In this document: positions 1 through 64,000 of the stretch, one piece after another | How the letters are laid out: each line of letters begins with the position of its first letter | Numbering within the stretch: the first letter of the stretch is position 1 | Source: an uncultured Candidatus Saccharibacteria bacterium | GTDB taxonomy: Bacteria; Patescibacteriota; Minisyncoccia; Phycocordibacterales; JACOZG01 | DNA: 64,000 nt | Assembly (NCBI GenBank): GCA_964648765.1 | Contig: CAZYLF010000003.1 | Location: 41,676-105,675 of the forward strand | Reading direction: 5' to 3' | Notes under the pieces: model-generated | Seen by the model: the letters and a program-made list of their open reading frames with translations, nothing else | Told to the model about the DNA's origin: nothing | Database searches by the model: none | Position numbers and translations under genes: made by a program

Positions 1-2469
1 CACTTGGAATGGTACTACTGAATCTAACAGCTCGTCATCTTCATCCGTGTCTCCTTGTTTGCTAACCAAAAACCTGGCAATCGAATTTCCACTTTTTGTA
101 CTTCCGACCAATTCAAAATCGTAGCCCGATGCCTGCAATTCATTTATTGCCTTATCTATCTCAACATCAAATTGGATCTGATTCTCAGATTTATCTATAC
201 CGATAATCCGGCCTTTTAGATTGTTATAGATTATTGGCGCAAACCTATCTGTTTCGTTAAAGAGGACGGGATCACCAATCTTGTAAGTTTGTATACCCCA
301 ATGCACAAGGGCATTTTCGTTGCTGCCTTGAAGAAACTTATTCAGATTGTTTATGCCGTACAGGCCGTCGTAATTTAAACAGAGAATTATTTCATCGTCC
401 TCTGGGGACTCAAAAATGGACTCGTTTAAAACGGTGGTATAGCCATTTCTCGTCATGCTTTCAAGAATATTGTCTTCAAGATTTCTAACCCTGTTCCAAA
501 ATTCAATCAGTTCTTTATTAGTAGTCCGATAAGGAACTGTCAGTTCGGATACAGCAGTCTTGGGTACAAAATATCGCGCAACATTAAACCAGTTTCCGAA
601 TATTATTGATTCTATCTGGAATACGTCACCAACTAATATTAAGGATTTGAACTTTGCCTTGTTCAAAACACCAATCATGTCTGTATTACTAACTGTGCTG
701 CACTCATCAATAATAAGAAGATCAAACTCTGTTTCAGTATTTCGATGAGACAGGAACTTAGCAATCGTTTGAAACGTGCTATTGGGTGCGTTTACCTTTC
801 TCTTCAAGTTATCGATAGCAGGATTGGTATTGGCTAAGTAAAGTTTTTGATTATCATTGAAAAAGTTTGATATGTGCTTTATCAATGTTGATTTTCCTGT
901 ACCCGCCGCACCATATATTAATGCCACCTCGGAATCTGCAAACATCTGTCTTAGGATTCTCTCCTTATCTTCGCAGTCAATTTGATATGCAGATAACTTC
1001 AGCCACGAGTCTACGGAATTCGAGTAGTTGTTTATACCATTCGATGATAACTCTTTAAGTTTTTTAATGATGTCTAAAGTATCTTTTTCATACCCGTTTA
1101 TATAAATAAAATCTTTGAAGGTTTCTAGCTTGCGATGTATGTGCTTGTAGTAGAGCTTTCTGTTGTAGGTGGCGATCAGATTTTCAGCCTCTTCCTTTGT
1201 CTTGGATAAGCCTTCTATAGGTGTATATAGTTTTCCCTTACTCTCTGTGTTGTCCTTTATCAATCTCGCAAAAAGTTCATGTTCTCGATCTGCCGCACTA
1301 ATACACTCAAAAACATCTGAGATCTTGGGATTGTGCCCTTTCAGTGAGGAGTTGAAAGGCATCGTATCGAATGGCTTACATCCAAGATTAAGATTCAAAT
1401 CTTCTCGAAGCTTGTATCCGCCATAATAGCTGCGCTGCAGCTTTATAATTCTATTATTTAAAGAGCGCAGTAAATATCTAACTACGTTAGTGCCAACTTC
1501 ATTACCCCTGACCAAGGCTTTGGCTTTCTCTAAAACATTCAAAAAATGTACTACCTGTACACCCTGAGCAATACGATTTTTTGCGCCATCATAGTAATCA
1601 TCTGGGAGATCAATAATTTCGACGAGACTTAGGCTAGTCTCTGTCAAAAAACTCATCAAATTTTTGTATTCCGCACTCTTTGACTGAACATCTATATTCT
1701 CGCCCAAAATGCGAGCAAAGTTGTTAAGTTCGCAGGGTCGAATGGAAACCTCCCATTTATCAATGATGTGAATAGGCATCTTTTTGCCCAAAACCTCAAT
1801 ATCGTCGTGTATTACAGAAAGCTTAACCGCGTAATTATCGGAAATATCTAGCTTGGTAAAAGCGATGACTCTATCAAACTTACTGATTTGTGCACTCGCT
1901 ATTGTAAAAGTGACTTCGTAGTATATTTCGTGCTTAACAAAAAGTGGTTTGATTTTTTGGATATAGTACCGATCTCTATAGGGGCTTACCTTTCTTGCTT
2001 TTGTTGGGTGTTCGATTCTCTCAACTATCTTTTCGTAGTATTCCTGCAAGGCAAGGTCAGTGTTTATCGGGAACTTATCGATATTACTTAAAACGTCTAA
2101 GCCATAGGTATTCTTGAGACGAGATTTAATCCTGATTAAATACTCATAATATTTCAACATTAGACGTTCCGAGTTTTCTTCGCTCTGTGTGTAGTGCGAC
2201 GCGACACCCTGCAAAAAATTATGAAACCTTCTCAGATATCCCAAAGACCCTTTTGGCTGCAATCTATTTGGAGCGTTTATTAAACCATCAGACGTAATCT
2301 CTATATCTTGTCCGTTAGCTTCTTCTTTTAAGGCAATATGCTCGACGAAGTTCCTAAGCTGAGACAGGATATTCTGCGACAAAAGACCTCTTTCTGAGGC
2401 GTGGAATTTATCGATATTTTTACAGATTGCTGTATCGATAGTTAGTATTTCGCTATCCAGTCTATTCAT
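1..2469 (-). CDS. Superfamily-1B (RecD/Pif1-like) helicase with ~500-aa N-terminal domain of unknown function; C-terminus runs off window start (partial)
   Basis: Continuous minus-strand frame from ATG at 2467-2469 down to position 1. It is absent from the ORF track because it has no stop in the window. My translation shows Walker A YGAAGTGKST, Walker B LLIIDECS, motif III LILVGDVFQIESI (GDxxQ) and a RecD-type C-terminal segment IGDPVLFNETDRF...NLKGRIIGID. A TATAAT box lies ~10 nt upstream of the ATG. Confidence 0.6.
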   Translation of the reverse strand, partial: MNRLDSEILTIDTAICKNIDKFHASERGLLSQNILSQLRNFVEHIALKEEANGQDIEITSDGLINAPNRLQPKGSLGYLRRFHNFLQGVASHYTQSEENSERLMLKYYEYLIRIKSRLKNTYGLDVLSNIDKFPINTDLALQEYYEKIVERIEHPTKARKVSPYRDRYYIQKIKPLFVKHEIYYEVTFTIASAQISKFDRVIAFTKLDISDNYAVKLSVIHDDIEVLGKKMPIHIIDKWEVSIRPCELNNFARILGENIDVQSKSAEYKNLMSFLTETSLSLVEIIDLPDDYYDGAKNRIAQGVQVVHFLNVLEKAKALVRGNEVGTNVVRYLLRSLNNRIIKLQRSYYGGYKLREDLNLNLGCKPFDTMPFNSSLKGHNPKISDVFECISAADREHELFARLIKDNTESKGKLYTPIEGLSKTKEEAENLIATYNRKLYYKHIHRKLETFKDFIYINGYEKDTLDIIKKLKELSSNGINNYSNSVDSWLKLSAYQIDCEDKERILRQMFADSEVALIYGAAGTGKSTLIKHISNFFNDNQKLYLANTNPAIDNLKRKVNAPNSTFQTIAKFLSHRNTETEFDLLIIDECSTVSNTDMIGVLNKAKFKSLILVGDVFQIESIIFGNWFNVARYFVPKTAVSELTVPYRTTNKELIEFWNRVRNLEDNILESMTRNGYTTVLNESIFESPEDDEIILCLNYDGLYGINNLNKFLQGSNENALVHWGIQTYKIGDPVLFNETDRFAPIIYNNLKGRIIGIDKSENQIQFDVEIDKAINELQASGYDFELVGSTKSGNSIARFLVSKQGDTDEDDELLDSVVPFQV

Positions 2470-2663
2470 AACTAGAATTATACTGTGAGTAGATTAATTT
2501 GGGCCACTGTCGGGGATACAAAATAAAATCTCTCTACCCCTCTAGATACTTCGATACTTCTCTAGGCTGCTGACCGACTAGGACTAGAATTAAACCCAAA
2601 TTACGCCCAAACTATATACCTAAGATGGGAATTGTCCAATGATTTTGCGAGGAGAGATCGGGT

Positions 2664-3107
2664 CTAAATCCTCCGGCTATCGTAGGCCCAGTGGAGGAGG
2701 GCTTGGCGTTGCACCGGGCGACACAGAGTGTCGCCCGGACGGCAGTTGTGGGCAATTTGGGCCAGGTGGCGGCGCATGTTTTGCCAGCGTTTAATTTGTC
2801 TCTCATCCTCTTTTGGCAAACGTCGGCCGAGATAATAACGGCAATACCACTCAAACCACCCCCGCGGATCCACCTCATTGATCCAACCCTTCTTCTGCCA
2901 CACGGCCAGCGATTGGCTCGCATTAACGCCAAAATAATTTAATTCTTTATGCCGCTTACCATCCGGCGAGAGTTTAGCCTTGCGCCACCAACTCTTAGGA
3001 TACTCAGCAGGCTTATCGCCAAAATATAGCCCACCAAACACGCCGAGCTCAAGCATCTCCTTGGGCGTTAAGTCCGGTTTAAAATCTGGGTGGAATGGCT
3101 TCATCAA
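2664..3107 (-). CDS. Conserved hypothetical small protein (W/Y/R-rich, motif GWFEWYCRYYLGRR); GC-rich gene
   Basis: 147-aa ORF with no overlapping alternative of similar quality. GC content is far above the window average. Confidence 0.35.
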   Translation of the reverse strand: MMKPFHPDFKPDLTPKEMLELGVFGGLYFGDKPAEYPKSWWRKAKLSPDGKRHKELNYFGVNASQSLAVWQKKGWINEVDPRGWFEWYCRYYLGRRLPKEDERQIKRWQNMRRHLAQIAHNCRPGDTLCRPVQRQALLHWAYDSRRI

Positions 3108-3159
3108 TCTGATTCTACAACCTCCTCACCTCTTCGGCGAGTTATGCTAGGATAAAGTT

Positions 3160-4431
3160 ATGAAAAATGAGGGTGGGAAAATAGAGGAAATAGTGTGGGA
3201 TGTGGCCGTGATTGGCGGTGGGCCAGCGGGCATGATGGCGGCCGCGCGCGCGGCGGAACGTGGCGCGCGGGTTGTGTTGCTTGAGAAGAATGAGGGCTTG
3301 GGTAAAAAGCTCTTAATCACCGGTGGTGGGCGTTGCAATGTGACCAATGGCGAACACGACGACCGCAAACTGCTGGAGAAGTTTGGCGAGGCGGGTAAAT
3401 ATCTTTTCTCCACCTTCTCACAATGGAGTGTAGACGAGACTTTAAACTTTTTCTGGAGTCGCGGGATGCAGACTTGGGTGGAGAATGAGTTGCGCATCTT
3501 CCCTCTCTCCAACAAGGCCGAGAGCGTGTGGCAAGTGTTGGTGGATTATCTTAAACAAAATAAAGTTGAAATAATTTCAAAAGCTGAAGTGATTGGGCTA
3601 GAGCAAAAAAATGGTTTAGTAACTGGCGCAATTTTAAAAAATAAAAAGGTGATAAGGGCTAAAAACTTTATCTTAGCCACTGGTGGCAAGTCGCACCCCG
3701 AGACGGGCTCCACTGGCGAAGGCTTCGCTTGGCTGGCCACGCTCGGTCACACCATCATCAATCCCACCGCCTCACTTGTGCCTATTAAGTCGCGCGATGA
3801 GTGGGTCAAAAAGTTGCAAGGCGTCACGCTCAAAGATATTAAAATTACTTTGTATCAAAATGGTGTTAAGCAAACTAAGCCGAAGGTAGGTAAAATCCTC
3901 TTCACTCATTTTGGCGTCAGTGGCCCTACGATCCTAAACCTAAGCTCCGAGGTTGGCGAGCTACTTAAATATGGCGAAGTGATAATTTCTCTCGACCTCT
4001 TCCCTAAACTTAGTCACGAGACAGTGGATGATATGTTGCAAAAGATCCACACCGAGCACAGTGCCAAAATGTTAAAAAATAGTTTAGCTGAATTTATTAT
4101 GCCTGCGCTGGTGAGCGGCGTGCTCGAGATGGCGCAAGTTAACGGCAACGCCTTCGGTCACACGCTCGGGCGTGAGTCTCGACTTGAGGTGGTTAAAACT
4201 CTTAAAGCTCTCCCCATCCGCGTGAGTGGTTTGCTCGGAGAAGATAAGGCCATTGTGACCTCCGGCGGCGTGAAGCTAGATGAAGTTAACTTTAAAACTA
4301 TGAGCTCCCGCCTCATCCCCAATCTCCACCTTGTCGGCGACCTCTTAAACATCAACCGCCCCAGCGGCGGCTTCAGTCTCCAACTCTGCTGGACCACCGG
4401 TTATGTGGCCGGGAATTCCATATTAATTTAG
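3160..4431 (+). CDS. NAD(P)/FAD-dependent oxidoreductase, HI0933/BaiN-like flavoprotein family
   Basis: N-terminal dinucleotide fold DVAVIGGGPAGMMAAARAAERGARVVLLEKN followed by GGGRCNVTN. 423 aa is typical for this family. GC-rich, with an internal AT-rich segment at 3540-3680. Confidence 0.7.
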   Translation: MKNEGGKIEEIVWDVAVIGGGPAGMMAAARAAERGARVVLLEKNEGLGKKLLITGGGRCNVTNGEHDDRKLLEKFGEAGKYLFSTFSQWSVDETLNFFWSRGMQTWVENELRIFPLSNKAESVWQVLVDYLKQNKVEIISKAEVIGLEQKNGLVTGAILKNKKVIRAKNFILATGGKSHPETGSTGEGFAWLATLGHTIINPTASLVPIKSRDEWVKKLQGVTLKDIKITLYQNGVKQTKPKVGKILFTHFGVSGPTILNLSSEVGELLKYGEVIISLDLFPKLSHETVDDMLQKIHTEHSAKMLKNSLAEFIMPALVSGVLEMAQVNGNAFGHTLGRESRLEVVKTLKALPIRVSGLLGEDKAIVTSGGVKLDEVNFKTMSSRLIPNLHLVGDLLNINRPSGGFSLQLCWTTGYVAGNSILI

Positions 4432-4752
4432 AATTACAACTAGGATTTTAATAACAATATAAATAAGTAAAATAAATTCGAGAGCGTGGCGAAGAAAGTG
4501 GAACTTTAGATCATCAGCAACTGTGCCTGAATGCATATATAGTTCAAAATGTTCAGCAAGCCGACCGACAAGCGATAAGACTAAAGCCGCAAACAATGTT
4601 CCTCTAAAAATGAACGGAGTCATAAGCGCGAGACCATCTGCTCCCAGCAGATGAGGCAACACTTTGATCAGCCAATAAAATTCTGAAATAAAAACGTAAG
4701 CCGTAACGACAATTATCGTTACTTTTTTTACTGAATTAGTTGCTCTGCCCAT
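4423..4752 (-). CDS. Hypothetical small membrane protein
   Basis: 109-aa ORF with two or three hydrophobic helices. Only ORF evidence. Confidence 0.3.
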   Translation of the reverse strand: MGRATNSVKKVTIIVVTAYVFISEFYWLIKVLPHLLGADGLALMTPFIFRGTLFAALVLSLVGRLAEHFELYMHSGTVADDLKFHFLRHALEFILLIYIVIKILVVILN

Positions 4753-4793
4753 TTTTATTTATCTTAACATAATTAACAACTTACGAAATAATT

Positions 4794-4830
4794 AAAAAAC
4801 ACCCCGAGATACATAAAGCATCTCGGGGTG
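4794..4830 (-). terminator. Rho-independent terminator downstream of cupin gene
   Basis: Hairpin CACCCCGAGAT...ATCTCGGGGTG followed by a T-run on the minus strand. Confidence 0.55.
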
Positions 4831-4860
4831 GTCTGCGTTTAACTCATCAAGTGACATCTA

Positions 4861-5577
4861 CTAATGATAATGAACGTCATCCATACTGAAGCTTGGTGAA
4901 CACAAGCAGAGCGCCACCAAGTACTGATCGTTGTTGTTGCGGATTGCGTGAGGTGAGCCAGTGCTAATCTCCACCCAATCACCAGCCATCGCCTGTCCGA
5001 TCTCTCCATCAACCTCGATCACGCCCGAACCCTCCACCACATACACAAACTCTGTGGTCCGCTGGTGATAATGCGGTTTTTTGTGCCGGGCTGGATCATT
5101 GATCACCCAACCGAAGGCCAAACTCAAATTGAGGCTGGGGAAGTCGTAGGGGATGATCTTGGCGCCGTCAAAGCACTCAACGACGGCTGGGAGGAGATGT
5201 GGCTCGCTCACTGGTCGCCAGTGACTTTGCTCACCCAACACTTGCACATCGGTAGGGTCAAACGGTGGTAGGGCCAACACCAAATGCTCCAAGCTGGTGG
5301 CACCGGTGTTAAAAAACTGATGCGGCGTCTTGGCGGGGATAGAGATCACAGAACCGGCCTGCACCTGGTAGGACTGACTACCGATCACCAAATTGCCACA
5401 ACCCCGAGTGATGGCATAAACCTCGACCATCCGCTCGTGCTGATGGAGGAGGGAAAAAGCACCGGGATTCATCAGGACGTGGGCTACACTCATAAAGGGA
5501 TCTCGATAAACTTCCCTCAGTAACTGATCGCACACATTGGCCGCTAGCGGCAGGGCGGGGACACTGATTTTCTTCAC
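4861..5577 (-). CDS. Bicupin (two cupin domains) protein
   Basis: Two cupin metal-binding motifs: HQHERMVEVYAITRGCG and HYHQRTTEFVYVVEGSG. GC-rich. Confidence 0.55.
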   Translation of the reverse strand: MKKISVPALPLAANVCDQLLREVYRDPFMSVAHVLMNPGAFSLLHQHERMVEVYAITRGCGNLVIGSQSYQVQAGSVISIPAKTPHQFFNTGATSLEHLVLALPPFDPTDVQVLGEQSHWRPVSEPHLLPAVVECFDGAKIIPYDFPSLNLSLAFGWVINDPARHKKPHYHQRTTEFVYVVEGSGVIEVDGEIGQAMAGDWVEISTGSPHAIRNNNDQYLVALCLCSPSFSMDDVHYH

Positions 5578-5732
5578 TCTTTGCTCCTATGTTAGAGATC
5601 TGATCGTTCCTATTTAGATCCTACCTGATTACCTCACTCTTTACAACTAGGTCCAAAGTCTGTATTTAAATTAAAATCGCCACGCACCGCATGGTGCATG
5701 GCGATTGTGTGACGGTGATTAAGATTTGCGTC

Positions 5733-6254
5733 TCAATCCCCTGTCTTCACTTCTTCCTTTTTCTTCTCACCCTTAAACGCATCCTTGATGATACCTGTTG
5801 CTTTTACTGCGCCGTTGGCCGCACCAGTGAATGCACCTTCAACAATGTTGCCAGTAACCTTACCCGCGTTATCGCGGATCCCTGCGCCAATGCCAGCAAA
5901 ATTGTTGACCTTTCTGTAGGCAATGAGATCATCATTGCTCCCAAATTGACAATCTTTGCCGGCACTCCTGACAGTAAAATTTTCCTTTACAGCGGATACG
6001 GGGTAAAGAACCTTGATCTTTGTGCCCCACGGATCAATGTCAGCAATCGCGTCACCAGCAGCATGGTCGTAACCTGCACCATCTCGCTTGGTCTCCAAGA
6101 TGTCTGCGGTGTGACTTACCAGGGCTCGCGCGGTGGCGTTCTTGGCGCGATCTTCTGCGCCGCTGAACCAGAGAAATAGAGCAACAACACACGCGGCCAT
6201 AAGGGCGACAGCAGTTAAAATAGCACTTGATCCAGAATTACGAGTGTTCGACAT
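5733..6254 (-). CDS. Hypothetical membrane-anchored/exported protein (Gly/Ala-rich ectodomain)
   Basis: Start reassigned to the internal ATG at 6254 (MSNTRNSGSSAILTAVALMAACVVALFLWF). It is preceded by a GGAGG RBS and followed by an N-terminal TM/signal anchor. Confidence 0.4.
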   Translation of the reverse strand: MSNTRNSGSSAILTAVALMAACVVALFLWFSGAEDRAKNATARALVSHTADILETKRDGAGYDHAAGDAIADIDPWGTKIKVLYPVSAVKENFTVRSAGKDCQFGSNDDLIAYRKVNNFAGIGAGIRDNAGKVTGNIVEGAFTGAANGAVKATGIIKDAFKGEKKKEEVKTGD

Positions 6255-6413
6255 TCCAAATCCTCCCAAATTAAGGTCCACACCAGGCCAACATTTGGCC
6301 TTTTTATCAACTTCGACTATAGCATTATTACCTCCAATTGTCAAATACCATATCACCGGCGACCTAGCCACCAGATTAAAAACTGCAATCAACGAGATCG
6401 ATAAGATTTTAGT

Positions 6414-6449
6414 TTAAAAAAACAGCAGGAACGTAGTGGTTCCTGCTGT
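6414..6449 (-). terminator. Rho-independent terminator after Ubl-E1-JAB-E2 operon
   Basis: Hairpin CAGCAGGAAC-gtagtg-GTTCCTGCTG followed by a T-run on the minus strand. Confidence 0.55.
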
Positions 6450-6475
6450 AGTAACATAACAATCAAAACAAAGAG

Positions 6476-6757
6476 CTAATTCCCCCGAATCTTGGCAATA
6501 GCAAGAATTGTGTCACCAGACTCAACAAAGTCATCTAGACTGGCCTCTTGCCCATTACGCTGAAGTTCACATTTGTCGATATTCTTAATTCCGACTTTTG
6601 TGAAAAGTTCACGAATGCTGATCTTTTTTGTTATCGGAACCTCCTTGATCTCTCCAGGAATTTTTCCGATACTAACAATTGCATCTTTCTGAATAATGCG
6701 CACATCAGGCAAACTTTCAACCGGCTCTTCCATAAATTCCTTTATCCTATTGCTCAT
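6476..6757 (-). CDS. ThiS/MoaD-like beta-grasp ubiquitin-like protein, C-terminus ...SGDTILAIAKIRGN (Gly followed by one Asn)
   Basis: 93 aa. The C-terminal region resembles the MoaD/ThiS ending dGDEvaiiPPVsGG. AAGGAG RBS 7 nt upstream of the ATG. It is the last gene of the E2-JAB-E1 operon. Confidence 0.5.
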   Translation of the reverse strand: MSNRIKEFMEEPVESLPDVRIIQKDAIVSIGKIPGEIKEVPITKKISIRELFTKVGIKNIDKCELQRNGQEASLDDFVESGDTILAIAKIRGN

Positions 6758-6783
6758 TTGATTCTCCTTTCAGAATCTGAGGT

Positions 6784-7467
6784 TCAGTAACTTTTACTAA
6801 GAACCATCAAGGGTGACAAAGAAACAATCGCCTCATTTGCAAACTTTTTGTTGTTCACAAAGTTGATCATTGTAAACACTGCCATACCAGCCAAAGTGGC
6901 TACGGTTGGTGCAATTGCCCTTCTCGTACAGGCACTTTCTTCCGCTTCGGCATCAGAATACAGGGTTTTTTCATAAGCTGCAATCTGTTGCGGCATCGCT
7001 GGCTTGATAGCGTAGATTCTCCCCCCTTCAGCTTCCATTCGTGTCTCAATCATCAGGTCAACTTTTAGTTGCAAGCGAATTGAGGATTCCCAAATTGTCT
7101 TCCTACTTTCCATTGTGTCGGTAAGTACGAAAACAATTCCCTTAAGCGATCCCTTGGTAAACTTCTTAGAGACCGTTTTGATCTTGATGCCAGTGCCGGC
7201 TTCAACTGCTTCGGCCAAGGCTTCGACTTTCTTTTTTCCGACATCTCCAAGGCCAAAGACCTGATTTGGCAGATTATGATTCTCTACCTCATCAAAGTCA
7301 TAGACTGTGATGTCTTTACACCCCATCTTGGCCAAGAGCCAAACGATGTAGGAGCCGGTTGCACCGACGCCGATCACCGTGATTGGTTTCTTGAAGTTTG
7401 ACGGAGAAAAGATGTCGAGCTGGCGCCAATAGTCAGGTTCACTTTTTACGGTTTTTCCGCGCGGCAT
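6784..7467 (-). CDS. E1-like ThiF/MoeB-family adenylyltransferase
   Basis: Rossmann motif ITVIGVGATGSYIVWLLAKMG, followed by DFDEVENHNL. A C-terminal ESACTRRAIAPTV segment matches the E1 catalytic-Cys region. Start set at the ATG with an AGGGAGG RBS (7467); the ORF track start at 7548 is further upstream. Confidence 0.7.
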   Translation of the reverse strand: MPRGKTVKSEPDYWRQLDIFSPSNFKKPITVIGVGATGSYIVWLLAKMGCKDITVYDFDEVENHNLPNQVFGLGDVGKKKVEALAEAVEAGTGIKIKTVSKKFTKGSLKGIVFVLTDTMESRKTIWESSIRLQLKVDLMIETRMEAEGGRIYAIKPAMPQQIAAYEKTLYSDAEAEESACTRRAIAPTVATLAGMAVFTMINFVNNKKFANEAIVSLSPLMVLSKSY

Positions 7468-8107
7468 TTTTTCCTCCCTTCTCATAGAATGAGCCAGCTT
7501 TGACCTTGTCCTTAATCTCTTTGGCAATCGCTTTGCGCCGTTTGTCATCTCCGAGATGCATTTGCCAAGGACAATCGGTGATTTTTACATTTTTTGTGTA
7601 ATCAAAAAAATCGAAAACACATTTTCCTTCTCGAGTAAAAATACCACGGATAAAAAATGGATTGTGAGCAAATAGCTCCATCTGGTCATCATCCTGACCT
7701 GAAGGTTCAGTCATGTCCCCAGGATGCAAATGTCCCCAGAAAAGTAGGGAATTAAGAATTTTTTTGTTTGCTGTATCCCTTTGCAACATATCAGTGTAGA
7801 ACTTGCCAATACTTGCTTGATCAAACTCACAATGAGTGCCACTCACTTGCTGATCAAAAAGGAATACCTTTTCGATGAGATAATGGCCGTCATCCAATTT
7901 ATTAACCGTACCGAGCCAACCCACCTCATCGTTACCTGCGGCCTCCATGATGTAGTGCGTATCGGTATACGCCTCAAGTGACAAGAGAATGGTTGGGGTT
8001 ACGACTTCGACCATCGATTGGATTTGCGGTTCTGCCTCGTGAGGGAACAACGGTTTGACTGGTTCCTCCTCAAGTAACATTCCATGGTTTTGACTTGATG
8101 ACCTCAT
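7439..8107 (-). CDS. JAB/MPN (JAMM) metallo-isopeptidase
   Basis: Complete JAMM motif: upstream Glu (HCEFDQ) followed by HLHPGDMTEPSGQD (HxHx7Sx2D). The start ATG overlaps the E2 gene stop (ATGA). Confidence 0.75.
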   Translation of the reverse strand: MRSSSQNHGMLLEEEPVKPLFPHEAEPQIQSMVEVVTPTILLSLEAYTDTHYIMEAAGNDEVGWLGTVNKLDDGHYLIEKVFLFDQQVSGTHCEFDQASIGKFYTDMLQRDTANKKILNSLLFWGHLHPGDMTEPSGQDDDQMELFAHNPFFIRGIFTREGKCVFDFFDYTKNVKITDCPWQMHLGDDKRRKAIAKEIKDKVKAGSFYEKGGKNAARKNRKK

Positions 8108-9018
8108 TCTTTTTTCTCCTTTCGTTTAGAGATTTTCTTTTCAGAAACTGGCCAATTACTAATTTCTGAATATGGTCCATAGAAACTCGATTTCTCATAA
8201 CTCTTAAGGTACTGAATGCAGACCATTATTACAGCGGGGTACTTGTGCTCAGCAATCATATGGGGAATAACTTCCTGAATATTACCGAGACAAGGTTTAC
8301 CTTCATGATTAACGTGTGGATGGTGATTTCTGCTCCCATATCCATCACTAGCGGAATTTGTTCGATTTATCATCCTCACCCCACCCCGTTCGCCAAGTGT
8401 ATTGATTGTGATCTTGAATTTTCCAATTTCATAATCAACTCGATTGTATCTAATAGTTATCGGTCCTGTGTAGACCAAAATGTTCTTTCCACTAACCTCA
8501 ATCCTCTCAATATCGGGATGCTTAAGTAGACCATTAAATTCATCACCGAATCTTGCGAGCGCGGCATCATCAGTGCCAGAAACAGCTGTAAGCTGTTGCT
8601 GTTTTTCTTCCATTTTACGCAAAAGAGTAACAAGTTGTTCTTGGGATTTTTCAACGGCCGACCGCAGTCTTGATGTCTCGTGCTTGAGAGTACGTAAACG
8701 CTCAGCCTTGCGGTTGTAGCCGCAAAGTTCCATGTATTTGCGCTTCAAGGTGTCATTAGGACTTTTCTTGGACTTCCGTTTGACATCCACATTGCCATTA
8801 TTACTGAATCTGGCCAAATATACGCCCCGGTAGTTCGTCTTAACTTTTGAAATTTGCCGCTCGGTAACACCAAGAATGCCGCAAACTTCACCAAGATCTT
8901 CCATTGGGATCGCCTTGCACACCGTCCCATTAATACTAAGACGGGTGGTTTTGATCCCAGCTAGACTAGCGCCATTTAGACTTTTTTCCGAAAACGCAAT
9001 GAGTGTTTTAGCCTCCAT
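8104..9018 (-). CDS. E2-like (UBC-fold) conjugating enzyme with N-terminal HTH-like domain and central coiled coil
   Basis: The C-terminal half has a beta-rich segment followed by HHPHVNHEGKPCLGNI, which resembles the E2 HPN-x(5-8)-Cys active-site signature. The N-terminus has an HTH-like LGEVCGILGVTERQISK. The middle (RKAERLRTLKHETSRLRSAVEKSQEQL) is a heptad-rich coiled coil. Confidence 0.5.
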   Translation of the reverse strand: MEAKTLIAFSEKSLNGASLAGIKTTRLSINGTVCKAIPMEDLGEVCGILGVTERQISKVKTNYRGVYLARFSNNGNVDVKRKSKKSPNDTLKRKYMELCGYNRKAERLRTLKHETSRLRSAVEKSQEQLVTLLRKMEEKQQQLTAVSGTDDAALARFGDEFNGLLKHPDIERIEVSGKNILVYTGPITIRYNRVDYEIGKFKITINTLGERGGVRMINRTNSASDGYGSRNHHPHVNHEGKPCLGNIQEVIPHMIAEHKYPAVIMVCIQYLKSYEKSSFYGPYSEISNWPVSEKKISKRKEKKE

Positions 9019-9147
9019 TTTACCATCCTTCTCCTTTCTTTTTTGAATTATTGATTGTCAAAAACCTTTAATTTAGAGCTTTTTAGGCCCCAAACCTCTG
9101 TTATGATCCAAGCATAAAAAATTAAATTTGTAAAGAGAGTTTGGAAT

Positions 9148-9801
9148 TCATGATTTTATTATATCAGCCTCAGTTAGTTCAAGTTTAAGTTCTTTAAGAA
9201 AAGTATGTAAGAATTTGGTTCTGCGTTTGGCAATCTTTTTGGCAAGTTTTGTATGCATACGCTTTTCTGCAACCAAAAGTCGTTTGTAAAACAAAGCCAC
9301 GCCAGATGCGGAATTTAATTCCGCGGCCTCATTAAGCGGATTGTCAGGATTGTAAAAACCTCTGTTCATCTGACCGCCAGAAGAAAAGGTTCTGATAATT
9401 GAAATGGCACCGGTGGACTCCAACAAATCAGCATCCTGGAGAACTTTGGACTCCAAAAGTTCTGGCATTATCGCTTTTGAAAATGAGCATTGTTTAATGC
9501 AAGTTACTACATCTTTAATTTTATGCTTTGGGTATTCGCTAATCCCCTCCAAAATTTGTGTGGCCACATCAGCACTCTCATCAGTTTCGTTTTTACTTTG
9601 TGGTGAATCTTTACGGTAAACTACCGTGTCGTGGAAGAGCGCAGCTGGGATAACCACCTCAAGATCCGCACCCACACTCTCACCGATTTTAATCGCCATA
9701 TTTAACACTCGACTTATATGTTCAAAATCGTGAGACGGATCTTCCTTGGTCTGCCTCTCTTTAGCAATCAGTTTTAATTTATCAAAAACTTTTGGGTTCA
9801 T
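9148..9801 (-). CDS. HD-domain metal-dependent phosphohydrolase
   Basis: H...HD signature (HDFEHISRVL ... ALFHDTV) and a later D residue; 217 aa. Confidence 0.65.
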   Translation of the reverse strand: MNPKVFDKLKLIAKERQTKEDPSHDFEHISRVLNMAIKIGESVGADLEVVIPAALFHDTVVYRKDSPQSKNETDESADVATQILEGISEYPKHKIKDVVTCIKQCSFSKAIMPELLESKVLQDADLLESTGAISIIRTFSSGGQMNRGFYNPDNPLNEAAELNSASGVALFYKRLLVAEKRMHTKLAKKIAKRRTKFLHTFLKELKLELTEADIIKS

Positions 9802-9804
9802 AAT

Positions 9805-10317
9805 TCATTTAGCGTTTAGTGCTTTTAAACCGGCGATGTCGGGCTGGTCTATGTGTTCTCGCCCCACCAACATCTCTTTATTTTTGATAATAAGTTCTTT
9901 GGAAAGGAGCGGAAGTTTGAATCCTAAAAATTCCACTACCTCAATATCAGGGAAACCATTTTTATAAAAATTCACGTACTTATTTGTTTCTTTGTCGAGG
10001 ATATTCATCTCAGCCATCGGGCAGATGTCTATAACTATTCCCCCGACGGTAATTTCCACATTGTAGTTATCATAATTTTGATCTACAAAATGTTCAAGCG
10101 GACTTGTGATTCTCAACTCAACGAGTTTTAAGAATTCCGCAAAGACAGGATCATCTTTTGAAGTCTCGATATCAATATCGATGTCTGTTAGCTTGCGAGG
10201 TACGCCATACACATAACAAGCAAATCCGCCCGTGATGCACCAACGCAAGTTTAATTTATCCAAGATTGGAATAATAAACGAGAGCGCTTCGTGGACCTTT
10301 TGCTGCTGCGGATTCAT
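9805..10317 (-). CDS. Small nucleotidyltransferase-fold protein (Pol-beta superfamily)
   Basis: hG[GS]-x(9-13)-DhDh signature: ITGGFACYVYGVPRKLTDIDIDIETS. 170 aa, sits 3 nt upstream of the HD gene. Confidence 0.45.
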   Translation of the reverse strand: MNPQQQKVHEALSFIIPILDKLNLRWCITGGFACYVYGVPRKLTDIDIDIETSKDDPVFAEFLKLVELRITSPLEHFVDQNYDNYNVEITVGGIVIDICPMAEMNILDKETNKYVNFYKNGFPDIEVVEFLGFKLPLLSKELIIKNKEMLVGREHIDQPDIAGLKALNAK

Positions 10318-10320
10318 TTA

Positions 10321-10391
10321 CTGCCGGCCAGGGACTCGAACCCCAATACCCGCCTCCAAAGGGCGGTGTCCTACCATTAGACGAGCCGGCA
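10321..10391 (-). tRNA. tRNA-Gln (anticodon UUG)
   Basis: Hand-folded cloverleaf with 7-bp acceptor (U1:A72), D-stem GTCT/GGAC and anticodon stem CCGCC/GGCGG. Loop CTTTGGA gives anticodon TTG. T-loop is TTCGAGT and the discriminator is G73. U1:A72 plus G73 are classical Gln identity elements. CCA is not encoded. Confidence 0.8.
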
Positions 10392-10476
10392 AAGACCCTA
10401 ATAATCTACCAATCTATGAGCCGATTGTACAGAGATTGAAATGGCGAGAGTGAAGATGATAGAGTAGAACGATATA

Positions 10477-10989
10477 ATGCAACTAATTCTTAAACTAAAT
10501 CCAGATAATATTACAGATGAAGTTGCGGCGGGTTTGAAGACTAGATTTGCCGCGAGAGGTGTTGTGTTTGATGAAAATAATAATGTGGCAATTTTGCCTG
10601 TAACGGCTCACGGTTATTACAAACTCCCCGGTGGAGGAATTGAGGAGGGTGAAGATAGTGTGGAAGCTTTTCGCAGAGAATGTTTAGAAGAAATTGGTAC
10701 AGATGTGGAGGTGATGAAAGAGTTGGGCTCAATTGTTGAATATAGGGCACAATTTTCCCTAGTCCAAACATCGTATTGTTATTTAGCAAAAGCGATTGGC
10801 GAAAGAAAGAAGGCAACCTTTACACAACACGAATTGGATAATGGTTTTGAAGAAGCAATTTGGGTGCCAATTGATGAAGCTATTGAATTAATGAATAGCC
10901 AGGCAGACAACTATGGCGGAAAGTTTATTGTAGAACGAGATACTTTTCTTTTAAAAAAAGTCGCGCTGGTGATTACCAACGCGGCTTAA
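10477..10989 (+). CDS. NUDIX hydrolase
   Basis: Nudix box GGIEEGEDSVEAFRRECLEEIG (Gx5Ex7REUxEExGU). Confidence 0.8.
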   Translation: MQLILKLNPDNITDEVAAGLKTRFAARGVVFDENNNVAILPVTAHGYYKLPGGGIEEGEDSVEAFRRECLEEIGTDVEVMKELGSIVEYRAQFSLVQTSYCYLAKAIGERKKATFTQHELDNGFEEAIWVPIDEAIELMNSQADNYGGKFIVERDTFLLKKVALVITNAA

Positions 10990-11008
10990 GGGGAACTTCA
11001 CATGCGTT

Positions 11009-11299
11009 CTAATATGTCCCTAGCACCCACTTTTCGTCAGACTTAAATCGTTGAGCGAGATCGTCTCTGAGCTTATACCTCTCACCCTGGAGTATGTCCT
11101 CCTCCATTTGGCAGTAGAGCACTATGCCTTTGTTGTGCTCAAAGTACTGGAACCCTGTGACACGAATTATCTCAGTTGTCTGACCTACATACAAATTTAG
11201 ATTTGCCCCGATTGGTGGCACAAATTCAAGCTCCAACTCACGATCGTAATAAAGACCCTCATCCCCATCCAAATCCACACTCACAATGAACTTCGGCAT
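11009..11299 (-). CDS. Hypothetical protein
   Basis: 96-aa ORF only. Confidence 0.3.
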   Translation of the reverse strand: MPKFIVSVDLDGDEGLYYDRELELEFVPPIGANLNLYVGQTTEIIRVTGFQYFEHNKGIVLYCQMEEDILQGERYKLRDDLAQRFKSDEKWVLGTY

Positions 11300-11440
11300 C
11301 TCGACCTCCTTTCATTAAATTCTACCTTCTCCTAATCTGTATATTACACACCTTTGCACTTATGGCAAGCATGTCCCCGACTTTTGAATCTATCAAAAGG
11401 TTAAAAAGAGTTGTAGAATGCCGTTATAGCGATCACGCCC

Positions 11441-12667
11441 ATGGATACCAAGAAAAATGTCTTTTTATGGACCCTTTACGATTTTGCAAACTCGCTTGTT
11501 TCAATCGTCTTCTTTTTATATTTTGCTCAATGGATCGTGGTAGATAGAGGGCTAGCAGACATCTACTTTAACCTCACTTTTACCGTGGCGGCATTGTTGC
11601 TACTCCTCACCGTGCCAGTTACGGGCTTTTTGCTCGACAAATACTTCAGGCGAATCACGGGCTTAAGATACACCACCTTTGCCACCTCCTTGCTTTATGG
11701 CGCCTGCGCGCTGTCGGCAATTCTTAATAAAGACATCCCGGCATTAATCTTCTTCACCCTTGGACTCTACTCATACCTTTTAACATTCACTTTTTATACA
11801 CCACTTATTAATGACATCTCAAAGCCAGAAAAAATAGGCAAGATCTCAGGCCTAGGAATTGCAGCAAACTACCTGGGGCAATTTACCGGCTTACTCATCG
11901 TTTTGCCATTTTCAAACGGAACGTTTAGTTGGTTTGGTTCGGCAGCTCGCGCCGAGACTTTGCTACCGGCGGTTATCGCCTTTACCATTCTCGCGCTCCC
12001 AATGCTCATATGGTTTAAAGAACCTAAAAAGGAAAAGGTGACCTTCAAATTTAAATCTGAGCTTAAGGGGATGCTAGCAGAAACAAAAAAGCTCTTTTTA
12101 TTCCCCGGCGTGGCGCTCTTTATGTTGGCGTACTTTTTATTTAATGATGCTGTCCTCACAGCGTCCAACAACTTTCCGCTTTTTCTTGAGCAAGTGTGGG
12201 CTGTTTCAGACACGGTAAAAACTTACATTCTCTTAGGAATTATTTTTACCTCCGCAATTGGTGGATTAATTTCTGGAGTTATTGCCGATCGCTTTGGTCA
12301 CAAAAGGACACTCGTATTTATCACAGCCGGGTGGATTTTTATTCTTCCGTTTATTGGATTTATAAATAACTTTACGCTCTTGATTGTTGCCACAACTATT
12401 ATGGGATTGTGGTTTGGTTCCAACTGGGCCGTGTCTCGATCGGTGATGTCGTATCTCGCGCCGCCGCAAGGGCACAATCTTGCCTTTGCCTATTTTGGAT
12501 TAGTGGAGCGGGCGTCGTCTTTTGTGGGGCCGATTGTGTGGGGTCTCGTGGTCACCAGCTTTGTGTCAATTGGCAGTGATAGATATAGATTTGCCACGCT
12601 GGCCGTGACGTTATTTATTGCGCTTGGATTAATTGTATTATTAAAAGTAAAAAGCGACCGCGCCTAA
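11441..12667 (+). CDS. MFS-type transporter (12 predicted TM helices)
   Basis: 408 aa, alternating hydrophobic helices throughout, and a DRFGHKR-like cytoplasmic loop motif. Confidence 0.55.
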   Translation: MDTKKNVFLWTLYDFANSLVSIVFFLYFAQWIVVDRGLADIYFNLTFTVAALLLLLTVPVTGFLLDKYFRRITGLRYTTFATSLLYGACALSAILNKDIPALIFFTLGLYSYLLTFTFYTPLINDISKPEKIGKISGLGIAANYLGQFTGLLIVLPFSNGTFSWFGSAARAETLLPAVIAFTILALPMLIWFKEPKKEKVTFKFKSELKGMLAETKKLFLFPGVALFMLAYFLFNDAVLTASNNFPLFLEQVWAVSDTVKTYILLGIIFTSAIGGLISGVIADRFGHKRTLVFITAGWIFILPFIGFINNFTLLIVATTIMGLWFGSNWAVSRSVMSYLAPPQGHNLAFAYFGLVERASSFVGPIVWGLVVTSFVSIGSDRYRFATLAVTLFIALGLIVLLKVKSDRA

Positions 12668-12703
12668 TATTTAATTTGTTTTTGGTAAGGGTTCCCCTTG
12701 ACA

Positions 12704-12731
12704 TTGACTTCTTATCAAAAGGTGATATAGT
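12704..12731 (+). promoter_or_regulatory. Sigma-70-like promoter TTGACT-N16-TATAGT (extended TG) with ~60-nt leader
   Basis: TTGACATTGACT then 16 nt then gTGaTATAGT, upstream of the 12793 ORF. Confidence 0.4.
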
Positions 12732-12792
12732 GATCGCAGATAGCAAGAGCGAAATGTAAGTAGCTCTATAACAATATCCGAAGGAGTTAGAA

Positions 12793-13050
12793 ATGACACG
12801 AGAGCGATATGAGGAACTGCTTAAAAAACTTGATGAAATCGATGAGGTGGCATGGGACAAAGTAAATAAGGAAAAAGAGTATCCAACCACTGCCGATCAC
12901 CATCTTGTAAGCACAGCCTCTACAATCATCGATGGAGGAGAACGACTAACCAAATTAGCGGCCAAAGTTGGGTCTACTCCAAGCGAGCTTAAGGAGTATC
13001 TCAATATGTTTTTTATCGAACATGTGTGTGACGAGATCGAATCAGAGTAG
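12793..13050 (+). CDS. Hypothetical small acidic protein
   Basis: 85-aa ORF with AGGAG RBS, followed by a terminator. Confidence 0.3.
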   Translation: MTRERYEELLKKLDEIDEVAWDKVNKEKEYPTTADHHLVSTASTIIDGGERLTKLAAKVGSTPSELKEYLNMFFIEHVCDEIESE

Positions 13051-13076
13051 CGTTTCGGATGATCGGCAAAATCTTA

Positions 13077-13107
13077 AGAGACCCACACTCGGGTCTCTTT
13101 TTTTATT
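13077..13107 (+). terminator. Rho-independent terminator
   Basis: AGAGACCC-acactc-GGGTCTCT followed by TTTTTTTAT. Confidence 0.6.
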
Positions 13108-13150
13108 TCTTGCTATAATACCCTCATTAGTAGGTTTTAAATAAAACAAT

Positions 13151-13573
13151 ATGGAAATTAATTATTTGGCGGTGTTGGTGTGTGGGGTGGCGGCTTTGGT
13201 GATTGGATCCATTTGGTATGGACCACTTTTTGGCAAAGCATGGATGAAGATTATGGGCGTGGAAAATATGAGTGAAGAGCAGAAGCAAGTGATGAAGAAA
13301 GGTATGTGGATGATGTACTTGGCCCAATTTATTATCTCGCTCATCACAGCCGGAGTGCTCGCGGTGCACATTGCTTATTGGTCTGATCCTTCTTATTCAG
13401 CTATCGGCATCGCCATCTGCACTTGGTTTGGCTTCATCCTCACCACCGACGCTCAAGCGGCCCTCTGGAGTGGCAAGCCTAAAAATGTGGCTTGGAAGAT
13501 GTTCTTCATCAACGCCGGCGGCCAACTCGTCACCTTCGCCATCTTCGGTTTGATCCTCGGCGCTTGGATGTAG
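13151..13573 (+). CDS. Small membrane protein (DUF1761-like: IWYGPLFGKAW motif)
   Basis: 140 aa, 4 hydrophobic helices. The family assignment is from memory of the motif and is tentative. Confidence 0.4.
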   Translation: MEINYLAVLVCGVAALVIGSIWYGPLFGKAWMKIMGVENMSEEQKQVMKKGMWMMYLAQFIISLITAGVLAVHIAYWSDPSYSAIGIAICTWFGFILTTDAQAALWSGKPKNVAWKMFFINAGGQLVTFAIFGLILGAWM

Positions 13574-13593
13574 ATTTTTAAATTAGTGGTTAT

Positions 13594-14037
13594 ATGTCAG
13601 CTGAAAAGCCAGAAATAAATTACTCCACGCCCGGCGAATCAATTGCTGAGGGCGAAGTGCCACAGCACCGTTTTGACCTAGTGATAGATGGAGAAAAAGT
13701 TGGCGCCGCTGAGTTGGACTATTTCTCACGCCCGCTACCTCTGTATCAAGTCACTGATCTATTTGTAGACTTTGAGCACAAAGGTGAGGGTCATGCTTCG
13801 AAAATTCTCGAGCAAGTTGAGGATTTTCTGAAGCAAAAGAAAAAGCCCGGTATTCTGGTGGACGCCATTATGCCCGGCGACAAGGCAGAGGGCATGTATG
13901 CTCGACGTGGCTGGGTGACCGTGCCAGATTCCCACGGACTCAACGTATTTAACTGGCCAGATGATGTACCACTAAGCGTCTTGGTTGGGTACGAATCAAG
14001 GTACACCGATCTACTCAAGCGAAAAGGAAATTCTTAA
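13594..14037 (+). CDS. Possible GNAT-fold acetyltransferase
   Basis: Weak GNAT-like segments: HKGEGHASKILEQVEDFL, then MYARRGW. Confidence 0.35.
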   Translation: MSAEKPEINYSTPGESIAEGEVPQHRFDLVIDGEKVGAAELDYFSRPLPLYQVTDLFVDFEHKGEGHASKILEQVEDFLKQKKKPGILVDAIMPGDKAEGMYARRGWVTVPDSHGLNVFNWPDDVPLSVLVGYESRYTDLLKRKGNS

Positions 14038-14068
14038 GTTTTAACTAAAGCAAAATAAATTACAAAAT

Positions 14069-14100
14069 TAAAGCCGCGACGGGGACCGTCGCGGCTTGGT
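14069..14100. terminator. Bidirectional terminator hairpin between convergent genes
   Basis: GCCGCGACGG-gga-CCGTCGCGGC flanked by A/T runs. Confidence 0.5.
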
Positions 14101-14108
14101 TGTAATTC

Positions 14109-15122
14109 TTACTGAACGCACAACTTCTCACCTAGTTCCAGAGCCTCGCGGAAATGTGGTCTGAAGTCGATCCACTCCTCGGGTATCCCTTGGATGCCAA
14201 CATTGGCGCCAATCAATCCTCCCACCACTGAGGCATTGGTGTCGGTGTCACCACCGGCATTCACCGCCTCCAAAACCCCAGCTCTAAAGTCTGTGGGATG
14301 TCGGAAGAACGTCCCAATAGCGAAGGCGGCGGTATCGATGGCATGAAAGCCACAACCAACCGCTTTTCGTAAATCTTGAGCTGAGTAAATTGATTGCGAC
14401 AATTTTCTCAACCTCCTCGACACTAGTTCGGTGGTTATGCCCTCATCCTCCTCCACCTGGCTAACTAACCTAATCACCACCGAGAGCATGTTGAGGCGAG
14501 TGGAGAGACTCTTTTGAGTTAACGAAAAGATGGCAGTTAACCGATTAGTCAGTGCCACTGCGTAGGCGGCGACACTGGCTCTAATGTCTGGATGAGTGAG
14601 TGAGCCCAGGGCTTTGACGTCTCGCCATAGCCCTCGATTAAACTCATTGGGGCTAGGATCAAACGGCATCAGCGCGAGCGGCGCCACCTTCATCACCACG
14701 CCATTACCGCAACCTTTACCTGGTTCGGCGGGAGGTAGCGCGTCACGTCCTGGCACTCGCTCACCACGCCCGATAGCCTCAATCGCCAGTTGAGTGGTTT
14801 TACCCCAGCCAAAAGTGCTTTGTCGGAGTTCTCGCACATGCTCTTCAGCACAATCAATGAGATTAAATTGGCCACCACAACGGATCAACGAGTTGGCCAC
14901 CGCTCTGGTAAGTTGCCAATCATCAGTGGCGTCACCCGCCTTAAGTTCCTTGAGCCAATCACGTTTACTGAGTGAATCAACAAAACCACGGATCCCAACT
15001 CCACCGGTAGCGGCCAGAATTTGCTCGTGGGTTAGTGTTTCTACCGACATACCCATGGCGTCACCGAGATTAACCCCCATTAAACAGCCCTGGGCTTTGT
15101 CCACCATAACTTGATTATTCAT
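14109..15122 (-). CDS. ADP-ribosylglycohydrolase (DraG/ARH family)
   Basis: N-terminal GCLMGVNLGDAMGMSVE and C-terminal GGDTDTNASVVGGLIGANVGIQGIPEEW family signatures. GC-rich. Confidence 0.8.
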   Translation of the reverse strand: MNNQVMVDKAQGCLMGVNLGDAMGMSVETLTHEQILAATGGVGIRGFVDSLSKRDWLKELKAGDATDDWQLTRAVANSLIRCGGQFNLIDCAEEHVRELRQSTFGWGKTTQLAIEAIGRGERVPGRDALPPAEPGKGCGNGVVMKVAPLALMPFDPSPNEFNRGLWRDVKALGSLTHPDIRASVAAYAVALTNRLTAIFSLTQKSLSTRLNMLSVVIRLVSQVEEDEGITTELVSRRLRKLSQSIYSAQDLRKAVGCGFHAIDTAAFAIGTFFRHPTDFRAGVLEAVNAGGDTDTNASVVGGLIGANVGIQGIPEEWIDFRPHFREALELGEKLCVQ

Positions 15123-15244
15123 GACTATCCTCCTGTAAAAGTACTCTTTTCTCTCTACCTTTAAACTACATATTTATATAAAAAAGTCAATGAAAAAACG
15201 GCAGTGATCCTTGGATCATCTGCCGTTTGTGTTTGTGGTCTTCA

Positions 15245-15574
15245 CTACGCGAACGCACTGCGGAGCTCCTTAACCAACGTAAGAAGCTCGTAGTGGTTGA
15301 TCAGCCCCAGATCAGCTGCCTCAAACAACCAGTCAATAAATCCAGCAAGATGCTGCTGGTTGTTGCGGTAATCGATCGCCGCCACACCACCCAAAACCGG
15401 AAAGTCGTCGTCGTACGGGAAGATCGCGTGAAGAGCATCGAGCATGTCACCATGGTACTCGTTAACATAACGAGTGTTTGCGCCCAAAATATCGCGCCAA
15501 CTCACCACAACGTCAAACTTCATGTACTCGCGGACAACTTCCGGATGCATACCCCGCATCGAAGTAAGTGTCAT
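15245..15574 (-). CDS. Hypothetical protein (GC-rich, upstream of ADP-ribosylglycohydrolase)
   Basis: 109-aa ORF. An imperfect hairpin follows in the 15123-15244 gap. Confidence 0.3.
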   Translation of the reverse strand: MTLTSMRGMHPEVVREYMKFDVVVSWRDILGANTRYVNEYHGDMLDALHAIFPYDDDFPVLGGVAAIDYRNNQQHLAGFIDWLFEAADLGLINHYELLTLVKELRSAFA

Positions 15575-15704
15575 CTCGATTCTCCTGTCAAAATTCTAAA
15601 AGCTAAACCTAGACCACACGACCTAGTTAGCCCTCAATTTCCAAACCACATTATACACGTTTCCTACTTTCTGTCAAATACACATAAAGTCAAATGTTGA
15701 CGAT

Positions 15705-16043
15705 TTGGTGCGGTATGTGTTTTATGATATATTATTTTTTATGAGAGGATTTGTGGAATTTATTAGAGAGCAGGGAGTGGTGGGCCTCGCGGTAGGCTTT
15801 ATTTTAGGTGGGGCAGTATCCAAACTCGTCACTGCTTTTATCAACGACATTATTAATCCCCTCCTCGGCTTACTCCTCGGTTTAGCTGGCGATCTTAAAA
15901 ATGCCTACTTCGCCATTGGCTCTGCTAAAATTATGTACGGCGACATGATTAGCGTGCTCGTAGACTTCGTGATCATCGCCATCATCGTTTATTGTGGATT
16001 TAAATTTTTACGGTTAGAAAAATTAGATAAGAAAAAAAGTTAA
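15705..16043 (+). CDS. mscL: Large-conductance mechanosensitive channel MscL
   Basis: FIREQGVVGLAVGFILGGA...INDIINPLLGLL. 112 aa. Confidence 0.85.
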   Translation: MVRYVFYDILFFMRGFVEFIREQGVVGLAVGFILGGAVSKLVTAFINDIINPLLGLLLGLAGDLKNAYFAIGSAKIMYGDMISVLVDFVIIAIIVYCGFKFLRLEKLDKKKS

Positions 16044-16044
16044 T

Positions 16045-17826
16045 ATGGAACAAATTAAGAAAAGTCGCAAACTGAGCGTTTTACCAGTGCTTAAAGTTTT
16101 TTATAAGCATACTCTCCATTATAAGTGGTCGGCTTTTCTGTCACTCTTTTTAATGCTGATCATCTCGTCGCTACACATTATTACGCCAATATTTTACAAG
16201 CGACTTTTTGATCTTATTGCCAGCGCCACTCCAAGCCCAGAGTCCACCGAGGCTCTCTTAGTTGTGCTCTTTACCATCACTGGTATTTATTTTGCATCTT
16301 GGGCCCTCAGACGCGTTGGGCAATTGGCAAACATTTATCTCCAAGCGAGCATAATGAACGACCTTAATCAAAGCTCGTTTGGTTATTTACTCGGTCACTC
16401 CTATACCTTTTTTGTTAATAATTTTGCTGGCTCCTTGGTACGTAAAATAAATCGTTTAGCGCGGGCTTATGAGATGTTTATGGATCGTCTCACTTATGAC
16501 CTCTTGCCACTCTTTGTGTCTTTGGTTGGAATTTTAATTGTGCTTTTTATCCGGAACACTTGGCTCGGGCTCGCCTTCTTCATTTGGGTGGTTGTGCTTA
16601 TGACGATCCAATATTTAATCGCCACATGGAAGCTAAAGTGGAACATTGCGCTAGCTGAAAAGGATTCTGAGAACACGGCCGTGCTCTCCGACTCAATCTC
16701 AAACAGCATCACGGTTAAAACTTTTACCGGCAAATTAATCGAGCGTGGCACACTTGGTAAAGTCTCTGACGGCCTGAGGGCACTCCGTCTTAAGAGTTGG
16801 CGCTTGGACGAAATGGTAAATGCTATCCAAGGAGTGCTGATGATCGGCATTGAGTTTGTGCTCATCTATATGAGTATTAAACTTTGGTCACAGGGATTAA
16901 TCACAATTGGTGACTTCGCCTTGATCCAAGCTTACTTAATTAGCGCCACCGATCGCTTGTGGAACTTTGGGCATATTATCCGCCAAATGTATGAGGCCTT
17001 TGCTGACGCCACCGAGATGGTGGAGATTTTGGATTTGCCCCATGAGGTTAAGGATAAGCCGCTGGCAATTGCACTTAAAGTGAACGCGGGTAAAATCACG
17101 TTTAATAATGTGGGTTTTAACTTTAAACAAACTCGGAAAATTTTAGAAAACTTTAATCTCGCCGTAAACGCTAAAGAAAAAATCGCTTTGGTGGGCCCAT
17201 CGGGTGCAGGCAAAACCACCATCACTAAACTCCTCTTCCGTTTTTACGATGTAATTGATGGTGAGATTTTAGTTGATGAGCAAAATATTGCCGATGCCAC
17301 ACAAGATAGTTTGCGCCAAAACATCGCCATGGTGCCTCAGGAGCCAGTCCTCTTTCATCGCACATTGATGGAGAATATTCGCTACGGCCGACCAGAAGCC
17401 ACAGATGATGAAGTAATTGAAGCTGCCAAGCAAGCGCACTGCTTTGAGTTTATTAGCCAATTGCCTGAAGGCTTTGGCACTTACGTGGGTGAGCGTGGTG
17501 TTAAGCTCTCGGGTGGCGAGCGTCAGAGGGTGGCTATTGCTCGTGCAATTTTAAAAAATGCGCCAATTTTGGTGCTTGATGAGGCTACCTCAAGTTTAGA
17601 TTCTGAATCTGAAAGCTTGATCCAAGATGCGCTTGCAAAATTAATGGAAGGTAAAACAGTGATCGTAATCGCCCATCGCCTCTCCACAATTATGAAAATG
17701 GACAGGATTGTAGTGGTTCAAAACGGCCAAGTGGCCACCACAGGCACTCATGATGAATTAATTAAACAAGAAAACGGTCTCTACAAAAAACTCTGGGATA
17801 TCCAAGTCGGCGGCTTTATGAAGTAA
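16045..17826 (+). CDS. ABC exporter, fused permease/ATPase (MsbA-like)
   Basis: Six N-terminal TM helices. Walker A GPSGAGKTT, signature LSGGERQR, Walker B ILVLDEATS. Confidence 0.85.
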   Translation: MEQIKKSRKLSVLPVLKVFYKHTLHYKWSAFLSLFLMLIISSLHIITPIFYKRLFDLIASATPSPESTEALLVVLFTITGIYFASWALRRVGQLANIYLQASIMNDLNQSSFGYLLGHSYTFFVNNFAGSLVRKINRLARAYEMFMDRLTYDLLPLFVSLVGILIVLFIRNTWLGLAFFIWVVVLMTIQYLIATWKLKWNIALAEKDSENTAVLSDSISNSITVKTFTGKLIERGTLGKVSDGLRALRLKSWRLDEMVNAIQGVLMIGIEFVLIYMSIKLWSQGLITIGDFALIQAYLISATDRLWNFGHIIRQMYEAFADATEMVEILDLPHEVKDKPLAIALKVNAGKITFNNVGFNFKQTRKILENFNLAVNAKEKIALVGPSGAGKTTITKLLFRFYDVIDGEILVDEQNIADATQDSLRQNIAMVPQEPVLFHRTLMENIRYGRPEATDDEVIEAAKQAHCFEFISQLPEGFGTYVGERGVKLSGGERQRVAIARAILKNAPILVLDEATSSLDSESESLIQDALAKLMEGKTVIVIAHRLSTIMKMDRIVVVQNGQVATTGTHDELIKQENGLYKKLWDIQVGGFMK

Positions 17827-17832
17827 ATGAAA

Positions 17833-17883
17833 TAAAAAAATTACCAAGTTTGTGCGGTCGCACAAACTTGGTAATTTTGTTTG
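17833..17883. terminator. Long perfect bidirectional terminator hairpin
   Basis: AATTACCAAGTTTGTGCG-gt-CGCACAAACTTGGTAATT with T-runs on both sides. Confidence 0.6.
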
Positions 17884-17897
17884 GAGAGCGTATGCGC

Positions 17898-19079
17898 TCA
17901 AGGATCCATTTGGTTTGGGGTGATCTCTGGCCAATAGTAGTAGGAGTACTCACCACCACCAAGATCATAATTAATGTAGCGGAAAAGAGGGTGCGCAATG
18001 TTCGTGGCGTGGTAGATGATGGCAGTTACTACCTGCCCATTAGACTGGCGGTAGCTACACTGCATTGTGCGCAAATCAAGCCAATCATCTTGCTCATCGC
18101 CAAAACTAATTGATGAGACACTCTCAGGATCACATGAAGTAAAGCGAGAATTTTTGGACACAAACCAAAGCATATCCGTAACCGCTCGCTCCTTTTGAAA
18201 ACCGTAACCAGGAATAACCAAGTAAAGCGTCACTCCAGCCTTTAGTGCTTTTACCTGGTACTGCACATCACCCCACCAAAAGACTTCAGCTTGAGTTAAA
18301 CTTTTCCACAGCGTATCACCCTGCCAACGATACTTTGCTGATGCATCGATCAGCTTGTTTGCGGTGCTGCTCGCCGAAGCAAAAGTGTAATAGTTGCCGT
18401 TGTATATCACGTAAGCATTCAACATCGACGACGAATCGAGTGGCTTAAACGTCTTCCAGACACCTCGAGTAAGTGGCACAGATTGTTGACCTCCCCCACC
18501 TCGATCATCAATAAACAAAGATGGGTTGCGGTAGTTCTTAATGTCGCCAGGTTTTAGTGGTGATGTAGCATAAGCTTGAGGATACGCATCTAGATTTGGA
18601 TCAGTCGCAATTTCAAAATGAAGATGCGGACTATAGTAGCCACCAGCATCACCAATTGTGCCAATGAGTTGACCCTCAAAAACCTTCGCGCCCTCAACAA
18701 TCTTTGATGAAACCGATTTTAAATGCGCTGATCTTGAGTAATAAACTCGATTATCTAGTGTGGTATGTTTTATCTGAACCCTCGTACCCCAACTATGCCT
18801 GCCGGGGATAATCCTTACCTCATCAACTACTCCATTGGCAACAGCAAAAAATGTTTTGTCATAATCATCACGCGGGTCACCAATAATATTGAAGTCCGAA
18901 CCTACGTGATACTTGCCATTGTAGATAGAAAGAAATGGCCCCTCATCTTCATAATTTGAGACCGGCTTGACTGGCGAAGAAAAGTGGTAGGCCAGATTAT
19001 TATTCTGACCAGACGTAGTTTGAGAACAAAACAAGACAGCTACCAAACAAAATAATACACGTAACATGGAAACCTCCAA
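17898..19079 (-). CDS. Secreted M23-family (LytM-like) metallopeptidase domain protein
   Basis: Signal peptide MLRVLFCLVAVLFCSQTTSG. M23 motifs HxxxD (HVGSDF) and GDAGGYYSPHLHFEI. Confidence 0.7.
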   Translation of the reverse strand: MEVSMLRVLFCLVAVLFCSQTTSGQNNNLAYHFSSPVKPVSNYEDEGPFLSIYNGKYHVGSDFNIIGDPRDDYDKTFFAVANGVVDEVRIIPGRHSWGTRVQIKHTTLDNRVYYSRSAHLKSVSSKIVEGAKVFEGQLIGTIGDAGGYYSPHLHFEIATDPNLDAYPQAYATSPLKPGDIKNYRNPSLFIDDRGGGGQQSVPLTRGVWKTFKPLDSSSMLNAYVIYNGNYYTFASASSTANKLIDASAKYRWQGDTLWKSLTQAEVFWWGDVQYQVKALKAGVTLYLVIPGYGFQKERAVTDMLWFVSKNSRFTSCDPESVSSISFGDEQDDWLDLRTMQCSYRQSNGQVVTAIIYHATNIAHPLFRYINYDLGGGEYSYYYWPEITPNQMDP

Positions 19080-19145
19080 ACATGAAAAGAACTTAAACTT
19101 AGCAAATCATTGCCAAGTGGTTATCTATAAATAATTATCACTTAA

Positions 19146-19682
19146 CTAATTTGTAAATTCAAGTGAATACAGCACTTCCGCGTCTGCATAAATATAAAAC
19201 GTAGCCAAGTATGAATTATTATTATGTTCAAAAAAATATAATTTAGTGCCACTGTTTGGACTAGAATCACCATATTGTGAGTACTCACTGATTGAAATAT
19301 TATTATTTTTAAACTCCCTGATTTTAGTTAAGTTATCGTTTGAATCCTGCTTGTCAAAATCATTAATCAAGCTCTCTAACCCCACATTAAAAATTCTTAA
19401 AGTACCAAGGCTACTACTTACACTATTCATTCTAGTTTTTAAAAAATGAAGAGTTTCGGCCTTAAACGTCGGTCTAGTGAGGCGTAAATCTGCATCATCT
19501 ATTACTTCCTTTACTACCCAATCGCCTGGATGCTTTAGACTAAACCCATACTTATCATTTTTGTATGTTACTAAAATTACTTCATCCCTTTCTCTCAAGC
19601 CAAGTGGTGGACCACCAGCTTGATACTCCCACGCCACAAAAAGGGCTACCACAACCACAATGATTAAAATTAACTTTTTCAT
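19146..19682 (-). CDS. Hypothetical exported protein
   Basis: N-terminal signal/TM MKKLILIIVVVVALFVAW. Start overlaps the stop of the upstream histidine kinase. Confidence 0.35.
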   Translation of the reverse strand: MKKLILIIVVVVALFVAWEYQAGGPPLGLRERDEVILVTYKNDKYGFSLKHPGDWVVKEVIDDADLRLTRPTFKAETLHFLKTRMNSVSSSLGTLRIFNVGLESLINDFDKQDSNDNLTKIREFKNNNISISEYSQYGDSSPNSGTKLYFFEHNNNSYLATFYIYADAEVLYSLEFTN

Positions 19683-21205
19683 TAAATTTCCACAATAAAT
19701 GTGCTGCCTTTGCCCACGCCCTCGCTCTCGGCCCAGATTTTGCCTTTGTGCGCTGTCACAATCTCCTTGGCCACATAGAGTCCGAGGCCCGTGCCAGCGA
19801 TATTAGTTTTGCCAGCGTCAGAAGCACGTGAGAACTTTTCAAATAATTTTGGCATCGTCTCCTCGCCTATGCCGATGCCAGTGTCTTTAACAGCAAAACG
19901 TACTTTGCCTACTTTTTTCTCTAACATCACCTTAATCGAGCCTTGCTTGGTGTACTTCATCGCATTGTCGAGCATATTACTCACCACTTGTGAGATTTTA
20001 CCTAAATCACCATGCACCACATATTTTAAATTAGTGTCATACTCGAAGAATAGTTTGAGACCATTTTTCTCCACCGTGTGACGTGTCTCGCGCACCACCG
20101 TCTCCACCACCTCCCGGAGATCGAAGTCGCTCCACTCATACTTCATCGTGCCGAGCTCAATCCTGCTAATGTTTAAAAAGTCCTCAATCACCAGTACCAA
20201 CCGCTGACTAGATTGGAACACTCTATCCACCGCCTCGCGCACCTTGTCGCTAATCTCACCAAACGATCCCTCAAGCACCATAGACGAGTAACCCTTAATC
20301 GCCGTGAGTGGACTCCTAAGCTGATGCGACGCAATCGACACAAACTCCGTTTTCTGCTTATCCAAATCCTTCAACTTCTCATTCGCCACCCATAACTTAT
20401 CATTCGACTTACCCAACTCCTTTAAGAGCTTCTCAATTTGTTCCCTCTGACTTGTTTCAACCTTTAGCCGCCTGCTCCATAATCTGATGATTAAATAAAA
20501 GAGCACTAAAATTATTAGAATAAGAACTGAGATAAATACAGCGAATGGATAAAGAGTTTGTTGAGTGATACTAAAGAAATCGTCCGCCTTCATATCGAAG
20601 GCGAGAACTGCGATCGTCTCCCCGTTCTCTTTTATTGGGGCATATCCCGTTATCACGCGCCCAAAAGAATCCTCATATAGTTCATTACTTGTTGTAGGCC
20701 CCACTTCATATGATCTAAACGTTCCCTCAGGTGGATCCTCATAATCTTGACCAGGCCACTGTAAATAATCGGGGCCGTCTGGCTCGATTAATCCATCTTT
20801 GTTCGCATCAACATCGTTAGACGGGTCAGTGTCTGTATTTGCATAAGGATTTACAGAGTGGGAATCAGCAACAAACTCCATTAATGTACTGTCACTTGGT
20901 CGCTTTCTAAAAATATAAGCAAAGAGTATATCCTCGTTACTCTTCTCAACAGCCAAAAGCTGATTCGTAACCCTATGCCACTCAGGTTTTTGCCAATCAG
21001 ATTCAGTTGTTAACGCCTTAATATCAGATGGAGAGAAAAACGGCGCAGCTGTCCTCGCAATACCCTCAATTCTTTGTCTCAGGTTTGTTGTTAATAAATT
21101 TACAGTATGTTCGTAAAGAACAAACGAAATCGCGACAACGGCAATTGCGCCGGTAATAATAATTAGGCCTCCAATCAATTTTACTCGGCTAGATCTTTTA
21201 TCCAT
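19682..21205 (-). CDS. Sensor histidine kinase (orphan)
   Basis: Two TM helices flank a periplasmic domain. HisKA H-box SHQLRSPLTAIKG. HATPase_c has N-box NMLDNAMKYT and G-boxes DTGIGI, GTGLGL. Confidence 0.8.
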   Translation of the reverse strand: MDKRSSRVKLIGGLIIITGAIAVVAISFVLYEHTVNLLTTNLRQRIEGIARTAAPFFSPSDIKALTTESDWQKPEWHRVTNQLLAVEKSNEDILFAYIFRKRPSDSTLMEFVADSHSVNPYANTDTDPSNDVDANKDGLIEPDGPDYLQWPGQDYEDPPEGTFRSYEVGPTTSNELYEDSFGRVITGYAPIKENGETIAVLAFDMKADDFFSITQQTLYPFAVFISVLILIILVLFYLIIRLWSRRLKVETSQREQIEKLLKELGKSNDKLWVANEKLKDLDKQKTEFVSIASHQLRSPLTAIKGYSSMVLEGSFGEISDKVREAVDRVFQSSQRLVLVIEDFLNISRIELGTMKYEWSDFDLREVVETVVRETRHTVEKNGLKLFFEYDTNLKYVVHGDLGKISQVVSNMLDNAMKYTKQGSIKVMLEKKVGKVRFAVKDTGIGIGEETMPKLFEKFSRASDAGKTNIAGTGLGLYVAKEIVTAHKGKIWAESEGVGKGSTFIVEI

Positions 21206-21219
21206 TACTTATATAATAT

Positions 21220-23025
21220 CTAGACATTGAGTAATTCGCAAATCTTGTCTCTGTCTGCATCAAGCAAAAAGTGAGCTAACCTTGGTCCATTCTCCTTTCC
21301 AAACAAAAGTTTGTATATATTTCGGAAAAAACGTAGCTGCCTCTCTTTATTTTTTTCTTCAGACAAATCAGCTTGTTTAGAAATTGAATAAAGATGGGCG
21401 GTAAATTCATCTAAGTCAGGATCCTTGTTTTTGACTAAGAATTCTCTTAACTGCTTAACCTGCTCCTGATCTTCAATTTCTAATCTTGAAATCGCTTCGG
21501 CGTTTTGATAATCCTGTAAACTAAATATTTGTCTTGGATCAAGCTCCACATATCTTTTATCGCCAATCTTAGTGCCGTTAAAATCTAAATAACTCTTTGC
21601 TGTCATTGTGCCATTACTCTCAATATGACCATTTAGCTTTAACCCCATTAACTTAGACACATTCTTTGTTGTCACTTCTGTCATTTTTAATAACGACTTC
21701 TTCTTTTCCTCTACCAAACCAACTTCAATTATTGGTTTTACTAATTGCTCATAAATATCACGTTGCGGGCAAGTTGGTTTAGCGGTCACCACACCACCAA
21801 TAGCAATACTTGAAGCTCCATAACCATAACCACCATATGGTTGAGTCCCCCTCTCTACCCCTTTAAAATGAAGATGGTTATTGTGCAGATATGTATCATT
21901 AAAGTGTAAAATTTTTCCTCCAATTTCTCTCCCGATAAGTCGCATTATATATTCACTTTCACCATACAAAGTAACGTACATTGCATTTTTTGAATAATGC
22001 TTATCTTCAAAATATAGTTTTAAATCAGCATCTTGTTCGTATTTCTGAATAAAAAAAATGGGGGCAAACACTTCAGTAAAATTTCCCCCGTCTTTTAGAT
22101 CTTTGCAAATTATCGTTGGCTCCACTATTGCCTCAGCAGTGCGTATCACTCCCCTAGTACTTTCATCAAGCCACTTAAGGTGATCCACGAGGAGCACTTC
22201 GATTCTCTTTAAATCTTCTGGTTCACTAATTGGGCCAACTTTGCACCTATGATTACGGTAGGGTCCAATTTTAATTCTCTTTAACTTCTTTTTGAGCAAT
22301 TTGAGAAAACTGTTATGAACATCTGCATGAACTAAAATTGAATTTGGTGCGGCACAGTCTTGCCCTTGGTTATATAGCTGGAGTTTAAGCGCGGCCTCAA
22401 CGGCATCAGAAACTTTAGCATTTTTTGATACAACAATAGGATTATGCCCTGATCCATTTGAAATAAATAAAGTTCTTAAATCAAAAATATTACGGAGTTT
22501 TTCAGCATGTAAAGTTGTGCCAGTAAAAATTACGGCATCGGTTTGAGGCACCGCCTCTTTAGTGGCAGGGTCAACCAAAAGTGCCGTGCGCTCCTGCAAA
22601 AAATCAAGCCTCTCCTTTTTTGAAACAACAATATTTGGGAAAAATTTATCAATATCAAGAACCTCAAGTAACCGAGGGAAGAAGCCCTTCATGCTTTGCG
22701 GTATTCTGAAATGAACACTCTTGGCCATTAGTGAGGGCACAACCACAAAGCAAGAGAAAGCATAAAGTGGTTGATTCCGAGGCAAAAAGGCCGCCACCTC
22801 ATTTATTCTTCTAACAAAATAATCCTTATTCTCAGGTAAACTTCGTAGTAGATCCATCGTCCTATCATACTCATCCTTAACCACCTCATAGCTCTCGTAC
22901 TCTAATAAAATATCAGCAATCTTATCAAAGTTAGTCTCAATATGATCTGCAAAATTATTTGCAGTTTTATTAACAGCAGAAAAATCGATTTCGTCTAAGA
23001 ATTGTGGGAGGGCTTTTGGGCTCAT
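21220..23025 (-). CDS. Aldehyde dehydrogenase superfamily protein (possibly LuxC-like acyl-CoA reductase) with ~200-aa C-terminal extension
   Basis: ALDH-like catalytic region NQGQDCAAPN with a later EVFAPIFF. Start overlaps the upstream 4-TM gene (ATGA). Confidence 0.45.
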   Translation of the reverse strand: MSPKALPQFLDEIDFSAVNKTANNFADHIETNFDKIADILLEYESYEVVKDEYDRTMDLLRSLPENKDYFVRRINEVAAFLPRNQPLYAFSCFVVVPSLMAKSVHFRIPQSMKGFFPRLLEVLDIDKFFPNIVVSKKERLDFLQERTALLVDPATKEAVPQTDAVIFTGTTLHAEKLRNIFDLRTLFISNGSGHNPIVVSKNAKVSDAVEAALKLQLYNQGQDCAAPNSILVHADVHNSFLKLLKKKLKRIKIGPYRNHRCKVGPISEPEDLKRIEVLLVDHLKWLDESTRGVIRTAEAIVEPTIICKDLKDGGNFTEVFAPIFFIQKYEQDADLKLYFEDKHYSKNAMYVTLYGESEYIMRLIGREIGGKILHFNDTYLHNNHLHFKGVERGTQPYGGYGYGASSIAIGGVVTAKPTCPQRDIYEQLVKPIIEVGLVEEKKKSLLKMTEVTTKNVSKLMGLKLNGHIESNGTMTAKSYLDFNGTKIGDKRYVELDPRQIFSLQDYQNAEAISRLEIEDQEQVKQLREFLVKNKDPDLDEFTAHLYSISKQADLSEEKNKERQLRFFRNIYKLLFGKENGPRLAHFLLDADRDKICELLNV

Positions 23026-23369
23026 TCTGTGGCTGTGAGATACGGAGAAAAGATAATTAATAAAACTCCCAACACAGCAAATCCCATCCCGAGATATTGG
23101 AGACCAATTATTTGGTTTTTCTCATGAAATATAAATAGTCCGACAGCGATGGATCCAATGATCATAAGTGAATCAATAACACTTGAGGCCAACGCGATCC
23201 CAATTTTTGCAGTTACTAACCCGTAAGTGATAAAAACGAGCGGGGAGATTAATATTACAAATAGTAACCAAATTGAGAACTTGCTCTCCTGCTTGGCCCA
23301 AATGGCACTCACTGAATTGGCAGACACGGCAACAGCAACTGCGACTAAAACGTATAGTAAATTTTTCAT
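23022..23369 (-). CDS. Small 4-TM membrane protein (SMR/DMT-superfamily-like)
   Basis: 115 aa with four hydrophobic helices. Translationally coupled to the ALDH-like gene. Confidence 0.4.
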   Translation of the reverse strand: MKNLLYVLVAVAVAVSANSVSAIWAKQESKFSIWLLFVILISPLVFITYGLVTAKIGIALASSVIDSLMIIGSIAVGLFIFHEKNQIIGLQYLGMGFAVLGVLLIIFSPYLTATE

Positions 23370-23589
23370 TTTCGCGTTATTTTGATTAAAAAAAATCCCC
23401 AGAATAGCGGAGGGTGCTAAACTGGGGGTGTTAAAAACCGTCTATTGGAGCCACTGAATGCTCCAAAATTAATAATTCGTTTAATGGGCTGTGACTACGC
23501 ACACTAGCGTTTATCATCTTTTGCATCACATATATATGTTAACTCATTCCCATTCCAAGTGCAAATTAAAATAAGTCTACTAATTCATC

Positions 23590-24378
23590 TCAAACCCTTT
23601 TGCCAATAAAACCGTAAATGTCTTTGTAATTTTTTTCGCCGAACAAAATGGGGTAGAAGTCCTCTTTCGTAATTAAATATTCCTTGCCGTTTGTCGCATA
23701 AGGTTCGCCTGCTTGAACCATCCTATAGTTTTTAATTGATTTAAGTAATTTATATCCTTTTATCTTCTTTAAACTTTTTGTAACTCTAAAATAATTTATA
23801 ACAGAATTTTTGGTCGAGCCTTTGCCGGTTATTATGCCCGCTTGATTTAATATTCTTTTAACCCCAGTAACTGTTTTATTAATTGCCTGAGCATCATTAT
23901 CTTTACCATACTCAAACGCAAGGCCAATTTTGGCTTGAGAGATTAAAGCGATATTTTTTGTTACCCCCATAATCAAAACATACTTAGGCTCAATTGCCTT
24001 AACGTAACTTAAAGTTTTTTTGTCGAGTTTAGTGACAATAATGGCATCTCTAAGGCTACTGGTTGTGGAGTGGATATCGATAACAATATCGGCTGATTTT
24101 ATCTTCTTTGATAACTTAAGCGCTAATCTTTCTTCATATGTACCATTTTTTTTACCCGGAAATGACCGATTTAAATCACTTTCAACAAACCGCTTTCCTA
24201 ATTCTAAAGCCTTTGGGTTTGCCACTTGGATCTCAAGGGTTTTACTTGGAATGTTTAACTTATTAATTTCCTTGGCCACTCTTAAACCTATCTTTTCGTT
24301 TCCGTGGGTTCCTATATTTAGTATTATTTTCATTTTATATAAATGGGGATTCTTAATGTTAGCATCAAGAATCCCCAT
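23590..24378 (-). CDS. AstE/AspA-family (succinylglutamate desuccinylase/aspartoacylase-like) zinc hydrolase
   Basis: HGNE (NIGTHGNEKIG) and later DIHS motifs of the M14-like AstE_AspA family. Confidence 0.6.
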   Translation of the reverse strand: MGILDANIKNPHLYKMKIILNIGTHGNEKIGLRVAKEINKLNIPSKTLEIQVANPKALELGKRFVESDLNRSFPGKKNGTYEERLALKLSKKIKSADIVIDIHSTTSSLRDAIIVTKLDKKTLSYVKAIEPKYVLIMGVTKNIALISQAKIGLAFEYGKDNDAQAINKTVTGVKRILNQAGIITGKGSTKNSVINYFRVTKSLKKIKGYKLLKSIKNYRMVQAGEPYATNGKEYLITKEDFYPILFGEKNYKDIYGFIGKRV

Positions 24379-24390
24379 GTGTTTAAACTT

Positions 24391-25152
24391 CTAATGTCTG
24401 TCTCCGATAAATAGAAAGGCGTTTCTACTATTACCATTCATGATATTGAGAGACCTGGCGAACCAATCATTGGCCATCGTATCCTTTGCTTTTGGGATTG
24501 AATCGTACAAGCAACGACCATAAATGTCTGTGGCGATGAAGGTAGAACAATCAAACTCGCCCGGACGCCCCTTGATTAACTCATGACCGAGTTCGTGAAG
24601 TGACGCTGGCACATGGTGTTCTTTTGGGTCTGGATAGACTCTTTCACAGAGCTTTCTAAGCAGGGAGTACATAATCGGATTTTGAGATGTAAAGGCGATC
24701 CGGTTCAACTTTGAGATGTTCATCAAAGTACGCATAAGCGCTCTGCCACCACCCTTCCATTTGGAATTTTCCGCCATGGCAACACCATGCAGATAAAACA
24801 CGCCGTGATCAGGAAAAAGTTTTGATGAAGCAAAACCAAACACTTCGTCATCGTCATGGAGAAATGCAAGGGATTCAACATTCTCAACATGGCACCTGAC
24901 ACCATCTTGAGTATGATTTTCAAGCTCCCGACCAAAACTTCCAGAGGTTAGTGTTTCAAGTTTACTTATCAACTGATCAACAAATTCAACATGTTTTTCA
25001 GAAGTTAGGGCCAATTTCGGCTCAGGTAAAATAGAAATCATTGCTCCATTCCACGCAAATGAGCGGGCATTGTTTGCCGACAAAAACTCTCTCAAATTAC
25101 TCATCCCAATTTCCTTTCTACTATCACAAAGACCAAACTTGAAAATACGCAC
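24391..25152 (-). CDS. Hypothetical protein
   Basis: 253-aa ORF. The real start is possibly the internal MSNLREF. Confidence 0.3.
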   Translation of the reverse strand: MRIFKFGLCDSRKEIGMSNLREFLSANNARSFAWNGAMISILPEPKLALTSEKHVEFVDQLISKLETLTSGSFGRELENHTQDGVRCHVENVESLAFLHDDDEVFGFASSKLFPDHGVFYLHGVAMAENSKWKGGGRALMRTLMNISKLNRIAFTSQNPIMYSLLRKLCERVYPDPKEHHVPASLHELGHELIKGRPGEFDCSTFIATDIYGRCLYDSIPKAKDTMANDWFARSLNIMNGNSRNAFLFIGDRH

Positions 25153-25523
25153 AAAAAAACTCCTCGTCTCTTAATACAAGAAACTTGCATTGAGGGACGA
25201 AGAGCCTTTGACTCCTAGTTTAATTGCCACCCTCATTGACTCATGACTTTCGCCAGACATCAATTATCCTATGATAACGGAGGACACCGGGTTTTTACTT
25301 ACGCAAAAACCATCTCGCCTTGCGGCAACCTAGGCCCAACCCCCGAAGCTTTACGCCCGGGGACCTAAGTCAAAGATTTTGTAACTTCCAAGGTACTGCT
25401 CATAGGTTAGCAACCAGCCAAACTTAAGTCAAGTGAAAAGTAGTAACGATTATGCTATAATCTTGTATTAGATTTGGCCGATGTGGCCAACATGCTCTTC
25501 TCATTTCTTTTTGGAGGTGGTTT

Positions 25524-25946
25524 ATGGTGCGCGTACGATTGTTGGTGTTGGTAATTCTGGCCTTTTTTGCATGGGTCATCATTGCGTTGCCCGGCTTGGG
25601 TTGTACTAATGGTGGAAGTGGTGTAACTGGCACCACATACGTGGGTGATAGCTGCTACTACGCCGGCTTCTCAGCGGAAGATATTGATGATTTTTACTAC
25701 GCAGTTGAGTATGACTACTATTCTGGCGTGAGTTACAACTCCGAGAACTACGGCGCCGAAGATGGTTGCGACTATTATTGCCCAATTTACGACGACCAAT
25801 GTTACTACGATTGCGTGAATTGCGTCTACGCAATTATTGACGATGTGTACTTGTACAAATCCGCTCCACTCCCAGCGCAAAAGTTGGATCAGGCTGAGCC
25901 ACCCCCATCCACTTTACGAGAAAAAATAAAGGAGACCAAAAAATAA
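25524..25946 (+). CDS. Secreted Tyr/Asp/Cys-rich small protein
   Basis: N-terminal hydrophobic signal (LLVLVILAFFAWVIIALPGLGC). The mature part has about 20% Tyr, many Asp and 7 Cys. GGAGG RBS. GC-richer than surroundings. Confidence 0.4.
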   Translation: MVRVRLLVLVILAFFAWVIIALPGLGCTNGGSGVTGTTYVGDSCYYAGFSAEDIDDFYYAVEYDYYSGVSYNSENYGAEDGCDYYCPIYDDQCYYDCVNCVYAIIDDVYLYKSAPLPAQKLDQAEPPPSTLREKIKETKK

Positions 25947-25981
25947 TAGGTGGCCGGTCGTCGCAAGGCCACCGATTAGAA

Positions 25982-26017
25982 AGCCGGCACGCGATTCTCG
26001 CGTGCCGGCCCTTTGTT
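25982..26017 (+). terminator. Rho-independent terminator (second of two tandem hairpins)
   Basis: GCCGGCACGCG-attct-CGCGTGCCGGC then CCTTTGTTT. It is preceded by GGTGGCC...GGCCACC. Confidence 0.6.
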
Positions 26018-26028
26018 TACTCAACTAA

Positions 26029-26058
26029 ATAAAAAATAACCCGCTCGAGATGAGCGGG
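26029..26058 (-). terminator. Terminator for PEP-CTERM gene
   Basis: ACCCGCTC-gagat-GAGCGGGT with a T-run on the minus strand. Confidence 0.5.
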
Positions 26059-26099
26059 TCTAAGTGGCTTAATTGGAGATCTGATTAAGAATAAAAATA

Positions 26100-26579
26100 C
26101 TAACTACGCCGCTTCAGAAATCCAATGATCAGCGCAGGAGCAAAGAGCGCAAGAATTGTTGGTTCTGGAACGGTGAACTGCTGGAAATCAATTGTTTCAA
26201 ATTCACCAGAATTACCGTCCAGCACGTCAATTTGAAACACGTTGTCGTCGTTTATTACGAGATCGATTGGGTTCAAGATTTCAACGACGTCCCAATCTCC
26301 TTCGCCATCGATAACCAGTACAACTTCCTGGACAAAATCATCCAGATCGTCATCTTGGTCGGGGACAATCTCAATCGGAAGCTGATCAATGTTGATATCG
26401 GTGTCATCGGCCTCGACCTCAAAACCAAACTCAAAGTCAACCGACACAACTTGGGCGGGCAAATGCCTCCCACCATAATCTCGACTCTTGCTGTAAAGCC
26501 GTTCAACCGGTGTTGCAAAAACATCAGCTCCAGTAAGCAACGCACTTACTAAAGCAACCGAAAACATAAGCTTCTTCAT
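26100..26579 (-). CDS. PEP-CTERM-anchored acidic exported protein
   Basis: Start reassigned to MKKLMFSVALVSALLTGADVFA (signal peptide, GGAGG RBS). C-terminus VPEPTILALFAPALIIGFLKRRS is a PEP motif plus TM helix plus basic tail. Confidence 0.6.
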   Translation of the reverse strand: MKKLMFSVALVSALLTGADVFATPVERLYSKSRDYGGRHLPAQVVSVDFEFGFEVEADDTDINIDQLPIEIVPDQDDDLDDFVQEVVLVIDGEGDWDVVEILNPIDLVINDDNVFQIDVLDGNSGEFETIDFQQFTVPEPTILALFAPALIIGFLKRRS

Positions 26580-26720
26580 TGCAGACCTCCAAAAAAGTGA
26601 AAAGAACGACCAAATTGACTCTACCAAATTTAAATAATTAGTCCAGTTTGGCCATTTATTTAATAAAAAAGCTCGGGATATTTGTTAGATACCAACGAGC
26701 TTGTGGGTCATTCTCAATTA

Positions 26721-26975
26721 TTAATGAGACGCGCTTACCAACTCCTCTCTGAACATTAAGTTGTACTCCTCCTCTCGCTTAGCGAAGCTCTCTGCGCCAC
26801 CATGCAAAACATAGTAAAACACGAGTTCATTGTCTGTGGCTGGCCGGCCATAATACTCGCCAGCAAACCAACGATTAGCGGGTGAGAGTATCTCCTCCAA
26901 CTGTGCCAACATTCTTGCCTTACAACTTTTATCCATAGCATCCTCCAGCTTGAGAACACCTGAAATCACAACCAA
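26721..26975 (-). CDS. Hypothetical small protein
   Basis: 84-aa ORF only. Confidence 0.25.
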   Translation of the reverse strand: MVVISGVLKLEDAMDKSCKARMLAQLEEILSPANRWFAGEYYGRPATDNELVFYYVLHGGAESFAKREEEYNLMFREELVSASH

Positions 26976-27069
26976 AAAATCAATCTACTTTACAGATTAT
27001 CACAAATGAGTTTTAAATCAAACCCCAAATAAAAAAAGAGTGGATGATGTTTTCACATCAACCACTCAT

Positions 27070-27141
27070 TGGGTACAACGGGGCTCGAACCCGTAACCCT
27101 TGGTTCCACAGACCAATGCTCTCCCTTTGAGCTATGTACCC
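27070..27141 (-). tRNA. tRNA-His (anticodon GUG); discriminator A73, no encoded G-1
   Basis: Hand-folded: acceptor GGGTACA/TGTACCC, D-stem GCTC/GAGC and anticodon stem TTGGT/ACCAA with loop CTGTGGA. T-arm ACGGG-TTCGAGC-CCCGT, 72 nt. It sits immediately upstream of hisS. Confidence 0.8.
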
Positions 27142-27172
27142 ATCGGTTCTTTTGAGACTAGCAGGAACCACT

Positions 27173-28522
27173 TCAAATTGCAACTGACTCCACTATCTCC
27201 CGAACAGATGAAAGCACATCTTGAATCGACACTTCGATTTGTGATCTTGAGGTCATGTTCTTCACTTTTACAACTCCACGACTACGCTCATCGGGGCCAA
27301 TCAAAATACATACAGGGAACTCTTGTGACACCGCATAGGCTAGCTGTGCCTTAAGCGTAATCTCACGACCAAGGTAAACCTCGGTGTTTACACCTCCGCC
27401 ACGAAGAATTGTTGCAACTTGATTGCAAACTACCTCTCCGTTTGGATCGAAGTTGAGGACACAAACAGCAGCTGAACTCTTGCGATCCCTTATGCGCCCG
27501 AGCTCTTTTAGTGCGGTGAATAGTCTGTCTACCCCAACAGATGCTCCTGTAGCAGGAACACTGTCTACTCCGAACCTCGCAACAAGACCATCATATCGTC
27601 CCCCTGAAAAAACACTTCCTATAGAGGGTAAATCGAGGAGCACTGTTTCAAACACTGGCCCTGTGTAGTAGCCAAGTCCTCTTGCCACTGAAAGATCGAT
27701 AGCCCATTGCCCAAAAGGTACTCCGAGCGCCTCAAGGTTCGTTGAAATCTCCCCAAGTTCTCTGATCCCCTCCATCGCAACATCAGAATCACTCATCATG
27801 CGCTGAAGATCACCAATTGTCTCCACTTGACTTGCGCCACGGAGCTCTAAAAAGCTCTTAAGGTTAGCGAGGGCTTTAAGAGAAATCCCGTCAACATCGT
27901 TCATTTGGCCAGAGATGTTGTCCCAACCCAACTCATCAAGTTTATCGATTTGTCGAAGCACTTGATCCAGCAGACTTGGGTCAAAACCAGCGAAGTCCGG
28001 TAACCCATTTAAGACTTTACGATTATTAACTCTGATGATGAATCTTTCCACCTCCAACCGCTTCAAAGTTTCAAACATCAAAGCAATGATTTCCGCATCT
28101 GCAGAAGTTCGCGCTGAACCAATTATGTCAGCATCGAACTGAACAAATTCACGGTACCTACCAGCCTGCGATTTTTCTCCACGCCAGACCTTACCCATTT
28201 GGTAACGCTTAAACGGCCGTGGAATTTGACCTCCGTATTGAGCGATGACCCGCGCGAGTGGTACCGTAAGATCGAAACGTAAAGCTAATTCCTCGCTAAG
28301 ATCCTTAACCCCCGCACGAAAAATCTGCATACGGAAGTCAGGGTCACCGCCTGTAAGCACCTCCATTTTCTCCAATGCCGGAGTATCAAGAGGCACAAAA
28401 CCAAATCTCTCAAAACTCTCCCTGATCCGATCAAACATTATCTGTCTGGGGATCATATCCTTGGGCAAGTAATCCTTGATTCCTGATGCCAACTCAGCCT
28501 TTATCCTACCTTTTTCTGCCAT
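27173..28522 (-). CDS. hisS: Histidine--tRNA ligase
   Basis: Class II aaRS core with HisRS-typical GGRYDGLVARFG and a C-terminal anticodon-binding domain. 449 aa. Confidence 0.85.
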   Translation of the reverse strand: MAEKGRIKAELASGIKDYLPKDMIPRQIMFDRIRESFERFGFVPLDTPALEKMEVLTGGDPDFRMQIFRAGVKDLSEELALRFDLTVPLARVIAQYGGQIPRPFKRYQMGKVWRGEKSQAGRYREFVQFDADIIGSARTSADAEIIALMFETLKRLEVERFIIRVNNRKVLNGLPDFAGFDPSLLDQVLRQIDKLDELGWDNISGQMNDVDGISLKALANLKSFLELRGASQVETIGDLQRMMSDSDVAMEGIRELGEISTNLEALGVPFGQWAIDLSVARGLGYYTGPVFETVLLDLPSIGSVFSGGRYDGLVARFGVDSVPATGASVGVDRLFTALKELGRIRDRKSSAAVCVLNFDPNGEVVCNQVATILRGGGVNTEVYLGREITLKAQLAYAVSQEFPVCILIGPDERSRGVVKVKNMTSRSQIEVSIQDVLSSVREIVESVAI

Positions 28523-28620
28523 TCCAAACCTCGCCTCCCTTATAAGAGCAACGGACTTTTGTCAAATACCAACACTACCCCAATACTACTAATAAATTGA
28601 AAAAAGTCAAAATTAAGAAT

Positions 28621-29442
28621 CTATACTCCAATTAAGAACGCTTCCTTCCCACCAACCTCACATTTTTTACAAAAAATAATATACCCATCAACCAATGCCT
28701 TTATTTCAGAATTTCCATCCGTACCGATCAGTTCCCCTTTTTTAATTGGTTCAAAATCAAAAAAATCTCTACTTGGTCGAAAGTCACTCTTAGTAATATA
28801 AATATAATTAACCTCGACTTTCCTTTGCTCACGTTCAGCAACTTCAATCTTTGGATCATCAATTATGCCCATGATTTTCAAAAATGAAAAAACTGACTCT
28901 TTTGCTTTTGCGACTGATTTATCGTCCGAATGTTGTCCACACTCGACACAAATACCATTTTTACCAATTTTATTCATGTAGTAATCAGTGCCCCCTGGCT
29001 CAAGTTTGTCCCACCCATTAGAGACCAAATCGAATGGTAATTTTTTTGCCACATCAAATGACTTTGGCTCGCAAATTATAAATGGAGTTCCAATTTTATT
29101 TGAAAAGGAATGTATGTCTAATAAATAGTCCGATTTATCTAAAATTTTCATTAATTCTCGTGATCTATTATATTCATACGTCTCTTTCTCTTTGTCACTC
29201 AAATCAGCATCGGGTCTAAAAACGCGATTTAAATTCATATCTGTTTGTCTTACATTTCTCTCAATCGCCCGCAAATTACCAAGCACAAATTGCACCTCAC
29301 CACGATCAATTTTTAAATTTGGAACTACCTCCCCAAAGGCCTTTACCCCACACACTTCATTTCCGTGCACACCAGCAAAAATTGCAACCTTTTTACCGGT
29401 GTTTTCTGATTTAATAGTTTTCACTCCTTCGATATTATTCAT
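28621..29442 (-). CDS. AstE/AspA-family zinc hydrolase (paralogue of 23590-24378)
   Basis: VAIFAGVHGNEVCG and LLDIHSF motifs. Confidence 0.6.
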   Translation of the reverse strand: MNNIEGVKTIKSENTGKKVAIFAGVHGNEVCGVKAFGEVVPNLKIDRGEVQFVLGNLRAIERNVRQTDMNLNRVFRPDADLSDKEKETYEYNRSRELMKILDKSDYLLDIHSFSNKIGTPFIICEPKSFDVAKKLPFDLVSNGWDKLEPGGTDYYMNKIGKNGICVECGQHSDDKSVAKAKESVFSFLKIMGIIDDPKIEVAEREQRKVEVNYIYITKSDFRPSRDFFDFEPIKKGELIGTDGNSEIKALVDGYIIFCKKCEVGGKEAFLIGV

Positions 29443-29493
29443 ATAAATATAATGGGTCCTATTGTTTAATTATCAATAGGACCCATTTTTTGT

Positions 29494-30192
29494 CTAGTGA
29501 AGCAACTCCTTTAGACCAAGCAAGGGTCTGGCAAGCACAACTCGACCATCTACGTAACGTGCCACAACCTCATACCCAAGCTTACCAACGAACCAAGAGA
29601 ATGTAACGCTTGGGTTAGGTAATTCGCGAGTTCTAACGATGGTTGTCTTTAATCCAAGTGAAAGAAAATCATCGAGGCGACGCAGGAACATGGTTTTTGC
29701 TAGACCAGATCCTCGATAGCGGTCAATGAGACCCATTTCATCTTGATAAGCGACAAGTTGTCGCTTATCACCCTGTGAAGAAATTGCAATTTCGGTCTTA
29801 AGTTTTTCCTCAAGTTCACCAAGAGTGATCGGGTATCCCCAGCAAAAACCGACAACCTGTTCACCGTCAAAACAAAGCCAGCAGGAAGTTATATCAGTCA
29901 ATTCATGCTCTAAATCCTGCCTAACTTGATCACGAGGCCAATAGTCATCTAGGGGCATCCCGCAATGCCTAAAATTCCAGGAACTTAGAAGTTTGGTATC
30001 CTTTTTACCCCAGAAACCATTTGGATCTGGGCAATCAGGGTTAGAACACTTCTTCCACTCATTCCATGGTGGATCAGCAAACACCTGCCGGTAACAATTA
30101 ATTAATGGTTCGATATGACGTCTTTCTGTAACATCATACTTTACCACTCTAACATCCTTGCTATTTGTAACTAAATTGGACTGCACAAACAC
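29494..30192 (-). CDS. Probable GNAT-family N-acyltransferase
   Basis: GNAT motif-A-like RGSGLAKTMF with a preceding beta-strand region. 232 aa. Confidence 0.4.
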   Translation of the reverse strand: MFVQSNLVTNSKDVRVVKYDVTERRHIEPLINCYRQVFADPPWNEWKKCSNPDCPDPNGFWGKKDTKLLSSWNFRHCGMPLDDYWPRDQVRQDLEHELTDITSCWLCFDGEQVVGFCWGYPITLGELEEKLKTEIAISSQGDKRQLVAYQDEMGLIDRYRGSGLAKTMFLRRLDDFLSLGLKTTIVRTRELPNPSVTFSWFVGKLGYEVVARYVDGRVVLARPLLGLKELLH

Positions 30193-30262
30193 ACCATCCT
30201 TTCATAAATTATAGAGAACTAGACGAACACTACTAATAATCTTATCAAGAATGGTTGGATTG

Positions 30263-31786
30263 TCAAAATTTTATAGTTGACAATCTAGTAAAAAGTTTTT
30301 TAATCGCGTAAATATCATCGGTCAGCTCTCTATCTGAATCAAGTTTTTTTACCTTACTTCTAATCATTCTGTATACCTCCCCAGTGATTTTACCTAGTTT
30401 TTTAGTATCCCTAAATTCTAAAGCTTGAGCAGCAGTCATCAATTCTATTGCCAAAACGTTCTCGGCATTTTCTAAAATCTTCCACGCTTTACGGGTAGCA
30501 ATAGTACCCATACTTACATGATCTTCTTGGTTTGCAGATGTAGGAATTGAATCAACTGAGGCCGGGTGAGCTAATACTTTATTTTCTGAAACCAAAGAGG
30601 CGGCAGTATACTGAGAGATCATCAAACCATTGTTTAATCCAGCTTTTTCTGGAGAAATCAAAAACATCGGGAGCCCCTCACTTGTGTTTGCGTCCACTAA
30701 CTTTGCATTTCTTCTTTCAGAAATGTTGGCTATTTCAGACACCGCAATACCAAGGGTATCCATAGCAATAGCAATTGGTTCACCATGAAAGTTTCCACCA
30801 GAAATTGCTTCTTTAGTATCTGCAAAAATAATTGGATTATCGGTTACTGAGTTAATTTCAACATCTACAACCTTTTCAACGTAAGAAATCGCATCTCTTG
30901 ATGCGCCATGCACCTGTGGTGAACATCTAAGCGAGTATGAATCTTGCACTCTGTTTGGTATTGAGTTTACCAATTTTGAGCCTGCTAAAAATTTTAAAAT
31001 ATTTTTTGCTGACAAAATCTGACCTTGGTGTGGCCTAATTTTATGAATCCTTTCATCAAGCGAGCCAGTGACACCGCAAACCGCTTCAATACTTAAAGCA
31101 GCAGCTAAGTCCGCAATTATAAGTAAAGTTCTTACTCTTTCAACTATCAAACATGCCATTCCAGTCATTACCGCAGTTCCGTTGTTCCACGCTAACCCTT
31201 CTTTAGCACCAAACACTATCGGTTTAAGTTTTGCTTTTTTAAGTGCCTCAGCACCTGAAATTATTTTTCCATTATCCCAGGCTTTACCTCTACCCATTAA
31301 AACCAAACCCATGTGGGAAAGTGGGGCTAGATCGCCAGATGAACCCACTGAGCCTTGAGAAGGAACAACGGGGATTACATTCTTATTAATTATTTCAATG
31401 AGAAAATTTAAAAAATCAGGACGTACGCCTGAGTAACCTTGGGCCAGAGAATTTAACCTAACAATTAAAGCGGATCTAACTTGATCTGGGGTTAGATATT
31501 CGCCTACACCAGTTGAATGACTTCGGATCAAGTTTAATTGTAATTCCTCAACCTGACTAGGTTCGATAAATTTATTTTTGAAGTTCCCAAATCCTGTTGT
31601 AATACCATACACAACCTGACGATTCTTGACCATATTATCCACAACTCGTCTAGATTCCGCAACTGCAAGTTTAGCGTTTTTACTTAGTGATACTTTAATT
31701 TTCGGGTTCTCTGTGAGTTTTGAAACAAGGTCAGTAGTTAAATGGTGATCTGGACCAAAAGAGGCAGTAAACTCGTTTTTTAGCAT
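30263..31786 (-). CDS. hutH: Aromatic amino acid ammonia-lyase family (histidine ammonia-lyase-like); MIO tripeptide is Ser-Ser-Gly
   Basis: HAL/PAL signature GSVGSSGDLAPLSHMG. 507 aa and collinear with HutH throughout. No hutU/hutI nearby. Confidence 0.75.
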   Translation of the reverse strand: MLKNEFTASFGPDHHLTTDLVSKLTENPKIKVSLSKNAKLAVAESRRVVDNMVKNRQVVYGITTGFGNFKNKFIEPSQVEELQLNLIRSHSTGVGEYLTPDQVRSALIVRLNSLAQGYSGVRPDFLNFLIEIINKNVIPVVPSQGSVGSSGDLAPLSHMGLVLMGRGKAWDNGKIISGAEALKKAKLKPIVFGAKEGLAWNNGTAVMTGMACLIVERVRTLLIIADLAAALSIEAVCGVTGSLDERIHKIRPHQGQILSAKNILKFLAGSKLVNSIPNRVQDSYSLRCSPQVHGASRDAISYVEKVVDVEINSVTDNPIIFADTKEAISGGNFHGEPIAIAMDTLGIAVSEIANISERRNAKLVDANTSEGLPMFLISPEKAGLNNGLMISQYTAASLVSENKVLAHPASVDSIPTSANQEDHVSMGTIATRKAWKILENAENVLAIELMTAAQALEFRDTKKLGKITGEVYRMIRSKVKKLDSDRELTDDIYAIKKLFTRLSTIKF

Positions 31787-31826
31787 TTTTTTTATTATAC
31801 ATACAAAGACTAGAAAAGCAATTTTA

Positions 31827-32903
31827 TTACACCCCCTCCTCTTTTAGTTCTTCCACAAGTTTGCGGGCTTTTTTGGAAAGCTTGGTTGGAGTTTTAACTA
31901 CCACGCGCACCAAAATATCTCCGCGCTTAGCACCCTTCACTGGCACACCACGCTCTTTAACTCGCAAAAACTCGCCCTGAGCCACACCCTCTGGCACCTT
32001 AATTTTAATATCACCATCAAGCGCCGGCACCACATATTCCGCGCCTAAAATTGAATCAGTTAATTTAATATTTAAATCCATTACCAGGTCATTGGCCACA
32101 CGCTTCCACATCGGACTTTTATCCACGTGCACCTTTACATACAAATCTCCTGGCACGCCACGCGAGACAGCCTCGCCCTTGCCAGTGAGCCTTATCATCT
32201 CACCATCTTGAATACCGGACGGCACACCCACGCCGATCTCCTCGTTCTTTTTTAAAATTCCTAAACCTCGGCAAGAGTCGCAAGGCTTATCGGGAGTTTT
32301 ACCCCTGCCCGCGCAATGCGAACATTCCCTAAGTGTGGAGAAGGTACCAAAAATTGAATTCTTTGTCTCATGCACTTGGCCTTGACCACCACAATGGGCG
32401 CAAGTTTTAAGCGTGGTGCCCGGCTTGGCGCCCGTGCCACTACAAGTGTCGCAGCCTCCCACTTTACTAATTAAAAGTTTGCGCTCACTACCAAAAATAG
32501 ATTCAGTAAATGAAATTTGGATATCAACTGAAATGTCTCGTCCACGATTATTTTTTTGCCTTTTGCCGGCGCCACCAAAAAAGTCGTTGAAGATGTCGCC
32601 CAAATCAAACTGAAAATCCTGACCATTAGCAAAGCCGGTAAAGTCAAAACCCCCAGCATTAAAGCCTCCTTGATCCGCGCCACCGTTTGAGGAGAAGGTA
32701 CGACCATAGGCATCATATTCCGCCCGGCGTTTATCGTCTGAGAGCACCTGGTAGGCCTCGTTAATCTCCTTAAATTTGGCCTCATCTCCGCCTTTTTTGT
32801 CGGGATGATACTTATGGGCCATTTTATGGAAGGCCTTACGTACGTCGTCTTTAGAGGCTCCACGAGCAAGCCCTAGCACCTCATAATAATCTTTTTGATT
32901 CAT
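31827..32903 (-). CDS. dnaJ: Chaperone DnaJ
   Basis: J-domain with HPD (KYHPDKK), a G/F-rich region, and four CxxCxGxG zinc-finger repeats. Confidence 0.9.
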   Translation of the reverse strand: MNQKDYYEVLGLARGASKDDVRKAFHKMAHKYHPDKKGGDEAKFKEINEAYQVLSDDKRRAEYDAYGRTFSSNGGADQGGFNAGGFDFTGFANGQDFQFDLGDIFNDFFGGAGKRQKNNRGRDISVDIQISFTESIFGSERKLLISKVGGCDTCSGTGAKPGTTLKTCAHCGGQGQVHETKNSIFGTFSTLRECSHCAGRGKTPDKPCDSCRGLGILKKNEEIGVGVPSGIQDGEMIRLTGKGEAVSRGVPGDLYVKVHVDKSPMWKRVANDLVMDLNIKLTDSILGAEYVVPALDGDIKIKVPEGVAQGEFLRVKERGVPVKGAKRGDILVRVVVKTPTKLSKKARKLVEELKEEGV

Positions 32904-32919
32904 TCGATTTTAGATTATA

Positions 32920-34821
32920 CTACTTTTTTTCTTCCGGTGGCACATCGTGCACTTTTGGTCCTTCTCCCCCCTCACTACCCTTATCTGCTGCTGGAGGATT
33001 TTCTTTAGCGGCTTTATTAATCGCTTCACCAATTTTTTGCATTGAAGCTCCGAGCGCTTCGGTGGCAGTTTTAATCGCACCTAAATCTTGACCATCTTTA
33101 ACTTTCCTCAAATCAGCAACTTTTGCTTCCACATCTGTTTTAATTTCGGCGCTTACCTTATCACCGGAATCCTTGAGAGATTTTTCTGCAGTATAAATAA
33201 GTTGGTCAGCAATGTTCCGAGCTTCTACCACTTCCTTTTTCTTTTTATCATCCTCGGCGTGGAGTTCTGCCTCTTTTTTCATCTTTTCAATATCGGCATC
33301 AGTGAGACCAGAACGCGCCTCAATCCTAATTGATTGCTCTTTGCCACTAGCCTTATCTTTAGCCTTTACGCTCAAAATACCGTTTGAGTCCACGTCGAAG
33401 GTCACCTCAATTTGCGGCATACCGCGCGGTGATGGTGGAATACCGTCCAAAATAAATCGTCCCAAACTCTTGTTATCACCCGCCATTTGACGCTCACCTT
33501 GAGTGATATGAATTTCCACCGAAGTTTGATTATCGGAAGCAGTAGAGAAAATTTGTGAACGCGATGAAGGGATCGTGGTGTTGCGATCAATAAGCTTGGT
33601 GCTAATGCCTCCCATAGTTTCAATCCCAAGCGAGAGTGGGATCACATCAAGCAAAAGTACGTCCTTAACATCGCCCTGAAAGATTCCCGCCTGAATCGCC
33701 GCACCCACCGCCACCACCTCATCGGGGTTGATAGAGCGATTTGGCTCTTTACCAAAAAGTTGTTTAACTGCTTCCACAATGGCTGGCATCCGAGTTTGTC
33801 CGCCCACCAAAATTACTTCATCAATCTCACTCATTTGGTAACCAGAAGCTTCTACTGCGCGCTTAGTGATCGCAATTGATTGATCAATATATTCGCGAGC
33901 GATATCTTCAAGTTTGGCTCGTGTGAGTTTGAGTAAAAGGTGACGAGGGCCCGAAGCGTCGGAGGTGATAAACGGAATATTAATTTCTGTTTCAAGTGTG
34001 GTAGAGAGTTCGTGCTTAGATTTTTCTGCCGCCTCTTTTAAACGCTGTAAGGCGAGCACGTCTTTAGTTACGTCAATGCCTGATTCTTTTTTAAATTCGT
34101 CAGCAATCCACTTGATAATTTTTTGGTCAATATCTTCTCCACCCATATGCGAGTCGCCATCGGTTGATTTAACTTGAATACTTTGCTCGCCATCACCACC
34201 AGCAATATCAAGAATTGAGATATCAAATGTTCCACCACCAAAGTCATACACGGCCACCTTTTCATCCTTCTTTTTATTAAAACCATAGGCCAAAGCCGCG
34301 GCAGTGGGCTCGTTGATAATGCGACGCACTTTAAAGCCCGCAATCTCACCAGCGTCGCGCGTGGCTTTACGTTGTGAGTCGTCGAAGTAGGCCGGCACGG
34401 TAATCACCGCCTCCTCAATTTTTTCACCCAACTTTGCCTCGGCATCCTTCTTTAACTTTTGCAAAATCATCGCTGAAACTTCTTCAGGTCGATGCATCTT
34501 ATCGCCTAGTTTTATCTTGATCCCGCCATCTTCAGACTCTTTAATCTCGTAGGCCGAGAGCTCTTTATCACGCTTTACGTGCGCGTCAGAAAATTTGTGA
34601 CCCATCATGCGCTTTACGCCGTGGATGGTGTTGTGTGGATTAGTAATTGCTTGGCGCTTAGCAAGCAAACCCACCAAACGTTCACCGGCCTTTGAGAGCG
34701 CCACAATAGATGGCGTGGTGCGCACACCTTCAGTATTTTCAATAATTTTTGGCTCACCACCTTCCACAAACGCCATTGCAGAATTTGTAGTACCAAGATC
34801 AATACCAAGGATTTTTGCCAT
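32920..34821 (-). CDS. dnaK: Chaperone DnaK (Hsp70)
   Basis: [18 protein letters not shown], and the full-length Hsp70 architecture. 633 aa. Confidence 0.95.
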
Positions 34822-34840
34822 AATTATTTTTAAATTTAAA

Positions 34841-35416
34841 TTATTTTTTTAATGAATATAAACCTACTTTAACTTTTGCTGGTCGGATCACTTTATCGTT
34901 TAAAATATAGCCCTTCTCAATTACAGATAAAATTTTATTGTCATCTTTTTTTGAATCAACTTCCACTGACTCAATTGCAGTGTGCTTATTAGGATCAAAC
35001 TCTGCACCCATTGGATTTTCAACCTGCAAACCGTTTTGCTTCAACACTCCCTCAAGCTTAGAGTAAATATATTCAATCCCCTGACGCCAATTTGCTGATA
35101 CCGATTCCCACGCTACCTTATTAGCAAATGCCATTTCAAAGTTATCGGCCAAGCTAATGAGGTCGAGCAAGAGATCAGTTTTAGCAAACTTGATGGCCTC
35201 AGTTCGAGCTAATTCCTCAGTTTTTTTGAGATTGAGATAATCAGCTTTCAAACGCTGAGACATCTCCAAATACTCGAGCTTCTCCTTTTGGCAAACGGCA
35301 AGTTTCTCCTTTAACTTTTTCTCGCTTTTTTTCGCTTTTACTTCGTCAGAGAAGTCACCGTCGTCACCGGATTCAACTTCCTCAAATGAGATTTCTTTTT
35401 CGTCTTCAGTTGGCAT
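34841..35416 (-). CDS. grpE: Nucleotide exchange factor GrpE
   Basis: 191-aa coiled-coil plus beta-domain protein, sitting in the canonical position upstream of dnaK. Confidence 0.85.
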
Positions 35417-35439
35417 CGCTATTTGCGAATAATTAACTA

Positions 35440-35865
35440 CTAACGTTTAGACCACTGTGGAGCTTTGCGAGCTTTCTTCAAACCGAACTTGCGACGTTCC
35501 TTCATTCTTGAATCGCGAGTGAGAGCACCAGCTTTTTTAAGAGTTACTCTTACCTCTGGTTCGTTGAGTACAAGAGCTCTGGCAATACCATGAGCAATGG
35601 CTTCAGCTTGAGAATGAATTCCACCACCGTTAACTTTTACCGTGATGTTAAATTTTTGCTTAGTCTCTGTTTCGCCTTCGGCTTTTAATTGAGCAAGTGG
35701 TTTGATAGTGATCTTTTGTAATTCTTCACTTACAAAATAGGTCTTGATATTACGGTCGTTGATCACCACCTCAGTTTTGGTTGAGGGGGTAATGCGCACG
35801 CGAGCCACGGAAGTCTTACGACGACCAACGGCTTCAATGTATCTTGCTTTTGCGGTAGTTGCCAT
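35440..35865 (-). CDS. rpsI: 30S ribosomal protein S9
   Basis: GGGIHSQAEAIAHGIARAL and a C-terminal ...RKFGLKKARKAPQWSKR. Confidence 0.9.
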   Translation of the reverse strand: MATTAKARYIEAVGRRKTSVARVRITPSTKTEVVINDRNIKTYFVSEELQKITIKPLAQLKAEGETETKQKFNITVKVNGGGIHSQAEAIAHGIARALVLNEPEVRVTLKKAGALTRDSRMKERRKFGLKKARKAPQWSKR

Positions 35866-35869
35866 AAAT

Positions 35870-36238
35870 TTATTTGAAATTCAGTTTCTTGATAATCTCA
35901 GGGCGCAGTTTGTTGTTTGGCAACATCCGTAAAATAGCCTCACGCAAAACACCGGAGTGACCCTTTTTGTCGATCACCTGCTCCAAATTTAAAGAACGCA
36001 AACCTCCAGGGAAGCCTGTGTAGCGGATATACTTTTTACCCACCATTTTCTGCGGTAAGATTTTTAACTTGTCCGCATTAACTATAGTAACGGCTGTGCC
36101 TGGCAAAAGGTGTCGGGTAAAAGTCACTTCGCTTTTACCGCGAAGAAGCGCCGCAGCTTCGCTAGCTACTCGGCCTAAAGTTCTCCCGTTTGCGTCAATT
36201 GTGTATTCTTTAGTCATATTAAAATTAAACAAACTCAA
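35870..36238 (-). CDS. rplM: 50S ribosomal protein L13
   Basis: TLGRVASEAAALLRGK...GFPGGLRS...AILRMLPNNKL. The start may be the internal ATG at 36217. Confidence 0.85.
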   Translation of the reverse strand: MSLFNFNMTKEYTIDANGRTLGRVASEAAALLRGKSEVTFTRHLLPGTAVTIVNADKLKILPQKMVGKKYIRYTGFPGGLRSLNLEQVIDKKGHSGVLREAILRMLPNNKLRPEIIKKLNFK

Positions 36239-36578
36239 TTATGGACTCGGTGCGACCACTACCAGGGCTAGGTGGGAGTTTGATGATCCGAGTGTAACCA
36301 CCAGCACGCTCTTTATAACGAGGGCCAAGATTATCCATAAGAGTTTTTACTGCCTCGTCTTGTCCACCCAAACGTGAACCAAGTAAACGCCTGCCTGCGA
36401 GGGTAGACTTTTTGGCCACAGTTACAAGCTTCTCCACAAATGGTCGTAACTCCTTGGCACGGGCCTCAGTGGTGGTGATTTTGCCATGCGCAATAAGACC
36501 CACAGCCAAAGAGCGTAGAAGAGCCCGGCGGGGGCCACTCTCTCGGCCTAATTTTCTTACATTGTTATGGTGTCTCAT
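36225..36578 (-). CDS. rplQ: 50S ribosomal protein L17
   Basis: MRHHNNVRKLGRESGPRRALLRSLAVGLIAHGKITTTEARAKELRPFVEKL. Confidence 0.85.
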   Translation of the reverse strand: MRHHNNVRKLGRESGPRRALLRSLAVGLIAHGKITTTEARAKELRPFVEKLVTVAKKSTLAGRRLLGSRLGGQDEAVKTLMDNLGPRYKERAGGYTRIIKLPPSPGSGRTESIIEFV

Positions 36579-36600
36579 GGGTGCAAAGATCCTAGCAGAT

Positions 36601-37590
36601 TTATGACTTTAAGGAAATACCGTTCTTAGCGAGTAAAGCTTTGATCTCCTCAATGGCCTTGTCTCCTAATCCGTCCATGGAGCTTAGATCCTCCTCGCGC
36701 TTACGGGCCAAACCACCAGCTGTGCGGATGCCCTCCTCCTCCATCACTTTAAGAATACGAGATGAGAAGCCAAGATCCTCAATGCGAGTCTTTAAAAAGT
36801 CAGCCTCCTTCTTAGCCTTTTCTGGACTCACTGGCTCATCGTCTTCTTTATCCTCAGCTTTAGACTTTTCAGCCTTTGCAGGAGTTTCAATAAAATCTTC
36901 TTTAAAGCCCACAATCGCTTTGAGCTGGTGGATCATTATTTCAATTGATTTTTCAAGCGCCTCTTTAGGGCTTAACGAACCATCAGTTTCAATAGCCACA
37001 CGCAAACGATTATAATCAGTTCTGTCGGCCACACGCATGTTCTCTACCTCATAACTTACGCGTCGAACTGGGGTAAACGAAGCATCTAACCAAATTGTGC
37101 CAATTTCACTTTTATCCTTCTGGATCATATCTTTTGGCATATAACCAAGTCCCTTCTCTATGTGAATTTCAACTTCAAGATGAGCACTCTTCTCGGTTAA
37201 AGTCGCAATTACTTGATCCTTATTTACCACCTCCACTTGGCCACCAACATCAATATCACCAGCGGTAATAGTTTTGGCACCTTTTACAGAAATTTTAGCA
37301 ACTTGTGGCTCATCGCTAGCCATGCGGAACTTAACCTTTTTTAAATTTAAAATAATGGTGATCGCGTCCTCTTTAATTCCATCAATAGTTGAAAACTCGT
37401 GGGAAGCACCAGCAATTTTAACCGAGGTAATAGCCGTGCCCACCAAAGATGAGAGAATAATCCGGCGCAAAGAATTACCCAAAGTCTGGCCGTAGCCTGG
37501 GTAAAGTCCCTCAATCTCATAAACTCCTCGTACTCCGTCCTCGCTCACAATGCGGGGCTTGGATGGCAAAATGATGTCGTGATTAATCAT
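36601..37590 (-). CDS. rpoA: DNA-directed RNA polymerase subunit alpha
   Basis: N-terminal domain GYGQTLGNSLRRILLSS and a C-terminal alphaCTD. Canonical position after rpsD. Confidence 0.9.
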   Translation of the reverse strand: MINHDIILPSKPRIVSEDGVRGVYEIEGLYPGYGQTLGNSLRRIILSSLVGTAITSVKIAGASHEFSTIDGIKEDAITIILNLKKVKFRMASDEPQVAKISVKGAKTITAGDIDVGGQVEVVNKDQVIATLTEKSAHLEVEIHIEKGLGYMPKDMIQKDKSEIGTIWLDASFTPVRRVSYEVENMRVADRTDYNRLRVAIETDGSLSPKEALEKSIEIMIHQLKAIVGFKEDFIETPAKAEKSKAEDKEDDEPVSPEKAKKEADFLKTRIEDLGFSSRILKVMEEEGIRTAGGLARKREEDLSSMDGLGDKAIEEIKALLAKNGISLKS

Positions 37591-37621
37591 AAATATATTA
37601 TTAAAATTATTTTTTTAAATA

Positions 37622-38257
37622 TTAAACGCGACTATAAAATTCCAAGATGGCGGTAAAGTTAAGGTTAGCCTCCTGCTCACCAAAAAGTGGTAGGGCCTTA
37701 ACTGTTAAGGTCTTGTCGGAATCATTCCACAAAAGCCACTTCGGCGTAACGTAATCCTTCAACCGTTCATCAATATTGCTGTAAATTGGCTTGGCCAAAC
37801 TCTGTTTGCGGATAGTTACCACATCACCGAGTGAAAGCTTCATTGAAGGGATAGTGACTCGCTTGCCATTTACCATAATGTGACCGTGAGATACCACTTG
37901 GCGAGCAAAAGCTCGAGAAGTTGCCCAACCTGCGCGGAACACTACGTTATCAAGACGACGCTCGAGGAGTTGATAAAGTTCAGGAGCGGGATTACCTGCT
38001 TTAACTTTATGACGAGCATTCTCTACATAATTGCGGAACTGTCTCTCATTTACTCCGTATGTATAACGAGCCTTTTGCTTTTCAATCAATTGGATACCAT
38101 AATCGCTTTTACCGCGAGCTCCACCCTTGCCACCACGGCCACCTGTTGGCTTTTTATTTGTAGTACTACCAGAAATCGCAAACTTGGTAGTTTGGCATTG
38201 CGGAAAAACGTTATCTCCTAAGCGGCGGCAAATTTTATATTTTGGTCCAATTTTCAT
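37622..38257 (-). CDS. rpsD: 30S ribosomal protein S4
   Basis: MKIGPKYKICRRLG N-terminus and an S4 RNA-binding domain. Confidence 0.9.
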   Translation of the reverse strand: MKIGPKYKICRRLGDNVFPQCQTTKFAISGSTTNKKPTGGRGGKGGARGKSDYGIQLIEKQKARYTYGVNERQFRNYVENARHKVKAGNPAPELYQLLERRLDNVVFRAGWATSRAFARQVVSHGHIMVNGKRVTIPSMKLSLGDVVTIRKQSLAKPIYSNIDERLKDYVTPKWLLWNDSDKTLTVKALPLFGEQEANLNFTAILEFYSRV

Positions 38258-38273
38258 GATTACTTATTTAAAT

Positions 38274-38705
38274 TTAAACGCGACGAGGCTTTTTAGCTTT
38301 TGGTCCATTAAAAGGCACAGGTGTAGCATCTTTAAGTGCTAAAATGCCGATACCTCGAGCCACGAAAGCGCGGATAGCAGATTCTCTACCTGAGCCCACC
38401 CCGCGCACCACCACATCCACCTCCTTCATACCGATAGCCTCGGCCTTTTCGGCAATAATTTCACCAACTTTACTTGCGGCGAAAGTGGTGCCTTTTTTAG
38501 CTCCCTTAAAACCTAAAGCACCGCTTGATGACCAAGCAAGCACATTACCCTCTGGGTCAGTAAGAGAGAGTAACGTGTTGTTGTAAGTAGCGCGCACTTG
38601 GAGAGTACCGATGGCAAACTTCTTTTTGGGCCCGCGTGAAGCCTTGGCATCGCCTGCCTTTGTGCCCTCCACTCCCACTTCCGCTACTACACGTTTTTTA
38701 CCCAT
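38274..38705 (-). CDS. rpsK: 30S ribosomal protein S11
   Basis: ATYNNTLLSLTDPEGNVLAWSSSGALGFKGAKKGT. Confidence 0.9.
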   Translation of the reverse strand: MGKKRVVAEVGVEGTKAGDAKASRGPKKKFAIGTLQVRATYNNTLLSLTDPEGNVLAWSSSGALGFKGAKKGTTFAASKVGEIIAEKAEAIGMKEVDVVVRGVGSGRESAIRAFVARGIGILALKDATPVPFNGPKAKKPRRV

Positions 38706-38715
38706 ATTATATATA

Positions 38716-39096
38716 TTATTTCTTATCTAACTTCTTACGGCCAGAACCCATTGTCTTACGCACATTACCTCGGCGAGTGCGAGAGTTGGTTTTGGTGCGT
38801 TGACCACGTGATGGTAACTTTTTTAAATGTCGTGACCCACGATAACTCTTAATATCAGTGAGACGTTTAATATTTGAGGAAATCTCTCTTTTTAAATTAC
38901 CTTCGGTTTTAAGACCATCAAGAATTTTACGAATCGCATTTTCCTCATCTGCTGATAACTCGGCGGAACGTTTGCCATGTTCAACCTTTGCCTCGTCTAA
39001 AACTCTCTTGGCCAAACTACGACCAACACCATAGATCGCAGTGAGGGCGATCTCAATTCTTTTATTTTCAGGAAGTGTGATACCAGATATACGCAT
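38716..39096 (-). CDS. rpsM: 30S ribosomal protein S13
   Basis: MRISGITLPENKRIEIALTAIYGVGRSLA. Confidence 0.9.
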   Translation of the reverse strand: MRISGITLPENKRIEIALTAIYGVGRSLAKRVLDEAKVEHGKRSAELSADEENAIRKILDGLKTEGNLKREISSNIKRLTDIKSYRGSRHLKKLPSRGQRTKTNSRTRRGNVRKTMGSGRKKLDKK

Positions 39097-39101
39097 AAAA
39101 A

Positions 39102-39218
39102 TTAAGCTTGTTTTTGTTTATGTCGGGGTTTATTTTTGCAGATAACATAAAGATGGCCACGTCGTTTAACGATCTTGCAGCGTGCACATCTTGTCTCAAT
39201 TGCGGATCTTAAATGCAT
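39102..39218 (-). CDS. rpmJ: 50S ribosomal protein L36
   Basis: Translated by hand (too short for the ORF track): MHLRSAIETRCARCKIVKRRGHLYVICKNKPRHKQKQA. Canonical position between infA and rpsM. Confidence 0.8.
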   Translation of the reverse strand: MHLRSAIETRCARCKIVKRRGHLYVICKNKPRHKQKQA

Positions 39219-39227
39219 AAAATTTGT

Positions 39228-39482
39228 CTACAGTCTTTTAACAATTCTGGCTTTGCCGCCATATGGATCAAGAAGCAAAGTAACCCGGTCCCCTACTAGG
39301 ACACGGATTCGATTTATCCTCATTTTACCCGCCAGATAAGCCAAAATTTCCTTATCCTCAGGCTGAGATGCCAGTTTAACCCGAAAGAGAATGTTAGGCA
39401 AGGCCTCTACCACTACCCCTTCAACTAGATTATCTTTGTCTTTTTCTTCCACTCTTTGATTATTAATATTATCCATTGGCAC
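39228..39482 (-). CDS. infA: Translation initiation factor IF-1
   Basis: S1-like OB fold [57 protein letters not shown]. Confidence 0.85.
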
Positions 39483-39529
39483 GAAGGCCTCGGCTATACT
39501 AACAAATTAATACCTATTTAGTCAAATAT

Positions 39530-40870
39530 TTACTTGATCACAGTCTCGATTGTAATCTTTTCTGGATTAGTAGGGAAGTGACCAGTCCATGGTGGTTTGA
39601 AGTTAGCTCTCGCTTCTTGGATCGCAGGATAAGCTTGAAATACTTTTTGATAATCACTCTTTTTCGCGCCGAGCAGTTTGGTTACTAACTCCTGACGATT
39701 AAATATGGCAATGAGATTAGCCTCACCAACTAGTGAGAAGTCCAGAGTTTCTGGAGTAGAATTTAATCGCGCAAGATCATTTGCTGACATATTAAATCTG
39801 AGTTCCGCTAAATTTACGATTTCATAATCCTCTTTTAAATCTGCTTTTTTACGTTCAATCAAATAGTCCTCCAATTCTCGACGCTTGAAAATTACACCCC
39901 ACAATTTGGCACTCTCCTTGACCTCAACCATCTCATTACCAAGCGCTGTGCCGGGTGTCACTGGATCAAGCGAAGAAAATTGAATGGCTAAAGCACTAGG
40001 GTAAAGCACAAAATCTGAGAGCATTTCGGCCTGAGCACGAGACTTTAATTTTTCTGTTAGAACTTGTTTGAGCTCCTCGCGTGTTTTGGCCTCATCAGCT
40101 TTATCTGCCACCCTCATCTCACCTGACGCACCCCCTGTCATTGGCGTTTTTGATTTAGCGTAAAAAGTTTTATATTTTGGATCATTTTTAAAGCCCGGAA
40201 TAGTCCAGTCTACTGAGCCGATATTGTAATCACTGCCCGGCTTATCAGCTACCACGGTAGCTTCTACCTTACCTGGTGTTATTTCGCCTTTAGTATTTTT
40301 AGTATACCCAGGCACCGCCACTGCGGTAGGGATACGGAAGATCAAACCATCAGGTGTCTCAAAGCGAGTACTTGAAATTAATTTTTGTGGACTGGTGCTA
40401 TGATTATTATAAATTGTTATCTGACCACTTGAGCGTTTTTCAACTTTCTCTACACCTTTAGCCGTGATCATTTTGCTAGCTGACTCCTCAATACTCATAA
40501 TCTGAAAAGGGAGTTCTGATTCACTTCCTGGCTTGGCATAAGCAGTAATAACCTCATTAAGACTTAGGGAAGTTTGTTTTGGCACCACAGTTACAACCGC
40601 ACTAGCAAACGAACCAAAGAGCATAAACCCAGCGCCAACTAAAACTAAAAGCACTATTAGCCACAAATAGAGTTTGCGCTTTGGTCCACGTGGCTCATCC
40701 TCCACAATCTGATAATGTGACTCTCTCATCTTGGGCGGTGGCGGCACAGGAGAATCATCATCCTCAACCTCCAAAGGCACCTTGCGAGGCACTCGGACTT
40801 GCGAGGTCACACGCTTAGGCGGGAAGATCTCCTTTAGGCTCTGCTTTGGTCGTTTGATATCGTCTATCAT
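39530..40870 (-). CDS. Hypothetical membrane-anchored protein with Pro-rich cytoplasmic N-terminus
   Basis: Single TM helix (LYLWLIVLLVLVGAGFMLFGSFASAVV). Start overlaps the stop of the upstream actin-like ATPase gene (ATGA). Confidence 0.35.
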   Translation of the reverse strand: MIDDIKRPKQSLKEIFPPKRVTSQVRVPRKVPLEVEDDDSPVPPPPKMRESHYQIVEDEPRGPKRKLYLWLIVLLVLVGAGFMLFGSFASAVVTVVPKQTSLSLNEVITAYAKPGSESELPFQIMSIEESASKMITAKGVEKVEKRSSGQITIYNNHSTSPQKLISSTRFETPDGLIFRIPTAVAVPGYTKNTKGEITPGKVEATVVADKPGSDYNIGSVDWTIPGFKNDPKYKTFYAKSKTPMTGGASGEMRVADKADEAKTREELKQVLTEKLKSRAQAEMLSDFVLYPSALAIQFSSLDPVTPGTALGNEMVEVKESAKLWGVIFKRRELEDYLIERKKADLKEDYEIVNLAELRFNMSANDLARLNSTPETLDFSLVGEANLIAIFNRQELVTKLLGAKKSDYQKVFQAYPAIQEARANFKPPWTGHFPTNPEKITIETVIK

Positions 40871-42087
40871 ATTTTCTTAAGTCTACTAAGTTTATCAGAA
40901 AAAATCGCTTCTACCATAAGACGAGTTGTGGGTTTCTTGCTTACATCAAACTCACAAATCTCACTTACCACTTTGTCTTGGAAATAGTTAACTTCAAAAT
41001 TTTTATCGCCGATTATCAAGTTCTCAGCCACTGGACGGCGTAAGCGCTCAAGATAAAGTGGCGTAAGAAGTGGGTTACCGGTAACCAAAAGCCGATTGGT
41101 GGGTAAAAAGTGATCTAGGGATTCGTCTATCGATCGAAAAAACTTTGCAGTCCAAAATGAGAGTTCCCTCTCAACTACTTGGGGCAACTTGTCTACTAAC
41201 GCCATGTTACGCTTACCCGCAGCAAGCATCTTCAGACTTGAGTAGGCCTCCTCTTTTACGGTCCCCATTTCAGTGGCGACCTTACGAACCAATGAATTAG
41301 TACCAACAGGAAATGAAAAATTCTCAAGCAAAGAATCTCGCTCTACTAAAGTAATCTCCGTGGTCTCACCATCAATATCTACGATTACTGTACTGTCGTT
41401 AATAGTAGAAGTAAGATCCCGAAAAGTGCTAAAAAGTGAAAAAGCAAAAGGGTAAAAACTAATTTTTTTAACTCGCAGCACAGATGAAATTGTTTCTTTA
41501 AATCTCTTCAAAATATCGGTTGCACTGGCACTAAGATAAAGTGATAAATCTAGGGTATTAACATTTTTTTGGTAAATATTTTTTAGATCATCATAACCAT
41601 TAAGTTTAATCTCCATTACTGAACTATTTATGATCTCGTGATCGTCACTAGTCACCCCGGGGAAAATATCGTGGCCAGCGCCTTTAAACTTTGCCATTTC
41701 GCCTGCCACAATATCTTTAATCATTTTTTCAGAAACAGTAAACGACTTTTCTTTTTCGGTTTTTATTAATCTTGATTGCGACACATAAAATGGCGCTGCC
41801 AAAAAACATACCCAAGTGCTTGGCATACCTTTTACACCAGGGCCATTTGGGTCCCTAACTAAAGCTTCCATTGCATTTTTAATATTCTCAAGCGTGTGCT
41901 CAAGAAAGCGCGTTGGATCAAGATTGTCGGGAATTTCAAGTGTATTAGTGGACGAAGAAATAATTTTCGGACAAATATTAACCGCATCACGAAAGACTTC
42001 AATTATTGCTCCATCCACACTAGTTGTGTTGATATCTAAAACACCAAACGATGACGATGACATGATAAAAATTATATCATGTGTCAA
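40867..42087 (-). CDS. Actin-like ATPase fold protein (FtsA/PilM-like)
   Basis: Segment VIVDIDGETTEITLVERDSLL resembles the FtsA/PilM phosphate-2/adenosine motif. Assignment tentative. Confidence 0.35.
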   Translation of the reverse strand: MTHDIIFIMSSSSFGVLDINTTSVDGAIIEVFRDAVNICPKIISSSTNTLEIPDNLDPTRFLEHTLENIKNAMEALVRDPNGPGVKGMPSTWVCFLAAPFYVSQSRLIKTEKEKSFTVSEKMIKDIVAGEMAKFKGAGHDIFPGVTSDDHEIINSSVMEIKLNGYDDLKNIYQKNVNTLDLSLYLSASATDILKRFKETISSVLRVKKISFYPFAFSLFSTFRDLTSTINDSTVIVDIDGETTEITLVERDSLLENFSFPVGTNSLVRKVATEMGTVKEEAYSSLKMLAAGKRNMALVDKLPQVVERELSFWTAKFFRSIDESLDHFLPTNRLLVTGNPLLTPLYLERLRRPVAENLIIGDKNFEVNYFQDKVVSEICEFDVSKKPTTRLMVEAIFSDKLSRLKKI

Positions 42088-42103
42088 TTTTTAGACTAGT
42101 AGA

Positions 42104-43906
42104 CTATTGTAAACAGGCTTTGATTCTCCTCACTCCGGCAGCGACAGCCTCCTCCTTCATAATTTTTATGCCTCCAATCTCGCTGGTTTCGCTCACGTGC
42201 GGTCCACCACAGAACTCCTTGCTGAAGCTATCAATTAAATATACAGAAACAGTGTCGCCATATTTAGCGCCGAATTCCATCTCCGCGCCCAACTGCTCGG
42301 CTTCAGCCTTTGGCATCTCACAACGTTCAACTTTAAGATTTTCTTTGATCTTTTCATTCACAATTTTCTCCACCTCAGCTAATTCTTCAGGAGTTAACTT
42401 TCTAGCGAAAGAAAAATCGATTCTCAAACGCTCACTCGTAATATTAGAACCACGCTGTTTAACTTCTTTACCTAAAACTTGCTGGAGGGCGGCTAAAATT
42501 AAGTGATGCGCTGTGTGAAGTTTAATGGTCTCCGGTGAATGATCGGCCAAACCACCTTTAAACTTTTGCTCCGCACCCGCGCGCGAAAGCACTTGATGTT
42601 CAGTGAGCAACTTTTTAAATTCTTCTTCATCCACAGCTAAATTATTACGCGTGGCTTCTTCAATAATTAATTCCACGGGGAAGCCATGGGTTTGATAGAG
42701 ATCAAAGGCCTCCTTACCCGATATCTTCTCGCGCAAAACTGGATCGCTAGTATTAATATTGTATGAAATAACTTTAGAAAGTTTAGATAGGCCGGCACGT
42801 AACGTTTTCCGGAACTTTTGCTCCTCATTTTCTATCTCGCTTTTCACTTTGTCTTTGCTCGTCAAAACTTCTGGATACACTTCCGCGTACTTGCTGATCA
42901 CTTCATCAATAATTTTAGCAAAGCCATCTGGCGCGAGTTTAATGAGGTCGGCGTAACGCACGGCACGGCGGAGTAAACGGCGGAGCACGTAACCACGATC
43001 AGTGTTGGAAGGTAACACGCCGTCAGCGAGCATCATCACGGAGGTACGCAAGTGGTCCGCCACAATTCTTTTAGCTTTTACCTCTGACGAAGATGAATTA
43101 TCGTCAATCACCTTCATGATTCCCGCAAAAAGATCGGTGGCGAAAACGTTATTAGTTTTCTGCAGCACCATTGCCAAACGTTCCAAACCCGCACCCGTGT
43201 CCACATTTTGTTGGTTCAATTTGCCGATCACTTTGCCATCTCGCTTTTCATATTCCATGAAAACATCATTCCAAATTTCCACCACCCTCTGTTCATCATC
43301 AGCTTTAAGATATTCCTCTTTTGTTAACCCATTGGTAAGTTCGCCTGTGAGATCGTAAAACATTTCGGTATCCGGTCCACATGGACCGTTTGCTCCAGCA
43401 CTCCACCAATTTTTACTCACACCTAAAAAGTAAATCCTCTCCCCTTCAATTTTATTTTTCTCAAAAATTTCTTTCCAGATTGCCGCCGACTCTTCATCAC
43501 GCGGCGCATTTTCATCACCTTCAAAACAGGTTACATATAGTCGATTTGGATCCAAACCAAAACCAATTTTTTTATTTGTGAGCAAATCATAACTCCATTC
43601 AATCGCCTCACGCTTCCAGTAACTTCCGAGCGACCAATTACCAAGCATTTCAAAAAATGTATCGTGGGTGTTATCGCCCACCTCCTCAATGTCTTGCGTG
43701 CGCACGCACTTTTGCACGTTTACTAAACGAGCTCCCGCCGGATGCTTTTCGCCCAGCAAATAAGGCACCAGCGGTTGCATGCCGGCGGTAGTAAAGAGAA
43801 CCGAAGCATCGCCGCCAATAGGCACTAGAGGCGCAGAAGGAATAACCGCATGCTCGCGCACCTTAAAAAATTCAATAAACCGCCGCCTAATTTCCTCAGA
43901 TTTCAT
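42104..43906 (-). CDS. alaS: Alanine--tRNA ligase, short form lacking C-Ala/DHHA1 domain
   Basis: AlaRS catalytic N-terminus FTTAGMQPLVPYLLG...WSLGSYW. Editing-domain HxxxH (HTAHHLILAAL) and CxxxH (CGGPHVSETSEIG). 600 aa only. Confidence 0.85.
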   Translation of the reverse strand: MKSEEIRRRFIEFFKVREHAVIPSAPLVPIGGDASVLFTTAGMQPLVPYLLGEKHPAGARLVNVQKCVRTQDIEEVGDNTHDTFFEMLGNWSLGSYWKREAIEWSYDLLTNKKIGFGLDPNRLYVTCFEGDENAPRDEESAAIWKEIFEKNKIEGERIYFLGVSKNWWSAGANGPCGPDTEMFYDLTGELTNGLTKEEYLKADDEQRVVEIWNDVFMEYEKRDGKVIGKLNQQNVDTGAGLERLAMVLQKTNNVFATDLFAGIMKVIDDNSSSSEVKAKRIVADHLRTSVMMLADGVLPSNTDRGYVLRRLLRRAVRYADLIKLAPDGFAKIIDEVISKYAEVYPEVLTSKDKVKSEIENEEQKFRKTLRAGLSKLSKVISYNINTSDPVLREKISGKEAFDLYQTHGFPVELIIEEATRNNLAVDEEEFKKLLTEHQVLSRAGAEQKFKGGLADHSPETIKLHTAHHLILAALQQVLGKEVKQRGSNITSERLRIDFSFARKLTPEELAEVEKIVNEKIKENLKVERCEMPKAEAEQLGAEMEFGAKYGDTVSVYLIDSFSKEFCGGPHVSETSEIGGIKIMKEEAVAAGVRRIKACLQ

Positions 43907-43922
43907 AAAATGAATATTACCA

Positions 43923-43959
43923 TAAAAAAGAGGCCGATCGAATCATATCGATCGGCCTC
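43923..43959 (-). terminator. Rho-independent terminator
   Basis: GAGGCCGATCGA-atcatat-TCGATCGGCCTC with a T-run on the minus strand. Confidence 0.55.
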
Positions 43960-43977
43960 ACGACTTCTATTTATTAT

Positions 43978-44964
43978 CTACCGAACCACATCAAGCAGGT
44001 TTGGTTGCTTCCGTGTTTGATTGAGACCCAAACTGATTGCAGAGGACAACTGTCCAAGATAGCCAGAAGGTAAGAAAACTGACTTAGCGCCATCCACCAC
44101 CAGGGCCGTAGCCAGGGCCACCCCATCTTGGACAAGATTCCCAATCACCTTCACCGGCGGACGATCAACTTGCGGTTTTTGGGTAGCCGCATCAAGTCGA
44201 TCCAAAATCATTGGATGAGAAATTGGGGTTAGCAAGGAATTCTCATCCGCATTAAAGCTTATCAAAGCTTGGTTCAGGTGAGTTCCCGTTTCAATTGTGC
44301 CAGCATACATTTCAACTATTCGAGTCACCATCTCCTTAGTTGCTCGCGGGGATGGCACCAGCACTCGTAGTGTTTCATTCCTGTCATTTTGGAAGAAGAT
44401 GATCGTGCTCATGTCGAGTAAGTCCGGGGTGGAAAGTTGCGTGAGATTAAGACTCACCTCTTGGTTTCCACCACCCCCAAACAATGAGCGCAAGCTGATA
44501 TTAAGTCGTCCAGCAAGATCGCCCCTTAGACTGTGACTCGCCACATGCTCAACCCTAAAAGCTCGCCAATCTCCCTCCAATTCATTTTCCTGCAATGGAA
44601 ACTGATCAGACCTCTCCACCACAAATCGCGGCAGAATAGCGTTGGAAAATGTTTGGGCCATGTTGTAATCAAGAAGGTTCTTCTCAAATATTTGCTGTTT
44701 TTTCCTTTCACCTCCAACCTTGTACAAGCAAGCTGAGATGAGAAATGAGATGACTGAGACTCCCAACCAGCCAAAAAGGAAGTACCCGCCTGAACTTACA
44801 GTAGGATTTGGCCCGCTTGTCATACATGCACCGAAAACCATAGCCAAAAAACCAGCAAAAAACATCACACCAAATGGCGCACCTACGTAAGGATCAACTA
44901 AATCAGACACTTCCCGCTTTGCATGTTCCGAAAGCGGTGCACCAAGCGCGATTTCTCGATTCAT
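43978..44964 (-). CDS. Hypothetical membrane protein
   Basis: 328-aa ORF with two N-terminal TM helices. Confidence 0.3.
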   Translation of the reverse strand: MNREIALGAPLSEHAKREVSDLVDPYVGAPFGVMFFAGFLAMVFGACMTSGPNPTVSSGGYFLFGWLGVSVISFLISACLYKVGGERKKQQIFEKNLLDYNMAQTFSNAILPRFVVERSDQFPLQENELEGDWRAFRVEHVASHSLRGDLAGRLNISLRSLFGGGGNQEVSLNLTQLSTPDLLDMSTIIFFQNDRNETLRVLVPSPRATKEMVTRIVEMYAGTIETGTHLNQALISFNADENSLLTPISHPMILDRLDAATQKPQVDRPPVKVIGNLVQDGVALATALVVDGAKSVFLPSGYLGQLSSAISLGLNQTRKQPNLLDVVR

Positions 44965-45089
44965 TTTTATCTCCTCAAAAGATAGGGTCTAGTTCACAAT
45001 GAACTTTCTGACATAATACCTACCATATTTATAAAATTAAGTCAAATATTTTAAAACAAAAAGCCCCGCCATCAATTGAGAGGGTGGGG

Positions 45090-45602
45090 CTATGATTTAT
45101 TATTTGGAAAGAAACTGTGATACACCTTGATTGCAGTCATCTCGAAATAGATGGCTTCACTAAATGGCAGGCCTGGAGTGCGGTCTTTTGCGATTCTGAT
45201 CATGTCCTGCTCCCAAGCTGGTGTCAAAATGAATTTGCATGCCTGGGAATTTATAAAGTCAAAAAACCAATAGTCTCGACGGTGCCATTCTCTCGGCCAG
45301 TAATTGGTATAAAAACCATACTTTCTGCCATGATAATCTGCGGAGATAACGGCATCAGGCTCAAAAGGTGCGGGAAAACGTTTGATCTCGTTGCTGTCTA
45401 ATGACATCCCTGATAGTACGGCCACTTCTTCGTTATCGACTATGCTCTTCCGGAGATCCTTCAGTTGACTTAGATCCATTGTCCAGTCACCATCTGTTAA
45501 ATATGATGTGACTATTACTCCATGATTTTCAAGTTCGGGAGCTAAGCCCCGCATCCAATCGCAAAGTATCGGCTCATGAGCCACTAGCACAATCTCCTTC
45601 AT
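45090..45602 (-). CDS. Hypothetical protein
   Basis: 170-aa ORF only. Confidence 0.3.
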   Translation of the reverse strand: MKEIVLVAHEPILCDWMRGLAPELENHGVIVTSYLTDGDWTMDLSQLKDLRKSIVDNEEVAVLSGMSLDSNEIKRFPAPFEPDAVISADYHGRKYGFYTNYWPREWHRRDYWFFDFINSQACKFILTPAWEQDMIRIAKDRTPGLPFSEAIYFEMTAIKVYHSFFPNNKS

Positions 45603-45657
45603 TTAATTACCTCCTTTCAAAGGTCTACCTAACTAACTTCTATCAAAATTTTGCTTA

Positions 45658-47235
45658 CTAAGCAATCACCCCACCACCCAAACAAACATCATTATCATAC
45701 AAAACGCATGACTGGCCCGGAGCAACCAAAGGTGATTCTATAAGAAAAGTTACAGTTGAGCCATCAAGCGTGCACGGATAAAGTTCACCATGATAGCGAA
45801 TTTGGACCATGAGCTTTTTGTTTTCTGTCGGCGCTTCACCGGTCCAATTTATATTTATTAACTTAATTTGCTTGGCGGGTTTGGTTAAATTAATTTTTTC
45901 AGAAACGGTCAAAGTATTTTTATCTACATCTTTGGCGACAATGTAATAAGGTTTATCATCCGGAGTTTTGGCGGTGATAGTAAAACCATGGCGCTCGCCG
46001 AGCGTGTAAAACATCGCGCCGTCGTGCGCGCCAATCTTCTCACCCTTTTCATTTATCACATCACCCGGAACTTCATTAATAAATTCTTTTAAGAAATCTT
46101 TAAAATCAATTTTACCTACGAAGCAAAGCCCTTGGCTATCCTTCTTCTCTGCTGTTGGCAAATTAAATTTTTTCGCCAACTTTCTCACCTCACTTTTCTC
46201 GTATCCACCGATAGGGAAAAGAGTGTGAGTAAGAATTTCTGGGGTCAGAGTCCAGAGAAAATATGTTTGATCTTTGGCCGAGTCTTTTGAGATTCTTAAT
46301 TTAGCTAAATTCAGCCCCTCCCCCTGCCCCCTCCCCAAAAGGGAGGGGGTTTGGATCCCCCCCCTCTCCTTTGGAGGGGGTTGGGGTGAGGCCTCCTCAA
46401 GAGCTTCTTTAATTTTCATTAATACGGTGTCGATATCACTCAAAACCTCTTCATTTTTAAACCTAATTATTTTAAAACCTAAAACTTCTAATCGATTCGT
46501 TCTTTCTTGATCTCTCTCGATTTGATAATCATGAACATCGCCGTCAATTTCAATTATTAAAGATTTTTCAAGGCAAACAAAATCAACAATAAACTTGTCG
46601 ATGATATGCTGGCGACGAAAGTGAAAACCATTTGAATCTTTCCTTAATTTCTCCCAAATTTTCTTTTCTGCCAAAGTTGGCTTCCTGCGCATTTCAAGAG
46701 CCTGCTCTTGTAAAACTCTGTAAAATTTTTTATCTGCGGTTCTAAAACCTAATTCAGCCCCTCCCCCTGCCCCCTCCCCAAAAGGGAGGGGGTTTGAATT
46801 CCCTCCCTCTCCTTTGGAGAGGGTTGGGGTGAGGCCGATCTGCGCATAATGCCCCGTCGCCACAAAATCCGCCCCATGCTCCATCGCCCACTTGTAAAAC
46901 GCGCCAAATTTAATTTCGCGATTACACATCACATCGGGGTTCGGCGTGCGGCCGAGTTTGTATTCGTTCACCAGATAATCCACCACGCTTTGCTTGTACT
47001 CCTTTTCCAGATCGAGTGTGATGAGCGGAATCTCAAGCTCGGCCGCCACACGCATGGCATCTCGCCGGTCTTCACGCCAGGTGCAGGCGCTAGCAAACTT
47101 CTCCCCACTCGGCTGCCAAACTTTAATAAACACACCCACGACTTCACAGCCTTGCTCTTTAAGCAAAGCCGCCGAAACCGAGGAATCCACTCCCCCGCTC
47201 ATCCCTACAAAAACCTTTTTCTTGACGCCTTTCAT
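45658..47235 (-). CDS. mnmA: tRNA-specific 2-thiouridylase MnmA carrying a ~187-aa in-frame insertion (DUF559 endonuclease-like domain)
   Basis: PP-loop VFVGMSGGVDSSV at the N-terminus. ...ATGHYAQIG and KDQTYFLW...CFVGK flank a 187-aa insert between residues that are ~20 aa apart in canonical MnmA. 525 aa versus a typical ~360. Confidence 0.8.
   Translation of the reverse strand: MKGVKKKVFVGMSGGVDSSVSAALLKEQGCEVVGVFIKVWQPSGEKFASACTWREDRRDAMRVAAELEIPLITLDLEKEYKQSVVDYLVNEYKLGRTPNPDVMCNREIKFGAFYKWAMEHGADFVATGHYAQIGLTPTLSKGEGGNSNPLPFGEGAGGGAELGFRTADKKFYRVLQEQALEMRRKPTLAEKKIWEKLRKDSNGFHFRRQHIIDKFIVDFVCLEKSLIIEIDGDVHDYQIERDQERTNRLEVLGFKIIRFKNEEVLSDIDTVLMKIKEALEEASPQPPPKERGGIQTPSLLGRGQGEGLNLAKLRISKDSAKDQTYFLWTLTPEILTHTLFPIGGYEKSEVRKLAKKFNLPTAEKKDSQGLCFVGKIDFKDFLKEFINEVPGDVINEKGEKIGAHDGAMFYTLGERHGFTITAKTPDDKPYYIVAKDVDKNTLTVSEKINLTKPAKQIKLININWTGEAPTENKKLMVQIRYHGELYPCTLDGSTVTFLIESPLVAPGQSCVLYDNDVCLGGGVIA
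46308..46393. repeat. 86-bp direct repeat, copy A (G/C-tract rich, internally palindromic)
   Basis: AATTCAGCCCCTCCCCCTGCCCCCTCCCCAAAAGGGAGGGGGTTTGGATCCCCCCCCTCTCCTTTGGAGGGGGTTGGGGTGAGGCC. Differs from copy B at ~5 positions. Confidence 0.8.
46751..46836. repeat. 86-bp direct repeat, copy B
   Basis: AATTCAGCCCCTCCCCCTGCCCCCTCCCCAAAAGGGAGGGGGTTTGAATTCCCTCCCTCTCCTTTGGAGAGGGTTGGGGTGAGGCC. Contains the perfect hairpin CCCTCTCC-TTT-GGAGAGGG. Confidence 0.8.
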
Positions 47236-47286
47236 TACTTAATGACATTAGCAATTTTAAGCCATTTTTGCTAGAATCGTTTAAAT

Positions 47287-48054
47287 ATGTCAAACGTTTG
47301 GTTCCAAGCAATTGCGAGCGTGGTGGCGGTGAGCGTAGTGTCGCTTATCGGCGCGGTAACGCTGTCGCTACAGGTGGAGAGATTAAAGAAAATTGTTTTT
47401 GCGCTCGTGGCGCTGGCTGCCGGTGCGCTTTTTGGCGACGTGCTCATCCACATCATCCCAGAACTTTTTGAAACACAAATTCCTTCACATATTATCGGAC
47501 TATTTATTTTAGCCGGAATTTTGATCTTCTTTATTCTTGAAAAGTTTCTTCACTGGAGCCACCAACACGAGATGAGCGACTGCGCCGAGCCCGGTCACAC
47601 CCACCCGCCAATGGCGCTCGGGCAACTCAATCTCGCCGCCGACGGTCTCCACAATTTTATCGACGGCCTAATTATTGGTGCGAGCTTCCTAGTGGACCCG
47701 GCCGTTGGTATGGCCACCACAATCGCGGTAATTCTCCACGAGATTCCACAGGAGATTGGCGACTTCGGCATACTCATTCACGCTGGTTACACTGTCAAAA
47801 AAGCAATTTTGTTTAATCTCCTTTCAGCATCACTCGCAATTTTGGGCACAGTAATTGCCCTCGCACTTGGCTCGCAAGTTGAAGTGATCGGCAACTATCT
47901 TTTAGCATTAGCGGCTGGCGGCTTTCTTTATATTGCTGGTTCAGACCTTTTACCAGAAATCCAAAAAACAACCAATCTTAAAAAGTCGCTTGTTCAATTC
48001 GTAGCGATGCTCATCGGCATTGGCCTGATGTTTGCCCTTCTCCTACTCGAGTAA
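47287..48054 (+). CDS. ZIP-family divalent metal (zinc) transporter, ZupT-like
   Basis: HWSHQHEMSDCAEPGHTHP His-rich loop and ZIP signature HEIPQEIGDFGILIHAG. 8 TM helices. Confidence 0.8.
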   Translation: MSNVWFQAIASVVAVSVVSLIGAVTLSLQVERLKKIVFALVALAAGALFGDVLIHIIPELFETQIPSHIIGLFILAGILIFFILEKFLHWSHQHEMSDCAEPGHTHPPMALGQLNLAADGLHNFIDGLIIGASFLVDPAVGMATTIAVILHEIPQEIGDFGILIHAGYTVKKAILFNLLSASLAILGTVIALALGSQVEVIGNYLLALAAGGFLYIAGSDLLPEIQKTTNLKKSLVQFVAMLIGIGLMFALLLLE

Positions 48055-48055
48055 T

Positions 48056-48610
48056 TTAAGCGCCTAAAAGTTTTTTATATATCTCTACCGTAACTCGGAT
48101 GTCAGCGAGAGCTGTGTGCGCCTTCTCATTTTTAATTCCAAAATGTTCCGCCATGGCTTGAAGAGAGAATCTCTGTACGGCATCATTTTCATAAAGTTTA
48201 GCAAAAGAAATTGAAATCAAATCAAGCTTAATAAAGTGCATTGGATTTTTTACCCCCTTCTTCTTAAACGCCTGCTCAAGAAAGCTCCAGTCAAAGGTAA
48301 TGTTCTGCGCGATCATCACCGAGTCAGCAATTTTAGGTGAAATTGTTTTAAGCACCTGGGCAAGATCAGGGGCGAAGAGCCACTCGCTTTCGTTGTAACC
48401 ATTAATGCGCAAGGCTTCTGGTTCAGCCAGTTCAATGTGTTCGGGTTTAATTTTAAATTCAAACTCGTCCACGATTTCAAGCGTCGCCCCACGGCCATTT
48501 GGTTTAGGCACTTGTCTGGCCACAATCCCACCGATCTCAATAATCTCGTGCACGCTCGGATCAAGCCCAGTAGTTTCTAAATCAATAAATGCTAAGTTGT
48601 GTTTCTTCAT
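48056..48610 (-). CDS. DEDDh 3'-5' exonuclease (DnaQ/RNase T-like)
   Basis: Exo I FIDLETTGLDPSVHEIIEIG, an Exo II region, and Exo III HTALADIRVTVEIY. Confidence 0.7.
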   Translation of the reverse strand: MKKHNLAFIDLETTGLDPSVHEIIEIGGIVARQVPKPNGRGATLEIVDEFEFKIKPEHIELAEPEALRINGYNESEWLFAPDLAQVLKTISPKIADSVMIAQNITFDWSFLEQAFKKKGVKNPMHFIKLDLISISFAKLYENDAVQRFSLQAMAEHFGIKNEKAHTALADIRVTVEIYKKLLGA

Positions 48611-49545
48611 GGTAAGTATCTGGCTTTATTAATTTTATGTTCTTCAAAATCTTTGGCGTAATGTGTGACTCCGTTATAATCTGCGAGATAAAATAAGTAG
48701 TCTGACTCCGTTGGCCGGAGGGCCGCCTCTATAGACGAGAGGCCAGGGTTTGTGATTGGGCCTGGAGGTAAACCTTTATTAACGTAAGTATTGTATGGCG
48801 AATCATGCTTAAGATCCTCAAGCGAAAGTTCGAAAGTATTTTTTCCAATAATGTATGGGAACACTGCATCAACTTGTAAAGCCATGTCTATATTGATCCG
48901 GTTCCACAAAATCCCCGAGATCATTTTTCGTACATGATCAATTCTCGCCTCTTCCTCAATAAGTGAGGCCATCACGATTATTTCATCAAGCGTGCGCCCA
49001 CTTGCTAAGATCTCAGACTCAAATGGCGCAATACGACGCTCAAAATTTGCGAGCATTGATGTAACCACTTGTCTTGGCCTCACAGTAATAGGGAAGAAGT
49101 ATGTATCAGGGAAGAGTCTACCCTCAAACGTCTCAGCTTCAACTCTGAAACTTTCAGCGTCAAATTCTGGAATAATCTGTTTTATAACTTTAGCAATTTC
49201 AATATTTGTTACGCCCTCTGGTATTGTAACCCTTTTTACAGGTATGCCAAAATCCCCTTTTACAAATCTGTTTGCCACAGTTAAAACCGATTCATGTTTG
49301 GTAAAAAAATAATCTCCCGCAAGAATTAAACCATTCGGAGAAAAAAGCCGAAGAGAAATTTTAAACAAAAGTGGCGATCGCACAATTGAGAGCTCTTTAA
49401 GCTCCTCGGCAATCTCGGTTACGGTTGACCCCTCCTCAACTGTAAAAACTTTATGAACCGGAAAGTAATTTGGCGCCGAGAACCACCAAAAAATCGCAAG
49501 TAAAATTGAAATTAAGAAAAAGTAAAATGGCCGGGAACGTTGCAT
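48607..49545 (-). CDS. mltG: Endolytic murein transglycosylase MltG (YceG-like)
   Basis: N-terminal TM anchor and a YceG-like domain with the AGDYFF region. 312 aa. Confidence 0.7.
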   Translation of the reverse strand: MQRSRPFYFFLISILLAIFWWFSAPNYFPVHKVFTVEEGSTVTEIAEELKELSIVRSPLLFKISLRLFSPNGLILAGDYFFTKHESVLTVANRFVKGDFGIPVKRVTIPEGVTNIEIAKVIKQIIPEFDAESFRVEAETFEGRLFPDTYFFPITVRPRQVVTSMLANFERRIAPFESEILASGRTLDEIIVMASLIEEEARIDHVRKMISGILWNRINIDMALQVDAVFPYIIGKNTFELSLEDLKHDSPYNTYVNKGLPPGPITNPGLSSIEAALRPTESDYLFYLADYNGVTHYAKDFEEHKINKARYLP

Positions 49546-49554
49546 GAGTTAAAA

Positions 49555-50775
49555 TTAAATAGGTAAATTAGTTGGTGGTTCACCGCGCTTCGACTCAATG
49601 TGAGCAAGTGATGGAGTCTTGGCCACCTCGCCAGGGAAGTGATAAATAGTGGCCAGCTCCTCGCTATTTAGCACAAAAGGTTTACGGAGCGCAGGTGGAT
49701 AAAAAGCCCCACGCCTCACATAAGCCTCAAACATTCCCTTTTTTTCTTTTGCCAATCTCCAGCCCAGTGGATCCTGCCAAGGAAAGTCAAAACTAGTCTT
49801 CTTCCCTGGTTTAAAGCCGTTCAAGTGTAACGAACCGTACTGTTTAAAAGTACTCATGATCCCCACCTGATTAGCTGCGTTAAACTTACCATCACGAGCA
49901 AGATACACTGCCCTAATACAACAATCAAAACCGAGTTTGGACACACTCCTCTCCACGGCCTCCACAATCTCACGCTGGCCCGGAGATAACATTAGAGCAC
50001 CGAAGTTTGCGCCCTCTTCCAACTTCTTATCACGATTCATTAGCTTATCAACTAACTTTTCGCTATCTTTGCGCCAATTTTGCTTACCAAACCAAGAACC
50101 CATAATCGGGTAACGATCTTTAGTTTGCTGAATTATGATCTGAATCCACACTTGCTCACCTGGACCAATTGAACCTAAGTACTCAATCATAGGAGTCATT
50201 GGATCAACTTTGAATTCTTCTTTGGGATCCTTATCCATGCCGTAGTCTACATAAGTCTTGATTGGATATGCATCTTCTTTTGAAAGTTCAAACTCCACGC
50301 CCCAGAGTGCCCACTTAACATTAGGGTCGCCATAAGCTACATCTCGAGTGTAATCCTCAACCTCGTAAATCTCAATTTCTGGATACTGAGAATAAAGACT
50401 CGCTTGCACTAAATTTTTAAAAAACTTTGGTACCCGGATTATAAATCTGATTGTCCCTTCAATAGAAATAAGTTCCAAAGAAAACCATGAGCGCACCACG
50501 CCCTGAGTGAGCCTAGTAAGCCAATTGCCCTCATAGCCCTGGTGGAAAATACCAAGAGCTACCTCCATTGCTTTTGGTGACTTACTTATTATTTTTGGTA
50601 ACTTAATTTCAAAATTTACCCAGGAAGTATTTTTGATAAAAACTGCACGAATGTAACGATACCAAAGTTGGTAAAGAGTATAGCCCAAAATGACCGGCGC
50701 CCAGTAGGGAGCATTGTAAACAATAGTATCAAATGCGAACCAAAAAGAATTTACGAATGCATCACTAAAGGGCAT
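49555..50775 (-). CDS. Hypothetical membrane protein
   Basis: 406-aa ORF with N-terminal hydrophobic helices. Confidence 0.3.
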   Translation of the reverse strand: MPFSDAFVNSFWFAFDTIVYNAPYWAPVILGYTLYQLWYRYIRAVFIKNTSWVNFEIKLPKIISKSPKAMEVALGIFHQGYEGNWLTRLTQGVVRSWFSLELISIEGTIRFIIRVPKFFKNLVQASLYSQYPEIEIYEVEDYTRDVAYGDPNVKWALWGVEFELSKEDAYPIKTYVDYGMDKDPKEEFKVDPMTPMIEYLGSIGPGEQVWIQIIIQQTKDRYPIMGSWFGKQNWRKDSEKLVDKLMNRDKKLEEGANFGALMLSPGQREIVEAVERSVSKLGFDCCIRAVYLARDGKFNAANQVGIMSTFKQYGSLHLNGFKPGKKTSFDFPWQDPLGWRLAKEKKGMFEAYVRRGAFYPPALRKPFVLNSEELATIYHFPGEVAKTPSLAHIESKRGEPPTNLPI

Positions 50776-50821
50776 AGCCCCTTAATTCTACAACAAACTT
50801 TTTTTTGTGGCTATGAAGAAA

Positions 50822-51856
50822 CTAGGCAGAGACGTATTTACCTGACTTATCCTTTTTGAAGTATTTAGGATTTTTTAAGTTAACCAAAATAGTGTTGGGT
50901 TTAACGTGACGTTCTTTCATCACCTTCTCAAGCACCTCGGCTTCTGGAAGAGGACCTTCGGTTTGCAAAATGGCTTTGATTACATCACGAACAACTCCAC
51001 GAGTGTAACCCCACTCAGCAAGAGCATAAATACCACGACCCACGAGCACAAAACGCTTATCTTTAATTAATTCGTTATGACAAGTGGCTGGATTAGCCTT
51101 TTTATTAAAATTAGTTTGGATTGCCTTAGCCACCTCACGGAAATGCATCGGTGAACCATGTTTGCGGAGCACTAAGAAGGCGTAATCGCGGATACCGCGC
51201 ACGCGAACATTTGGTGATTTAGAAAGTCCCCACTCACCTACCGGACTCACGTCAATGTCTTTAGAAATCTTTAACCAACGCTTTGCACGCTCACGATCGC
51301 TCTCTGTGCGGCCAGGCACACCAAACTTTTTGAGCACCATCTCAATCATTTCAGGCTCAGGCAAAAGGGCGTCTTCATCAAGATCGTGACAAACTCCACG
51401 CAAACAATCCTCAATACGGTGAGCAAGCTCAGGGTCCACGGTCCAACGATGATGGAACTCCTCATCCTCTTTAAGCTTAGTAAACGCACCTCCGAGCACG
51501 AGTAAAAAGTGAGCATGATTTTGTGAGAGATCGTTGCCGTCTAAATGATTCAAAAATTCTTGTTCATGCACCACACCACCGTATTGCTCCATTACTTGTT
51601 TGAGCTCAGCAAGATAATGTTGAGAATCCTTAAAAACATCAGATTTACGAATAGTATTGAGAGTAAACTCTTCAATTTGACGTACGCGCTCACGGGTAAT
51701 TCCGTAGGTTTGACCAATGGCCTCAAGGGTCAAAGGTTGAGCATTTTCAAGGCCGTAGCGCTTTTTAATGATGTCTCTAGCGCGCTCTGGTAGAGCGCTT
51801 AAAAGCTTCTTGGATACCTCTTTTGGCTTAAATGTAAGTACTTCTTTAATCATCAT
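50822..51856 (-). CDS. Sigma-70 region-4-type HTH domain protein (N-terminal), ~270-aa C-terminal domain unknown
   Basis: LPERARDIIKKRYGLENAQPLTLEAIGQTYGITRERVRQIEEFTLNTIRKS matches sigma-70 region 4.2. There are no regions 2 or 3, so it is not a canonical sigma factor. Confidence 0.5.
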   Translation of the reverse strand: MMIKEVLTFKPKEVSKKLLSALPERARDIIKKRYGLENAQPLTLEAIGQTYGITRERVRQIEEFTLNTIRKSDVFKDSQHYLAELKQVMEQYGGVVHEQEFLNHLDGNDLSQNHAHFLLVLGGAFTKLKEDEEFHHRWTVDPELAHRIEDCLRGVCHDLDEDALLPEPEMIEMVLKKFGVPGRTESDRERAKRWLKISKDIDVSPVGEWGLSKSPNVRVRGIRDYAFLVLRKHGSPMHFREVAKAIQTNFNKKANPATCHNELIKDKRFVLVGRGIYALAEWGYTRGVVRDVIKAILQTEGPLPEAEVLEKVMKERHVKPNTILVNLKNPKYFKKDKSGKYVSA

Positions 51857-51996
51857 AAAATTAATTAAAAATGTTTAATTACTCTATTTGTATCATTTCA
51901 CCATAAAAGAGTCAAGCATTTGACAACATGTATAAAAAAGGCCCACCTCCCAGAACACTCTGAGAAAGGTGGGCCCGAACGCAAGCACGACCGATT

Positions 51997-52197
51997 TTAG
52001 TGGAGATCAAGCTCAACAAGCAGTCGATCAGCAGAACCGCTGACCCGTTCAGGAGTCTCGTAAGTACCACTCAAAATTCCTTGTTGGGTTGAGTACACAA
52101 GACCCTTTCTGATCTTGTCCCTTTCTGAGCGTCTAACTCGACGAGTCTCCGTTTGTTTATCCGAGGGACGAACACTCCCACCCTTGTGACTACCCAT
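51997..52197 (-). CDS. Hypothetical small basic protein
   Basis: 66-aa ORF between leuS and the sigma-r4 gene. Confidence 0.2.
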   Translation of the reverse strand: MGSHKGGSVRPSDKQTETRRVRRSERDKIRKGLVYSTQQGILSGTYETPERVSGSADRLLVELDLH

Positions 52198-52257
52198 CGT
52201 CGTTTCTCCTTAAAGAACAATGAATTCCGCCAATAATCTACAGTACCCGCGAGTTAA

Positions 52258-54510
52258 CTAATTGTCAAACACAAAGTTGATAAGTCGGTTGGGTATAAAG
52301 ATTGTTTTTTTGATTGCTTTGCCGGCAAGCCACTTGCTTGCGACCTCTCGCTTTTGAGCTAAATCAGAAACTTCATTTTGAGTTAAAGTTGGAGAAACTA
52401 GAATTTCATCACGAACTTTGCCGTTAATTTGAATGATTATTTTCACCTCACCCAACGCCTCTTTTACTGCCTGAGCTTTTGGCCAGGCTTCGAGCGTAAT
52501 TGACGTTTTATGACCTAATTTATTCCACAATTCTTCAGCCAAGTGCGGAGCAAATGGCGAGATAATTTTTAAGAAAGTTTCAAAGGTTTTTAGAGAAACC
52601 GATTCTTCACTTTCCATCGCGTTCGCGAGAATCATCATCTGACTCACGCAAGTGTTGAACTTCATCGCTTCAATATCCTCCCCTACTTTTTTTACACATT
52701 GATTAAGCAGTGAATCTAGATTTTCGTTATTCGCCTTTGCTTTAATTTTAGAACTCACTCTCCAAACTTTTTCTAAAAACCTGCGCGTGCCCACCAAACC
52801 ATCTTCGTTCCAAGACGCGGTTTGCTCAAATGGACCAATAAACATTTCATACAGGCGGAGAGCGTCCGCGCCGAAGCGTTCCACCATCGTGTCAGGATTA
52901 ATCACATTGCCGCGAGATTTACTCATCTTCTGACCGTCTGGGGCTAGGATAAATCCGTGCGAAGTACGCTTCTGGTATGGCTCTCTACCTGGCACCAACT
53001 TTTGATCGTATAAAAATTTGTGCCAGAAGCGCGAGTAGAGCAAGTGGAGCGTGGTGTGCTCCATGCCACCGTTGTACCAATCTACAGGTTGCCAGTATTT
53101 TAATTTTTTGAAATCAGCAAAACTCTTTTTATTTTTCGGATCCGCATAGCGCAAATAATACCAAGATGAACCTGCCCAGTTTGGCATCACATCAGTCTCA
53201 CGCCTAGCCCAAGCTTTACACTTCGGGCATTTAACTTTAATCCACTTGTCGGCCTTCGCGAGTGGCGAATCGCCATTTTCCGTTGGTTTAAAGTCCTTAA
53301 CCTTCGGCAACTTTACTGGCAAATCCTTCTCCGGCACCGCTTGCCAGCCTTGACCCGCCTTGGCGTGGTTACAGCTCTCACAGTAAATTAAGGGTATCGG
53401 CTCACCCCAATAACGCTGCCGACTAAAAACCCAATCCCGGAGTTTATAAGTAGTAACTTTTTTTGCTCCAGTTTTAGCAAACACATCTTCAATACTTATT
53501 AAATCAAAATTCTTAATTGGGAGATTATATTTTTCAGCAAATACTTTATCTCGATCATCGGCTGCGGGCACGCCCATGATGGCGCCGGAGCCGACGCCTT
53601 CCATCACATATTCCGCCTCCCAAATTGGGATCTTCTCATTTGTGGCGGGGTTGATGGCATATTCACCCGTAAATTTATCTTGTTTACCTGCTTTCGCAAT
53701 AAATGTGGCACCATAAATAGTTTCAGGTCGAGTGGTGAATATTTGAATAGCTTCGTTAGCTTCAGAAGCTTTTGAAGCTACTCTCCTAAAGCCTATTTCC
53801 CATCCCTCCTTCCGTCCAATCCAATTCCTCTGACTCGTTTTTACGCGCTCGGGGTAATCCACCAAATCGAGATCTTTATCTAAGCGATCAGCATATTTAG
53901 TAATACCGAGCATCCACTGCTCCTTCTCCCGCTCTTCCACAGCACTGCCGCAACGCTCACACTTACCTGGCGCATCCTTATTTTCAGATGCAAGAACTTC
54001 CTCATTTGCCAAACCAATTTTGCACGATGGGCACCAGTTAATCTTCGCCTTCGCTTTATACGCCAAACCTTGTTTAAAAAATTGGAGGAAGATCCACTGC
54101 GTCCATTTATAATAAGCCGGGTCAGTTGTGTTGATCTCGCGTGACCAGTCGAAGGAGGTGCCAAGCAATTTAATTTGTCGACGGAAGTTATCAGAATTTT
54201 TTTTGGTGACAATCGCCGGCTGAATGCCAGTTTTAATTGCATAATTCTCAGTAGGCAAACCGAAAGCATCCCAACCCATGGGGTAAAGTACGTTGTAACC
54301 TTCCATGCGTCGTTTGCGAGCAATAATATCCAAGCCAATATAAGGTCGCGGATGTCCCACATGCAAACCATCACCAGATGGGTAAGGGAATTCTACTAAA
54401 GCATAATACTTCTTTTTCCCACCATCTTTAGCTTGGAAAAGTTTTTTACTTTCCCAATATTTTTGCCACTTCTTCTCAATCTTTTTTGGGTCGTATCCTT
54501 GCTCCTTCAT
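52258..54510 (-). CDS. leuS: Leucine--tRNA ligase
   Basis: HVGHPRPYIGLDIIARKRRMEGYNVLYPMGWDAFGLP (HIGH region), and KMSKS (GQKMSKSRGN). 750 aa. Confidence 0.9.
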   Translation of the reverse strand: MKEQGYDPKKIEKKWQKYWESKKLFQAKDGGKKKYYALVEFPYPSGDGLHVGHPRPYIGLDIIARKRRMEGYNVLYPMGWDAFGLPTENYAIKTGIQPAIVTKKNSDNFRRQIKLLGTSFDWSREINTTDPAYYKWTQWIFLQFFKQGLAYKAKAKINWCPSCKIGLANEEVLASENKDAPGKCERCGSAVEEREKEQWMLGITKYADRLDKDLDLVDYPERVKTSQRNWIGRKEGWEIGFRRVASKASEANEAIQIFTTRPETIYGATFIAKAGKQDKFTGEYAINPATNEKIPIWEAEYVMEGVGSGAIMGVPAADDRDKVFAEKYNLPIKNFDLISIEDVFAKTGAKKVTTYKLRDWVFSRQRYWGEPIPLIYCESCNHAKAGQGWQAVPEKDLPVKLPKVKDFKPTENGDSPLAKADKWIKVKCPKCKAWARRETDVMPNWAGSSWYYLRYADPKNKKSFADFKKLKYWQPVDWYNGGMEHTTLHLLYSRFWHKFLYDQKLVPGREPYQKRTSHGFILAPDGQKMSKSRGNVINPDTMVERFGADALRLYEMFIGPFEQTASWNEDGLVGTRRFLEKVWRVSSKIKAKANNENLDSLLNQCVKKVGEDIEAMKFNTCVSQMMILANAMESEESVSLKTFETFLKIISPFAPHLAEELWNKLGHKTSITLEAWPKAQAVKEALGEVKIIIQINGKVRDEILVSPTLTQNEVSDLAQKREVASKWLAGKAIKKTIFIPNRLINFVFDN

Positions 54511-54645
54511 TTGGCCTAAACTATAACTTATTTTACTTTCTTTTTCGAGTTTATAAATTTATTGCTATTTTAGCAAAAAAGCGTATAGTATTTTCTGGAA
54601 GACCGGCAGTGAGCTGGTCAAAAAAGTATAGCGTCAAAATGGAGA

Positions 54646-54888
54646 TTGACGATGAGTGCACGAGGAAGTTGGGTTGGGTGGGAATTTACTCCCAAGGGTC
54701 ATCTTTTATGTCCAAGGTGTGCAACAGCATACAGAAAGAGAATCAACAGTATTATGGAGGAAGCTGAGGCTGATGCCTTTCTTGCTAAGATGATTCCGGT
54801 GGACCCAAACAAGCACATGCGATATGAAGATCACAAATGTTACGCGGGTAAATGTCCTAATCAACTCTCAATTTTGTCTGCGGCATAA
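54646..54888 (+). CDS. Hypothetical small zinc-ribbon-like protein
   Basis: CPRC...HKCYAGKC cysteine pairs. Followed by a terminator. Confidence 0.25.
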   Translation: MTMSARGSWVGWEFTPKGHLLCPRCATAYRKRINSIMEEAEADAFLAKMIPVDPNKHMRYEDHKCYAGKCPNQLSILSAA

Positions 54889-54911
54889 CAATTTAAAATG
54901 AAGTACCCACT

Positions 54912-54942
54912 GCCAGCGACACACGTGCCGCTGGTTTTTTTA
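54912..54942 (+). terminator. Rho-independent terminator
   Basis: CCAGCG-acacacgtgc-CGCTGG then TTTTTTTAT. Confidence 0.55.
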
Positions 54943-55485
54943 TTATTCTTTAAGTTTTTTAACTCCTAGCCAAATCAAAACAGCCAGAGCCAACGCAAGT
55001 AAAATTACTTGCAGATAATCCTGCATCTCAGACCAATAACGCATTGAGCCGATGATAAATGAGAGCACTCCACCAAGCGAGAGACCGTAAGATACCGCCT
55101 GAGCGGTAATCCAAAAGCCAATAACGATAGAAGCCAACCCAAGAATAATTAAGACAATAAAGACGTTACGATTGTATGGTGCCTGCGCGTCCTCATAATC
55201 TTGTCTGCAAGTAAATATAGGGTCGCAATAACCAGTTTGAACTTGGGTCGGAATTGGTCGGGCAATATCCACACCAGGAGTAAGCGGCGGAGTTTCTGTC
55301 CATGATCCACCAGTGGCCACGCACTCCTTTTCATTCATTAATTTATTAACTTGTTGCTCAGGGCAAAAGTCATTCCACTCTGGTGATGGATAAAAAAGAT
55401 GGATTGAATAATTAAAAAATAAATTAAGCACCACCAAAATCGCAATTGTTAATATCCACTTTAAAAACTTAGGTGAATTGTTCAT
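54943..55485 (-). CDS. Hypothetical membrane protein
   Basis: 180 aa with three hydrophobic helices. Confidence 0.3.
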   Translation of the reverse strand: MNNSPKFLKWILTIAILVVLNLFFNYSIHLFYPSPEWNDFCPEQQVNKLMNEKECVATGGSWTETPPLTPGVDIARPIPTQVQTGYCDPIFTCRQDYEDAQAPYNRNVFIVLIILGLASIVIGFWITAQAVSYGLSLGGVLSFIIGSMRYWSEMQDYLQVILLALALAVLIWLGVKKLKE

Positions 55486-55579
55486 GTTGGACCTATTATA
55501 TCATAATGCATGATTTGTTTGACGAATTTGATCGTAAGTAGTAATTTATCATCAGTGTTCTTTTAAGAGGAGGAAACTG

Positions 55580-56125
55580 ATGGCAAACAACATAGATCGT
55601 TTTTGCACGTTACTTGAACAAGGTAAGATAAACAGAAATTTGCTCAACTCATGGGGTAGAAGTGGGTACAGCAATCCGTTACACGTCATTGAGCGTGTCG
55701 CAACAAAACAAAACAATCGTGAGTTTATCATGATCACAGTTTTTATCATGACTGTTGTTTTGTTCATTATTGAATCGTCTTCAGGCGACAAACCAAAATT
55801 AGATTTTTACCTTTTGTCATTTTGCCTCATGCTTTTTTTAGCAATGTTTAATTGGTGTGACCGCTACTATGCCTCGTGGCAAGCAAAAAACTTTCTTCAG
55901 GCTATTGAACGTCTTGAAAAAATTTTGGAGTTGCCCAATGGAGCTTGCACGGGTGATTATGGAATTGCCGAGCTCAAAACACTTGCTGAGAATATATATC
56001 ACCGCAAATGCCAGGAGGTGGATGAAGGTAAATGCGATGAAAGTGAAGCAAAAAATGTGATCAGCTATTTACGTGGATTTAAGCTGATCCAATTGGAAGA
56101 AGAGCAAACACCAGAATTGGCATAG
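55580..56125 (+). CDS. Small 2-TM membrane protein, member 1 of tandem paralogue family
   Basis: Strong RBS AAGAGGAGG. N-terminal ~50-aa conserved module (..GKINRNLLNSW....NP..), then two TM helices, then a divergent Cys-containing C-tail. Confidence 0.4.
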   Translation: MANNIDRFCTLLEQGKINRNLLNSWGRSGYSNPLHVIERVATKQNNREFIMITVFIMTVVLFIIESSSGDKPKLDFYLLSFCLMLFLAMFNWCDRYYASWQAKNFLQAIERLEKILELPNGACTGDYGIAELKTLAENIYHRKCQEVDEGKCDESEAKNVISYLRGFKLIQLEEEQTPELA

Positions 56126-56136
56126 AAAATCTCCCC

Positions 56137-56196
56137 GCGCGGTGGCACACCCATCGCGCTTTTTTTGTTTGACAAAGTAAAATTTAGGTGTAGTTT
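56137..56196 (+). promoter_or_regulatory. Terminator-promoter cassette copy 1: hairpin GCGCGGTGG...CCATCGCGC + T-run, then TTGACA-N16-TAGTTT
   Basis: GC-rich 9-bp stem with one G.U wobble, T7 run, -35 TTGACA at 56169-56174 and -10-like TAGTTT at 56191-56196. Confidence 0.55.
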
Positions 56197-56252
56197 AAAA
56201 ATTAGATTGATTGTTGTTAGTCCAATCCGCTTTGAGCGGGAAAGGAAAGATT

Positions 56253-57020
56253 ATGTCACTTGGTCTTTTAAAGAAAAGTCGAGATGTTTATGGGCTTCCT
56301 TATTGTCTACTTTGGTTTTGGGTTGAACGCAAAAAGATTACACAGGAAAGTGGTGGGAACTTTTTAGCAAAGACAGAAAAGAAGTTGGTGAGGTCGTACC
56401 TGCTGATGGCGGTTGGAGGCGCCGTTTTCGCACTTTCAATTACCACACTCTTTCTCCTGGGTGGACCAAAAGTGGTGGATCAACAGTCCTTACCAGTAGG
56501 ATGGGTAAATTTTTTAGCCATGCTCCTGGGTGGAAGTAGTCTGGTTGTTGGCTTTATCGTGTTTTTCGATGTTTTGTTTAGCGGCGATGAGAGTGGTTTT
56601 CAAACAGACCTAGATAGGTTTATGGAATTTACCAGGACAGGCATCATAATGTTATCCCAAATGGGTAATAACGAGCTACGAGAACTCGTCGAAAAAACCC
56701 TGAACGAATCGGCCTACCAAGTCAAAACTGAGGAAAGGTTGATGGATGCCTATTTGCGAGAGGATCCAGAATACCTGATCCATCGCCTCAAAAAGATCCA
56801 ACTCCAAGACAAATTTGCCAGTGACTTTGTGTTCTTTGAGAGTCGGTTTGGTTTAATCAAGGGTGATCCAATTAAATTCCTAGCCGACAATAATCTCGGT
56901 AAGGGAATTAGCGTGACGGCAAAACCGGTGGACCCGCCACCTAAGACGATGAGTGCAGTCACCGGTGACGAAAAAGACGACCGAAAGATCAGGAGCCTAA
57001 TAGAAAGAGCTGATGAATAA
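56253..57020 (+). CDS. 2-TM membrane protein, paralogue family member 2
   Basis: Start at the ATG with an AAAGGAAAG RBS (56253). Two TM helices, then a ~150-aa soluble C-terminal domain. Confidence 0.4.
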   Translation: MSLGLLKKSRDVYGLPYCLLWFWVERKKITQESGGNFLAKTEKKLVRSYLLMAVGGAVFALSITTLFLLGGPKVVDQQSLPVGWVNFLAMLLGGSSLVVGFIVFFDVLFSGDESGFQTDLDRFMEFTRTGIIMLSQMGNNELRELVEKTLNESAYQVKTEERLMDAYLREDPEYLIHRLKKIQLQDKFASDFVFFESRFGLIKGDPIKFLADNNLGKGISVTAKPVDPPPKTMSAVTGDEKDDRKIRSLIERADE

Positions 57021-57042
57021 AACACAATAATGAGTAGTCCTC

Positions 57043-57103
57043 GCGCGGTGGTTCATACCCACCGCGCTTTTTTGTTTGACAAAAATTAAAAGAGTAGTAG
57101 TTT
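57043..57103 (+). promoter_or_regulatory. Terminator-promoter cassette copy 2
   Basis: GCGCGGTGG-ttcatac-CCACCGCGC + T-run, -35 TTGACA 57076-57081, -10-like TAGTTT 57098-57103 (N16). Confidence 0.55.
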
Positions 57104-57245
57104 AAATAACAGATCATAACTCAACGTAAGCTTGGCGTTGGGAAGAATGAAGTGTTTGGACTCTGGCCTGAAACCAGACCCAAACGGGACCTGAAATCCC
57201 CATTCTTAAAGTACAAGCATCTCCCGCAGGGAGAGAGGAGACGTT

Positions 57246-57968
57246 ATGTCATTAGATCTTTGTAAGATGGAGAAGAAAAGTTGGCAGATGCCACACATCC
57301 TACTTTGGATGTGGCTAGGGTATGGATTTGGAAAAAGAAAAGACCCCCTTAAAAAAATGAGGGAGAATTTCCAAATTGCTATTGCCGCATGTGGGCTGGG
57401 CGCAGGAATCCTTATCACGATGGTAGTGGTCTCAATTTCCGTTAAAACCAGTTCACCCCCAGTGATACCTAATCTGTATAATACGATTATGTTCATCGCC
57501 TTCATTGGATGCGCTCTTATTGCTGGAATATTCATAACTAAAAGCAGTACAGATAGTACGGGATTCTCAGATGCTCTGGAAAGATTCGCAAAAGAGGTTG
57601 CGAAGACTCCCGAATCACTTGCCGAAATGAGTAAGGCTGAGTTGTATAAGTTGGCAGAGTCTGTAATTTTTCTCAAAGCATGGAACATTAAAAGGACCGA
57701 GACTGAAATGGCAAAGTACCAAGAAGGTTCACATCAACGTAATGCGTTGCAGAACGAAAAGGAAGCACTTAAAGTAGAGCTAAGGGGAAAGGAAAGCTTC
57801 TTTGCTTTACAGTTTGGTTTGCACTTTGGATCACACGATCGATTCTTTAATGAGAATCCCCTTGCCTCAAACACGGCTCCCCTAACCCCAGAAGCGGCGG
57901 CGGCGTTTGCTAAAGCAGAAGCCGAATTGCAAACAACGCCAATTACGTCACAAGATAGTCTTGATTAG
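57246..57968 (+). CDS. 2-TM membrane protein with C-terminal coiled-coil/Ala-rich tail, paralogue family member 3
   Basis: GAGAGGAG RBS. HILLWMWLGYGFGKRKDPLKK then two TM helices, and a C-terminal EMAKYQEGSHQRNALQNEKEALKVEL. Confidence 0.4.
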   Translation: MSLDLCKMEKKSWQMPHILLWMWLGYGFGKRKDPLKKMRENFQIAIAACGLGAGILITMVVVSISVKTSSPPVIPNLYNTIMFIAFIGCALIAGIFITKSSTDSTGFSDALERFAKEVAKTPESLAEMSKAELYKLAESVIFLKAWNIKRTETEMAKYQEGSHQRNALQNEKEALKVELRGKESFFALQFGLHFGSHDRFFNENPLASNTAPLTPEAAAAFAKAEAELQTTPITSQDSLD

Positions 57969-57974
57969 TCACAG

Positions 57975-58014
57975 CCCGGCAGATTTCTTACGAAATCTGC
58001 CGGTTTTTTTATTT
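57975..58014 (+). terminator. Rho-independent terminator
   Basis: CCCGGCAGATTTC-ttac-GAAATCTGCCGG then T11. Confidence 0.6.
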
Positions 58015-58125
58015 ATTAAATCATGACTGGACAAAAACTAGTTTATTTGTTATAAACAAAAGCAGAGCTTAGGCACAAGCCGAGGCAAATTGGTCTCCAA
58101 ATCAACATTAAGAAAGGACATAAAC

Positions 58126-58569
58126 TTGAATTACGCTAAAAGAATCGTAAGGGCGTTTGATGACGGCAAAATTGATCAGCGGTTACTTGATTTATGGGCT
58201 AAAAACACAGGTGGAGCAAACCCTGTGGCAAGAGCCAAGCATTATCTTAAGGTCAGACGCATCGCCTGGGTAACCATCTCTTTGAATGCCATTGGCATGT
58301 TCGTAACTTTAGGTTGGCCATTCAGTAATCAAGGTGACTGGATGAAAGCAGTATCGATTACTTCAGTCGTCACCTGTTTGCTAACGCTGATGACCGTTCC
58401 ATTTCTTGGCTACCGGTCACCCAGTGTAAAAACCCTCCACATATTTATTTATGGCGATGATCATCATCCACCAAGTGAATGGTTGAGGGCGCTTGATGAA
58501 CTTCAAGCAGAGCGTGCTCGATTTAATGAATTCCAACGAAACAATTGGAAAGGAGCAAAAAGTGGATAA
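58126..58569 (+). CDS. 2-TM membrane protein, paralogue family member 4
   Basis: Probable TTG start at 58126 with AAGAAAGGA RBS (ORF track starts at TTG 58090). N-terminal NYAKRIVRAFDDGKIDQRLLDLWAKNTGGANP, then two TM helices. Confidence 0.4.
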   Translation: MNYAKRIVRAFDDGKIDQRLLDLWAKNTGGANPVARAKHYLKVRRIAWVTISLNAIGMFVTLGWPFSNQGDWMKAVSITSVVTCLLTLMTVPFLGYRSPSVKTLHIFIYGDDHHPPSEWLRALDELQAERARFNEFQRNNWKGAKSG

Positions 58570-59059
58570 CGCGAAACAGATTGTTAAGGCTTGGGACAAT
58601 GGAGAGATCCATTATTTCATCCCTGAAGCTTGGGCAAAAGCAACAGGAAAAACTGACCCAATCGCCCTAGCAAGATTCATGATCTCAACTCGGTGTTGGA
58701 TGTGGCCAACGGCAATAATCAGCATATTGGCAATTTTTACCTTTGTTGGTTGGCCGTTTGATAGTGATGGGACATTCTTTAAGGCCGGGCCTATTACCCT
58801 ATTTTCGGCCTATCTTATCCTCGGCATGATTGCCTTGCCTATCATGGGCTACACAGCGCTTGATGACTTTATCGATTTACTTGAAAAGTCTAAGCATAGT
58901 GAGGAAATGCAAAGGCTACTGGCAGAAATCACACGCACAAAAGCAGTCTACGAGCGAGAACTGAGCAAATCGCGTCACAAGCGGAGATTGAGTAAGTCTA
59001 GAATTCGCCGACGTCCGCGCCGCAAGCGTCGGGTCCGTTCAAAAATGTCGAGGTCTTAA
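58562..59059 (+). CDS. 2-TM membrane protein with highly basic C-tail, paralogue family member 5
   Basis: Probable GTG start at 58562 with AAAGGAG RBS. N-terminal DNAKQIVKAWDNGEIHYFIPEAWAKATGKTDP is paralogous to member 4. Tail RHKRRLSKSRIRRRPRRKRRVRS. Confidence 0.4.
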   Translation: MDNAKQIVKAWDNGEIHYFIPEAWAKATGKTDPIALARFMISTRCWMWPTAIISILAIFTFVGWPFDSDGTFFKAGPITLFSAYLILGMIALPIMGYTALDDFIDLLEKSKHSEEMQRLLAEITRTKAVYERELSKSRHKRRLSKSRIRRRPRRKRRVRSKMSRS

Positions 59060-59070
59060 TATTTCTCCCC

Positions 59071-59130
59071 GCGCGATGGCTTACCCCATCGCGCTTTTTT
59101 ATTTGACTAAATAATATATGATGGTAGTTT
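59071..59130 (+). promoter_or_regulatory. Terminator-promoter cassette copy 3 (stem variant GCGCGATGG/CCATCGCGC)
   Basis: Compensatory change in both stem arms relative to copies 2 and 5. T-run, -35 TTGACT 59103-59108, -10-like TAGTTT 59125-59130. Confidence 0.55.
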
Positions 59131-59180
59131 GTTTACTGGGGATAATGATCTTCGTAAGTCAAAAACTGAAAGGAACAAAA

Positions 59181-59774
59181 ATGAAAATTGTAGACCAGAT
59201 CCGTGACCTAGCGAACAAAAAGAAAGTTAATCAATCTCTAGTCACGCAGTGGATACAAAACAACAAAGCCCCTAACCCCAACCCATTTTTAGTCCTGGAA
59301 GACTATAGAAACGGGATAAGACTTGCTTGGATATTAATGTGTGCGGCACTTTTGGGACTAGGGATTATGCTGCATAGTATGTACATCTTGAACGCTAAAC
59401 CAGAAATGTGGGTTTTTGTTGTTTTAGCAATAATGACAATACTTCCACTACTAAGTCTGGGACTAACTTACACAGCCTTGAGATTATTTCTTCCTTATCT
59501 TGAAAAATTTGTGAAGGATGTTGAGATTCTTGATACAATTTTGGTTCTACCAAACGGCACAAGTGATTTAACTTTTGAAGAAATTCAGGAAAGAGCTGCA
59601 CCGATTTTGAGAGAACTAAAACTAGGAATCAAAGAAGAGTTCGCCTCCCTGGATAGCTCCTTGATGCACTTTAAAGGATTTGGCACTTTGGATATCCTTC
59701 GCTGTTTTCATGCCTTTGGTTTGTATAAGATTGGAGAAGAACCGGTAATCTTGTACGGGATAAGGGAGAAATAG
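59181..59774 (+). CDS. 2-TM membrane protein, paralogue family member 6
   Basis: Start at the ATG with an AAAGGAAC RBS (59181), downstream of the cassette -10. N-terminal KIVDQIRDLANKKKVNQSLVTQWIQNNKAPNPNP, then two TM helices. Confidence 0.4.
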   Translation: MKIVDQIRDLANKKKVNQSLVTQWIQNNKAPNPNPFLVLEDYRNGIRLAWILMCAALLGLGIMLHSMYILNAKPEMWVFVVLAIMTILPLLSLGLTYTALRLFLPYLEKFVKDVEILDTILVLPNGTSDLTFEEIQERAAPILRELKLGIKEEFASLDSSLMHFKGFGTLDILRCFHAFGLYKIGEEPVILYGIREK

Positions 59775-59787
59775 TGTACTTGCAATC

Positions 59788-59847
59788 GCGCGATGGCTTG
59801 CCCATCGCGCTTTTTTATTTGACTAATTATACTAATAGCAGTAGCTT
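59788..59847 (+). promoter_or_regulatory. Terminator-promoter cassette copy 4
   Basis: GCGCGATGG-cttgc-CCATCGCGC + T-run, -35 TTGACT 59819-59824, -10-like TAGCTT 59842-59847 (N17). Confidence 0.55.
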
Positions 59848-59905
59848 TCATTTAGAAATCGTTCACGTTTATGAAAACAAAGCATGTTCATTGAAAGGAG
59901 CAATC

Positions 59906-60412
59906 ATGCAAATTGAGAATCTGGATGACTTTCACGAATCTACCCTCCAAATAATTGGGCAGCAGATGAATAGTTTCAGCACAGCGCAAATTTTGCGAAC
60001 CATTTGTTTGTTAGTGGGCGATCAGTTACCTCCCCACCTGCAGAAAAGAAAAGACAACTTGGCCAAAATTGTAAGCAAAGTAGTTGGACGAATTGATCTT
60101 TCAACTCACCCATCTGTTGAAATTGCCACCTTCTTAAGAGAACGAGGCGCCAGCGCAAGGTCTCTCAGAATCGCCCTTGAAGAAATCGGAGAAGTTGACC
60201 AACCAGAACCAGCTATTTTGGAAAGGATAGTCTCCTACGCTCGAGAAGAAACTCTGGATGCGAATGATCTCTTGGTGATGCCACATCACCTAGTAATTGG
60301 CATTCTTAGGTGTGAGAATTCACTCGGAGCAAGGTCCTTGACCCATCTTGGTGTTCCACTTGAAGAAACAGCAAAAGAAATCAGACAAGCTTTTGCAAAA
60401 TCTGAAGACTGA
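59906..60412 (+). CDS. Stand-alone Clp N-terminal (Clp_N) double-repeat domain protein
   Basis: Start at the ATG with AAAGGAG RBS (59906). Two Clp_N-like repeats: STAQILRTICLLVGDQLPPHL and HHLVIGILRCENSLGARSLTHLGVPLEETAKEIRQAF. No AAA+ module. Confidence 0.5.
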   Translation: MQIENLDDFHESTLQIIGQQMNSFSTAQILRTICLLVGDQLPPHLQKRKDNLAKIVSKVVGRIDLSTHPSVEIATFLRERGASARSLRIALEEIGEVDQPEPAILERIVSYAREETLDANDLLVMPHHLVIGILRCENSLGARSLTHLGVPLEETAKEIRQAFAKSED

Positions 60413-60422
60413 TTAGTTTACC

Positions 60423-60455
60423 GCGCGGTGGTTCATACCCACCGCGCTTTTTTTG
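60423..60455 (+). terminator. Cassette-type terminator hairpin copy 5 (no promoter half)
   Basis: GCGCGGTGG-ttcatac-CCACCGCGC + T8. Not followed by TTGACA. Confidence 0.55.
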
Positions 60456-60517
60456 TATTAAAAACAGAAAACCCACCATCTCGCGACAGGGGTTTCCTGT
60501 TTTGAGATGGTGGGTTG

Positions 60518-60715
60518 CTACTTGTTTTCGAGATCAGTGAGAATTTCGACAATCTTACTGTTGTGCTCATCAGCGCCACAGGTGCAGTCGCCTGCCATGT
60601 GTGGGTCGTTAACGGGACAATGATCTGGGTGGCTTCTTTTAAGACCCTCAAGTCTCATCTTGGTTCTGGCGATCTTTTCAATTAGTTCCCACTCTAACAA
60701 ACTTGGTCTACCCAT
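60518..60715 (-). CDS. Hypothetical small Cys/His-containing protein
   Basis: 65-aa ORF with HPDHCP...CTCGADEH. Confidence 0.2.
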   Translation of the reverse strand: MGRPSLLEWELIEKIARTKMRLEGLKRSHPDHCPVNDPHMAGDCTCGADEHNSKIVEILTDLENK

Positions 60716-60780
60716 AAAAAACTCCTTTCTTTATAGAATCAAACCCCAACCTAACATAAAAATTTTTAGCGTCAAATAAC

Positions 60781-61734
60781 CTAAATCTTAAACTCGATCA
60801 CGTCACCATCCTTCACAATATATTCTTTGCCTTCAGTGCGTTTGAGACCGCCTTTGAGTAGGCTCTCCCAATTCACAATATCAGCTTTAATAAATTTATC
60901 TTTAAAGTCCGTGTGGATCGCCGTGCCGGCTTCGGGTGCGGTGCTGCCAGCGCGGATCGTCCAGGCACGAGTCTCATCTTCACCAGTGGTGAAGTAAGTT
61001 ATAAGCCCAAGCAAGTGATATGCTGCGCGAATGAGATCATCGAGACCAGTTTCAAAAACGGAGTCTACCTGCACTACTTCACGCCCCTTGAAAGCATTTT
61101 TAATTTCATCAACTTTATTTTCATTAGCTTCAGAACTATTGAGCACATAGAGAATCGGTTTGGCGGTGAGCAAACATAAATGCTTCGGTGCGTCAGCCCC
61201 GGCCAACTCCCCTTTCTCAAGTTTAGCCTTAAGCTCCGTTAAAATTTTATCTTCTGCCACCGCCTCTTTATCTCCCCGCTTCAACTCTTTGCCAATGTTG
61301 CTCTGGCGCTTGTTCACCGTCTCAAGATCGGCGAGCACTAATTCATATTCAATCGTCTTCACATCATCGAGTGGTGAGACTTTGTTGGCCACATGGATCA
61401 CATCTTTATCTTCAAAAACTCGCACCACCTGAGCAATCGCATCCACCTCGCGGATGTGGGAGAGAAATTTATTCCCCAGACCTTCACCCGACGCCGCACC
61501 GGCCACTAAGCCAGCGATGTCTACGAATTCAATTGCCGCCGGAATAGTCTTGGCCGATTTACTAAATTCACTCAACTTCGCCAAGCGATCATCTGGCACC
61601 GCCACCACGCCCACCGATGGATCGATGGTGCAAAATGGATAATTCTCCGCTGGCACGCCCTTCTTAGTAAGCGCGTTAAACAACGTCGACTTGCCAACGT
61701 TTGGTAGCCCCACAATGCCGATGGATAGAGACAT
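60781..61734 (-). CDS. ychF: Ribosome-binding ATPase YchF (Obg-family GTPase fold), short form
   Basis: IGIVGLPNVGKSTLFNALT, NYPFCTIDP, LLTAKPILYVLN, and a C-terminal TGS-like domain. Confidence 0.85.
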   Translation of the reverse strand: MSLSIGIVGLPNVGKSTLFNALTKKGVPAENYPFCTIDPSVGVVAVPDDRLAKLSEFSKSAKTIPAAIEFVDIAGLVAGAASGEGLGNKFLSHIREVDAIAQVVRVFEDKDVIHVANKVSPLDDVKTIEYELVLADLETVNKRQSNIGKELKRGDKEAVAEDKILTELKAKLEKGELAGADAPKHLCLLTAKPILYVLNSSEANENKVDEIKNAFKGREVVQVDSVFETGLDDLIRAAYHLLGLITYFTTGEDETRAWTIRAGSTAPEAGTAIHTDFKDKFIKADIVNWESLLKGGLKRTEGKEYIVKDGDVIEFKI

Positions 61735-61792
61735 CTTATTACTATCTACTATTTTGCCCCAAAATTCAAACTACATTAAGAATGTTTATGGT

Positions 61793-63847
61793 TTAAGCCC
61801 TCGGTTTTAAATGGCTGATATGCCTAGATAAAATCTCTTGAATAGCAGCAGGAAAGTCTTCAACACTTTGCGGGATGATGCTATCTTCGCCAAAATGATA
61901 CTTGACCTTGGCTGGAATATCACCTTCTGAGGTAATAGCCGTACCCTCAAAAGGTGTAACGTTTCTGGCTTCTTCAGCAGCGGCTTTAGTATCAGGGCTC
62001 TCTGTTGTGCTGTCTGAAACAAAAACCATTAATGTCCCTAATCTGTCGCTGACGCCGCGAAATTGCTGAGAGGCTCGGTGTAATCGAGGCACAGCTGCTT
62101 GAATTGCTCGAGCATCTTCATTGCCCTTATTGCCAAAAGGTCCGGCTGGGTCAACCATTGATACCAGTTTGGTTTTAATTTTTACCGAGTAATCGTCTTT
62201 TGCTGACTTAATAAGATACTTTTCTCCCAGGTCTTGATCACCGACATTTCCCTCATCGCTCGCGAGTATCTCAATGTGAATATTAAATCCCAAAGCGGCC
62301 TCACAAACCGCGACACAAGCTTTAACTGCATTTTTTATCCGTTCAGCCTCTTGATACATCGAACCGGAGACATCAACTAAGAGTTGCAGAACCAAAGCAT
62401 TTTTTTCTGGAGTCTGCCTTCGCCCCATTGGATTCTCATACCCAGTTCCAAATCTCCTAACCAGCCGCCGGACGTCAAACCGAATACCCTTTTTGCCCCA
62501 ATCATACTGCGGCTCATCAACTTTTGGCAAAAATCTTTCGAAGACACGCTTCAGTTGATGAATCACCGGCTGAACCTCATCTTTTAATTCACTGTATGCT
62601 TCACGTAATTTAGGATCCTCAAAACCATCCTTAGTTTGCAACAAGTCATTCTTTGCTTGCTCGAGCGACTTCTGATCTTTGTCTTTACTTTCAGAATTCT
62701 GTTTGGCTTTTTCTGATTTCTGTTGGAGTCTTTTCTCGTGTTTATCAACAATATTTTTGAAAATTTTCTGCATCTCTGGCGGCCAAGAAGAAGGATCACT
62801 CGGGTCAAAATTGCCGTCTGACTCTGGTGGCTTTTCACCCTTTGACGATTTACCCTTTTTTAATTTTTTATCAGGCTTCGACTTCCCTTCTTTCCCCTCA
62901 CCATCATCACCATCGCCCTCTCCTTCCTCAGATTCACCCGCCTCTTCCGGAAATTCATCAATGAGCTTTTTAAACGACGGCCAAATAACATCAACGATCT
63001 CCCTCTCAACCTCTGCCCCAACTTTCATACAGGGCCGGACCGCATCACCGGTAATCTTTTTCAAGCTCGCTTCAACCTTCAAAAACTCCTCTTTTACTCG
63101 GGGATCTAAGTCATCCAAACTCCACGGTTTTTGCTCTCCCGCTAAATCTTTTTCATGTAAACGCCACAGCGATTCGAGTTTTAAAATAAATTTAAACTGC
63201 TCGGGTGGCGTCATTTTTGGTTTACCCTCCGACCCCTTTATACCCTCCGCGATATTAGGGATTATCAATAACCGATTTTTTTCAAAGAGCTGCTGGCGAG
63301 CATTTTCATGCATTGGCCCACCCACCAGTCTCTCCATTCTTGGATCCTCGATGCAATTGTCTAAACTAGTAAGTTCAGACGGGTCATAGCCTTCTTGGCG
63401 AGCCAAAATTCGGAATCTTTCAATCCGGCCAAAATCTGTCCATTTGGCGTGGCCTTGCTCATGGGCGATCTCTCCGCGCAAAAACTGTTGTGGTGCCTTA
63501 CCAGCCACATAAACATAGGGCAGGCCTATAAGATAGGTTTTCTTTTGCGGGTCATCAACAATTTCTCCCGTTTCAGTTACTGTTTTGGCCGGTACTTGTC
63601 CGCAACAAAACGTGTCGAGAGTTGGGTCGGTATACACCTCGATTACCCTGTCTGGCGTTTGAGAAAACTTTTCCAGATCGCTCAAAATCTGATCAACTTC
63701 TTCCGGCGATGCCGTCTTCATCCGTTCTTGACACCCCGCAATAAAAGCATTGGGATCACCAAGCAAAGTCTCTTCTTTGAGAACTTCTTGGATTTCTCCT
63801 GTTTGCATATTTTCAGGTGTTTTCATCATAATCTCTAGATAATACAA
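61793..63847 (-). CDS. VWA-domain protein with N-terminal HExxH putative metallopeptidase domain (DUF2201-like architecture)
   Basis: HEQGHAKWTDFG (HExxH) at aa ~125. Central Glu/Lys/Asp-rich linker. C-terminal VWA with MIDAS motif LLVDVSGSM and downstream VFVSDSTTES. Confidence 0.6.
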   Translation of the reverse strand: MYYLEIMMKTPENMQTGEIQEVLKEETLLGDPNAFIAGCQERMKTASPEEVDQILSDLEKFSQTPDRVIEVYTDPTLDTFCCGQVPAKTVTETGEIVDDPQKKTYLIGLPYVYVAGKAPQQFLRGEIAHEQGHAKWTDFGRIERFRILARQEGYDPSELTSLDNCIEDPRMERLVGGPMHENARQQLFEKNRLLIIPNIAEGIKGSEGKPKMTPPEQFKFILKLESLWRLHEKDLAGEQKPWSLDDLDPRVKEEFLKVEASLKKITGDAVRPCMKVGAEVEREIVDVIWPSFKKLIDEFPEEAGESEEGEGDGDDGEGKEGKSKPDKKLKKGKSSKGEKPPESDGNFDPSDPSSWPPEMQKIFKNIVDKHEKRLQQKSEKAKQNSESKDKDQKSLEQAKNDLLQTKDGFEDPKLREAYSELKDEVQPVIHQLKRVFERFLPKVDEPQYDWGKKGIRFDVRRLVRRFGTGYENPMGRRQTPEKNALVLQLLVDVSGSMYQEAERIKNAVKACVAVCEAALGFNIHIEILASDEGNVGDQDLGEKYLIKSAKDDYSVKIKTKLVSMVDPAGPFGNKGNEDARAIQAAVPRLHRASQQFRGVSDRLGTLMVFVSDSTTESPDTKAAAEEARNVTPFEGTAITSEGDIPAKVKYHFGEDSIIPQSVEDFPAAIQEILSRHISHLKPRA

Positions 63848-64000
63848 TTATTTTTCAAACTTTGCTCATGATTTTGGTTTTTTGAATGAATCAACTTTTT
63901 GGCGAACGGCACTGAAAAGAGAGAGGGTACCTTGATGACGAGACAAGTGTTCAGCGGCGATGTCGGAGATGGTGGCGAGGCCGTAAAGATAGAGCGAACC

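What the first reader, a model, noticed from the sequence alone, without database searches (positions are those of the whole stretch)
1..10391. Compositionally mosaic 10-kb block ending at tRNA-Gln: candidate genomic/defence island
From the window start to tRNA-Gln (10321-10391), AT-rich genes alternate with GC-rich ones. The AT-rich genes are the helicase, the Ubl-E1-JAB-E2 operon and the HD and NTase genes. The GC-rich genes (2664-4431, 4861-5577) have composition and codon usage that differ markedly from the housekeeping genes. tRNA genes are classical integration sites, so this looks like an accreted accessory region. In it, an SF1 helicase, an HD hydrolase and a small nucleotidyltransferase sit next to the Ubl-conjugation operon.
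Basis: partly seen in the sequence, partly recalled or inferred. Interest (0 to 1): 0.5.

Follow-up and report, generated by a model that had tools for sequence, protein, structure and literature searches.

The report
Accessory gene patchwork with ubiquitin-like cassette
The first 10 kb of this window is not one island inserted at tRNA-Gln but part of a larger patchwork of separately acquired accessory genes in a tiny-genome (CPR/Patescibacteria) bacterium, and its most interesting piece is a compact, unannotated ubiquitin-like protein-tagging cassette also found on large phage contigs.

Summary
They are an SF1 helicase, an E2-JAB-E1-Ubl operon, an HD hydrolase, a small nucleotidyltransferase and tRNA-Gln.

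The composition claim is only partly right. Three genes (2664-3107, 3160-4431, 4861-5577) are true GC3 outliers, at +3.1 to +4.2 SD. The 'AT-rich' genes sit at the genome baseline. Comparable heterogeneity runs at least 7 kb left of the window and out to about 27 kb on the right.

tRNA-Gln is not a boundary. I found no integrase, no repeat of the tRNA 3' end and no change in composition at that point.

No close relative was available, so presence or absence could not be tested. Homologues of three anchor genes all sit in unrelated contexts.

The region does hold two independently mobile conflict-type modules:
- A PDC-S53 helicase, with 45-53% identical copies on plasmids of other phyla.
- A self-contained E2-JAB-E1-Ubl cassette. 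I confirmed it by fold and motifs, and it is not Bil, Bub or CBASS. Relatives lie in unrelated CPR chromosomal sites, three of them on the 3' side of different tRNAs, and on at least 15 viral contigs.

Verdict: this is an accreted flexible region, not a discrete tRNA island. The cassette is a new variant of prokaryotic ubiquitin-like conjugation.

The parts
1..2469 (-). SF1B (RecD/Dda-like) helicase, 903 aa in full. The last 242 nt of the gene (including the stop codon) lie beyond the window start. It is a PADLOC candidate single-gene defence system, PDC-S53.
   Evidence: PADLOC PDC-S53 E=0, 1145 bits, profile 1-817/900. AAA_30 and Viral_helicase1. phrog_325 Dda-like helicase, 6.5e-72. Full length read on the source contig L001. 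45-53% identical full-length copies on plasmids of other phyla. Codon-choice z = -7.9 and tetranucleotide z = +6.5.
2664..3107 (-). 147-aa protein with no family match; GC3 outlier.
   Evidence: No hit in Pfam, NCBIfam, PADLOC, PHROGs or PDB. GC3 0.601, +3.6 SD.
3160..4431 (+). HI0933-like FAD/NAD(P) flavoprotein; GC3 outlier.
   Evidence: PF03486 8.6e-75. GC3 0.573, +3.1 SD. A 45% homologue lies 1.9 kb upstream of a Nudix homologue in L062.
4423..4752 (-). 109-aa hydrophobic protein, AT-rich (GC3 0.30).
   Evidence: No family match.
4800..4830 (-). Terminator-like hairpin after the bicupin gene.
   Evidence: 13-bp stem followed by a T run.
4861..5577 (-). Bicupin protein; the strongest GC3 outlier inside the block.
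   Evidence: Two Cupin_2 stretches, 1.2e-27. GC3 0.636, +4.2 SD.
5675..5706 (-). REP-like palindrome that also looks like a terminator. Two further copies lie on the source contig.
   Evidence: (family D1).
5733..6356 (-). Membrane-anchored protein with a weak resemblance to the GspG pseudopilin. The true start is probably at 6254, downstream of a near-consensus promoter-like site at 6344-6316.
   Evidence: T2SSG match is weak, E=0.049. Not conserved next to other cassettes.
6422..6449 (-). Terminator-like hairpin that closes the Ubl cassette.
   Evidence: 11-bp stem followed by a T run, 27 nt after the Ubl stop codon.
6476..6757 (-). Ubiquitin-like protein of 93 aa. It has a beta-grasp domain ending in ...AKIRGN, so Gly92 is followed by a single Asn.
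   Evidence: AF2 pLDDT 78.8. Foldseek hits to Mth1743/ThiS-like, TtuB, NEDD8, SUMO, ubiquitin and SAMP1, all at probability 1.0. G92 and N93 are nearly invariant in 15 homologues.
6784..7467 (-). Single-domain ThiF-type E1 of 227 aa (an alternative upstream ATG lies at 7548).
   Evidence: PF00899 3.7e-23. Invariant GxGATGS and Cys180. It is the most conserved cassette protein, 59-90% identical across the loci aligned (tblastn 63-89%). phrog_15670, 8e-24.
7439..8107 (-). JAB/JAMM metallopeptidase of 222 aa.
   Evidence: PADLOC JAB 4.2e-5. E61, H126, H128, S136 and D139 (E...HxHx7SxxD) are invariant in 6 homologues.
8104..9018 (-). E2-like protein of 304 aa. It has an N-terminal beta-rich domain, then a long coiled coil, then a C-terminal UBC fold with HPH...Cys243.
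9148..9801 (-). YedJ-like HD phosphohydrolase with native-like composition.
   Evidence: PF01966. NF007515 1.9e-38. GC3 0.362, -0.8 SD. Absent next to other cassettes and other NTase homologues.
9805..10317 (-). Small pol-beta-fold nucleotidyltransferase of 170 aa, resembling ANT(2''). Its ATG lies 2 nt after the tRNA-Gln 3' end.
   Evidence: At least 180 Patescibacteria homologue clusters of 165-175 aa at 55-78% identity cover 98-100% of the ORF. This supports the long ORF over the 135-aa gene call.
10320..10392 (-). tRNA-Gln(UUG) with no encoded CCA. Its 3' end faces the block.
   Evidence: ARAGORN. Rfam 53.4 bits. Sequence read.

Best explanation
Bases 1-10391 are one slice of a larger flexible, accessory part of a Patescibacteria (CPR) chromosome. 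That part runs from at least -7.3 kb to about 27 kb in window coordinates. Genes of different origin have accumulated there one module at a time, and the slice is not a single element integrated at tRNA-Gln.

The slice has four independent layers:
1. A PDC-S53-type SF1B helicase that moves between phyla.
2. Three GC3-rich metabolic or unknown genes (a 147-aa protein, an HI0933-like flavoprotein and a bicupin). They were probably acquired from donors with higher GC. That is an inference from composition only.
3. A self-contained E2-JAB-E1-Ubl cassette (9018-6476) with its own terminator.
4. A native-looking NTase and HD pair that abuts the tRNA.

Inferred mechanism of the cassette:
- The JAMM peptidase removes the terminal Asn of the 93-aa pro-Ubl and exposes Gly92.
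- The single-domain ThiF-type E1, probably a homodimer, adenylates Gly92.
- The Ubl passes as a thioester to Cys243 of the canonical-type E2, either directly or via E1 Cys180.
- The E2's variable N-terminal domain and coiled coil choose the target protein, so no E3 is needed.
- The JAB may also reverse the conjugation.

By analogy with Bil, the targets would be proteins of an invading phage. Because the same cassette family is common on viral contigs, it may equally serve phage-against-phage or phage-against-host conflict.

Shown here: the folds, the motifs, the operon structure, the portability of the cassette and its presence on viral contigs.
Inferred: the enzymology, the targets and the biological role.
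For: Larger mosaic:
- GC3 dispersion is equal on both sides of the tRNA (SD 0.101 against 0.089, Levene p=0.76) and greater than in the core (0.055; p=0.027 and 0.039).
- Tetranucleotide deviation is z +4 to +6.5 from -7.3 kb to 5.7 kb, +2.2 to +3.4 out to about 9.7 kb, about 0 at 7.7-13.7 kb, and about +4 at 12.7-16.7 kb and 20.7-24.7 kb.

No integration signature.

Independent mobility:
- Helicase homologues sit on plasmids of Sporosarcina, Phocaeicola, Arthrobacter, Lactiplantibacillus and Rhodococcus at 45-53% identity over the full length.
- The cassette is conserved as E2-JAB-E1-Ubl in the loci with enough flank (L050, L053, L073, L075, L064, L071; L055 is cut off within the E1 gene). 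None shares a neighbour with the window.
- The cassette ends at a strong terminator.

Cassette identity:
- E2 has a UBC fold.
- Ubl has a beta-grasp fold.
- The JAMM motif is invariant.
- E1 has an invariant ATP motif and Cys.
- The Ubl C-terminus is Gly-Asn.

E2 as specificity factor:
- Identity falls in the order E1 > JAB > Ubl > E2: 83/77/73/59% in L073 and 89/80/60/56% in L075.
- There are 2-3 E2 paralogues per locus in L055, L064 and L077.
- 3541 representative clusters share the coiled-coil and UBC module under unrelated N-termini.

Link to viruses:
- 8 IMG/VR contigs were found through E1.
- 15 IMG/VR contigs were found through the HPHx4GxPCLGN DNA motif, and all were confirmed by tblastn.
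- L064 has Endo VII and transglycosylase neighbours.
- L071 has DUF5131, MT-A70 and Gad2 neighbours.
Against: - No close relative of this genome was available, so variable presence of any module at this site is not shown. All four contigs that carry the region have the same arrangement.
- The compositional tests use a 37-kb core from the same window as reference, not the whole genome. Windows inside that reference are biased toward low deviation.
- Only two conflict-type modules were found in about 34 kb, and neither has been tested experimentally. PDC systems are untested candidates (10.1101/2024.01.29.577857).
- Three of six chromosomal cassettes lie on the 3' side of a tRNA: the window, L050 and L073. 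This leaves room for a tRNA-directed insertion process I could not detect.
- IMG/VR 'viral' calls are predictions.
Confidence: 0.65

Rival explanations
1. This is the first reader's model: a discrete genomic or defence island of about 10 kb or more that integrated site-specifically into the 3' end of tRNA-Gln. Its far boundary would lie left of the window.
For: - The tRNA's 3' end faces the block, and the next ORF starts 2 nt after it.
- The block contains a defence-candidate helicase and a portable Ubl cassette.
- Two other chromosomal cassettes also lie on the 3' side of tRNAs: tRNA-Ser in L050 and tRNA-Trp in L073.
- In this clade another accessory gene, the MFS transporter, abuts tRNA 3' ends far more often than expected: 8/36 against 13/538, odds ratio 11.5, p=1.2e-5.
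Against: - There is no integrase, recombinase or transposase from -7.3 kb to 27 kb.
- There is no copy of the tRNA 3' end, allowing up to 3 mismatches in 22 nt, in the window or in the 7.3 kb beyond it. No shared 11-mer exists except one chance match.
- The 2 kb nearest the tRNA (NTase, HD) have baseline composition, and the NTase belongs to a widespread Patescibacteria family.
- Atypical composition continues on the other side of the tRNA.
- A genuine tRNA-flanked element in a related genome (L065) does carry serine recombinases and a primase-polymerase. Such elements are therefore recognisable when present.
Confidence: 0.1
2. This is a decayed remnant of a large phage or prophage. The Ubl cassette, and perhaps the Dda-like helicase, are leftovers of a viral genome whose structural genes have been lost. 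They are not host defence genes.
For: - The cassette family is present on at least 15 IMG/VR contigs of up to 232 kb and on a 188-kb phage-like JGI contig. E1 identity to the window reaches 71%.
- E1 matches phrog_15670 and the helicase matches phrog_325 over its full length.
- The cassette region has a raised tetranucleotide deviation of +2.2 to +3.4.
Against: - There are no phage structural, packaging, lysis or integration genes anywhere from -7.3 to 27 kb.
- The helicase and the cassette are separated by metabolic genes of different composition and on both strands.
- Several CPR chromosomal cassettes sit between core genes: IF-2/RbfA and Ddl in L050, and tRNA-Trp/rpmG and alanine racemase in L073. 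These look like single-module insertions rather than prophages.
- All four cassette ORFs are intact, and a strong terminator closes the cassette.
Confidence: 0.15
3. Nothing here is foreign. The pattern is ordinary gene-to-gene compositional scatter in a CPR genome, driven by amino-acid content and expression level. The gene neighbourhood is simply poorly conserved in a fast-evolving lineage.
For: - Other CPR loci show GC3 SDs of 0.05-0.09 over 20 kb.
- Most genes of the block lie within about 1 SD of the core GC3.
- Some core genes also have deviant codon choice, with z down to -5.1.
- Homologues of MFS, Nudix and NTase at 70-82% identity all lack synteny. This shows that gene order is fluid in general.
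Against: - Three genes exceed +3 SD in GC3, and the helicase is the strongest codon-usage and tetranucleotide outlier.
- The helicase has 45-53% identical homologues in distant phyla on plasmids.
- The cassette occurs on viral contigs and in unrelated chromosomal sites.
- GC3 dispersion is significantly larger than in the core of the same window.
Confidence: 0.1

Closest known systems
[quoted passage not shown]
   Same: Four separate genes encode a Ubl, an E2, a JAB/JAMM peptidase and an E1, with no E3. The Ubl has a conserved Gly followed by extra residue(s) that must be trimmed, as in Type II BilA. The E2 is the likely substrate selector. Bil operons are mobile and associated with defence (10.1101/2023.09.26.559546; 10.1101/2023.09.04.556158).
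   Different: - Gene order is E2-JAB-E1-Ubl, not Ubl-E2-DUB-E1.
- E1 is a 227-aa single ThiF domain, not the multidomain IAD-AAD-CYS E1.
- The E2 profile does not match E. aridi BilB (hhalign E=0.8). It carries the classical HPN-type His before the Cys, whereas 6d/Bil E2s lack that His (PMC1779556).
- None of the PDB sequence searches for the four proteins returned a chain named as a Bil protein.
- The E2 has an N-terminal domain and a coiled coil.
Eukaryote-like ubiquitin operons of archaea (Caldiarchaeum subterraneum type) and canonical eukaryotic E2s
   Same: The E2 has the classical UBC signature (HPx...Cys), and its best structural matches are canonical eukaryotic E2s. The Ubl model matches ubiquitin, NEDD8 and SUMO, and also Caldiarchaeum ubiquitin. 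A JAMM peptidase is encoded alongside.
   Different: No RING E3 is present. E1 is a minimal ThiF/MoeB-like protein without UFD or catalytic-cysteine domains. The best fold matches for the Ubl are ThiS- and TtuB-like. The hosts are CPR bacteria and phage-like contigs, not archaea.
Bub (6E) and Type II CBASS Cap2/Cap3 (6b) systems
   Same: They use ThiF-type adenylation with an E2-like domain and a peptidase, and they sit on mobile elements. In the window a pol-beta NTase lies 1.3 kb upstream of the E2, which superficially recalls the arrangement of the CBASS CD-NTase with Cap2 and Cap3.
   Different: - There are no E2-E1 or JAB-E1 fusions and no DUF6527. The E2 has a catalytic Cys, not the Ser of Bub (10.1101/2024.11.21.623953).
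- PADLOC E1-E2 models match only the E1 part.
- The NTase is never linked to the cassette elsewhere, and other cassettes lack it.
PADLOC PDC-S53 (candidate single-gene defence helicase)
   Same: The match to the family model runs nearly end to end (1145 bits). The gene stands alone and is preceded by its own promoter-like site.
   Different: PDC families are untested candidates predicted by 'guilt by embedding' (10.1101/2024.01.29.577857). I found no functional data for S53. This is a CPR host.
Classical tRNA-linked genomic islands and integrative elements
   Same: Accessory genes of atypical composition lie on the 3' side of a tRNA gene.
   Different: There is no integrase, no att repeat, no compositional boundary at the tRNA and no defined far end.

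Membership tests
tRNA-integrated genomic island | Integrase or recombinase gene next to the tRNA or at the island end | tested here: not met
   No such domain in any ORF from -7.3 kb to 27 kb. The positive comparator L065 shows serine recombinases next to tRNA-Ala.
tRNA-integrated genomic island | Direct repeat of the tRNA 3' end at the distal boundary | tested here: not met
   The 22-nt 3' end, allowing up to 3 mismatches, occurs only in the tRNA itself, both in the window and in L001. No shared 11-mer apart from one chance match from the anticodon stem. Sequence further left than -7.3 kb was not examined.
tRNA-integrated genomic island | Compositional discontinuity that coincides with the tRNA | tested here: not met
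   Tetranucleotide z is about 0 across 7.7-13.7 kb. GC3 dispersion is equal on both sides.
tRNA-integrated genomic island | Variable presence among close relatives | tested here: inconclusive
   The nearest homologues of the MFS (82%), Nudix (74%) and NTase (78%) genes all lie in unrelated contexts. The four contigs that carry the region are identical in arrangement.
Defence island | Clustering of several recognised defence systems | tested here: inconclusive
   There is one PADLOC candidate (PDC-S53) and one Ubl-conjugation cassette within 4 kb of each other. No other defence-type gene lies in about 34 kb; the only other PADLOC match is a weak one from the Nudix domain of the NrtR-like regulator (PDC-S07, 2.7e-7). 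Neither module has been validated.
PDC-S53 | Full-length match to the PADLOC family model | tested here: met
   E=0, 1145 bits, residues 6-828 against profile positions 1-817 of 900.
Bil (Type I/II BilABCD) | Multidomain E1 (IAD-AAD-CYS) | tested here: not met
   E1 is 227 aa with a single ThiF domain.
Bil (Type I/II BilABCD) | E2 homologous to BilB (CEHH type, with His after the Cys) | tested here: not met
   hhalign of the E2 profile against E. aridi BilB gives E=0.8. The E2 has the classical HPH motif before Cys243.
Bil (Type I/II BilABCD) | Gene order Ubl-E2-DUB-E1 | tested here: not met
   The order is E2-JAB-E1-Ubl in the window and in L050, L053, L064, L071, L073 and L075.
Bil (Type I/II BilABCD) | Ubl with a conserved C-terminal Gly plus a removable extension, and a JAMM peptidase | tested here: met
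   ...IRGN, with G92 and N93 nearly invariant. The JAMM motif is invariant.
Bub (6E) | Ubl-E2 or E2-E1 fusions, the DUF6527 protease, and a catalytic Ser in the E2 | tested here: not met
   The genes are separate, Pfam gives no DUF6527 hit, and Cys243 is invariant.
Type II CBASS (6b) | CD-NTase functionally linked to a Cap2 E2-E1 fusion and a Cap3 JAB | tested here: not met
   There is no fusion. The NTase gave no PADLOC match and is never adjacent to the cassette elsewhere.
Ubiquitin-like conjugation system (generic E1-E2-Ubl-DUB) | Beta-grasp Ubl with a C-terminal Gly; ThiF-type adenylating E1; UBC-fold E2 with a catalytic Cys; JAMM peptidase | tested here: met
   Catalytic activity cannot be tested with these tools.

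The most novel reading that the evidence does not exclude
The E2-JAB-E1-Ubl cassette may represent a large, undescribed family of ubiquitin-like conjugation systems carried mainly by phages. Its features are:
- a canonical, eukaryote-type E2 (HPx...C) fused to hypervariable N-terminal targeting domains;
- a minimal ThiF-type E1;
- 3541 representative E2 clusters with no Pfam model;
- 2-3 E2 paralogues on several of the loci examined.

On this reading, phages and CPR bacteria use these systems to tag each other's proteins. In the same CPR genomes, accessory genes may also be inserted preferentially right at tRNA 3' ends by a mechanism that needs no integrase.
Probability: 0.35. Interest if true: 0.7.

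Novelty: new variant of a known kind. Interest (0 to 1): 0.42.

Why it matters
As an 'island' the finding is ordinary. It shows that composition plus a nearby tRNA is not enough to call an integrated element in CPR genomes, where gene order is fluid and tRNA genes are scattered.

The value lies in the embedded cassette. It is a compact four-gene ubiquitin-like conjugation system with a classical-type E2. No Pfam model matches its E2, JAB or Ubl, and only generic E1 and JAB models match in PADLOC, NCBIfam or PHROGs. It is shared between ultra-small CPR bacteria and viral contigs of up to about 230 kb.

If it is active, three things follow:
- It widens the known range of prokaryotic ubiquitination beyond Bil, Bub and CBASS.
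- It offers a minimal E1-E2 pair for mechanistic work.
- It raises the question of whether phages use protein tagging offensively.

It would also add to the very short list of conflict systems known in CPR bacteria.

Tried and rejected
- Synteny through the MFS gene in 185,579 GTDB genomes gave 48 loci. None shared any neighbour with the window.
- Synteny through the Nudix gene in JGI metagenomes gave 6 loci and no shared context. The only exception is a distant flavoprotein-Nudix linkage in L062.
- Synteny through the closest NTase homologues (73-78% identity) showed unrelated contexts, with no tRNA-Gln and no YedJ-type HD.
- The exact tRNA-Gln sequence is absent from viral contigs.
- Flanking repeats around the cassette in the window, L050 and L073 showed nothing convincing.
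- I considered NTase, HD and the cassette as one CBASS-like six-gene unit. I rejected this because the linkage is not conserved.
- Bil and Bub membership were rejected; see the membership table.
- Sequence searches of E2, JAB and Ubl against the PDB and against Pfam (E up to 10) gave nothing. Fold prediction was needed.
- A single-sequence E1 scan and the MFS scan of viral contigs found nothing. The broad E2 alignment was too divergent for the locus finder, so I replaced it with a degenerate DNA motif.
- GenBank phages contain no E2 relative. They contain only distant ThiF-like genes in crAss-like and Flavobacterium phages.
- The literature gave nothing on PDC-S53 or on phage or CPR ubiquitin-like cassettes.

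Full report
**Organism and source.** The window comes from a Candidate Phyla Radiation (Patescibacteria/Parcubacteria-type) genome. Homologues of its MFS gene at 56-82% identity occur in 47 GTDB MAGs, many of them titled Parcubacteria, Patescibacteria or Saccharibacteria (others carry archaeal titles such as 'Woesearchaeota'). The closest named NTase homologues are from 'Parcubacteria group' and 'Taylorbacteria' MAGs. The source contig is 87.9 kb, from Logan SRR14271332. I retrieved part of it as L001, which extends the view 7.3 kb to the left of the window (window position = 13108 - L001 position).

**What is in 1-10391.** All genes are on the minus strand unless noted.
- An SF1B helicase at 1-2469. 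It is 903 aa in full and runs off the window.
- A 147-aa protein with no family match at 2664-3107.
- An HI0933-like flavoprotein at 3160-4431, on the plus strand.
- A 109-aa hydrophobic protein at 4423-4752.
- A bicupin at 4861-5577.
- A membrane-anchored protein weakly resembling the GspG pseudopilin at 5733-6356.
- A four-gene operon of E2 (8104-9018), JAB (7439-8107), E1 (6784-7467) and Ubl (6476-6757).
- A YedJ-like HD hydrolase at 9148-9801.
- A 170-aa nucleotidyltransferase at 9805-10317.
- tRNA-Gln(UUG) at 10320-10392.

**Composition.** The 36 genes at 27-64 kb, which are mostly housekeeping genes such as HisRS, have GC3 of 0.407 +/- 0.054.
- The genes called AT-rich are not AT-rich. 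The helicase is 0.405, Ubl 0.394, E2 0.397, JAB 0.435, E1 0.500, HD 0.362 and NTase 0.439.
- The helicase stands out for another reason. It has the worst synonymous-codon fit in the window (z = -7.9) and the highest tetranucleotide deviation (z = +6.5).
- The mosaic does not stop at the tRNA. GC3 dispersion is 0.101 in the block, 0.089 at 10.4-27 kb and 0.055 in the core. Levene's test gives p=0.027 for block against core and p=0.76 for block against 10.4-27 kb.
- A DUF1761 gene at 13151-13573 has GC3 of 0.638.
- Tetranucleotide deviation is raised from -7.3 kb to about 9 kb. It is at baseline over 7.7-13.7 kb, which covers HD, NTase, the tRNA, Nudix and MFS. It is raised again at 12.7-16.7 kb and 20.7-24.7 kb.
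- Other CPR loci of 20 kb show GC3 SDs of 0.02-0.093.

The reference is only the core part of this window, so these z-scores are relative.

**Integration signatures.**
- No integrase, recombinase or transposase domain was found from -7.3 kb to 27 kb.
- The 22-nt 3' end of the tRNA, allowing up to 3 mismatches, occurs only once in the window and once in L001.
- The only shared 11-mer elsewhere is a chance match from the anticodon stem.
- To the left of the helicase lie a cupin gene, an NrtR-NAMPT-Nudix-NMNAT NAD-salvage cluster and DinB.
- For contrast, a related genome (L065) has a recognisable element next to tRNA-Ala, with two serine recombinases and a primase-polymerase.

**Synteny.** The decisive test, presence or absence in close relatives, could not be done.
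- MFS homologues in 48 genomes share no neighbour with the window.
- Nudix homologues of up to 74% identity in 6 metagenome contigs do not either.
- NTase homologues at 73-78% identity lie among small resistance-like genes (SRPBCC, VanZ, RibD_C, GNAT, AAA_33, HD_4). They are never next to tRNA-Gln or a YedJ-type HD.
- The only hint is L062, a 998-kb CPR contig. There a flavoprotein homologue (45%) lies 1.9 kb upstream of a Nudix homologue (51%), in the same orientation as in the window, where 6 kb of minus-strand genes separate them.
- The four contigs that carry the window's own genes are identical in arrangement.

**The Ubl cassette: anatomy.** Only the E1 is recognised by Pfam (ThiF, 3.7e-23). 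E2, JAB and Ubl have no Pfam, NCBIfam or PDB sequence match, even at permissive thresholds.
This places Cys243 on the catalytic Cys85. P234, C243 and G245 are invariant across 47 diverse relatives, and H233 and H235 nearly so.
- *Ubl.* The model has pLDDT 78.8. It matches ThiS-like Mth1743, TtuB, NEDD8, SUMO, ubiquitin and SAMP1, all at probability 1.0. The family ends in AKIRGN, with Gly92 and Asn93 nearly invariant.
- *JAB.* It carries E61...H126-x-H128-x7-S136-x2-D139, invariant in six homologues.
- *E1.* It has an invariant GxGATGS motif and Cys180.
- *Boundaries.* A strong terminator-like hairpin at 6449-6422 follows the Ubl stop. The next gene is preceded by a near-consensus promoter-like site at 6344-6316.

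**The Ubl cassette: distribution.**
- The subfamily that shares the window's E2 N-terminus is small, with 18 clusters among 5.8 billion.
- In each locus with enough flank the order E2-JAB-E1-Ubl is kept and nothing else is shared with the window:
  - L050: tRNA-Ser, then two unknown genes, then the cassette, then ddl.
  - L053: the cassette starts 169 nt from the contig end.
  - L055: two tandem E2s, and the contig ends within the E1 gene.
  - L073: the cassette converges on tRNA-Trp and rpmG.
  - L075: TrmB-family regulators lie upstream.

- Identity to the window falls in the order E1 > JAB > Ubl > E2, for example 83/77/73/59% in L073. That pattern is expected if the E2 selects the substrates.
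- A profile search of 1.84 billion representatives finds 3541 clusters (223 at E<=1e-30). These carry the coiled-coil and UBC module at the C-terminus of proteins of 183-1072 aa with unrelated N-terminal regions. Ten long members have no Pfam hit.
- The family is clearly present on predicted viral DNA.
  - L064 is a 178-kb IMG/VR contig with three E2 paralogues, E1 at 71%, and Endo VII and transglycosylase neighbours.
  - L071 is a 188-kb phage-like JGI contig with DUF5131, MT-A70 and Gad2 neighbours.
  - Eight IMG/VR contigs were found through an E1 alignment.
  - Fifteen IMG/VR contigs of 12-232 kb and GC 0.33-0.63 were found through the degenerate DNA motif for HPHx4GxPCLGN. All 17 stretches were confirmed as E2-like, and most have E1, with or without JAB, downstream. 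I estimate about 0.2 chance hits for that motif; this is my own calculation.
- Cultured-phage records in GenBank have no E2 relative.

**tRNA proximity.** Three of six chromosomal cassettes lie on the 3' side of a tRNA of different identity: Gln, Ser and Trp. Separately, the MFS gene abuts the 3' end of a same-strand tRNA in 8 of 36 genomes, involving seven different tRNAs, against 13 of 538 other ORFs. The odds ratio is 11.5 and Fisher p=1.2e-5. The NTase ATG lies 2 nt after tRNA-Gln and has the same geometry. So tRNA 3' flanks do appear to be preferred landing or expression sites for accessory genes in this clade.

**Helicase.** It matches PADLOC PDC-S53 nearly end to end and phrog_325, a Dda-like helicase. 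Full-length homologues at 45-53% identity lie on plasmids of Sporosarcina, Phocaeicola, Arthrobacter, Lactiplantibacillus and Rhodococcus. PDC families are untested candidates predicted from embedding in known systems (10.1101/2024.01.29.577857). I found nothing published on S53 itself. No other defence-type gene was found between -7.3 kb and 27 kb; the only other PADLOC match is a weak one from the NrtR-like regulator's Nudix domain.

**Most likely mechanism.** The region is an accretion of independent modules. For the cassette I infer the following steps:
- JAB trims Asn93.
- E1 adenylates Gly92.
- The Ubl is passed as a thioester to E2 Cys243, possibly via E1 Cys180.
- The E2's variable N-terminal region and coiled coil present the target, with no E3.
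- JAB may also reverse the conjugation.

Bil systems tag a phage tail protein (10.1101/2023.09.04.556158), which makes defence the default reading for a chromosomal copy. The abundance of the family on viral contigs makes a phage-encoded offensive or inter-phage role equally possible. None of the enzymology was tested here.

**Comparison with known systems.** The cassette works like Bil but is not a member. The gene order differs. The E1 is a minimal ThiF domain rather than IAD-AAD-CYS. The E2 profile does not match BilB (E=0.8) and carries the classical His that 6d/Bil E2s lack (PMC1779556; 10.1101/2023.09.26.559546). It is not Bub, because there are no fusions, no DUF6527, and a Cys rather than a Ser in the E2 (10.1101/2024.11.21.623953). 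It is not CBASS Cap2/Cap3, because the upstream NTase is not linked to the cassette anywhere else. In E2 type it is closest to canonical eukaryotic and archaeal E2s, but it lacks a RING E3.

**Verdict.** The 'tRNA-Gln island' interpretation is only partly supported. As an island the finding is ordinary and its stated boundaries are not real. The embedded cassette is a new variant of prokaryotic ubiquitin-like conjugation, linked to phages and CPR bacteria, and it deserves its own follow-up.

Noticed in passing
window 11441-12667; loci L005, L007, L008, L009, L012, L016, L025, L038: The Atg22-like MFS gene has 56-82% identical homologues in 47 MAGs, each in a different context. In 8 of 36 genomes its start codon lies -1 to 92 nt after the 3' end of a same-strand tRNA, involving seven different tRNAs. 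For other ORFs the figure is 13 of 538 (odds ratio 11.5, p=1.2e-5). This suggests that accessory genes in this clade are inserted at, or expressed from, tRNA 3' flanks.
   Followed up: partly
window 10317-10320: The NTase ATG lies 2 nt after the discriminator base of tRNA-Gln (...GGCAG-T-AA-ATG), leaving no room for a leader or a Shine-Dalgarno sequence. The public gene call (135 aa) cuts off the GG motif, whereas homologues support the 170-aa ORF. This implies co-transcription with the tRNA and possibly a leaderless mRNA after tRNA 3' processing.
   Followed up: partly
profile of window 8104-9018 (alignments A1, A5): The coiled-coil and UBC module defines a large family with no Pfam match: 3541 clusters at 50% identity, in proteins of 183-1072 aa with unrelated N-termini. 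Ten long members gave no Pfam hit.
   Followed up: partly
window 5675-5706; L001 19027-19055 and 20321-20349: A 29-nt REP-like palindrome (CCGCCATGCACCATACGGTGCATGGCGG) recurs three times in intergenic positions on the source contig. It also scores as a terminator.
   Followed up: no
L001 13979-20307 (window -871 to -7199): Left of the helicase lie a cupin gene, an NrtR-NAMPT-Nudix-NMNAT NAD-salvage cluster and DinB. Tetranucleotide deviation there is as high as in the block (z +4 to +5.8), so the atypical region extends beyond the window.
   Followed up: partly
window 13151-13573 and 14109-15122: A DUF1761 gene has GC3 of 0.638 (+4.3 SD). A DraG-like ADP-ribosylhydrolase has GC of 0.525. Both are compositional outliers to the right of tRNA-Gln.
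   Followed up: no
L062 6789-10519: In a 998-kb CPR contig a flavoprotein homologue (45%) and a Nudix homologue (51%) are 1.9 kb apart, in the same orientation as in the window, where 6 kb of minus-strand genes lie between them. This may be an ancestral adjacency.
   Followed up: partly
L065 786-9270: A related genome has a clear integrated element next to tRNA-Ala, with two serine recombinases, a Prim-Pol/AAA_25 primase and an AAA_15 ATPase. It lies just upstream of the NTase homologue's gene cluster.
   Followed up: no
L050 8643-8703: The 3' end of tRNA-Ser (GTTCAAATCCCTCCCTCA) is repeated in inverted orientation 25 nt downstream, just before the genes that lead into the Ubl cassette. It could be a terminator or a recombination scar.
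   Followed up: no
L071 12704-13606; L064 and L077: The phage-like contig L071 carries a Gad2 (anti-Gabija) homologue 2.4 kb downstream of its Ubl cassette. The viral contigs L064 and L077 carry 3 E2 paralogues each, and L078 has two tandem Ubl genes.
   Followed up: partly
window 6784-7467: ThiF-like genes at about 32% identity, annotated as 'thiamine biosynthesis protein', occur in 80 GenBank phage records, mainly crAss-like Bacteroides phages and Flavobacterium phages. No detectable E2 relative is present in those records.
   Followed up: no

What the first reader, a model, noticed from the sequence alone, without database searches (positions are those of the whole stretch)
6476..9018. Complete Ubl / E1 / JAB / E2 operon: a Bil/Bub-like bacterial ubiquitin-like conjugation module
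Four translationally coupled minus-strand genes (ATGA overlap of E2 and JAB; short overlap of JAB and E1; 26-nt gap before the Ubl gene) end in their own terminator. Together they supply every part needed for ubiquitin-like conjugation. These are an E2-like protein (HHPHVNHEGKPCLG, resembling the HPN-Cys signature), a JAMM isopeptidase with an intact E...HxHx7Sx2D site, a minimal ThiF-type E1 with a GxGxxG motif and a catalytic-Cys region, and a ThiS/MoaD-like beta-grasp protein. The presence of an E2 argues for protein conjugation rather than ThiS/MoaD-type sulfur transfer. Such modules are established antiphage systems (Bil, type II CBASS Cap2/Cap3, Bub). This copy has unusual features: a single-beta-grasp Ubl, an E2 with HTH and coiled-coil N-terminal extension, and gene order E2-JAB-E1-Ubl. 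It lies in a mosaic-composition block next to tRNA-Gln.
Basis: partly seen in the sequence, partly recalled or inferred. Interest (0 to 1): 0.85.

Follow-up and report, generated by a model that had tools for sequence, protein, structure and literature searches.

The report
Phage-linked ubiquitin-like conjugation gene cassette
Four tightly packed genes encode a complete ubiquitin-style protein-tagging kit (tag precursor, activating enzyme, carrier enzyme with a eukaryote-like active site, trimming protease) from a family that none of the profile libraries searched recognises as a whole, and that recurs in over a hundred metagenomic loci, many of them on large viral contigs.

Summary
Window 6476-9018 (minus strand) carries four coupled genes, E2-like / JAB / E1 / Ubl, followed by a terminator.

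- **E1:** a clear ThiF-family protein.
- **JAB:** all five JAMM residues are invariant, and its profile hits Rpn11.
- **Ubl:** the 93-aa protein is a SAMP2/ThiS-type beta-grasp. It ends in ...KIRG-N, which marks it as a precursor.
- **E2-like:** the 304-aa protein matches no Pfam, NCBIfam, PADLOC or PHROGs model. Its C-terminal domain folds as a UBC domain. It carries an invariant HPH-x7-Cys motif with the same spacing as the eukaryotic HPN...Cys.

- The module is not Bil, Bub, type II CBASS or PRTRC/6d. Defining features of each were tested and not met.
- It is a distinct family with more than 3,000 sequence clusters.
- The gene order E2-JAB-E1(-Ubl), or Ubl-E2-JAB-E1, is conserved in most of about 130 loci.
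- Loci on viral contigs lie next to replication and recombination genes. Other loci lie in bacterial chromosomal contexts.
- No sulfur-transfer enzyme, E3 or defence gene is consistently linked.

The most likely mechanism has four steps:
1. JAB matures the Ubl.
2. E1 adenylates it and forms a thioester.
3. The Ubl passes to Cys243 of the E2.
4. The E2 conjugates it without an E3.

The biological role, defence or phage takeover, is unresolved.

The parts
9026..9182 (-). Upstream region: sigma-70-like hexamers (9182-9153, TTGAAC-18-TAAAAT) and the ribosome-binding site (GGAG/AAGGA, 9036-9026) of the first gene
   Evidence: The consensus scan is weak evidence only. The ribosome-binding site was read directly from the sequence.
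8104..9018 (-). E2-like gene (304 aa): N-terminal alpha/beta domain, coiled coil and C-terminal UBC-like domain
   Evidence: ORF listed. No Pfam, PADLOC, NCBIfam or PHROGs hit. 18 close homologues. AF2 model with mean pLDDT 78.
8806..9018 (-). N-terminal alpha/beta domain of the E2-like protein (residues 1-71), a candidate target- or partner-binding module
   Evidence: The AF2 secondary structure is strand-rich with one 11-residue helix, so it is not a helix-turn-helix. A profile search against PDB found no relative. N-termini vary widely across the family, with total protein lengths of 110-834 aa.
8578..8760 (-). Coiled-coil linker of the E2-like protein (residues 87-147)
   Evidence: The AF2 model has helices at 87-98 and 103-147. 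Only sub-threshold Pfam hits to coiled-coil families such as ZapB and TolA_bind_tri.
8143..8571 (-). UBC-like catalytic domain of the E2-like protein (residues about 150-292)
8281..8322 (-). HPH-x7-C-L-G-N active-site motif. The Cys243 codon is at 8292-8290.
   Evidence: Located by the pattern match. Invariant in 18 homologues. Cys is present in 169/179 and Pro in 175/179 domains of distant representatives. The motif aligns with HPN...Cys86 of UBE2L3 and with HPN...Cys85 of UBE2D2.
7439..8107 (-). JAB/JAMM metalloprotease gene (222 aa). Glu61 codon 7927-7925; H126-x-H128-x7-S136-x2-D139 at 7732-7691.
   Evidence: All five residues are invariant in 13 diverse homologues. Profile against PDB: Rpn11 2e-8, Caldiarchaeum Rpn11-like protein 8e-7, PfJAMM1 4e-5. 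PADLOC JAB model 4e-5.
6784..7467 (-). Minimal E1 gene (ThiF/MoeB/UBA5-type adenylation domain, 227 aa; the longest ORF extends to 7548). Arg15 7425-7423; GxGxxG 7371-7354; Asp117 7119-7117; Cys180 6930-6928.
   Evidence: Pfam ThiF 3.7e-23, 82 bits against a cut-off of 28. Invariant R15, G33/35/38, D57, D59, K80, D117, R122 and C180. PDB profile: Uba1 and UBA5 at about 6e-16. In a MAFFT alignment Cys180 falls in the column of MoeB Cys187 and ThiF Cys184.
6476..6757 (-). Ubl precursor gene (93 aa): disordered N-terminus, beta-grasp core at residues 26-92 (6682-6482), Gly92 (6484-6482) followed by a single Asn93
   Evidence: Profile against PDB: PF1061 3e-8 and P. furiosus SAMP2 2e-7. The AF2 core has pLDDT 85-90 and beta-beta-alpha-beta-beta order. 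Best Foldseek hits are Mth1743, TtuB, MoaD, the modifier chain of a Uba6 complex, SUMO and NEDD8. Among family Ubls, 68 of 73 C-termini have G or GG followed by 1-11 extra residues.
6415..6449 (-). Intrinsic terminator closing the operon
   Evidence: Stem of 11 pairs (6 G-C) followed by TTTTTTT.

Best explanation
A self-contained, four-gene cassette for ubiquitin-like conjugation and deconjugation. It belongs to a distinct family that the profile libraries searched do not recognise as a module.

**Proposed steps**
1. The 93-aa beta-grasp protein is made as a precursor. The JAMM protease removes Asn93 and exposes Gly92. This is inferred from the conserved tails after the glycine and from the archaeal precedent.
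2. The minimal, probably homodimeric E1 adenylates Gly92 with ATP. It then takes the Ubl as a thioester on its invariant crossover-loop Cys180. This is inferred from conserved residues.
3. The Ubl passes to Cys243 of the UBC-like domain, within the HPH-x7-C motif.
4. With no E3 encoded, the E2-like protein itself selects targets and transfers the Ubl to an amine, presumably a lysine. Target selection would use its variable N-terminal region, here a small alpha/beta domain plus a coiled coil.
5. The JAMM protease also reverses the conjugates.

**Biology**
- The cassette is a mobile module shared between large phages and reduced-genome bacteria.
- On viral contigs it lies in replication and recombination gene regions.
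- The copy in this window lies in an ordinary chromosomal context and was probably acquired horizontally.
- Whether it serves the host (defence) or derives from a phage takeover or counter-defence function is not resolved.
For: **Components**
- E1: ThiF at 3.7e-23, with the E1 catalytic set invariant. Cys180 falls in the column of ThiF Cys184 and MoeB Cys187.
- JAB: JAMM residues invariant, and the profile hits Rpn11 at 2e-8.
- Ubl: related to SAMP2/PF1061 at 3e-8, with a beta-grasp model.

**Precursor tails**
- G or GG is followed by 1-11 residues in 68 of 73 family Ubls.
- In Caldiarchaeum, a pro-ubiquitin is cleaved by an Rpn11-like JAMM enzyme before the E1 can use it (PMC5654768).

**Linkage**
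- Of 49 non-redundant loci with at least 2.5 kb downstream of the E2-like gene, 41 have JAB, 45 have E1 and 40 have both.
- A Ubl was found in 32 of the 37 loci where it could be tested.
- No other conserved neighbour exists.
- No sulfur-insertion enzyme appears among the 25 best Pfam families of 83 flanking ORFs.

**Mobility**
- 15 IMG/VR loci lie on contigs of 12-232 kb.
- Their neighbours match phage DnaB, primase, endonuclease VII, UvsX and SSB families.
- The E1 of a 178-kb viral contig is 70% identical to the window's.
- The window itself is cellular: RpoA, DnaK/J and aminoacyl-tRNA synthetases.
- Cellular copies sit at different chromosomal sites.
Against: - There is no biochemical evidence for any step.
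- The E1 has NLPNQ where canonical E1s have NLxRQ. The conserved Arg that contacts ATP is therefore replaced.
- The E1 also lacks the CxxC zinc site of MoeB and ThiF.
- No E3, target or effector was identified.
- IMG/VR contigs may include misclassified cellular fragments.
- tblastn of the E2-like protein found nothing in 50,697 deposited phage genomes.
- About 8 loci have E2-E1-Ubl without a detectable JAB. Maturation may therefore not always depend on a linked JAB.
Confidence: 0.7

Rival explanations
1. A dedicated host antiphage defence system that works like Bil. On infection, the E2-like protein recognises a phage structural or replication protein and tags it with the Ubl, blocking assembly or infectivity.
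For: - Bil, type II CBASS and probably Bub are immune pathways built from the same kinds of parts (PMC11601596; PMC10557695).
- Bil also has no E3, and its E2 is proposed to recognise targets directly.
- The module is sporadic and sits at different sites in different genomes. That is typical of defence genes.
- The variable N-termini of the E2-like proteins would suit an arms race.
Against: - Many family members lie on viral contigs among replication genes.
- Homologues of the E1 are core-region genes of cultured crAss-like, Fpv1-like and Xanthomonas jumbo phages, with a JAB beside it in the first two.
- Flanking genes show no defence-island signal.
- No CapW/BrxR-type or CapH/CapP-type regulator lies adjacent.
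- No PADLOC system model matches the E2-like protein or the Ubl.
Confidence: 0.25
2. A sulfur-carrier or cofactor pathway of the ThiS/MoaD/TtuB type. The E1 would adenylate the small protein for thiocarboxylate formation, and the 304-aa protein would be an accessory factor rather than an E2.
For: - The Ubl is of the ThiS/MoaD/SAMP2/TtuB type.
- The E1 scores against ThiF and MoeB models.
- Deposited phage records call the homologue a "thiamine biosynthesis protein".
Against: - No ThiG, MoaE, CysM, TtuA or rhodanese is linked in the window. None appears among the 25 best Pfam families of 83 flanking ORFs from related loci, and no other conserved neighbour exists.
- The E1 has no rhodanese domain and scores far below every NCBIfam ThiF/MoeB equivalog cut-off.
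- The Ubl needs C-terminal trimming.
- A UBC-fold protein with an invariant cysteine is almost always adjacent.
Confidence: 0.04
3. The UBC-like domain is a non-catalytic scaffold of the UEV/RWD type. Conjugation, if any, would be carried out by the E1 alone, as in archaeal sampylation (SAMP/UbaA/JAMM).
For: - The Ubl and JAB profiles hit SAMP2 and PfJAMM1, and sampylation needs no E2.
- Bub shows that bacterial E2-like proteins can depart from the canonical chemistry.
Against: - The cysteine and the HPH motif are close to invariant across a family of more than 3,000 clusters.
- Their spacing is exactly that of active E2s.
- Inactive UEV and RWD domains lack this cysteine (Iyer et al. 2006).
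Confidence: 0.06

Closest known systems
Archaeal eukaryote-like ubiquitylation operon of Caldiarchaeum subterraneum and Asgard archaea (Ub, E1-like, E2-like, srfp RING, Rpn11-like JAMM)
   Same: - Separate small proteins: a modifier made as a precursor with residues after the C-terminal glycine, cleaved by an Rpn11-like JAMM enzyme; an E1-like enzyme; and an E2 that uses cysteine (PMC5654768).
- The JAB profile here hits the Caldiarchaeum Rpn11-like protein at 8e-7.
- The E2 motif is of the classical HPN-Cys type.
   Different: - No RING/srfp gene, and no fifth conserved gene at all.
- The modifier is SAMP2/ThiS-like rather than ubiquitin-like.
- The E2-like protein carries long, variable N-terminal extensions and stays below the Pfam UQ_con threshold.
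- The hosts are bacteria and phages, not archaea.
Bil (BilABCD, types I and II; type II is former family 6c)
   Same: - Four separate proteins: Ubl, E2, JAB and E1.
- Thioester chemistry through cysteines.
- No E3, with the E2 proposed to select targets (PMC11601596; PMC10557695).
   Different: [quoted passage not shown] Here the E1 is one 227-aa adenylation domain with the Cys in the crossover loop.
- The BilB active site is Cys plus a downstream His. Here it is HPH-x7-Cys.
- The Ubl is ThiS/SAMP2-like, not ubiquitin- or ISG15-like.
Bub (former 6E/DUF6527)
   Different: - Bub uses Ser and Tyr oxyesters and lacks both catalytic cysteines.
- It encodes the DUF6527 serine protease BubE.
- It uses fusions: Ubl-E2 with JAB-E1, or E2-E1.
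- None of these features applies here.
Family 6d of Iyer, Burroughs and Aravind 2006 (assumed here, from memory, to be the PRTRC cassette of NCBIfam)
   Same: [quoted passage not shown] Some viral loci of the present family also carry a ParB-HTH-like gene.
   Different: - The 6d E2-like proteins lack the classical His and use a downstream His.
- The 6d JAB has a JAB-N domain.
- A conserved alpha-helical fifth protein is present in 6d.
- The NCBIfam PRTRC_ThiF model scores 33 bits against a cut-off of 145, and no PRTRC model matches the other three proteins.
Archaeal sampylation (SAMP2 / UbaA / JAMM1)
   Same: - The best sequence relatives of the Ubl are PF1061 and SAMP2.
- PfJAMM1 is hit by the JAB profile.
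- The E1 is a minimal MoeB-like enzyme.
   Different: - Sampylation has no E2 (my own knowledge, not tested here).
- Here a UBC-fold protein with an invariant Cys is linked almost obligately to the other genes.
Type II CBASS Cap2/Cap3 (former 6b)
   Same: The E1 nucleotide-binding region matches Cap2 E1-E2 models (4.8e-12) and the JAB matches the PADLOC JAB models (4e-5).
   Different: - Cap2 is an E2-E1 fusion resembling ATG7 and ATG10.
- The substrate is the CD-NTase, not a Ubl.
- No CD-NTase or effector gene lies next to this module.

Membership tests
ThiF/MoeB/E1 adenylation-domain superfamily | Rossmann-type GxGxxG ATP site, Mg-binding Asp, and Pfam ThiF above the gathering score | tested here: met
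   PF00899 scores 82.3 bits against a cut-off of 28.1. G33/G35/G38, D117, R122 and K80 are invariant. hhalign against MoeB gives 97.7% probability.
ThiF/MoeB/E1 adenylation-domain superfamily | Cysteine in the crossover loop at the ThiF Cys184 / MoeB Cys187 position | tested here: met
   Cys180 is invariant in 13 diverse homologues. It falls in the same MAFFT column as the MoeB and ThiF cysteines. The E. coli sequences were recalled from memory.
UBC/E2 fold superfamily | UBC alpha/beta fold | tested here: met
UBC/E2 fold superfamily | Catalytic Cys seven residues after an HPN-type motif | tested here: met
   HPH-x7-C aligns with HPN-x7-C of UBE2L3 and UBE2D2. Cys is conserved in 169 of 179 domains.
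UBC/E2 fold superfamily | Recognition by a curated sequence model (Pfam UQ_con or Prok-E2_A to E) | tested here: not met
   No such Pfam hit at E<=1 for the window protein. None at E<=0.01 for 10 distant family members.
JAMM/MPN+ metalloproteases | E...HxHx7Sx2D zinc site | tested here: met
   E61, H126, H128, S136 and D139 are invariant in 13 sequences. The profile hits Rpn11 at 2.2e-8.
ThiS/MoaD/SAMP beta-grasp modifiers | Beta-grasp fold with a C-terminal glycine | tested here: met
   PF1061 at 3.3e-8 and SAMP2 at 1.9e-7, with Gly92 aligned to the terminal Gly. Foldseek probability is 1.00 for Mth1743, TtuB and MoaD. No Pfam ThiS hit.
Bil (BilABCD) | [quoted passage not shown] | tested here: not met
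   The E1 is 227 aa with a single adenylation domain. The feature is as defined in PMC11601596.
Bil (BilABCD) | Separate Ubl, E2, JAB and E1 genes without an E3 | tested here: met
   No fifth conserved gene.
Bil (BilABCD) | Protection against phage through conjugation to a phage protein | not testable with these tools
   This needs phage challenge experiments and mass spectrometry.
Bub (6E/DUF6527) | DUF6527/BubE serine protease in the operon | tested here: not met
   The operon has four genes, and none of them, nor the flanking ORFs, hits DUF6527.
Bub (6E/DUF6527) | E1 and E2 lack catalytic cysteines and use oxyester chemistry | tested here: not met
   Both cysteines are invariant here. The feature is as defined.
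Type II CBASS | Cap2 E2-E1 fusion with a CD-NTase and an effector | tested here: not met
   E2 and E1 are separate genes. The neighbours are an HD-domain protein, a cupin, a flavoprotein and hypothetical proteins.
PRTRC / family 6d | NCBIfam PRTRC models for ThiF and proteins A, B, C and E above their cut-offs | tested here: not met
   PRTRC_ThiF scores 33.1 bits against a cut-off of 144.75. No PRTRC hit for the other three proteins.
PRTRC / family 6d | E2-like protein without the classical His but with a conserved downstream His | tested here: not met
   The classical-position HPH is invariant here.
Archaeal Ub/E1/E2/srfp system | Small RING-finger E3 in the operon | tested here: not met
   No further conserved gene in about 130 loci. 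The window operon holds only four ORFs.

The most novel reading that the evidence does not exclude
This is a complete ubiquitin-like conjugation cascade whose main home is large bacteriophage genomes. It would use an E2 with the classical eukaryote-type HPN...Cys active site, without an E3. Phages would use it during early or replication stages to tag host or phage proteins, for takeover or counter-defence. It would have been exchanged with their reduced-genome bacterial hosts, of which the window copy is one example. crAss-like gut phages may carry a diverged version, currently annotated as "thiamine biosynthesis protein" plus "metalloprotease".
Probability: 0.35. Interest if true: 0.85.

Novelty: new variant of a known kind. 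Interest (0 to 1): 0.72.

Why it matters
**Known background.** Bacterial Ubl-conjugation operons are a recently established class: CBASS type II, Bil and Bub. The characterised ones are read as host immunity.

**What this module adds.**
- It is a further family with separate genes and a large membership (over 3,000 clusters at 50% identity).
- Its E2 keeps the classical HPN-type motif and spacing. That bears on where canonical E2s came from.
- Its frequent location in phage replication regions suggests that phages themselves may use ubiquitin-like tagging. The searches made here found no report of a complete phage-encoded cascade of this kind.

**Practical points.**
- The cassette is compact, about 2.6 kb with four small proteins, so it suits in vitro reconstitution.
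- Cultured phages with related genes offer genetic systems: crAss001-like, Fpv1-like and PhiXhv-16.
- Pfam, NCBIfam, PADLOC and PHROGs recognise the E1 (ThiF), and PADLOC weakly recognises the JAB. None recognises the E2-like protein or the Ubl.
- Deposited phage records name the E1 homologue a thiamine biosynthesis enzyme, which is probably wrong.

Tried and rejected
1. **Genome scan with close-family patterns.** No relative was found among GTDB species representatives. The window's own genome is therefore not among them.
2. **Genome scan with a motif DNA pattern. This result is void.** The pattern had one N too many and does not match even the window. It must not be read as absence. The corrected pattern was used for the viral and metagenome collections.
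4. **tblastn of the E2-like protein against 50,697 deposited phages:** no match. The E1 was needed to reach cultured phages.
5. **N-terminal domain of the E2-like protein:** no PDB sequence relative. The afdb50 fold library was unavailable. The BFVD search gave only weak hits to uncharacterised phage proteins. The fold remains unassigned, and "HTH" is rejected on secondary structure alone.
6. **hhalign of the E1 profile against MoeB** stopped before the Cys region. A MAFFT --add alignment settled it.
7. **Prophage or island hypothesis for the window copy:** no att-like repeat of the tRNA, no integrase and no phage genes nearby.
8. **Organism identity:** not obtainable. The cluster look-up returned no names. 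The short AlaRS may hint at a reduced genome (my judgement from typical AlaRS lengths), but this was not shown.
9. **crAss phage 226-aa protein as a Ubl:** hhalign gave no support, E=0.62.
10. **Literature searches** found no description of this family. Subscription journals are not covered.

Full report
**1. Observation**

The four minus-strand ORFs are present as described:
- 9018..8104, 304 aa.
- 8107..7439, 222 aa.
- 7548 or 7467..6784, 254 or 227 aa.
- 6757..6476, 93 aa.

Reading the sequence shows these junctions:
- The first two genes share an ATGA stop/start overlap.
- The third gene most plausibly starts at ATG 7467, behind GGGAGG. This gives a 29-nt overlap, and an independent gene call chose the same start.
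- A 26-nt spacer containing AAAGGAG precedes the fourth gene.
- A stem of 11 pairs followed by T7 lies at 6449-6422.

tRNA-Gln lies at 10320-10392. GC content is uneven across the first 10 kb.

**2. What each gene is**

*E1.*
- Pfam ThiF scores 3.7e-23, 82 bits against a cut-off of 28.
- In 13 homologues down to 21% identity, these residues are invariant: R15, G33/G35/G38, D57, D59, N65, K80, D117, R122 and C180.
- The profile's best solved relatives are Uba1 and UBA5 (about 6e-16), followed by PaaA, MccB, ThiF, TcdA and MoeB. Cap2 scores only 6e-9.
- hhalign places R15 on the arginine of MoeB's YNRQ motif, which I take to be the arginine finger, and D117 on the MoeB TDN aspartate.
- A MAFFT alignment puts Cys180 in the column of MoeB Cys187 and ThiF Cys184 (the E. 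coli sequences were recalled from memory).
- The CxxC zinc motif is absent. The canonical NLxRQ motif reads NLPNQ.

*JAB.*
- Pfam finds nothing. PADLOC JAB models score 4e-5.
- E61, H126, H128, S136 and D139 are invariant in 13 diverse homologues.
- The profile hits Rpn11 (2e-8), the Caldiarchaeum Rpn11-like protein (8e-7), CSN5 and PfJAMM1 (4e-5).

*Ubl.*
- No library hit.
- A profile of 24 homologues hits P. furiosus PF1061 (3e-8) and SAMP2 (2e-7). MoaD, Haloferax SAMP2 and TtuB score more weakly. Gly92 aligns with the terminal glycine.
- The AF2 model has a beta-beta-alpha-beta-beta core at residues 26-88 with pLDDT 85-90, and a disordered N-terminus.
- The best Foldseek hits are Mth1743, TtuB, MoaD, the modifier chain of a Uba6 complex, SUMO and NEDD8.

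*E2-like protein.*
- No hit in Pfam, PADLOC, NCBIfam or PHROGs apart from coiled-coil noise.
- Among 18 close homologues, HP(H), G240, C243-L-G-N-I and a C-terminal WP are invariant.
- A profile of the C-terminal domain finds UBE2L3 or constructs derived from it as its nine best PDB hits, at E=0.2-0.36. A more diverse profile improves this to 0.014-0.02. Both align HPH-x7-C with HPN-x7-C86.
- hhalign against UBE2D2 gives the same register.
- The N-terminal 71 residues are predicted as a strand-rich alpha/beta domain, not a helix-turn-helix. A helix of about 45 residues follows.

**3. The family is large and the linkage is tight**

An exhaustive profile search with the C-terminal domain found 3,328 cluster representatives at E<=1e-3 and 1,423 at E<=1e-10:
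- Protein lengths range from 110 to 834 aa.
- The domain is usually C-terminal and is sometimes duplicated.
- Ten diverse members have no significant Pfam match; only two sub-threshold hits unrelated to E2 appeared.
- Across the 179 domains in the proteins held at that point (mainly the listed representatives), Cys is present in 169 and the Pro of HPH in 175.
- In a 31-sequence alignment down to 26% identity, only T37, G52, P87, H88 and C96 are invariant.

A DNA pattern for the motif was verified on the window. It retrieved 15 IMG/VR loci.

ORF calling and jackhmmer labelling show two dominant gene orders:
- E2-JAB-E1(-Ubl), as in the window.
- Ubl-E2-JAB-E1.

Co-occurrence in the 49 non-redundant loci with at least 2.5 kb downstream of the E2-like gene:

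| Linked gene | Loci with it |
|---|---|
| JAB | 41 of 49 |
| E1 | 45 of 49 |
| JAB and E1 | 40 of 49 |
| Ubl | 32 of the 37 testable |

Other points on linkage:
- Of 73 Ubl C-termini, 68 have G or GG followed by 1-11 extra residues. Examples are KIRG-N, KVEGG-TA, KIEGG-N and RPQG-S. The modifier is therefore generally a precursor.
- No other gene is consistently linked. The most frequent extra is an AAA+ ATPase, in 6 of 130 loci.
- The best Pfam families of 83 flanking ORFs are a mix. Cellular genes include RecA, IF-2, UvrB and an aminoacyl-tRNA synthetase. Phage or mobile-element genes include PD-(D/E)XK nucleases, ThyX, dCMP deaminase, a reverse transcriptase, a transposase and TrwB.
- No sulfur-insertion enzyme appears in that list.
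- PADLOC finds no defence enrichment in the same ORFs.

**4. Where it lives**

The window is a bacterial chromosome. It encodes HisRS, AlaRS, LeuRS, DnaK, DnaJ, RpoA, YchF and MnmA. The organism could not be named.

Related cellular copies sit in other contexts:
- One lies between IF-2/RbfA and a D-Ala-D-Ala ligase.
- Another lies next to an H+-pyrophosphatase.

Nothing marks the window copy as a prophage or island.

The evidence for a viral home:
- The IMG/VR loci lie on contigs of 12-232 kb.
- Their neighbours match phage DnaB-like helicase, primase, endonuclease VII, UvsX-like recombinase, SSB, ParB-like and HNH families.
- One 178-kb viral contig has an AAA+ ATPase, two adjacent E2-like paralogues, JAB, E1 and a 76-aa Ubl ending in AKIRGN. 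Its identity to the window proteins is 70% for E1, 50% for JAB, 44% for the E2 domain and 49% for Ubl. It is therefore about as close to the window as the other cellular copies are.

Among deposited phages, the E2-like protein finds nothing by tblastn. The E1 finds 80 records:

| Phage | ThiF vs E1 profile | Neighbouring genes |
|---|---|---|
| Kehishuvirus "tikkala" (crAss001-like) | 7.7e-42 | Preceded by a "metalloprotease" that matches the JAB profile (1.1e-11; HSHx7SGTD). Before that lies a 428-aa protein with HSHV...PCTG. hhalign aligns that protein only weakly with the E2 domain (E=0.005, probability 7%). |
| Flavobacterium phage Fpv1 | 4e-48 | A JAB fragment lies next to it. |
| Xanthomonas jumbo phage PhiXhv-16 | 2.9e-41 | Directly behind an 892-aa protein with HPHMAVPSSQESHGSLCLG. 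A 140-aa protein ending in GG lies just upstream. |

**5. Mechanism**

Shown by computation:
- Fold and family of all four proteins.
- Conservation of the catalytic residues.
- Precursor tails on the Ubl.
- Gene linkage.

Inferred:
1. JAB removes Asn93.
2. E1 adenylates Gly92 and forms a Cys180 thioester.
3. The Ubl is transferred to Cys243 of the E2-like protein.
4. The Ubl is transferred to target amines without an E3, with the variable N-terminal region of the E2-like protein selecting targets.
5. JAB reverses the conjugates.

The reconstituted Caldiarchaeum cascade is a direct precedent for steps 1-3 (PMC5654768).

The biological role is open. The phage setting argues against simply assuming antiphage defence. 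The Bil precedent and the sporadic chromosomal distribution keep defence alive as a rival.

**6. Comparison with known systems**

- **Not Bil:** the E1 architecture and the E2 active site differ.
- **Not Bub:** there is no DUF6527, both cysteines are present, and there are no fusions.
- **Not type II CBASS:** there is no fusion and no adjacent CD-NTase gene.
- **Not 6d/PRTRC:** the model scores fall far below the cut-offs and the E2 motif differs.
- **Functionally closest:**
  - The archaeal Ub/E1/E2/Rpn11 operon, minus its RING protein.
  - Archaeal sampylation, plus an E2.

Literature searches found no description of this family. I rate it a new variant of a known kind.

**7. Caveats**

- The E2 call rests on convergent but individually modest scores and on a model from a shallow alignment.
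- IMG/VR classification can err.
- One database scan was invalid because of my own pattern error and is not used.
- The organism is unknown.
- No biochemical evidence exists for any step.

Noticed in passing
L144 (Kehishuvirus 'tikkala' OQ198717.1) 252-4657: A crAss001-like phage carries a hypothetical 226-aa gene, a hypothetical 428-aa gene (with HSHV..PCTG), a 'metalloprotease' (JAB, HSHx7SGTD) and a 'thiamine biosynthesis protein' (ThiF with the family's conserved Cys). They lie in its replication module. This looks like a diverged version of the same cassette, and the database names are probably misleading.
   Followed up: partly
L146 (Xanthomonas phage PhiXhv-16 PV764603.1) 751-4627: In this cultured 229-kb jumbo phage, an 892-aa protein with HPHMAVPSSQESHGSLCLG sits directly upstream of the ThiF homologue. 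It also has Cys-rich termini. A 140-aa protein ending in ...AKASGG lies just before it. No JAB was detected nearby.
   Followed up: partly
L145 (Flavobacterium phage Fpv1 NC_031914.1) 1665-3957: The JAB homologue seems split. gp56 weakly matches the N-terminal part of the JAB profile, and gp54 starts right at the HSHx7SGTD motif. An opposite-strand endonuclease gene (gp55) lies between them. This could be a homing-endonuclease insertion or a mis-annotated start.
   Followed up: no
L007 3187-4956; also L012 1-947 and L019 479-2077: An AAA+ ATPase (Pfam AAA plus AAA_lid_3, 530-590 aa) recurs within a few kb of the module. It was seen in 6 of 130 loci, on at least three distinct viral contigs. 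In L012 and L019 it lies beside a ParB-HTH-like gene and, further along the locus, an SLT transglycosylase. It could be an unfoldase partner for tagged proteins.
   Followed up: partly
L027, L056, L065, L090, L113, L127, L135, L137: A subgroup of loci has E2-E1-Ubl with no detectable JAB. Their Ubls still carry one residue after the glycine (tails RPQG-S, RPKG-S, VRG-A). Another protease, or an unlinked JAB, must mature them.
   Followed up: no
L007 5536-7072; L024, L026, L055, L126; L104 (three copies): Several loci carry two or three tandem E2-like paralogues. In L007 both keep the HPH...C motif, and the second lacks the N-terminal domain. Some representatives carry two E2-like domains in one protein.
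   Followed up: no
window 45658-47235 (minus strand): The MnmA tRNA 2-thiouridylase homologue has a DUF559/Vsr-like endonuclease domain at residues 176-279. It is inserted between the HUP domain and the PRC-barrel domain.
   Followed up: no
window 42104-43906 and 52258-54510 (minus strand): AlaRS is only 600 aa and ends at the tRNA_SAD domain. By my recollection of typical AlaRS lengths this hints at a reduced genome. The 593-residue CCA-adding enzyme and short IF-2 in related locus L001 point the same way. The lineage could not be identified.
   Followed up: partly
window 1-2469 (minus strand, runs off the window start): A large SF1 helicase (AAA_30 / Viral_helicase1 / UvrD_C_2; 903 aa on the full contig) lies in a stretch of about 38% GC, next to segments of 51-55% GC. 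It is the only mobile-element-like gene near the module.
   Followed up: no
L085 (contig Ga0209514_10000014, 758,505 bp): One family member with E2-JAB-E1 lies on a 758-kb metagenomic contig. The contig is either a near-complete small bacterial genome or an exceptionally large phage. Only 4.7 kb was retrieved.
   Followed up: no

Follow-up and report, generated by a model that had tools for sequence, protein, structure and literature searches.

The Type II Bil operons (BilABCD), antiphage operons found for example in Ensifer aridi, are among the described systems closest to the locus reported here. They encode a separate ubiquitin-like protein (Ubl), an E2 with a catalytic cysteine, a JAMM peptidase and an E1, in the order Ubl-E2-DUB-E1, and their Ubl is mostly a single β-grasp domain, with multi-domain variants. 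The residues that follow the reactive glycine are removed by the peptidase: in E. aridi, BilA is cut by BilC between G97 and A98, and A98 occupies the place in the E1 where ATP would sit (PMC10557695). The residues after the glycine are not conserved in Type II Bil, and the E1, BilD, is a protein of ≈500 residues with an inactive and an active adenylation domain, a CYS domain and a zinc site (PMC10557695). In the Bub pathway, BubCD cuts directly after the conserved Gly (PMC11601596). A different chemistry is seen in MccB, whose native adenylation target is a C-terminal Asn and which tolerates no other residues there than A, G, S and T (PMC11118369, PMC12250964); once activated, the Asn tends to cyclise to a succinimide (PMC12250964, PMC11118369). 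E1-like enzymes acting on a C-terminal Asn are regarded as exclusive to the microcin C family (PMC11118369).

The window analysed here, a stretch of 64,000 nucleotides from an uncultured Candidatus Saccharibacteria bacterium, carries a four-gene operon on its minus strand (6476–9018) that encodes, in the direction of transcription, an E2-like protein, a JAMM peptidase (JAB), an E1 and, last, a Ubl. A terminator-like hairpin with an 11-bp stem and a T7 tail (6422–6449, minus strand) ends the operon after the Ubl gene, while a second one upstream of the E2-like gene (9070–9096, minus strand) sets the four-gene unit apart from an HD-domain gene. No att-like direct repeat of the neighbouring tRNA-Gln was found within positions 1–10450.

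The Ubl gene (6476–6757, minus strand) runs from an ATG at 6755–6757, with a Shine-Dalgarno-like AAAGGAG 6 nt 5′ of it (6764–6770), to a TAG at 6476–6478, and encodes 93 residues. Residues 1–24 form an N-terminal extension modelled with low confidence, and the β-grasp core (residues ≈25–93) ends in KIRGN. The C-terminus reads A-I-A-K-I-R-G-N-stop, its last two codons (6479–6484; Gly92 at 6482–6484, Asn93 at 6479–6481) specifying the conserved C-terminal dipeptide of the family. No match was found in Pfam, NCBIfam, PHROGs or PADLOC, yet the AlphaFold model has a β-grasp fold (pLDDT 77 overall, 85–90 in the core), with Foldseek matches to Mth1743, TtuB, MoaD, ubiquitin, SUMO and NEDD8. An initial sequence-only reading of this DNA had described a β-grasp protein ending in Arg-Gly-Asn, and both the reading frame and the modelled fold bear this out. 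It had also raised the possibility of a sequencing error at the stop codon; this is excluded, since identical copies of the 93-residue protein occur on several independent contigs and the same G-N end is present in 13 of 14 close homologues, 11 of which stop at GN while two end in GNQ. The C-terminal part of the fourteenth (P0012) has diverged. The small gene is a real ubiquitin-like tag within a four-gene tagging operon.

The same reading had placed an intact JAMM gene next to that of the Ubl. The peptidase is indeed intact and is co-encoded with the Ubl in one operon that also includes an E1, but the two genes are not adjacent: the E1 gene (6784–7467, minus strand) lies between them. The JAMM/JAB metallopeptidase (7439–8107, minus strand; 222 residues; PADLOC JAB, 4e-5) overlaps the E1 start by 29 nt. 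Its JAMM motif, H-L-H-P-G-D-M-T-E-P-S-G-Q-D (7691–7732, minus strand), includes Gln138 (codon 7694–7696) beside the zinc ligand Asp139. The full JAMM/MPN+ signature, E...HxH(x7)S(x2)D, is present, and E61, H126, H128, S136 and D139 are invariant in 24 JAB homologues. The JAB profile aligns with Rpn11 through the motif (E 0.007), and searches of the family libraries returned weak PADLOC matches only.

The E1 is a ThiF-family adenylation domain of 227 residues when read from the ATG at 7465–7467 (Pfam ThiF, 3.7e-23), the longest ORF starting at 7548 and encoding 254 residues; it is further supported by phrog_15670 (1.2e-23) and by a gene call in L001. The Gly-rich ATP-binding loop G-V-G-A-T-G-S (7351–7371, minus strand) contains a Thr that is T64 of the 254-residue ORF (codon 7357–7359); the loop of MccB reads GCGGIG against the GATGS of the window E1. 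Within the motif E-E-S-A-C (6928–6942, minus strand), Cys207 is invariant in the alignment of homologues (A7) and pairs with ThiF Cys184 and MoeB Cys187, which makes it the candidate thioester cysteine. The E1 is a single domain without a rhodanese domain, CxxC zinc motifs or a helical insertion, and has nothing N-terminal to its Rossmann fold. It scores 30–61 bits against NCBIfam ThiF/MoeB models with cut-offs of 159–376 bits and 30 bits against SAMPActivE1UbaA (cut-off 450), and, in the PADLOC Cap2 models, matches the E1 part alone. MccB was among its best PDB sequence matches; a specific kinship with MccB was considered and rejected, as the match does not extend beyond the Rossmann region and TcdA matches at least as well.

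The E2-like gene (8104–9018, minus strand; 304 residues), whose stop codon overlaps the JAB start (ATGA), lies upstream of the JAMM gene in the same operon and had not been included in the sequence-only reading. The protein comprises an N-terminal α/β domain, a long coiled coil (≈101–147) and a UBC-like core (≈150–290). No match was found in Pfam, NCBIfam, PHROGs or PADLOC, and a sequence search of the PDB returned coiled-coil noise only. Pairwise hhalign, however, gave a collinear alignment with UBE2D2 residues 2–121 (E 0.0015), in which the active-site motif H-P-H-V-N-H-E-G-K-P-C (8290–8322, minus strand) falls over HPNINSNGSIC, with Cys243 as the candidate catalytic cysteine. H233, P234 and C243 are invariant in 17 homologues, and the top Foldseek matches of the AF2 model are UbcH7 (probability 0.99, E 0.019), UBE2L6 and UEV. 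The protein thereby appears to combine the two marks of a UBC-fold E2, the fold itself and an HPN-type motif 7–8 residues before the cysteine, with moderate structural support. Judging from their motifs, the E1 (ThiF fold, conserved Cys), the E2 (HPH...Cys) and the JAMM peptidase (full motif) all look competent.

The cassette family, consisting of one to six E2-like genes, a JAMM gene, a minimal ThiF-type E1 and a Ubl, occurs for the most part on large phage contigs and in Patescibacteria. Viral contigs hold at least 294 cassette loci, many of them on phage genomes of 100–395 kb, and more than 241 loci are metagenomic. GTDB representative genomes were scanned twice, with Ubl patterns and with E2-like patterns, and neither scan gave a match. 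In crAss-like and Flavobacterium phages there is a distant JAB-E1 pair only. An E2-like protein with a catalytic Cys is co-encoded in all related loci, often in several copies. Poly-Ubl precursors, such as P0016, are encoded at some loci, and at some the E2 paralogues form arrays of as many as six genes; Ubl fusions also occur among the relatives. The phage loci with poly-Ubl precursors and E2 arrays suggest use of Ubl tagging by the phages themselves, directed against several targets.

The ends of the Ubls were compared over 282 non-identical relatives, which provided 233 terminal units and 178 internal junctions of poly-Ubl proteins. The terminal units end in GN (170), GG (38), GA (19), AN (2), SN, GS or AG (1 each), and the junctions show GN in 158 cases, GA in 11 and GG in 5. 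Asn thus occupies the last conserved position of 73% of the terminal units and of 89% of the junctions, and the preceding Gly is kept in 228 of the 233 terminal units, so that the comparison of homologues called for in the sequence-only reading did reveal a conserved Gly at −2. The rare SN and AN variants have kept the Asn and lost the Gly, and only one of the 233 units ends with Gly alone. Beyond the dipeptide, 117 terminal units have no further residue, 80 have one, 18 have two and 18 have three or more; this tail, present in about half of the relatives (IRGNL in L012 and IKGNG in L009, for instance), is not conserved in sequence. Since the tail is variable and begins after Asn, the conserved block ends after Asn. 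At the level of sequence, a conserved block followed by a variable tail is the layout of Ubl precursors that carry GG plus a tail. At the two dipeptide positions, GG is found in a sister clade that has the same cassette.

The position of the Asn relative to known Ubls points in the same direction. In a PDB profile search, the closest sequence relative of the Ubl was SAMP2 of P. furiosus (E 4e-8), and the final Asn column fell on the last Gly of SAMP2, MoaD, TtuB, ThiS and SAMP1, ungapped from the GD turn onward. A local hhalign comparison with E. coli ThiS (probability 79%, E 1.6e-5) paired GDTILAIAKIRGN with GDQILLFQVIAGG, and the last Gly of ubiquitin likewise pairs with the Asn in an ungapped alignment. 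The final Asn looks like a conserved working residue that replaces the last Gly of ubiquitin, not a throw-away cap.

The explanation we favor, though with limited confidence, is that Asn is the mature C-terminal residue activated by the E1, and that JAB trims whatever follows it in relatives and reverses conjugation. In the pathway that we infer, the canonical C-terminal Gly-Gly would have become Gly-Asn, with Asn at the place of the reactive last Gly. The Asn would be presented to the adenylation site of the E1, where the Thr of the G-x-G-A-T-G-S loop would read its side chain, and the adenylated Ubl would then pass to a thioester on E1 Cys207 and/or E2 Cys243, and from there to an amine on a target. 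The JAMM enzyme, using the Gln beside its zinc-binding Asp, would cut directly after Asn, which would undo conjugation and, in relatives, remove tails of 1–3 residues and separate poly-Ubl repeats and Ubl fusions. The window Ubl, which stops at Asn, would be made ready for activation; if Asn is the activated residue, it needs no maturation by JAB. The residues accepted by MccB match the N, G, A and S found at the last conserved position of the Ubls, which provides a precedent for the activation of Asn. On the other side, all Ubls conjugated experimentally through an E1 use, to our knowledge, a C-terminal Gly, which counts against Asn activation, and we know of no characterised JAMM enzyme that does not cut after Gly, which counts against a cut after Asn. 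Formation of a succinimide by an activated Asn would also compete with thioester transfer.

Also in favor of Asn activation, the last residue of the Ubl co-varies with its partner enzymes. The E1 loop Thr is present in 70 of 71 Asn-types, in none of 7 Ala/Ser-types (which have V, I or L instead) and in 1 of 34 Gly-types (I instead). On a neighbour-joining tree of the E1 with 224 branches, six of the eight changes between Thr and non-Thr fall on the same branches as the seven Ubl changes (p < 1e-5 under random placement), and this column ranks first of 214. Partial co-variation with the Ubl end is also seen at another E1 site, located two residues ahead of the Mg-binding Asp. In JAB, Gln138 (S-x-Q-D) is found in 59/63 Asn-types, 1/7 Ala/Ser-types and 1/16 Gly-types; five of its eight changes coincide with changes of the Ubl, and it ranks first among the 183 columns. 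Counting against this reading, no column passed for the E2-like protein, whose paralogues align poorly, and the switch from GG to GN occurred once in the tree, so that five independent switches from Asn to Ala/Ser carry the statistical weight.

These data also bear on an alternative in which Gly92 is the reactive residue, while Asn and any tail block the ATP site of the E1 until the JAMM enzyme cuts the G-N bond. JAB would then be needed to activate every member of the family, and the conservation of Asn would mean that it has to fit both the S1′ pocket of JAB and, as a plug, the ATP site of the E1. We consider this appreciably possible, although the less probable course. The cleavage sites of BilA and BubCD and the placement of A98 in the E1 of E. 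aridi speak for it, and that a single terminal unit ends at the first Gly is as expected of an obligatory cap. Wherever a GN- or GA-type locus has sufficient flanking DNA, JAB is present together with the E1 and Ubl; it is missing from one GG-type sub-clade only, in which the Ubls end in GG, GGR, GGC, GGQ, GGRA or GGCA. The co-variation of JAB Gln138 with the last residue suits such a cap, and that of the E1 is also compatible with it: because the residue after the Gly of E. aridi Bil sits in the E1 ATP site before cleavage, the E1 changes could reflect a plug and not a substrate. However, with Asn aligned ungapped on the last Gly, the mature tail would fall one residue short of that in SAMP2, ThiS, MoaD, TtuB and ubiquitin, and Asn is conserved here whereas the post-Gly residues of Type II Bil are not. 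Furthermore, a variable tail after Asn, as in half of the proteins, would be redundant if Asn already served as a cap; the GG sister clade would require a cut between its two glycines or a different register; and in the SN and AN variants the exposed residue would be Ser or Ala.

The proposal in the sequence-only reading that the Asn masks the Gly and is removed by JAB is therefore supported in part. The Gly at −2 is conserved, and that a JAB enzyme can take off one residue behind the reactive Gly has been demonstrated experimentally by the G97/A98 cut of BilA (PMC10557695). That Asn is merely a mask, however, finds no support in view of its conservation, its ungapped alignment with the last Gly, the GG sister clade and the co-variation with the E1 and JAB.

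The strong conservation of Asn, and its apparent reading by the phosphate-binding loop of the E1, would also fit a reaction like the one that MccB, a ThiF-type enzyme, carries out on a C-terminal Asn: after adenylation, attack by the carboxamide nitrogen would give a C-terminal succinimide, which would be opened by a target amine to an iso-linked product or be nucleotidylated. The presence of MccB among the best PDB matches of the E1 is in keeping with such a reaction, but we consider it very unlikely. Lineages with GG, GA or GS and the same cassette are unable to form a succinimide, so the core pathway cannot depend on one, and the invariant HPH...Cys of the E2-like protein points to a thioester relay. 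In addition, the MccB match covers the Rossmann part alone, and the E1 lacks the N-terminal peptide-clamp domain of MccB. Even in a version in which a succinimide on the folded β-grasp protein leads to either product or acts as a built-in timer, with the E1 loop Thr and JAB Gln as the Asn-reading residues, participation of the side chain appears improbable.

A sulfur carrier of the ThiS/MoaD/CysO/QbsE type, for which the E1 would make a thiocarboxylate and JAB would trim the C-terminus with no protein conjugation, is suggested by MoaD, ThiS and TtuB, which are among the closest Ubl relatives with structures, and by the scores of the E1 on ThiF and MoeB models. We give this reading very little credence. 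All of those scores lie far below the curated cut-offs, the E1 has neither a rhodanese domain nor CxxC zinc motifs, an E2-like protein with a catalytic Cys is always co-encoded and often multi-copy, and the cassette resides mostly in phage genomes. No genes for thiamine, molybdopterin or cysteine synthesis, or for sulfur metabolism in general, were found near the cassette. The comparison with CysO and QbsE that had initially been drawn for the Ubl fails, owing to the E2 with its catalytic Cys and the absence of sulfur-metabolism genes.

If Asn is indeed the activated residue, this would be the first ubiquitin-like conjugation family with Asn rather than Gly as its activated C-terminal residue. 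Together with the corresponding changes in the ATP loop of the E1 and the active site of JAB, this would extend what is known of ubiquitin-like conjugation chemistry and supply a naturally occurring specificity switch (Thr paired with Asn, Ile/Val paired with Gly/Ala) open to point mutation. No description of the cassette family turned up in the literature searched, which does not prove that none exists. The family appears undescribed, and the cassette looks like a ubiquitination-like system that has not been catalogued.

Set against the known systems, the cassette matches no Bil, Bub or CBASS definition. It shares with Type II Bil the separate Ubl, E2, JAMM and E1 genes, but its E1 has ≈227 residues with one adenylation domain, no CxxC motif and no helical insertion, in contrast to BilD. 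The conserved Asn has no equivalent among the residues that follow the Gly in Bil, and the E2 differs from that of Bil in its large N-terminal domain and coiled coil and in often being present as several paralogues. The cassette is also mainly phage-borne, unlike Bil. The separation from BilA rests on the published description and on the PDB profile search, in which no BilA chain was matched by the Ubl profile at E values up to 10. The gene order, E2-JAB-E1-Ubl in the window, is a weak criterion, since about a quarter of related loci show Ubl-E2L-JAB-E1. Bub (6E/DUF6527) is also a bacterial Ubl pathway, with multi-β-grasp Ubls and cleavage of a Ubl fusion by a JAB after the reactive residue; it differs in its Ser and Tyr oxyester chemistry, an E2 with Ser for Cys, fused proteins (Ubl-E2, JAB-E1 or E2-E1) and a DUF6527 serine protease, whereas in the window the genes are separate, the Cys is conserved (E2 Cys243 with HPH) and there is no DUF6527 match. 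In Type II CBASS (Cap2/Cap3), Cap2 is an E2-E1 fusion that acts on the C-terminus of a CD-NTase, and no β-grasp Ubl is present; the window has a separate E2 gene and a β-grasp Ubl, and no CD-NTase was found among the cassette neighbours.

The ThiS, MoaD, CysO and QbsE carriers have a Gly-Gly end and sulfur or cofactor genes in their operons, unlike the Gly-Asn Ubl of the window. MccA ends in an Asn that is adenylated by a ThiF-type enzyme, and Asn93 is also terminal, but MccA is a 7-residue peptide as opposed to a 93-residue β-grasp protein, and MccB has an N-terminal RRE/peptide-clamp domain and forms a nucleotide through an N-P linkage, without a thioester, an E2 or a JAB. The archaeal SAMP2/UbaA/JAMM1 system resembles the cassette in its small ThiS-like β-grasp modifier, its minimal ThiF-type E1 and release by a JAMM enzyme; SAMPs, however, end in Gly-Gly and have no E2, while the window family has Gly-Asn and always a UBC-like E2. 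The likeness extends to ubiquitin and NEDD8, whose R-L-R-G-G end matches K-I-R-G-N position for position, and which share the UBC-type E2 with its HPN-like motif and Cys, an Rpn11-like JAMM enzyme, precursors with head-to-tail Ubl repeats, and precursor tails that are one to a few residues long. The last repeat of yeast UBI4 carries one extra Asn after GG. The same is true of yeast Rub1 (PMC12146660). The eukaryotic Asn, however, stands after Gly-Gly, whereas that of the window replaces the second Gly, and compared to the eukaryotic pathways the window has a minimal, homodimer-type E1 and no evident E3.

The ubiquitin-like protein (Ubl) is encoded at 6476–6757 on the minus strand by an ORF of 93 amino acids, which ends in A-I-A-K-I-R-G-N followed by a TAG stop. 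The gene has a strong ribosome-binding site of its own, and a Shine-Dalgarno-like AAAGGAG lies 6 nt 5′ of the ATG. The same Ubl sequence was found, without a single difference, on several independent contigs, and 13 of 14 close homologues (47–70% identity) share the G-N end, 11 of them stopping at GN and two ending in GNQ; the fourteenth (P0012) is divergent in its C-terminal part. Thus, the end is real, confirming the K-I-R-G-N terminus of the sequence-only reading, and the sequencing error at the stop for which that reading had allowed is ruled out. An AlphaFold model of the protein (pLDDT 77, with 85–90 in the core) has a beta-grasp fold, with structural matches to Mth1743, TtuB, MoaD, ubiquitin, SUMO and NEDD8.

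The gene belongs to a unit of four co-directional, closely packed genes between terminator-like minus-strand hairpins at 9096–9070, the 5′ border of the unit, and 6449–6422, a strong hairpin 3′ of the Ubl gene. All four are on the minus strand. The E2-like protein (8104–9018, 304 aa) is collinear with UBE2D2 in its C-terminal half, where HPHVNHEGKPC aligns with HPNINSNGSIC of UBE2D2, and residues H233, P234 and C243 do not vary in 17 homologues. The best structural matches of its model were UbcH7, UBE2L6 and UEV domains, providing moderate support for a predicted UBC-like fold. The JAMM peptidase (JAB; 7439–8107, 222 aa), whose nearest solved relative is Rpn11, is intact, as had been claimed, with E61, H126, H128, S136 and D139 invariant in 24 homologues. 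The E1 (6784–7467, 227 aa) is a minimal ThiF-type enzyme (Pfam ThiF, 3.7e-23; phrog_15670, 1.2e-23) with one conserved Cys, aligned with Cys184 of ThiF and Cys187 of MoeB; no zinc CxxC motifs were seen in this alignment. At 7261–7275 it carries the motif N-L-P-N-Q, and N-[LIV]-[PA]-N-Q is common to the whole set of 11 E1s of the family that were aligned with ThiF and MoeB; in it, Asn replaces the Arg of N-L-x-R-Q that is an ATP-phosphate ligand in ThiF and MoeB. The stop codon of the E2-like gene overlaps the start codon of JAB (ATGA, 8104–8107), and there is a 29-nt overlap between the 3′ end of JAB and the beginning of E1 (7439–7467), suggesting translational coupling of the three genes. The E2 was missing from the earlier account of the operon, which had likened it to CysO/QbsE; since an E2 is present, this is a conjugation-type system rather than a sulfur carrier of that type, and the likeness does not hold.

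To compare C-termini across the family, the last two profile positions were scored in a survey of 282 non-identical proteins, comprising 233 terminal units. GN was found in 170 of these, GG in 38, GA in 19 and AN in two, while SN, GS, AG and Gly alone occurred once each. The dipeptide was followed by no further residue in 117 proteins, by one in 80, by two in 18 and by at least three in 18, and the tail shows no conservation. At the junctions between internal repeats, GN was found in 158 of 178 cases, GA in 11 and GG in five. The sequence-only reading had taken the Asn as a one-residue cap, removed when JAB cuts the G-Asn bond. The Gly at −2 that such a cap needs is indeed conserved across the family; moreover, to our knowledge, every characterised JAMM enzyme cuts after Gly and every characterised conjugated Ubl ends in Gly. 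However, Asn is conserved as well, and variability starts only after it, which is at odds with Asn as a mere mask. The cap reading is thus supported in part.

We slightly favor a reading, based on sequence comparison, in which Asn would itself be the mature C-terminal end, with the cut after Asn. Among proteins of solved structure, the Ubl is closest in sequence to P. furiosus SAMP2 (E 4e-8), MoaD, TtuB, ThiS and SAMP1, and all of these alignments run without a gap from the GD turn through to the C-terminus, placing Asn in the column of the last Gly of Gly-Gly. A local hhalign comparison with E. coli ThiS gave the same register (probability 79%, E 1.6e-5), and K-I-R-G-N matches R-L-R-G-G of ubiquitin position for position. 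The GG-type Ubls, which form one clade in the E1 tree and have the same cassette, show GG plus a short variable tail, the classical precursor layout that is cut after the second Gly. In the rare SN and AN ends, Asn is kept and Gly is lost.

The enzymes co-vary with this last conserved residue. Of 71 Asn-type cassettes, 70 have Thr in the Gly-rich, ATP-binding E1 loop G-x-G-A-T-G-S (codon 7357–7359 in the window). None of the seven GA/GS-types has this Thr (they have V, I or L), and it occurs in one of 34 GG-types, most of which have I, the residue also found in ThiF, MoeB and eukaryotic E1s. When changes were placed by parsimony on an E1 neighbor-joining tree of 224 branches, six of the eight Thr/non-Thr changes fell on the same branches as the seven changes in Ubl end type, five of them independent Asn-to-Ala/Ser switches. 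Not one of 100,000 random placements reached this overlap, and among the 214 columns of E1 this one ranked first. Partial co-variation with the Ubl end was also seen at another E1 site, located two residues N-terminal to the Mg-binding Asp. The corresponding residue of JAB is the Gln of its S-G-Q-D motif (codon 7694–7696), which adjoins the zinc-ligand Asp; it occurs in 59 of 63 Asn-types, one of seven Ala/Ser-types and one of 16 Gly-types; it shares five of eight changes with the Ubl, and its column ranked first of 183. No co-varying column passed in the E2-like proteins. The co-variation of Thr and Gln with Asn argues that both active sites read this residue; co-evolution with the E1 phosphate-binding loop would not be expected of a cap seen by the peptidase only. 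The ThiF-type enzyme MccB natively adenylates a C-terminal Asn, and of 19 substitutions tested only Ala, Gly, Ser and Thr stimulate (PMC11118369; PMC12250964), essentially the residue set at the last conserved Ubl position.

The cap has a precedent in the E. aridi Type II Bil system, in which the Ubl ends G97-A98 and BilC cuts between the two, and uncleaved Ala98 occupies the place of ATP in the E1:E2:Ubl crystal (PMC10557695). Co-variation could therefore also arise if Asn were a conserved plug with two sites to fit, the S1′ pocket of JAB and the ATP site of E1, and we consider removal of Asn by JAB the less likely but still plausible reading. A further point against Asn as the activated end is that an activated Asn is prone to succinimide formation (PMC12250964; PMC11118369). 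Side-chain chemistry of this kind at the Ubl Asn seems very improbable.

Related loci were collected via E1, so that neither JAB nor Ubl was presupposed. From 294 viral and more than 241 metagenomic loci, 80 of each kind were retained, and many of the viral loci lie on contigs of 100–395 kb. Pattern scans of GTDB representative genomes gave no match to the Ubl and E2-like patterns. Most loci with enough flanking DNA encode E2-like (one to six copies), JAB, E1 and Ubl, in the order E2-JAB-E1-Ubl or Ubl-E2-JAB-E1. One high-GC sub-clade of GG-type cassettes (eleven loci) has only an E2-like protein (~420 aa), E1 and Ubl, with no JAMM ORF within the available flanks. It is the only sub-clade without JAB; GN-type cassettes lacking JAB were not among the loci found. 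Some of its Ubls have no tail, and several have one or two residues (GGR, GGC, GGQ, GGRA, GGCA). Elsewhere, arrays of E2-like paralogues accompany a single JAB-E1-Ubl set, with six in a row in L009:7844–12682 (on a 1.17 Mb contig), three in L005:7270–9616, and two each in L006:6983–8519 and L007:3301–5988. Their N-terminal regions are of unequal length, and the arrays suggest that several target specificities are served by one Ubl.

Relatives of the Ubl were sought by profile among 1.84 billion representative proteins, and 266 were found. Many are head-to-tail poly-Ubls of two to four repeats, each ~70 aa and ending in KGN followed by a linker of 2–5 residues (six examples), and others have two repeats and, C-terminal to them, a domain of 130–230 aa that ends in a coiled coil (four examples); L011:1320–1946 is listed among these relatives. 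As with eukaryotic polyubiquitin, release of the units must require a peptidase cut. Some phage cassettes have, beside the regular Ubl, small extra beta-grasp ORFs that are hit by the Ubl profile yet do not have a G-[N/G/A] end (L016 and L018, ending in VYAT and VYVD; also L027, L040 and L041); these may be Ubl-fold partners that cannot be conjugated. A distant pair of JAMM metalloprotease and E1 is encoded by crAss-like Bacteroides phages and Flavobacterium psychrophilum phages in culture, the former gene annotated as “metalloprotease domain containing protein” and the latter as “thiamine biosynthesis protein” (2268–3503 and 3506–4657 in L174, Kehishuvirus OQ198717.1 67588–76163). The E1 of this pair is ~32% identical to that in the window and has the loop GVGGIGS; beside the pair, the profiles picked up neither a Ubl nor an E2-like gene of the cassette family.

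The window itself is bacterial chromosome, encoding DnaK, DnaJ, RpoA and aminoacyl-tRNA synthetases, and homologues of JAB carry the names of Patescibacteria and Parcubacteria. Directly upstream of the operon are an HD-domain gene (9148–9801), a nucleotidyltransferase-like gene (9805–10317) and a tRNA-Gln (10320–10392, minus strand); an HD-domain gene also adjoins the cassette in a Parcubacteria genome (L008:8210–8881). No att-like repeat of the tRNA-Gln was found in window positions 1–10450.

Membership in known systems was rejected in each case: Type II Bil, because of the minimal single-domain E1, the absence of BilA from the PDB sequence hits of the Ubl profile, and the conserved residue after Gly; Bub, because of Cys rather than Ser/Tyr and the lack of fusions and DUF6527; CBASS, because there is no Cap2 fusion or CD-NTase; and sulfur-carrier systems. 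None of the operon types 6a–6e of Iyer et al. matched; in type 6d, the classical His that the E2-like protein of the cassette possesses is missing from the E2. No published description of the family was found in the literature searched, and it is apparently an uncatalogued system widespread in phages and Patescibacteria. In its working, the cassette resembles a Bil-type or eukaryote-like E1-E2-DUB-Ubl pathway. A cap as such is already known from Bil; the more interesting finding is the family-wide Gly-Asn signature in place of Gly-Gly, which co-evolves with the active sites of both E1 and JAB.
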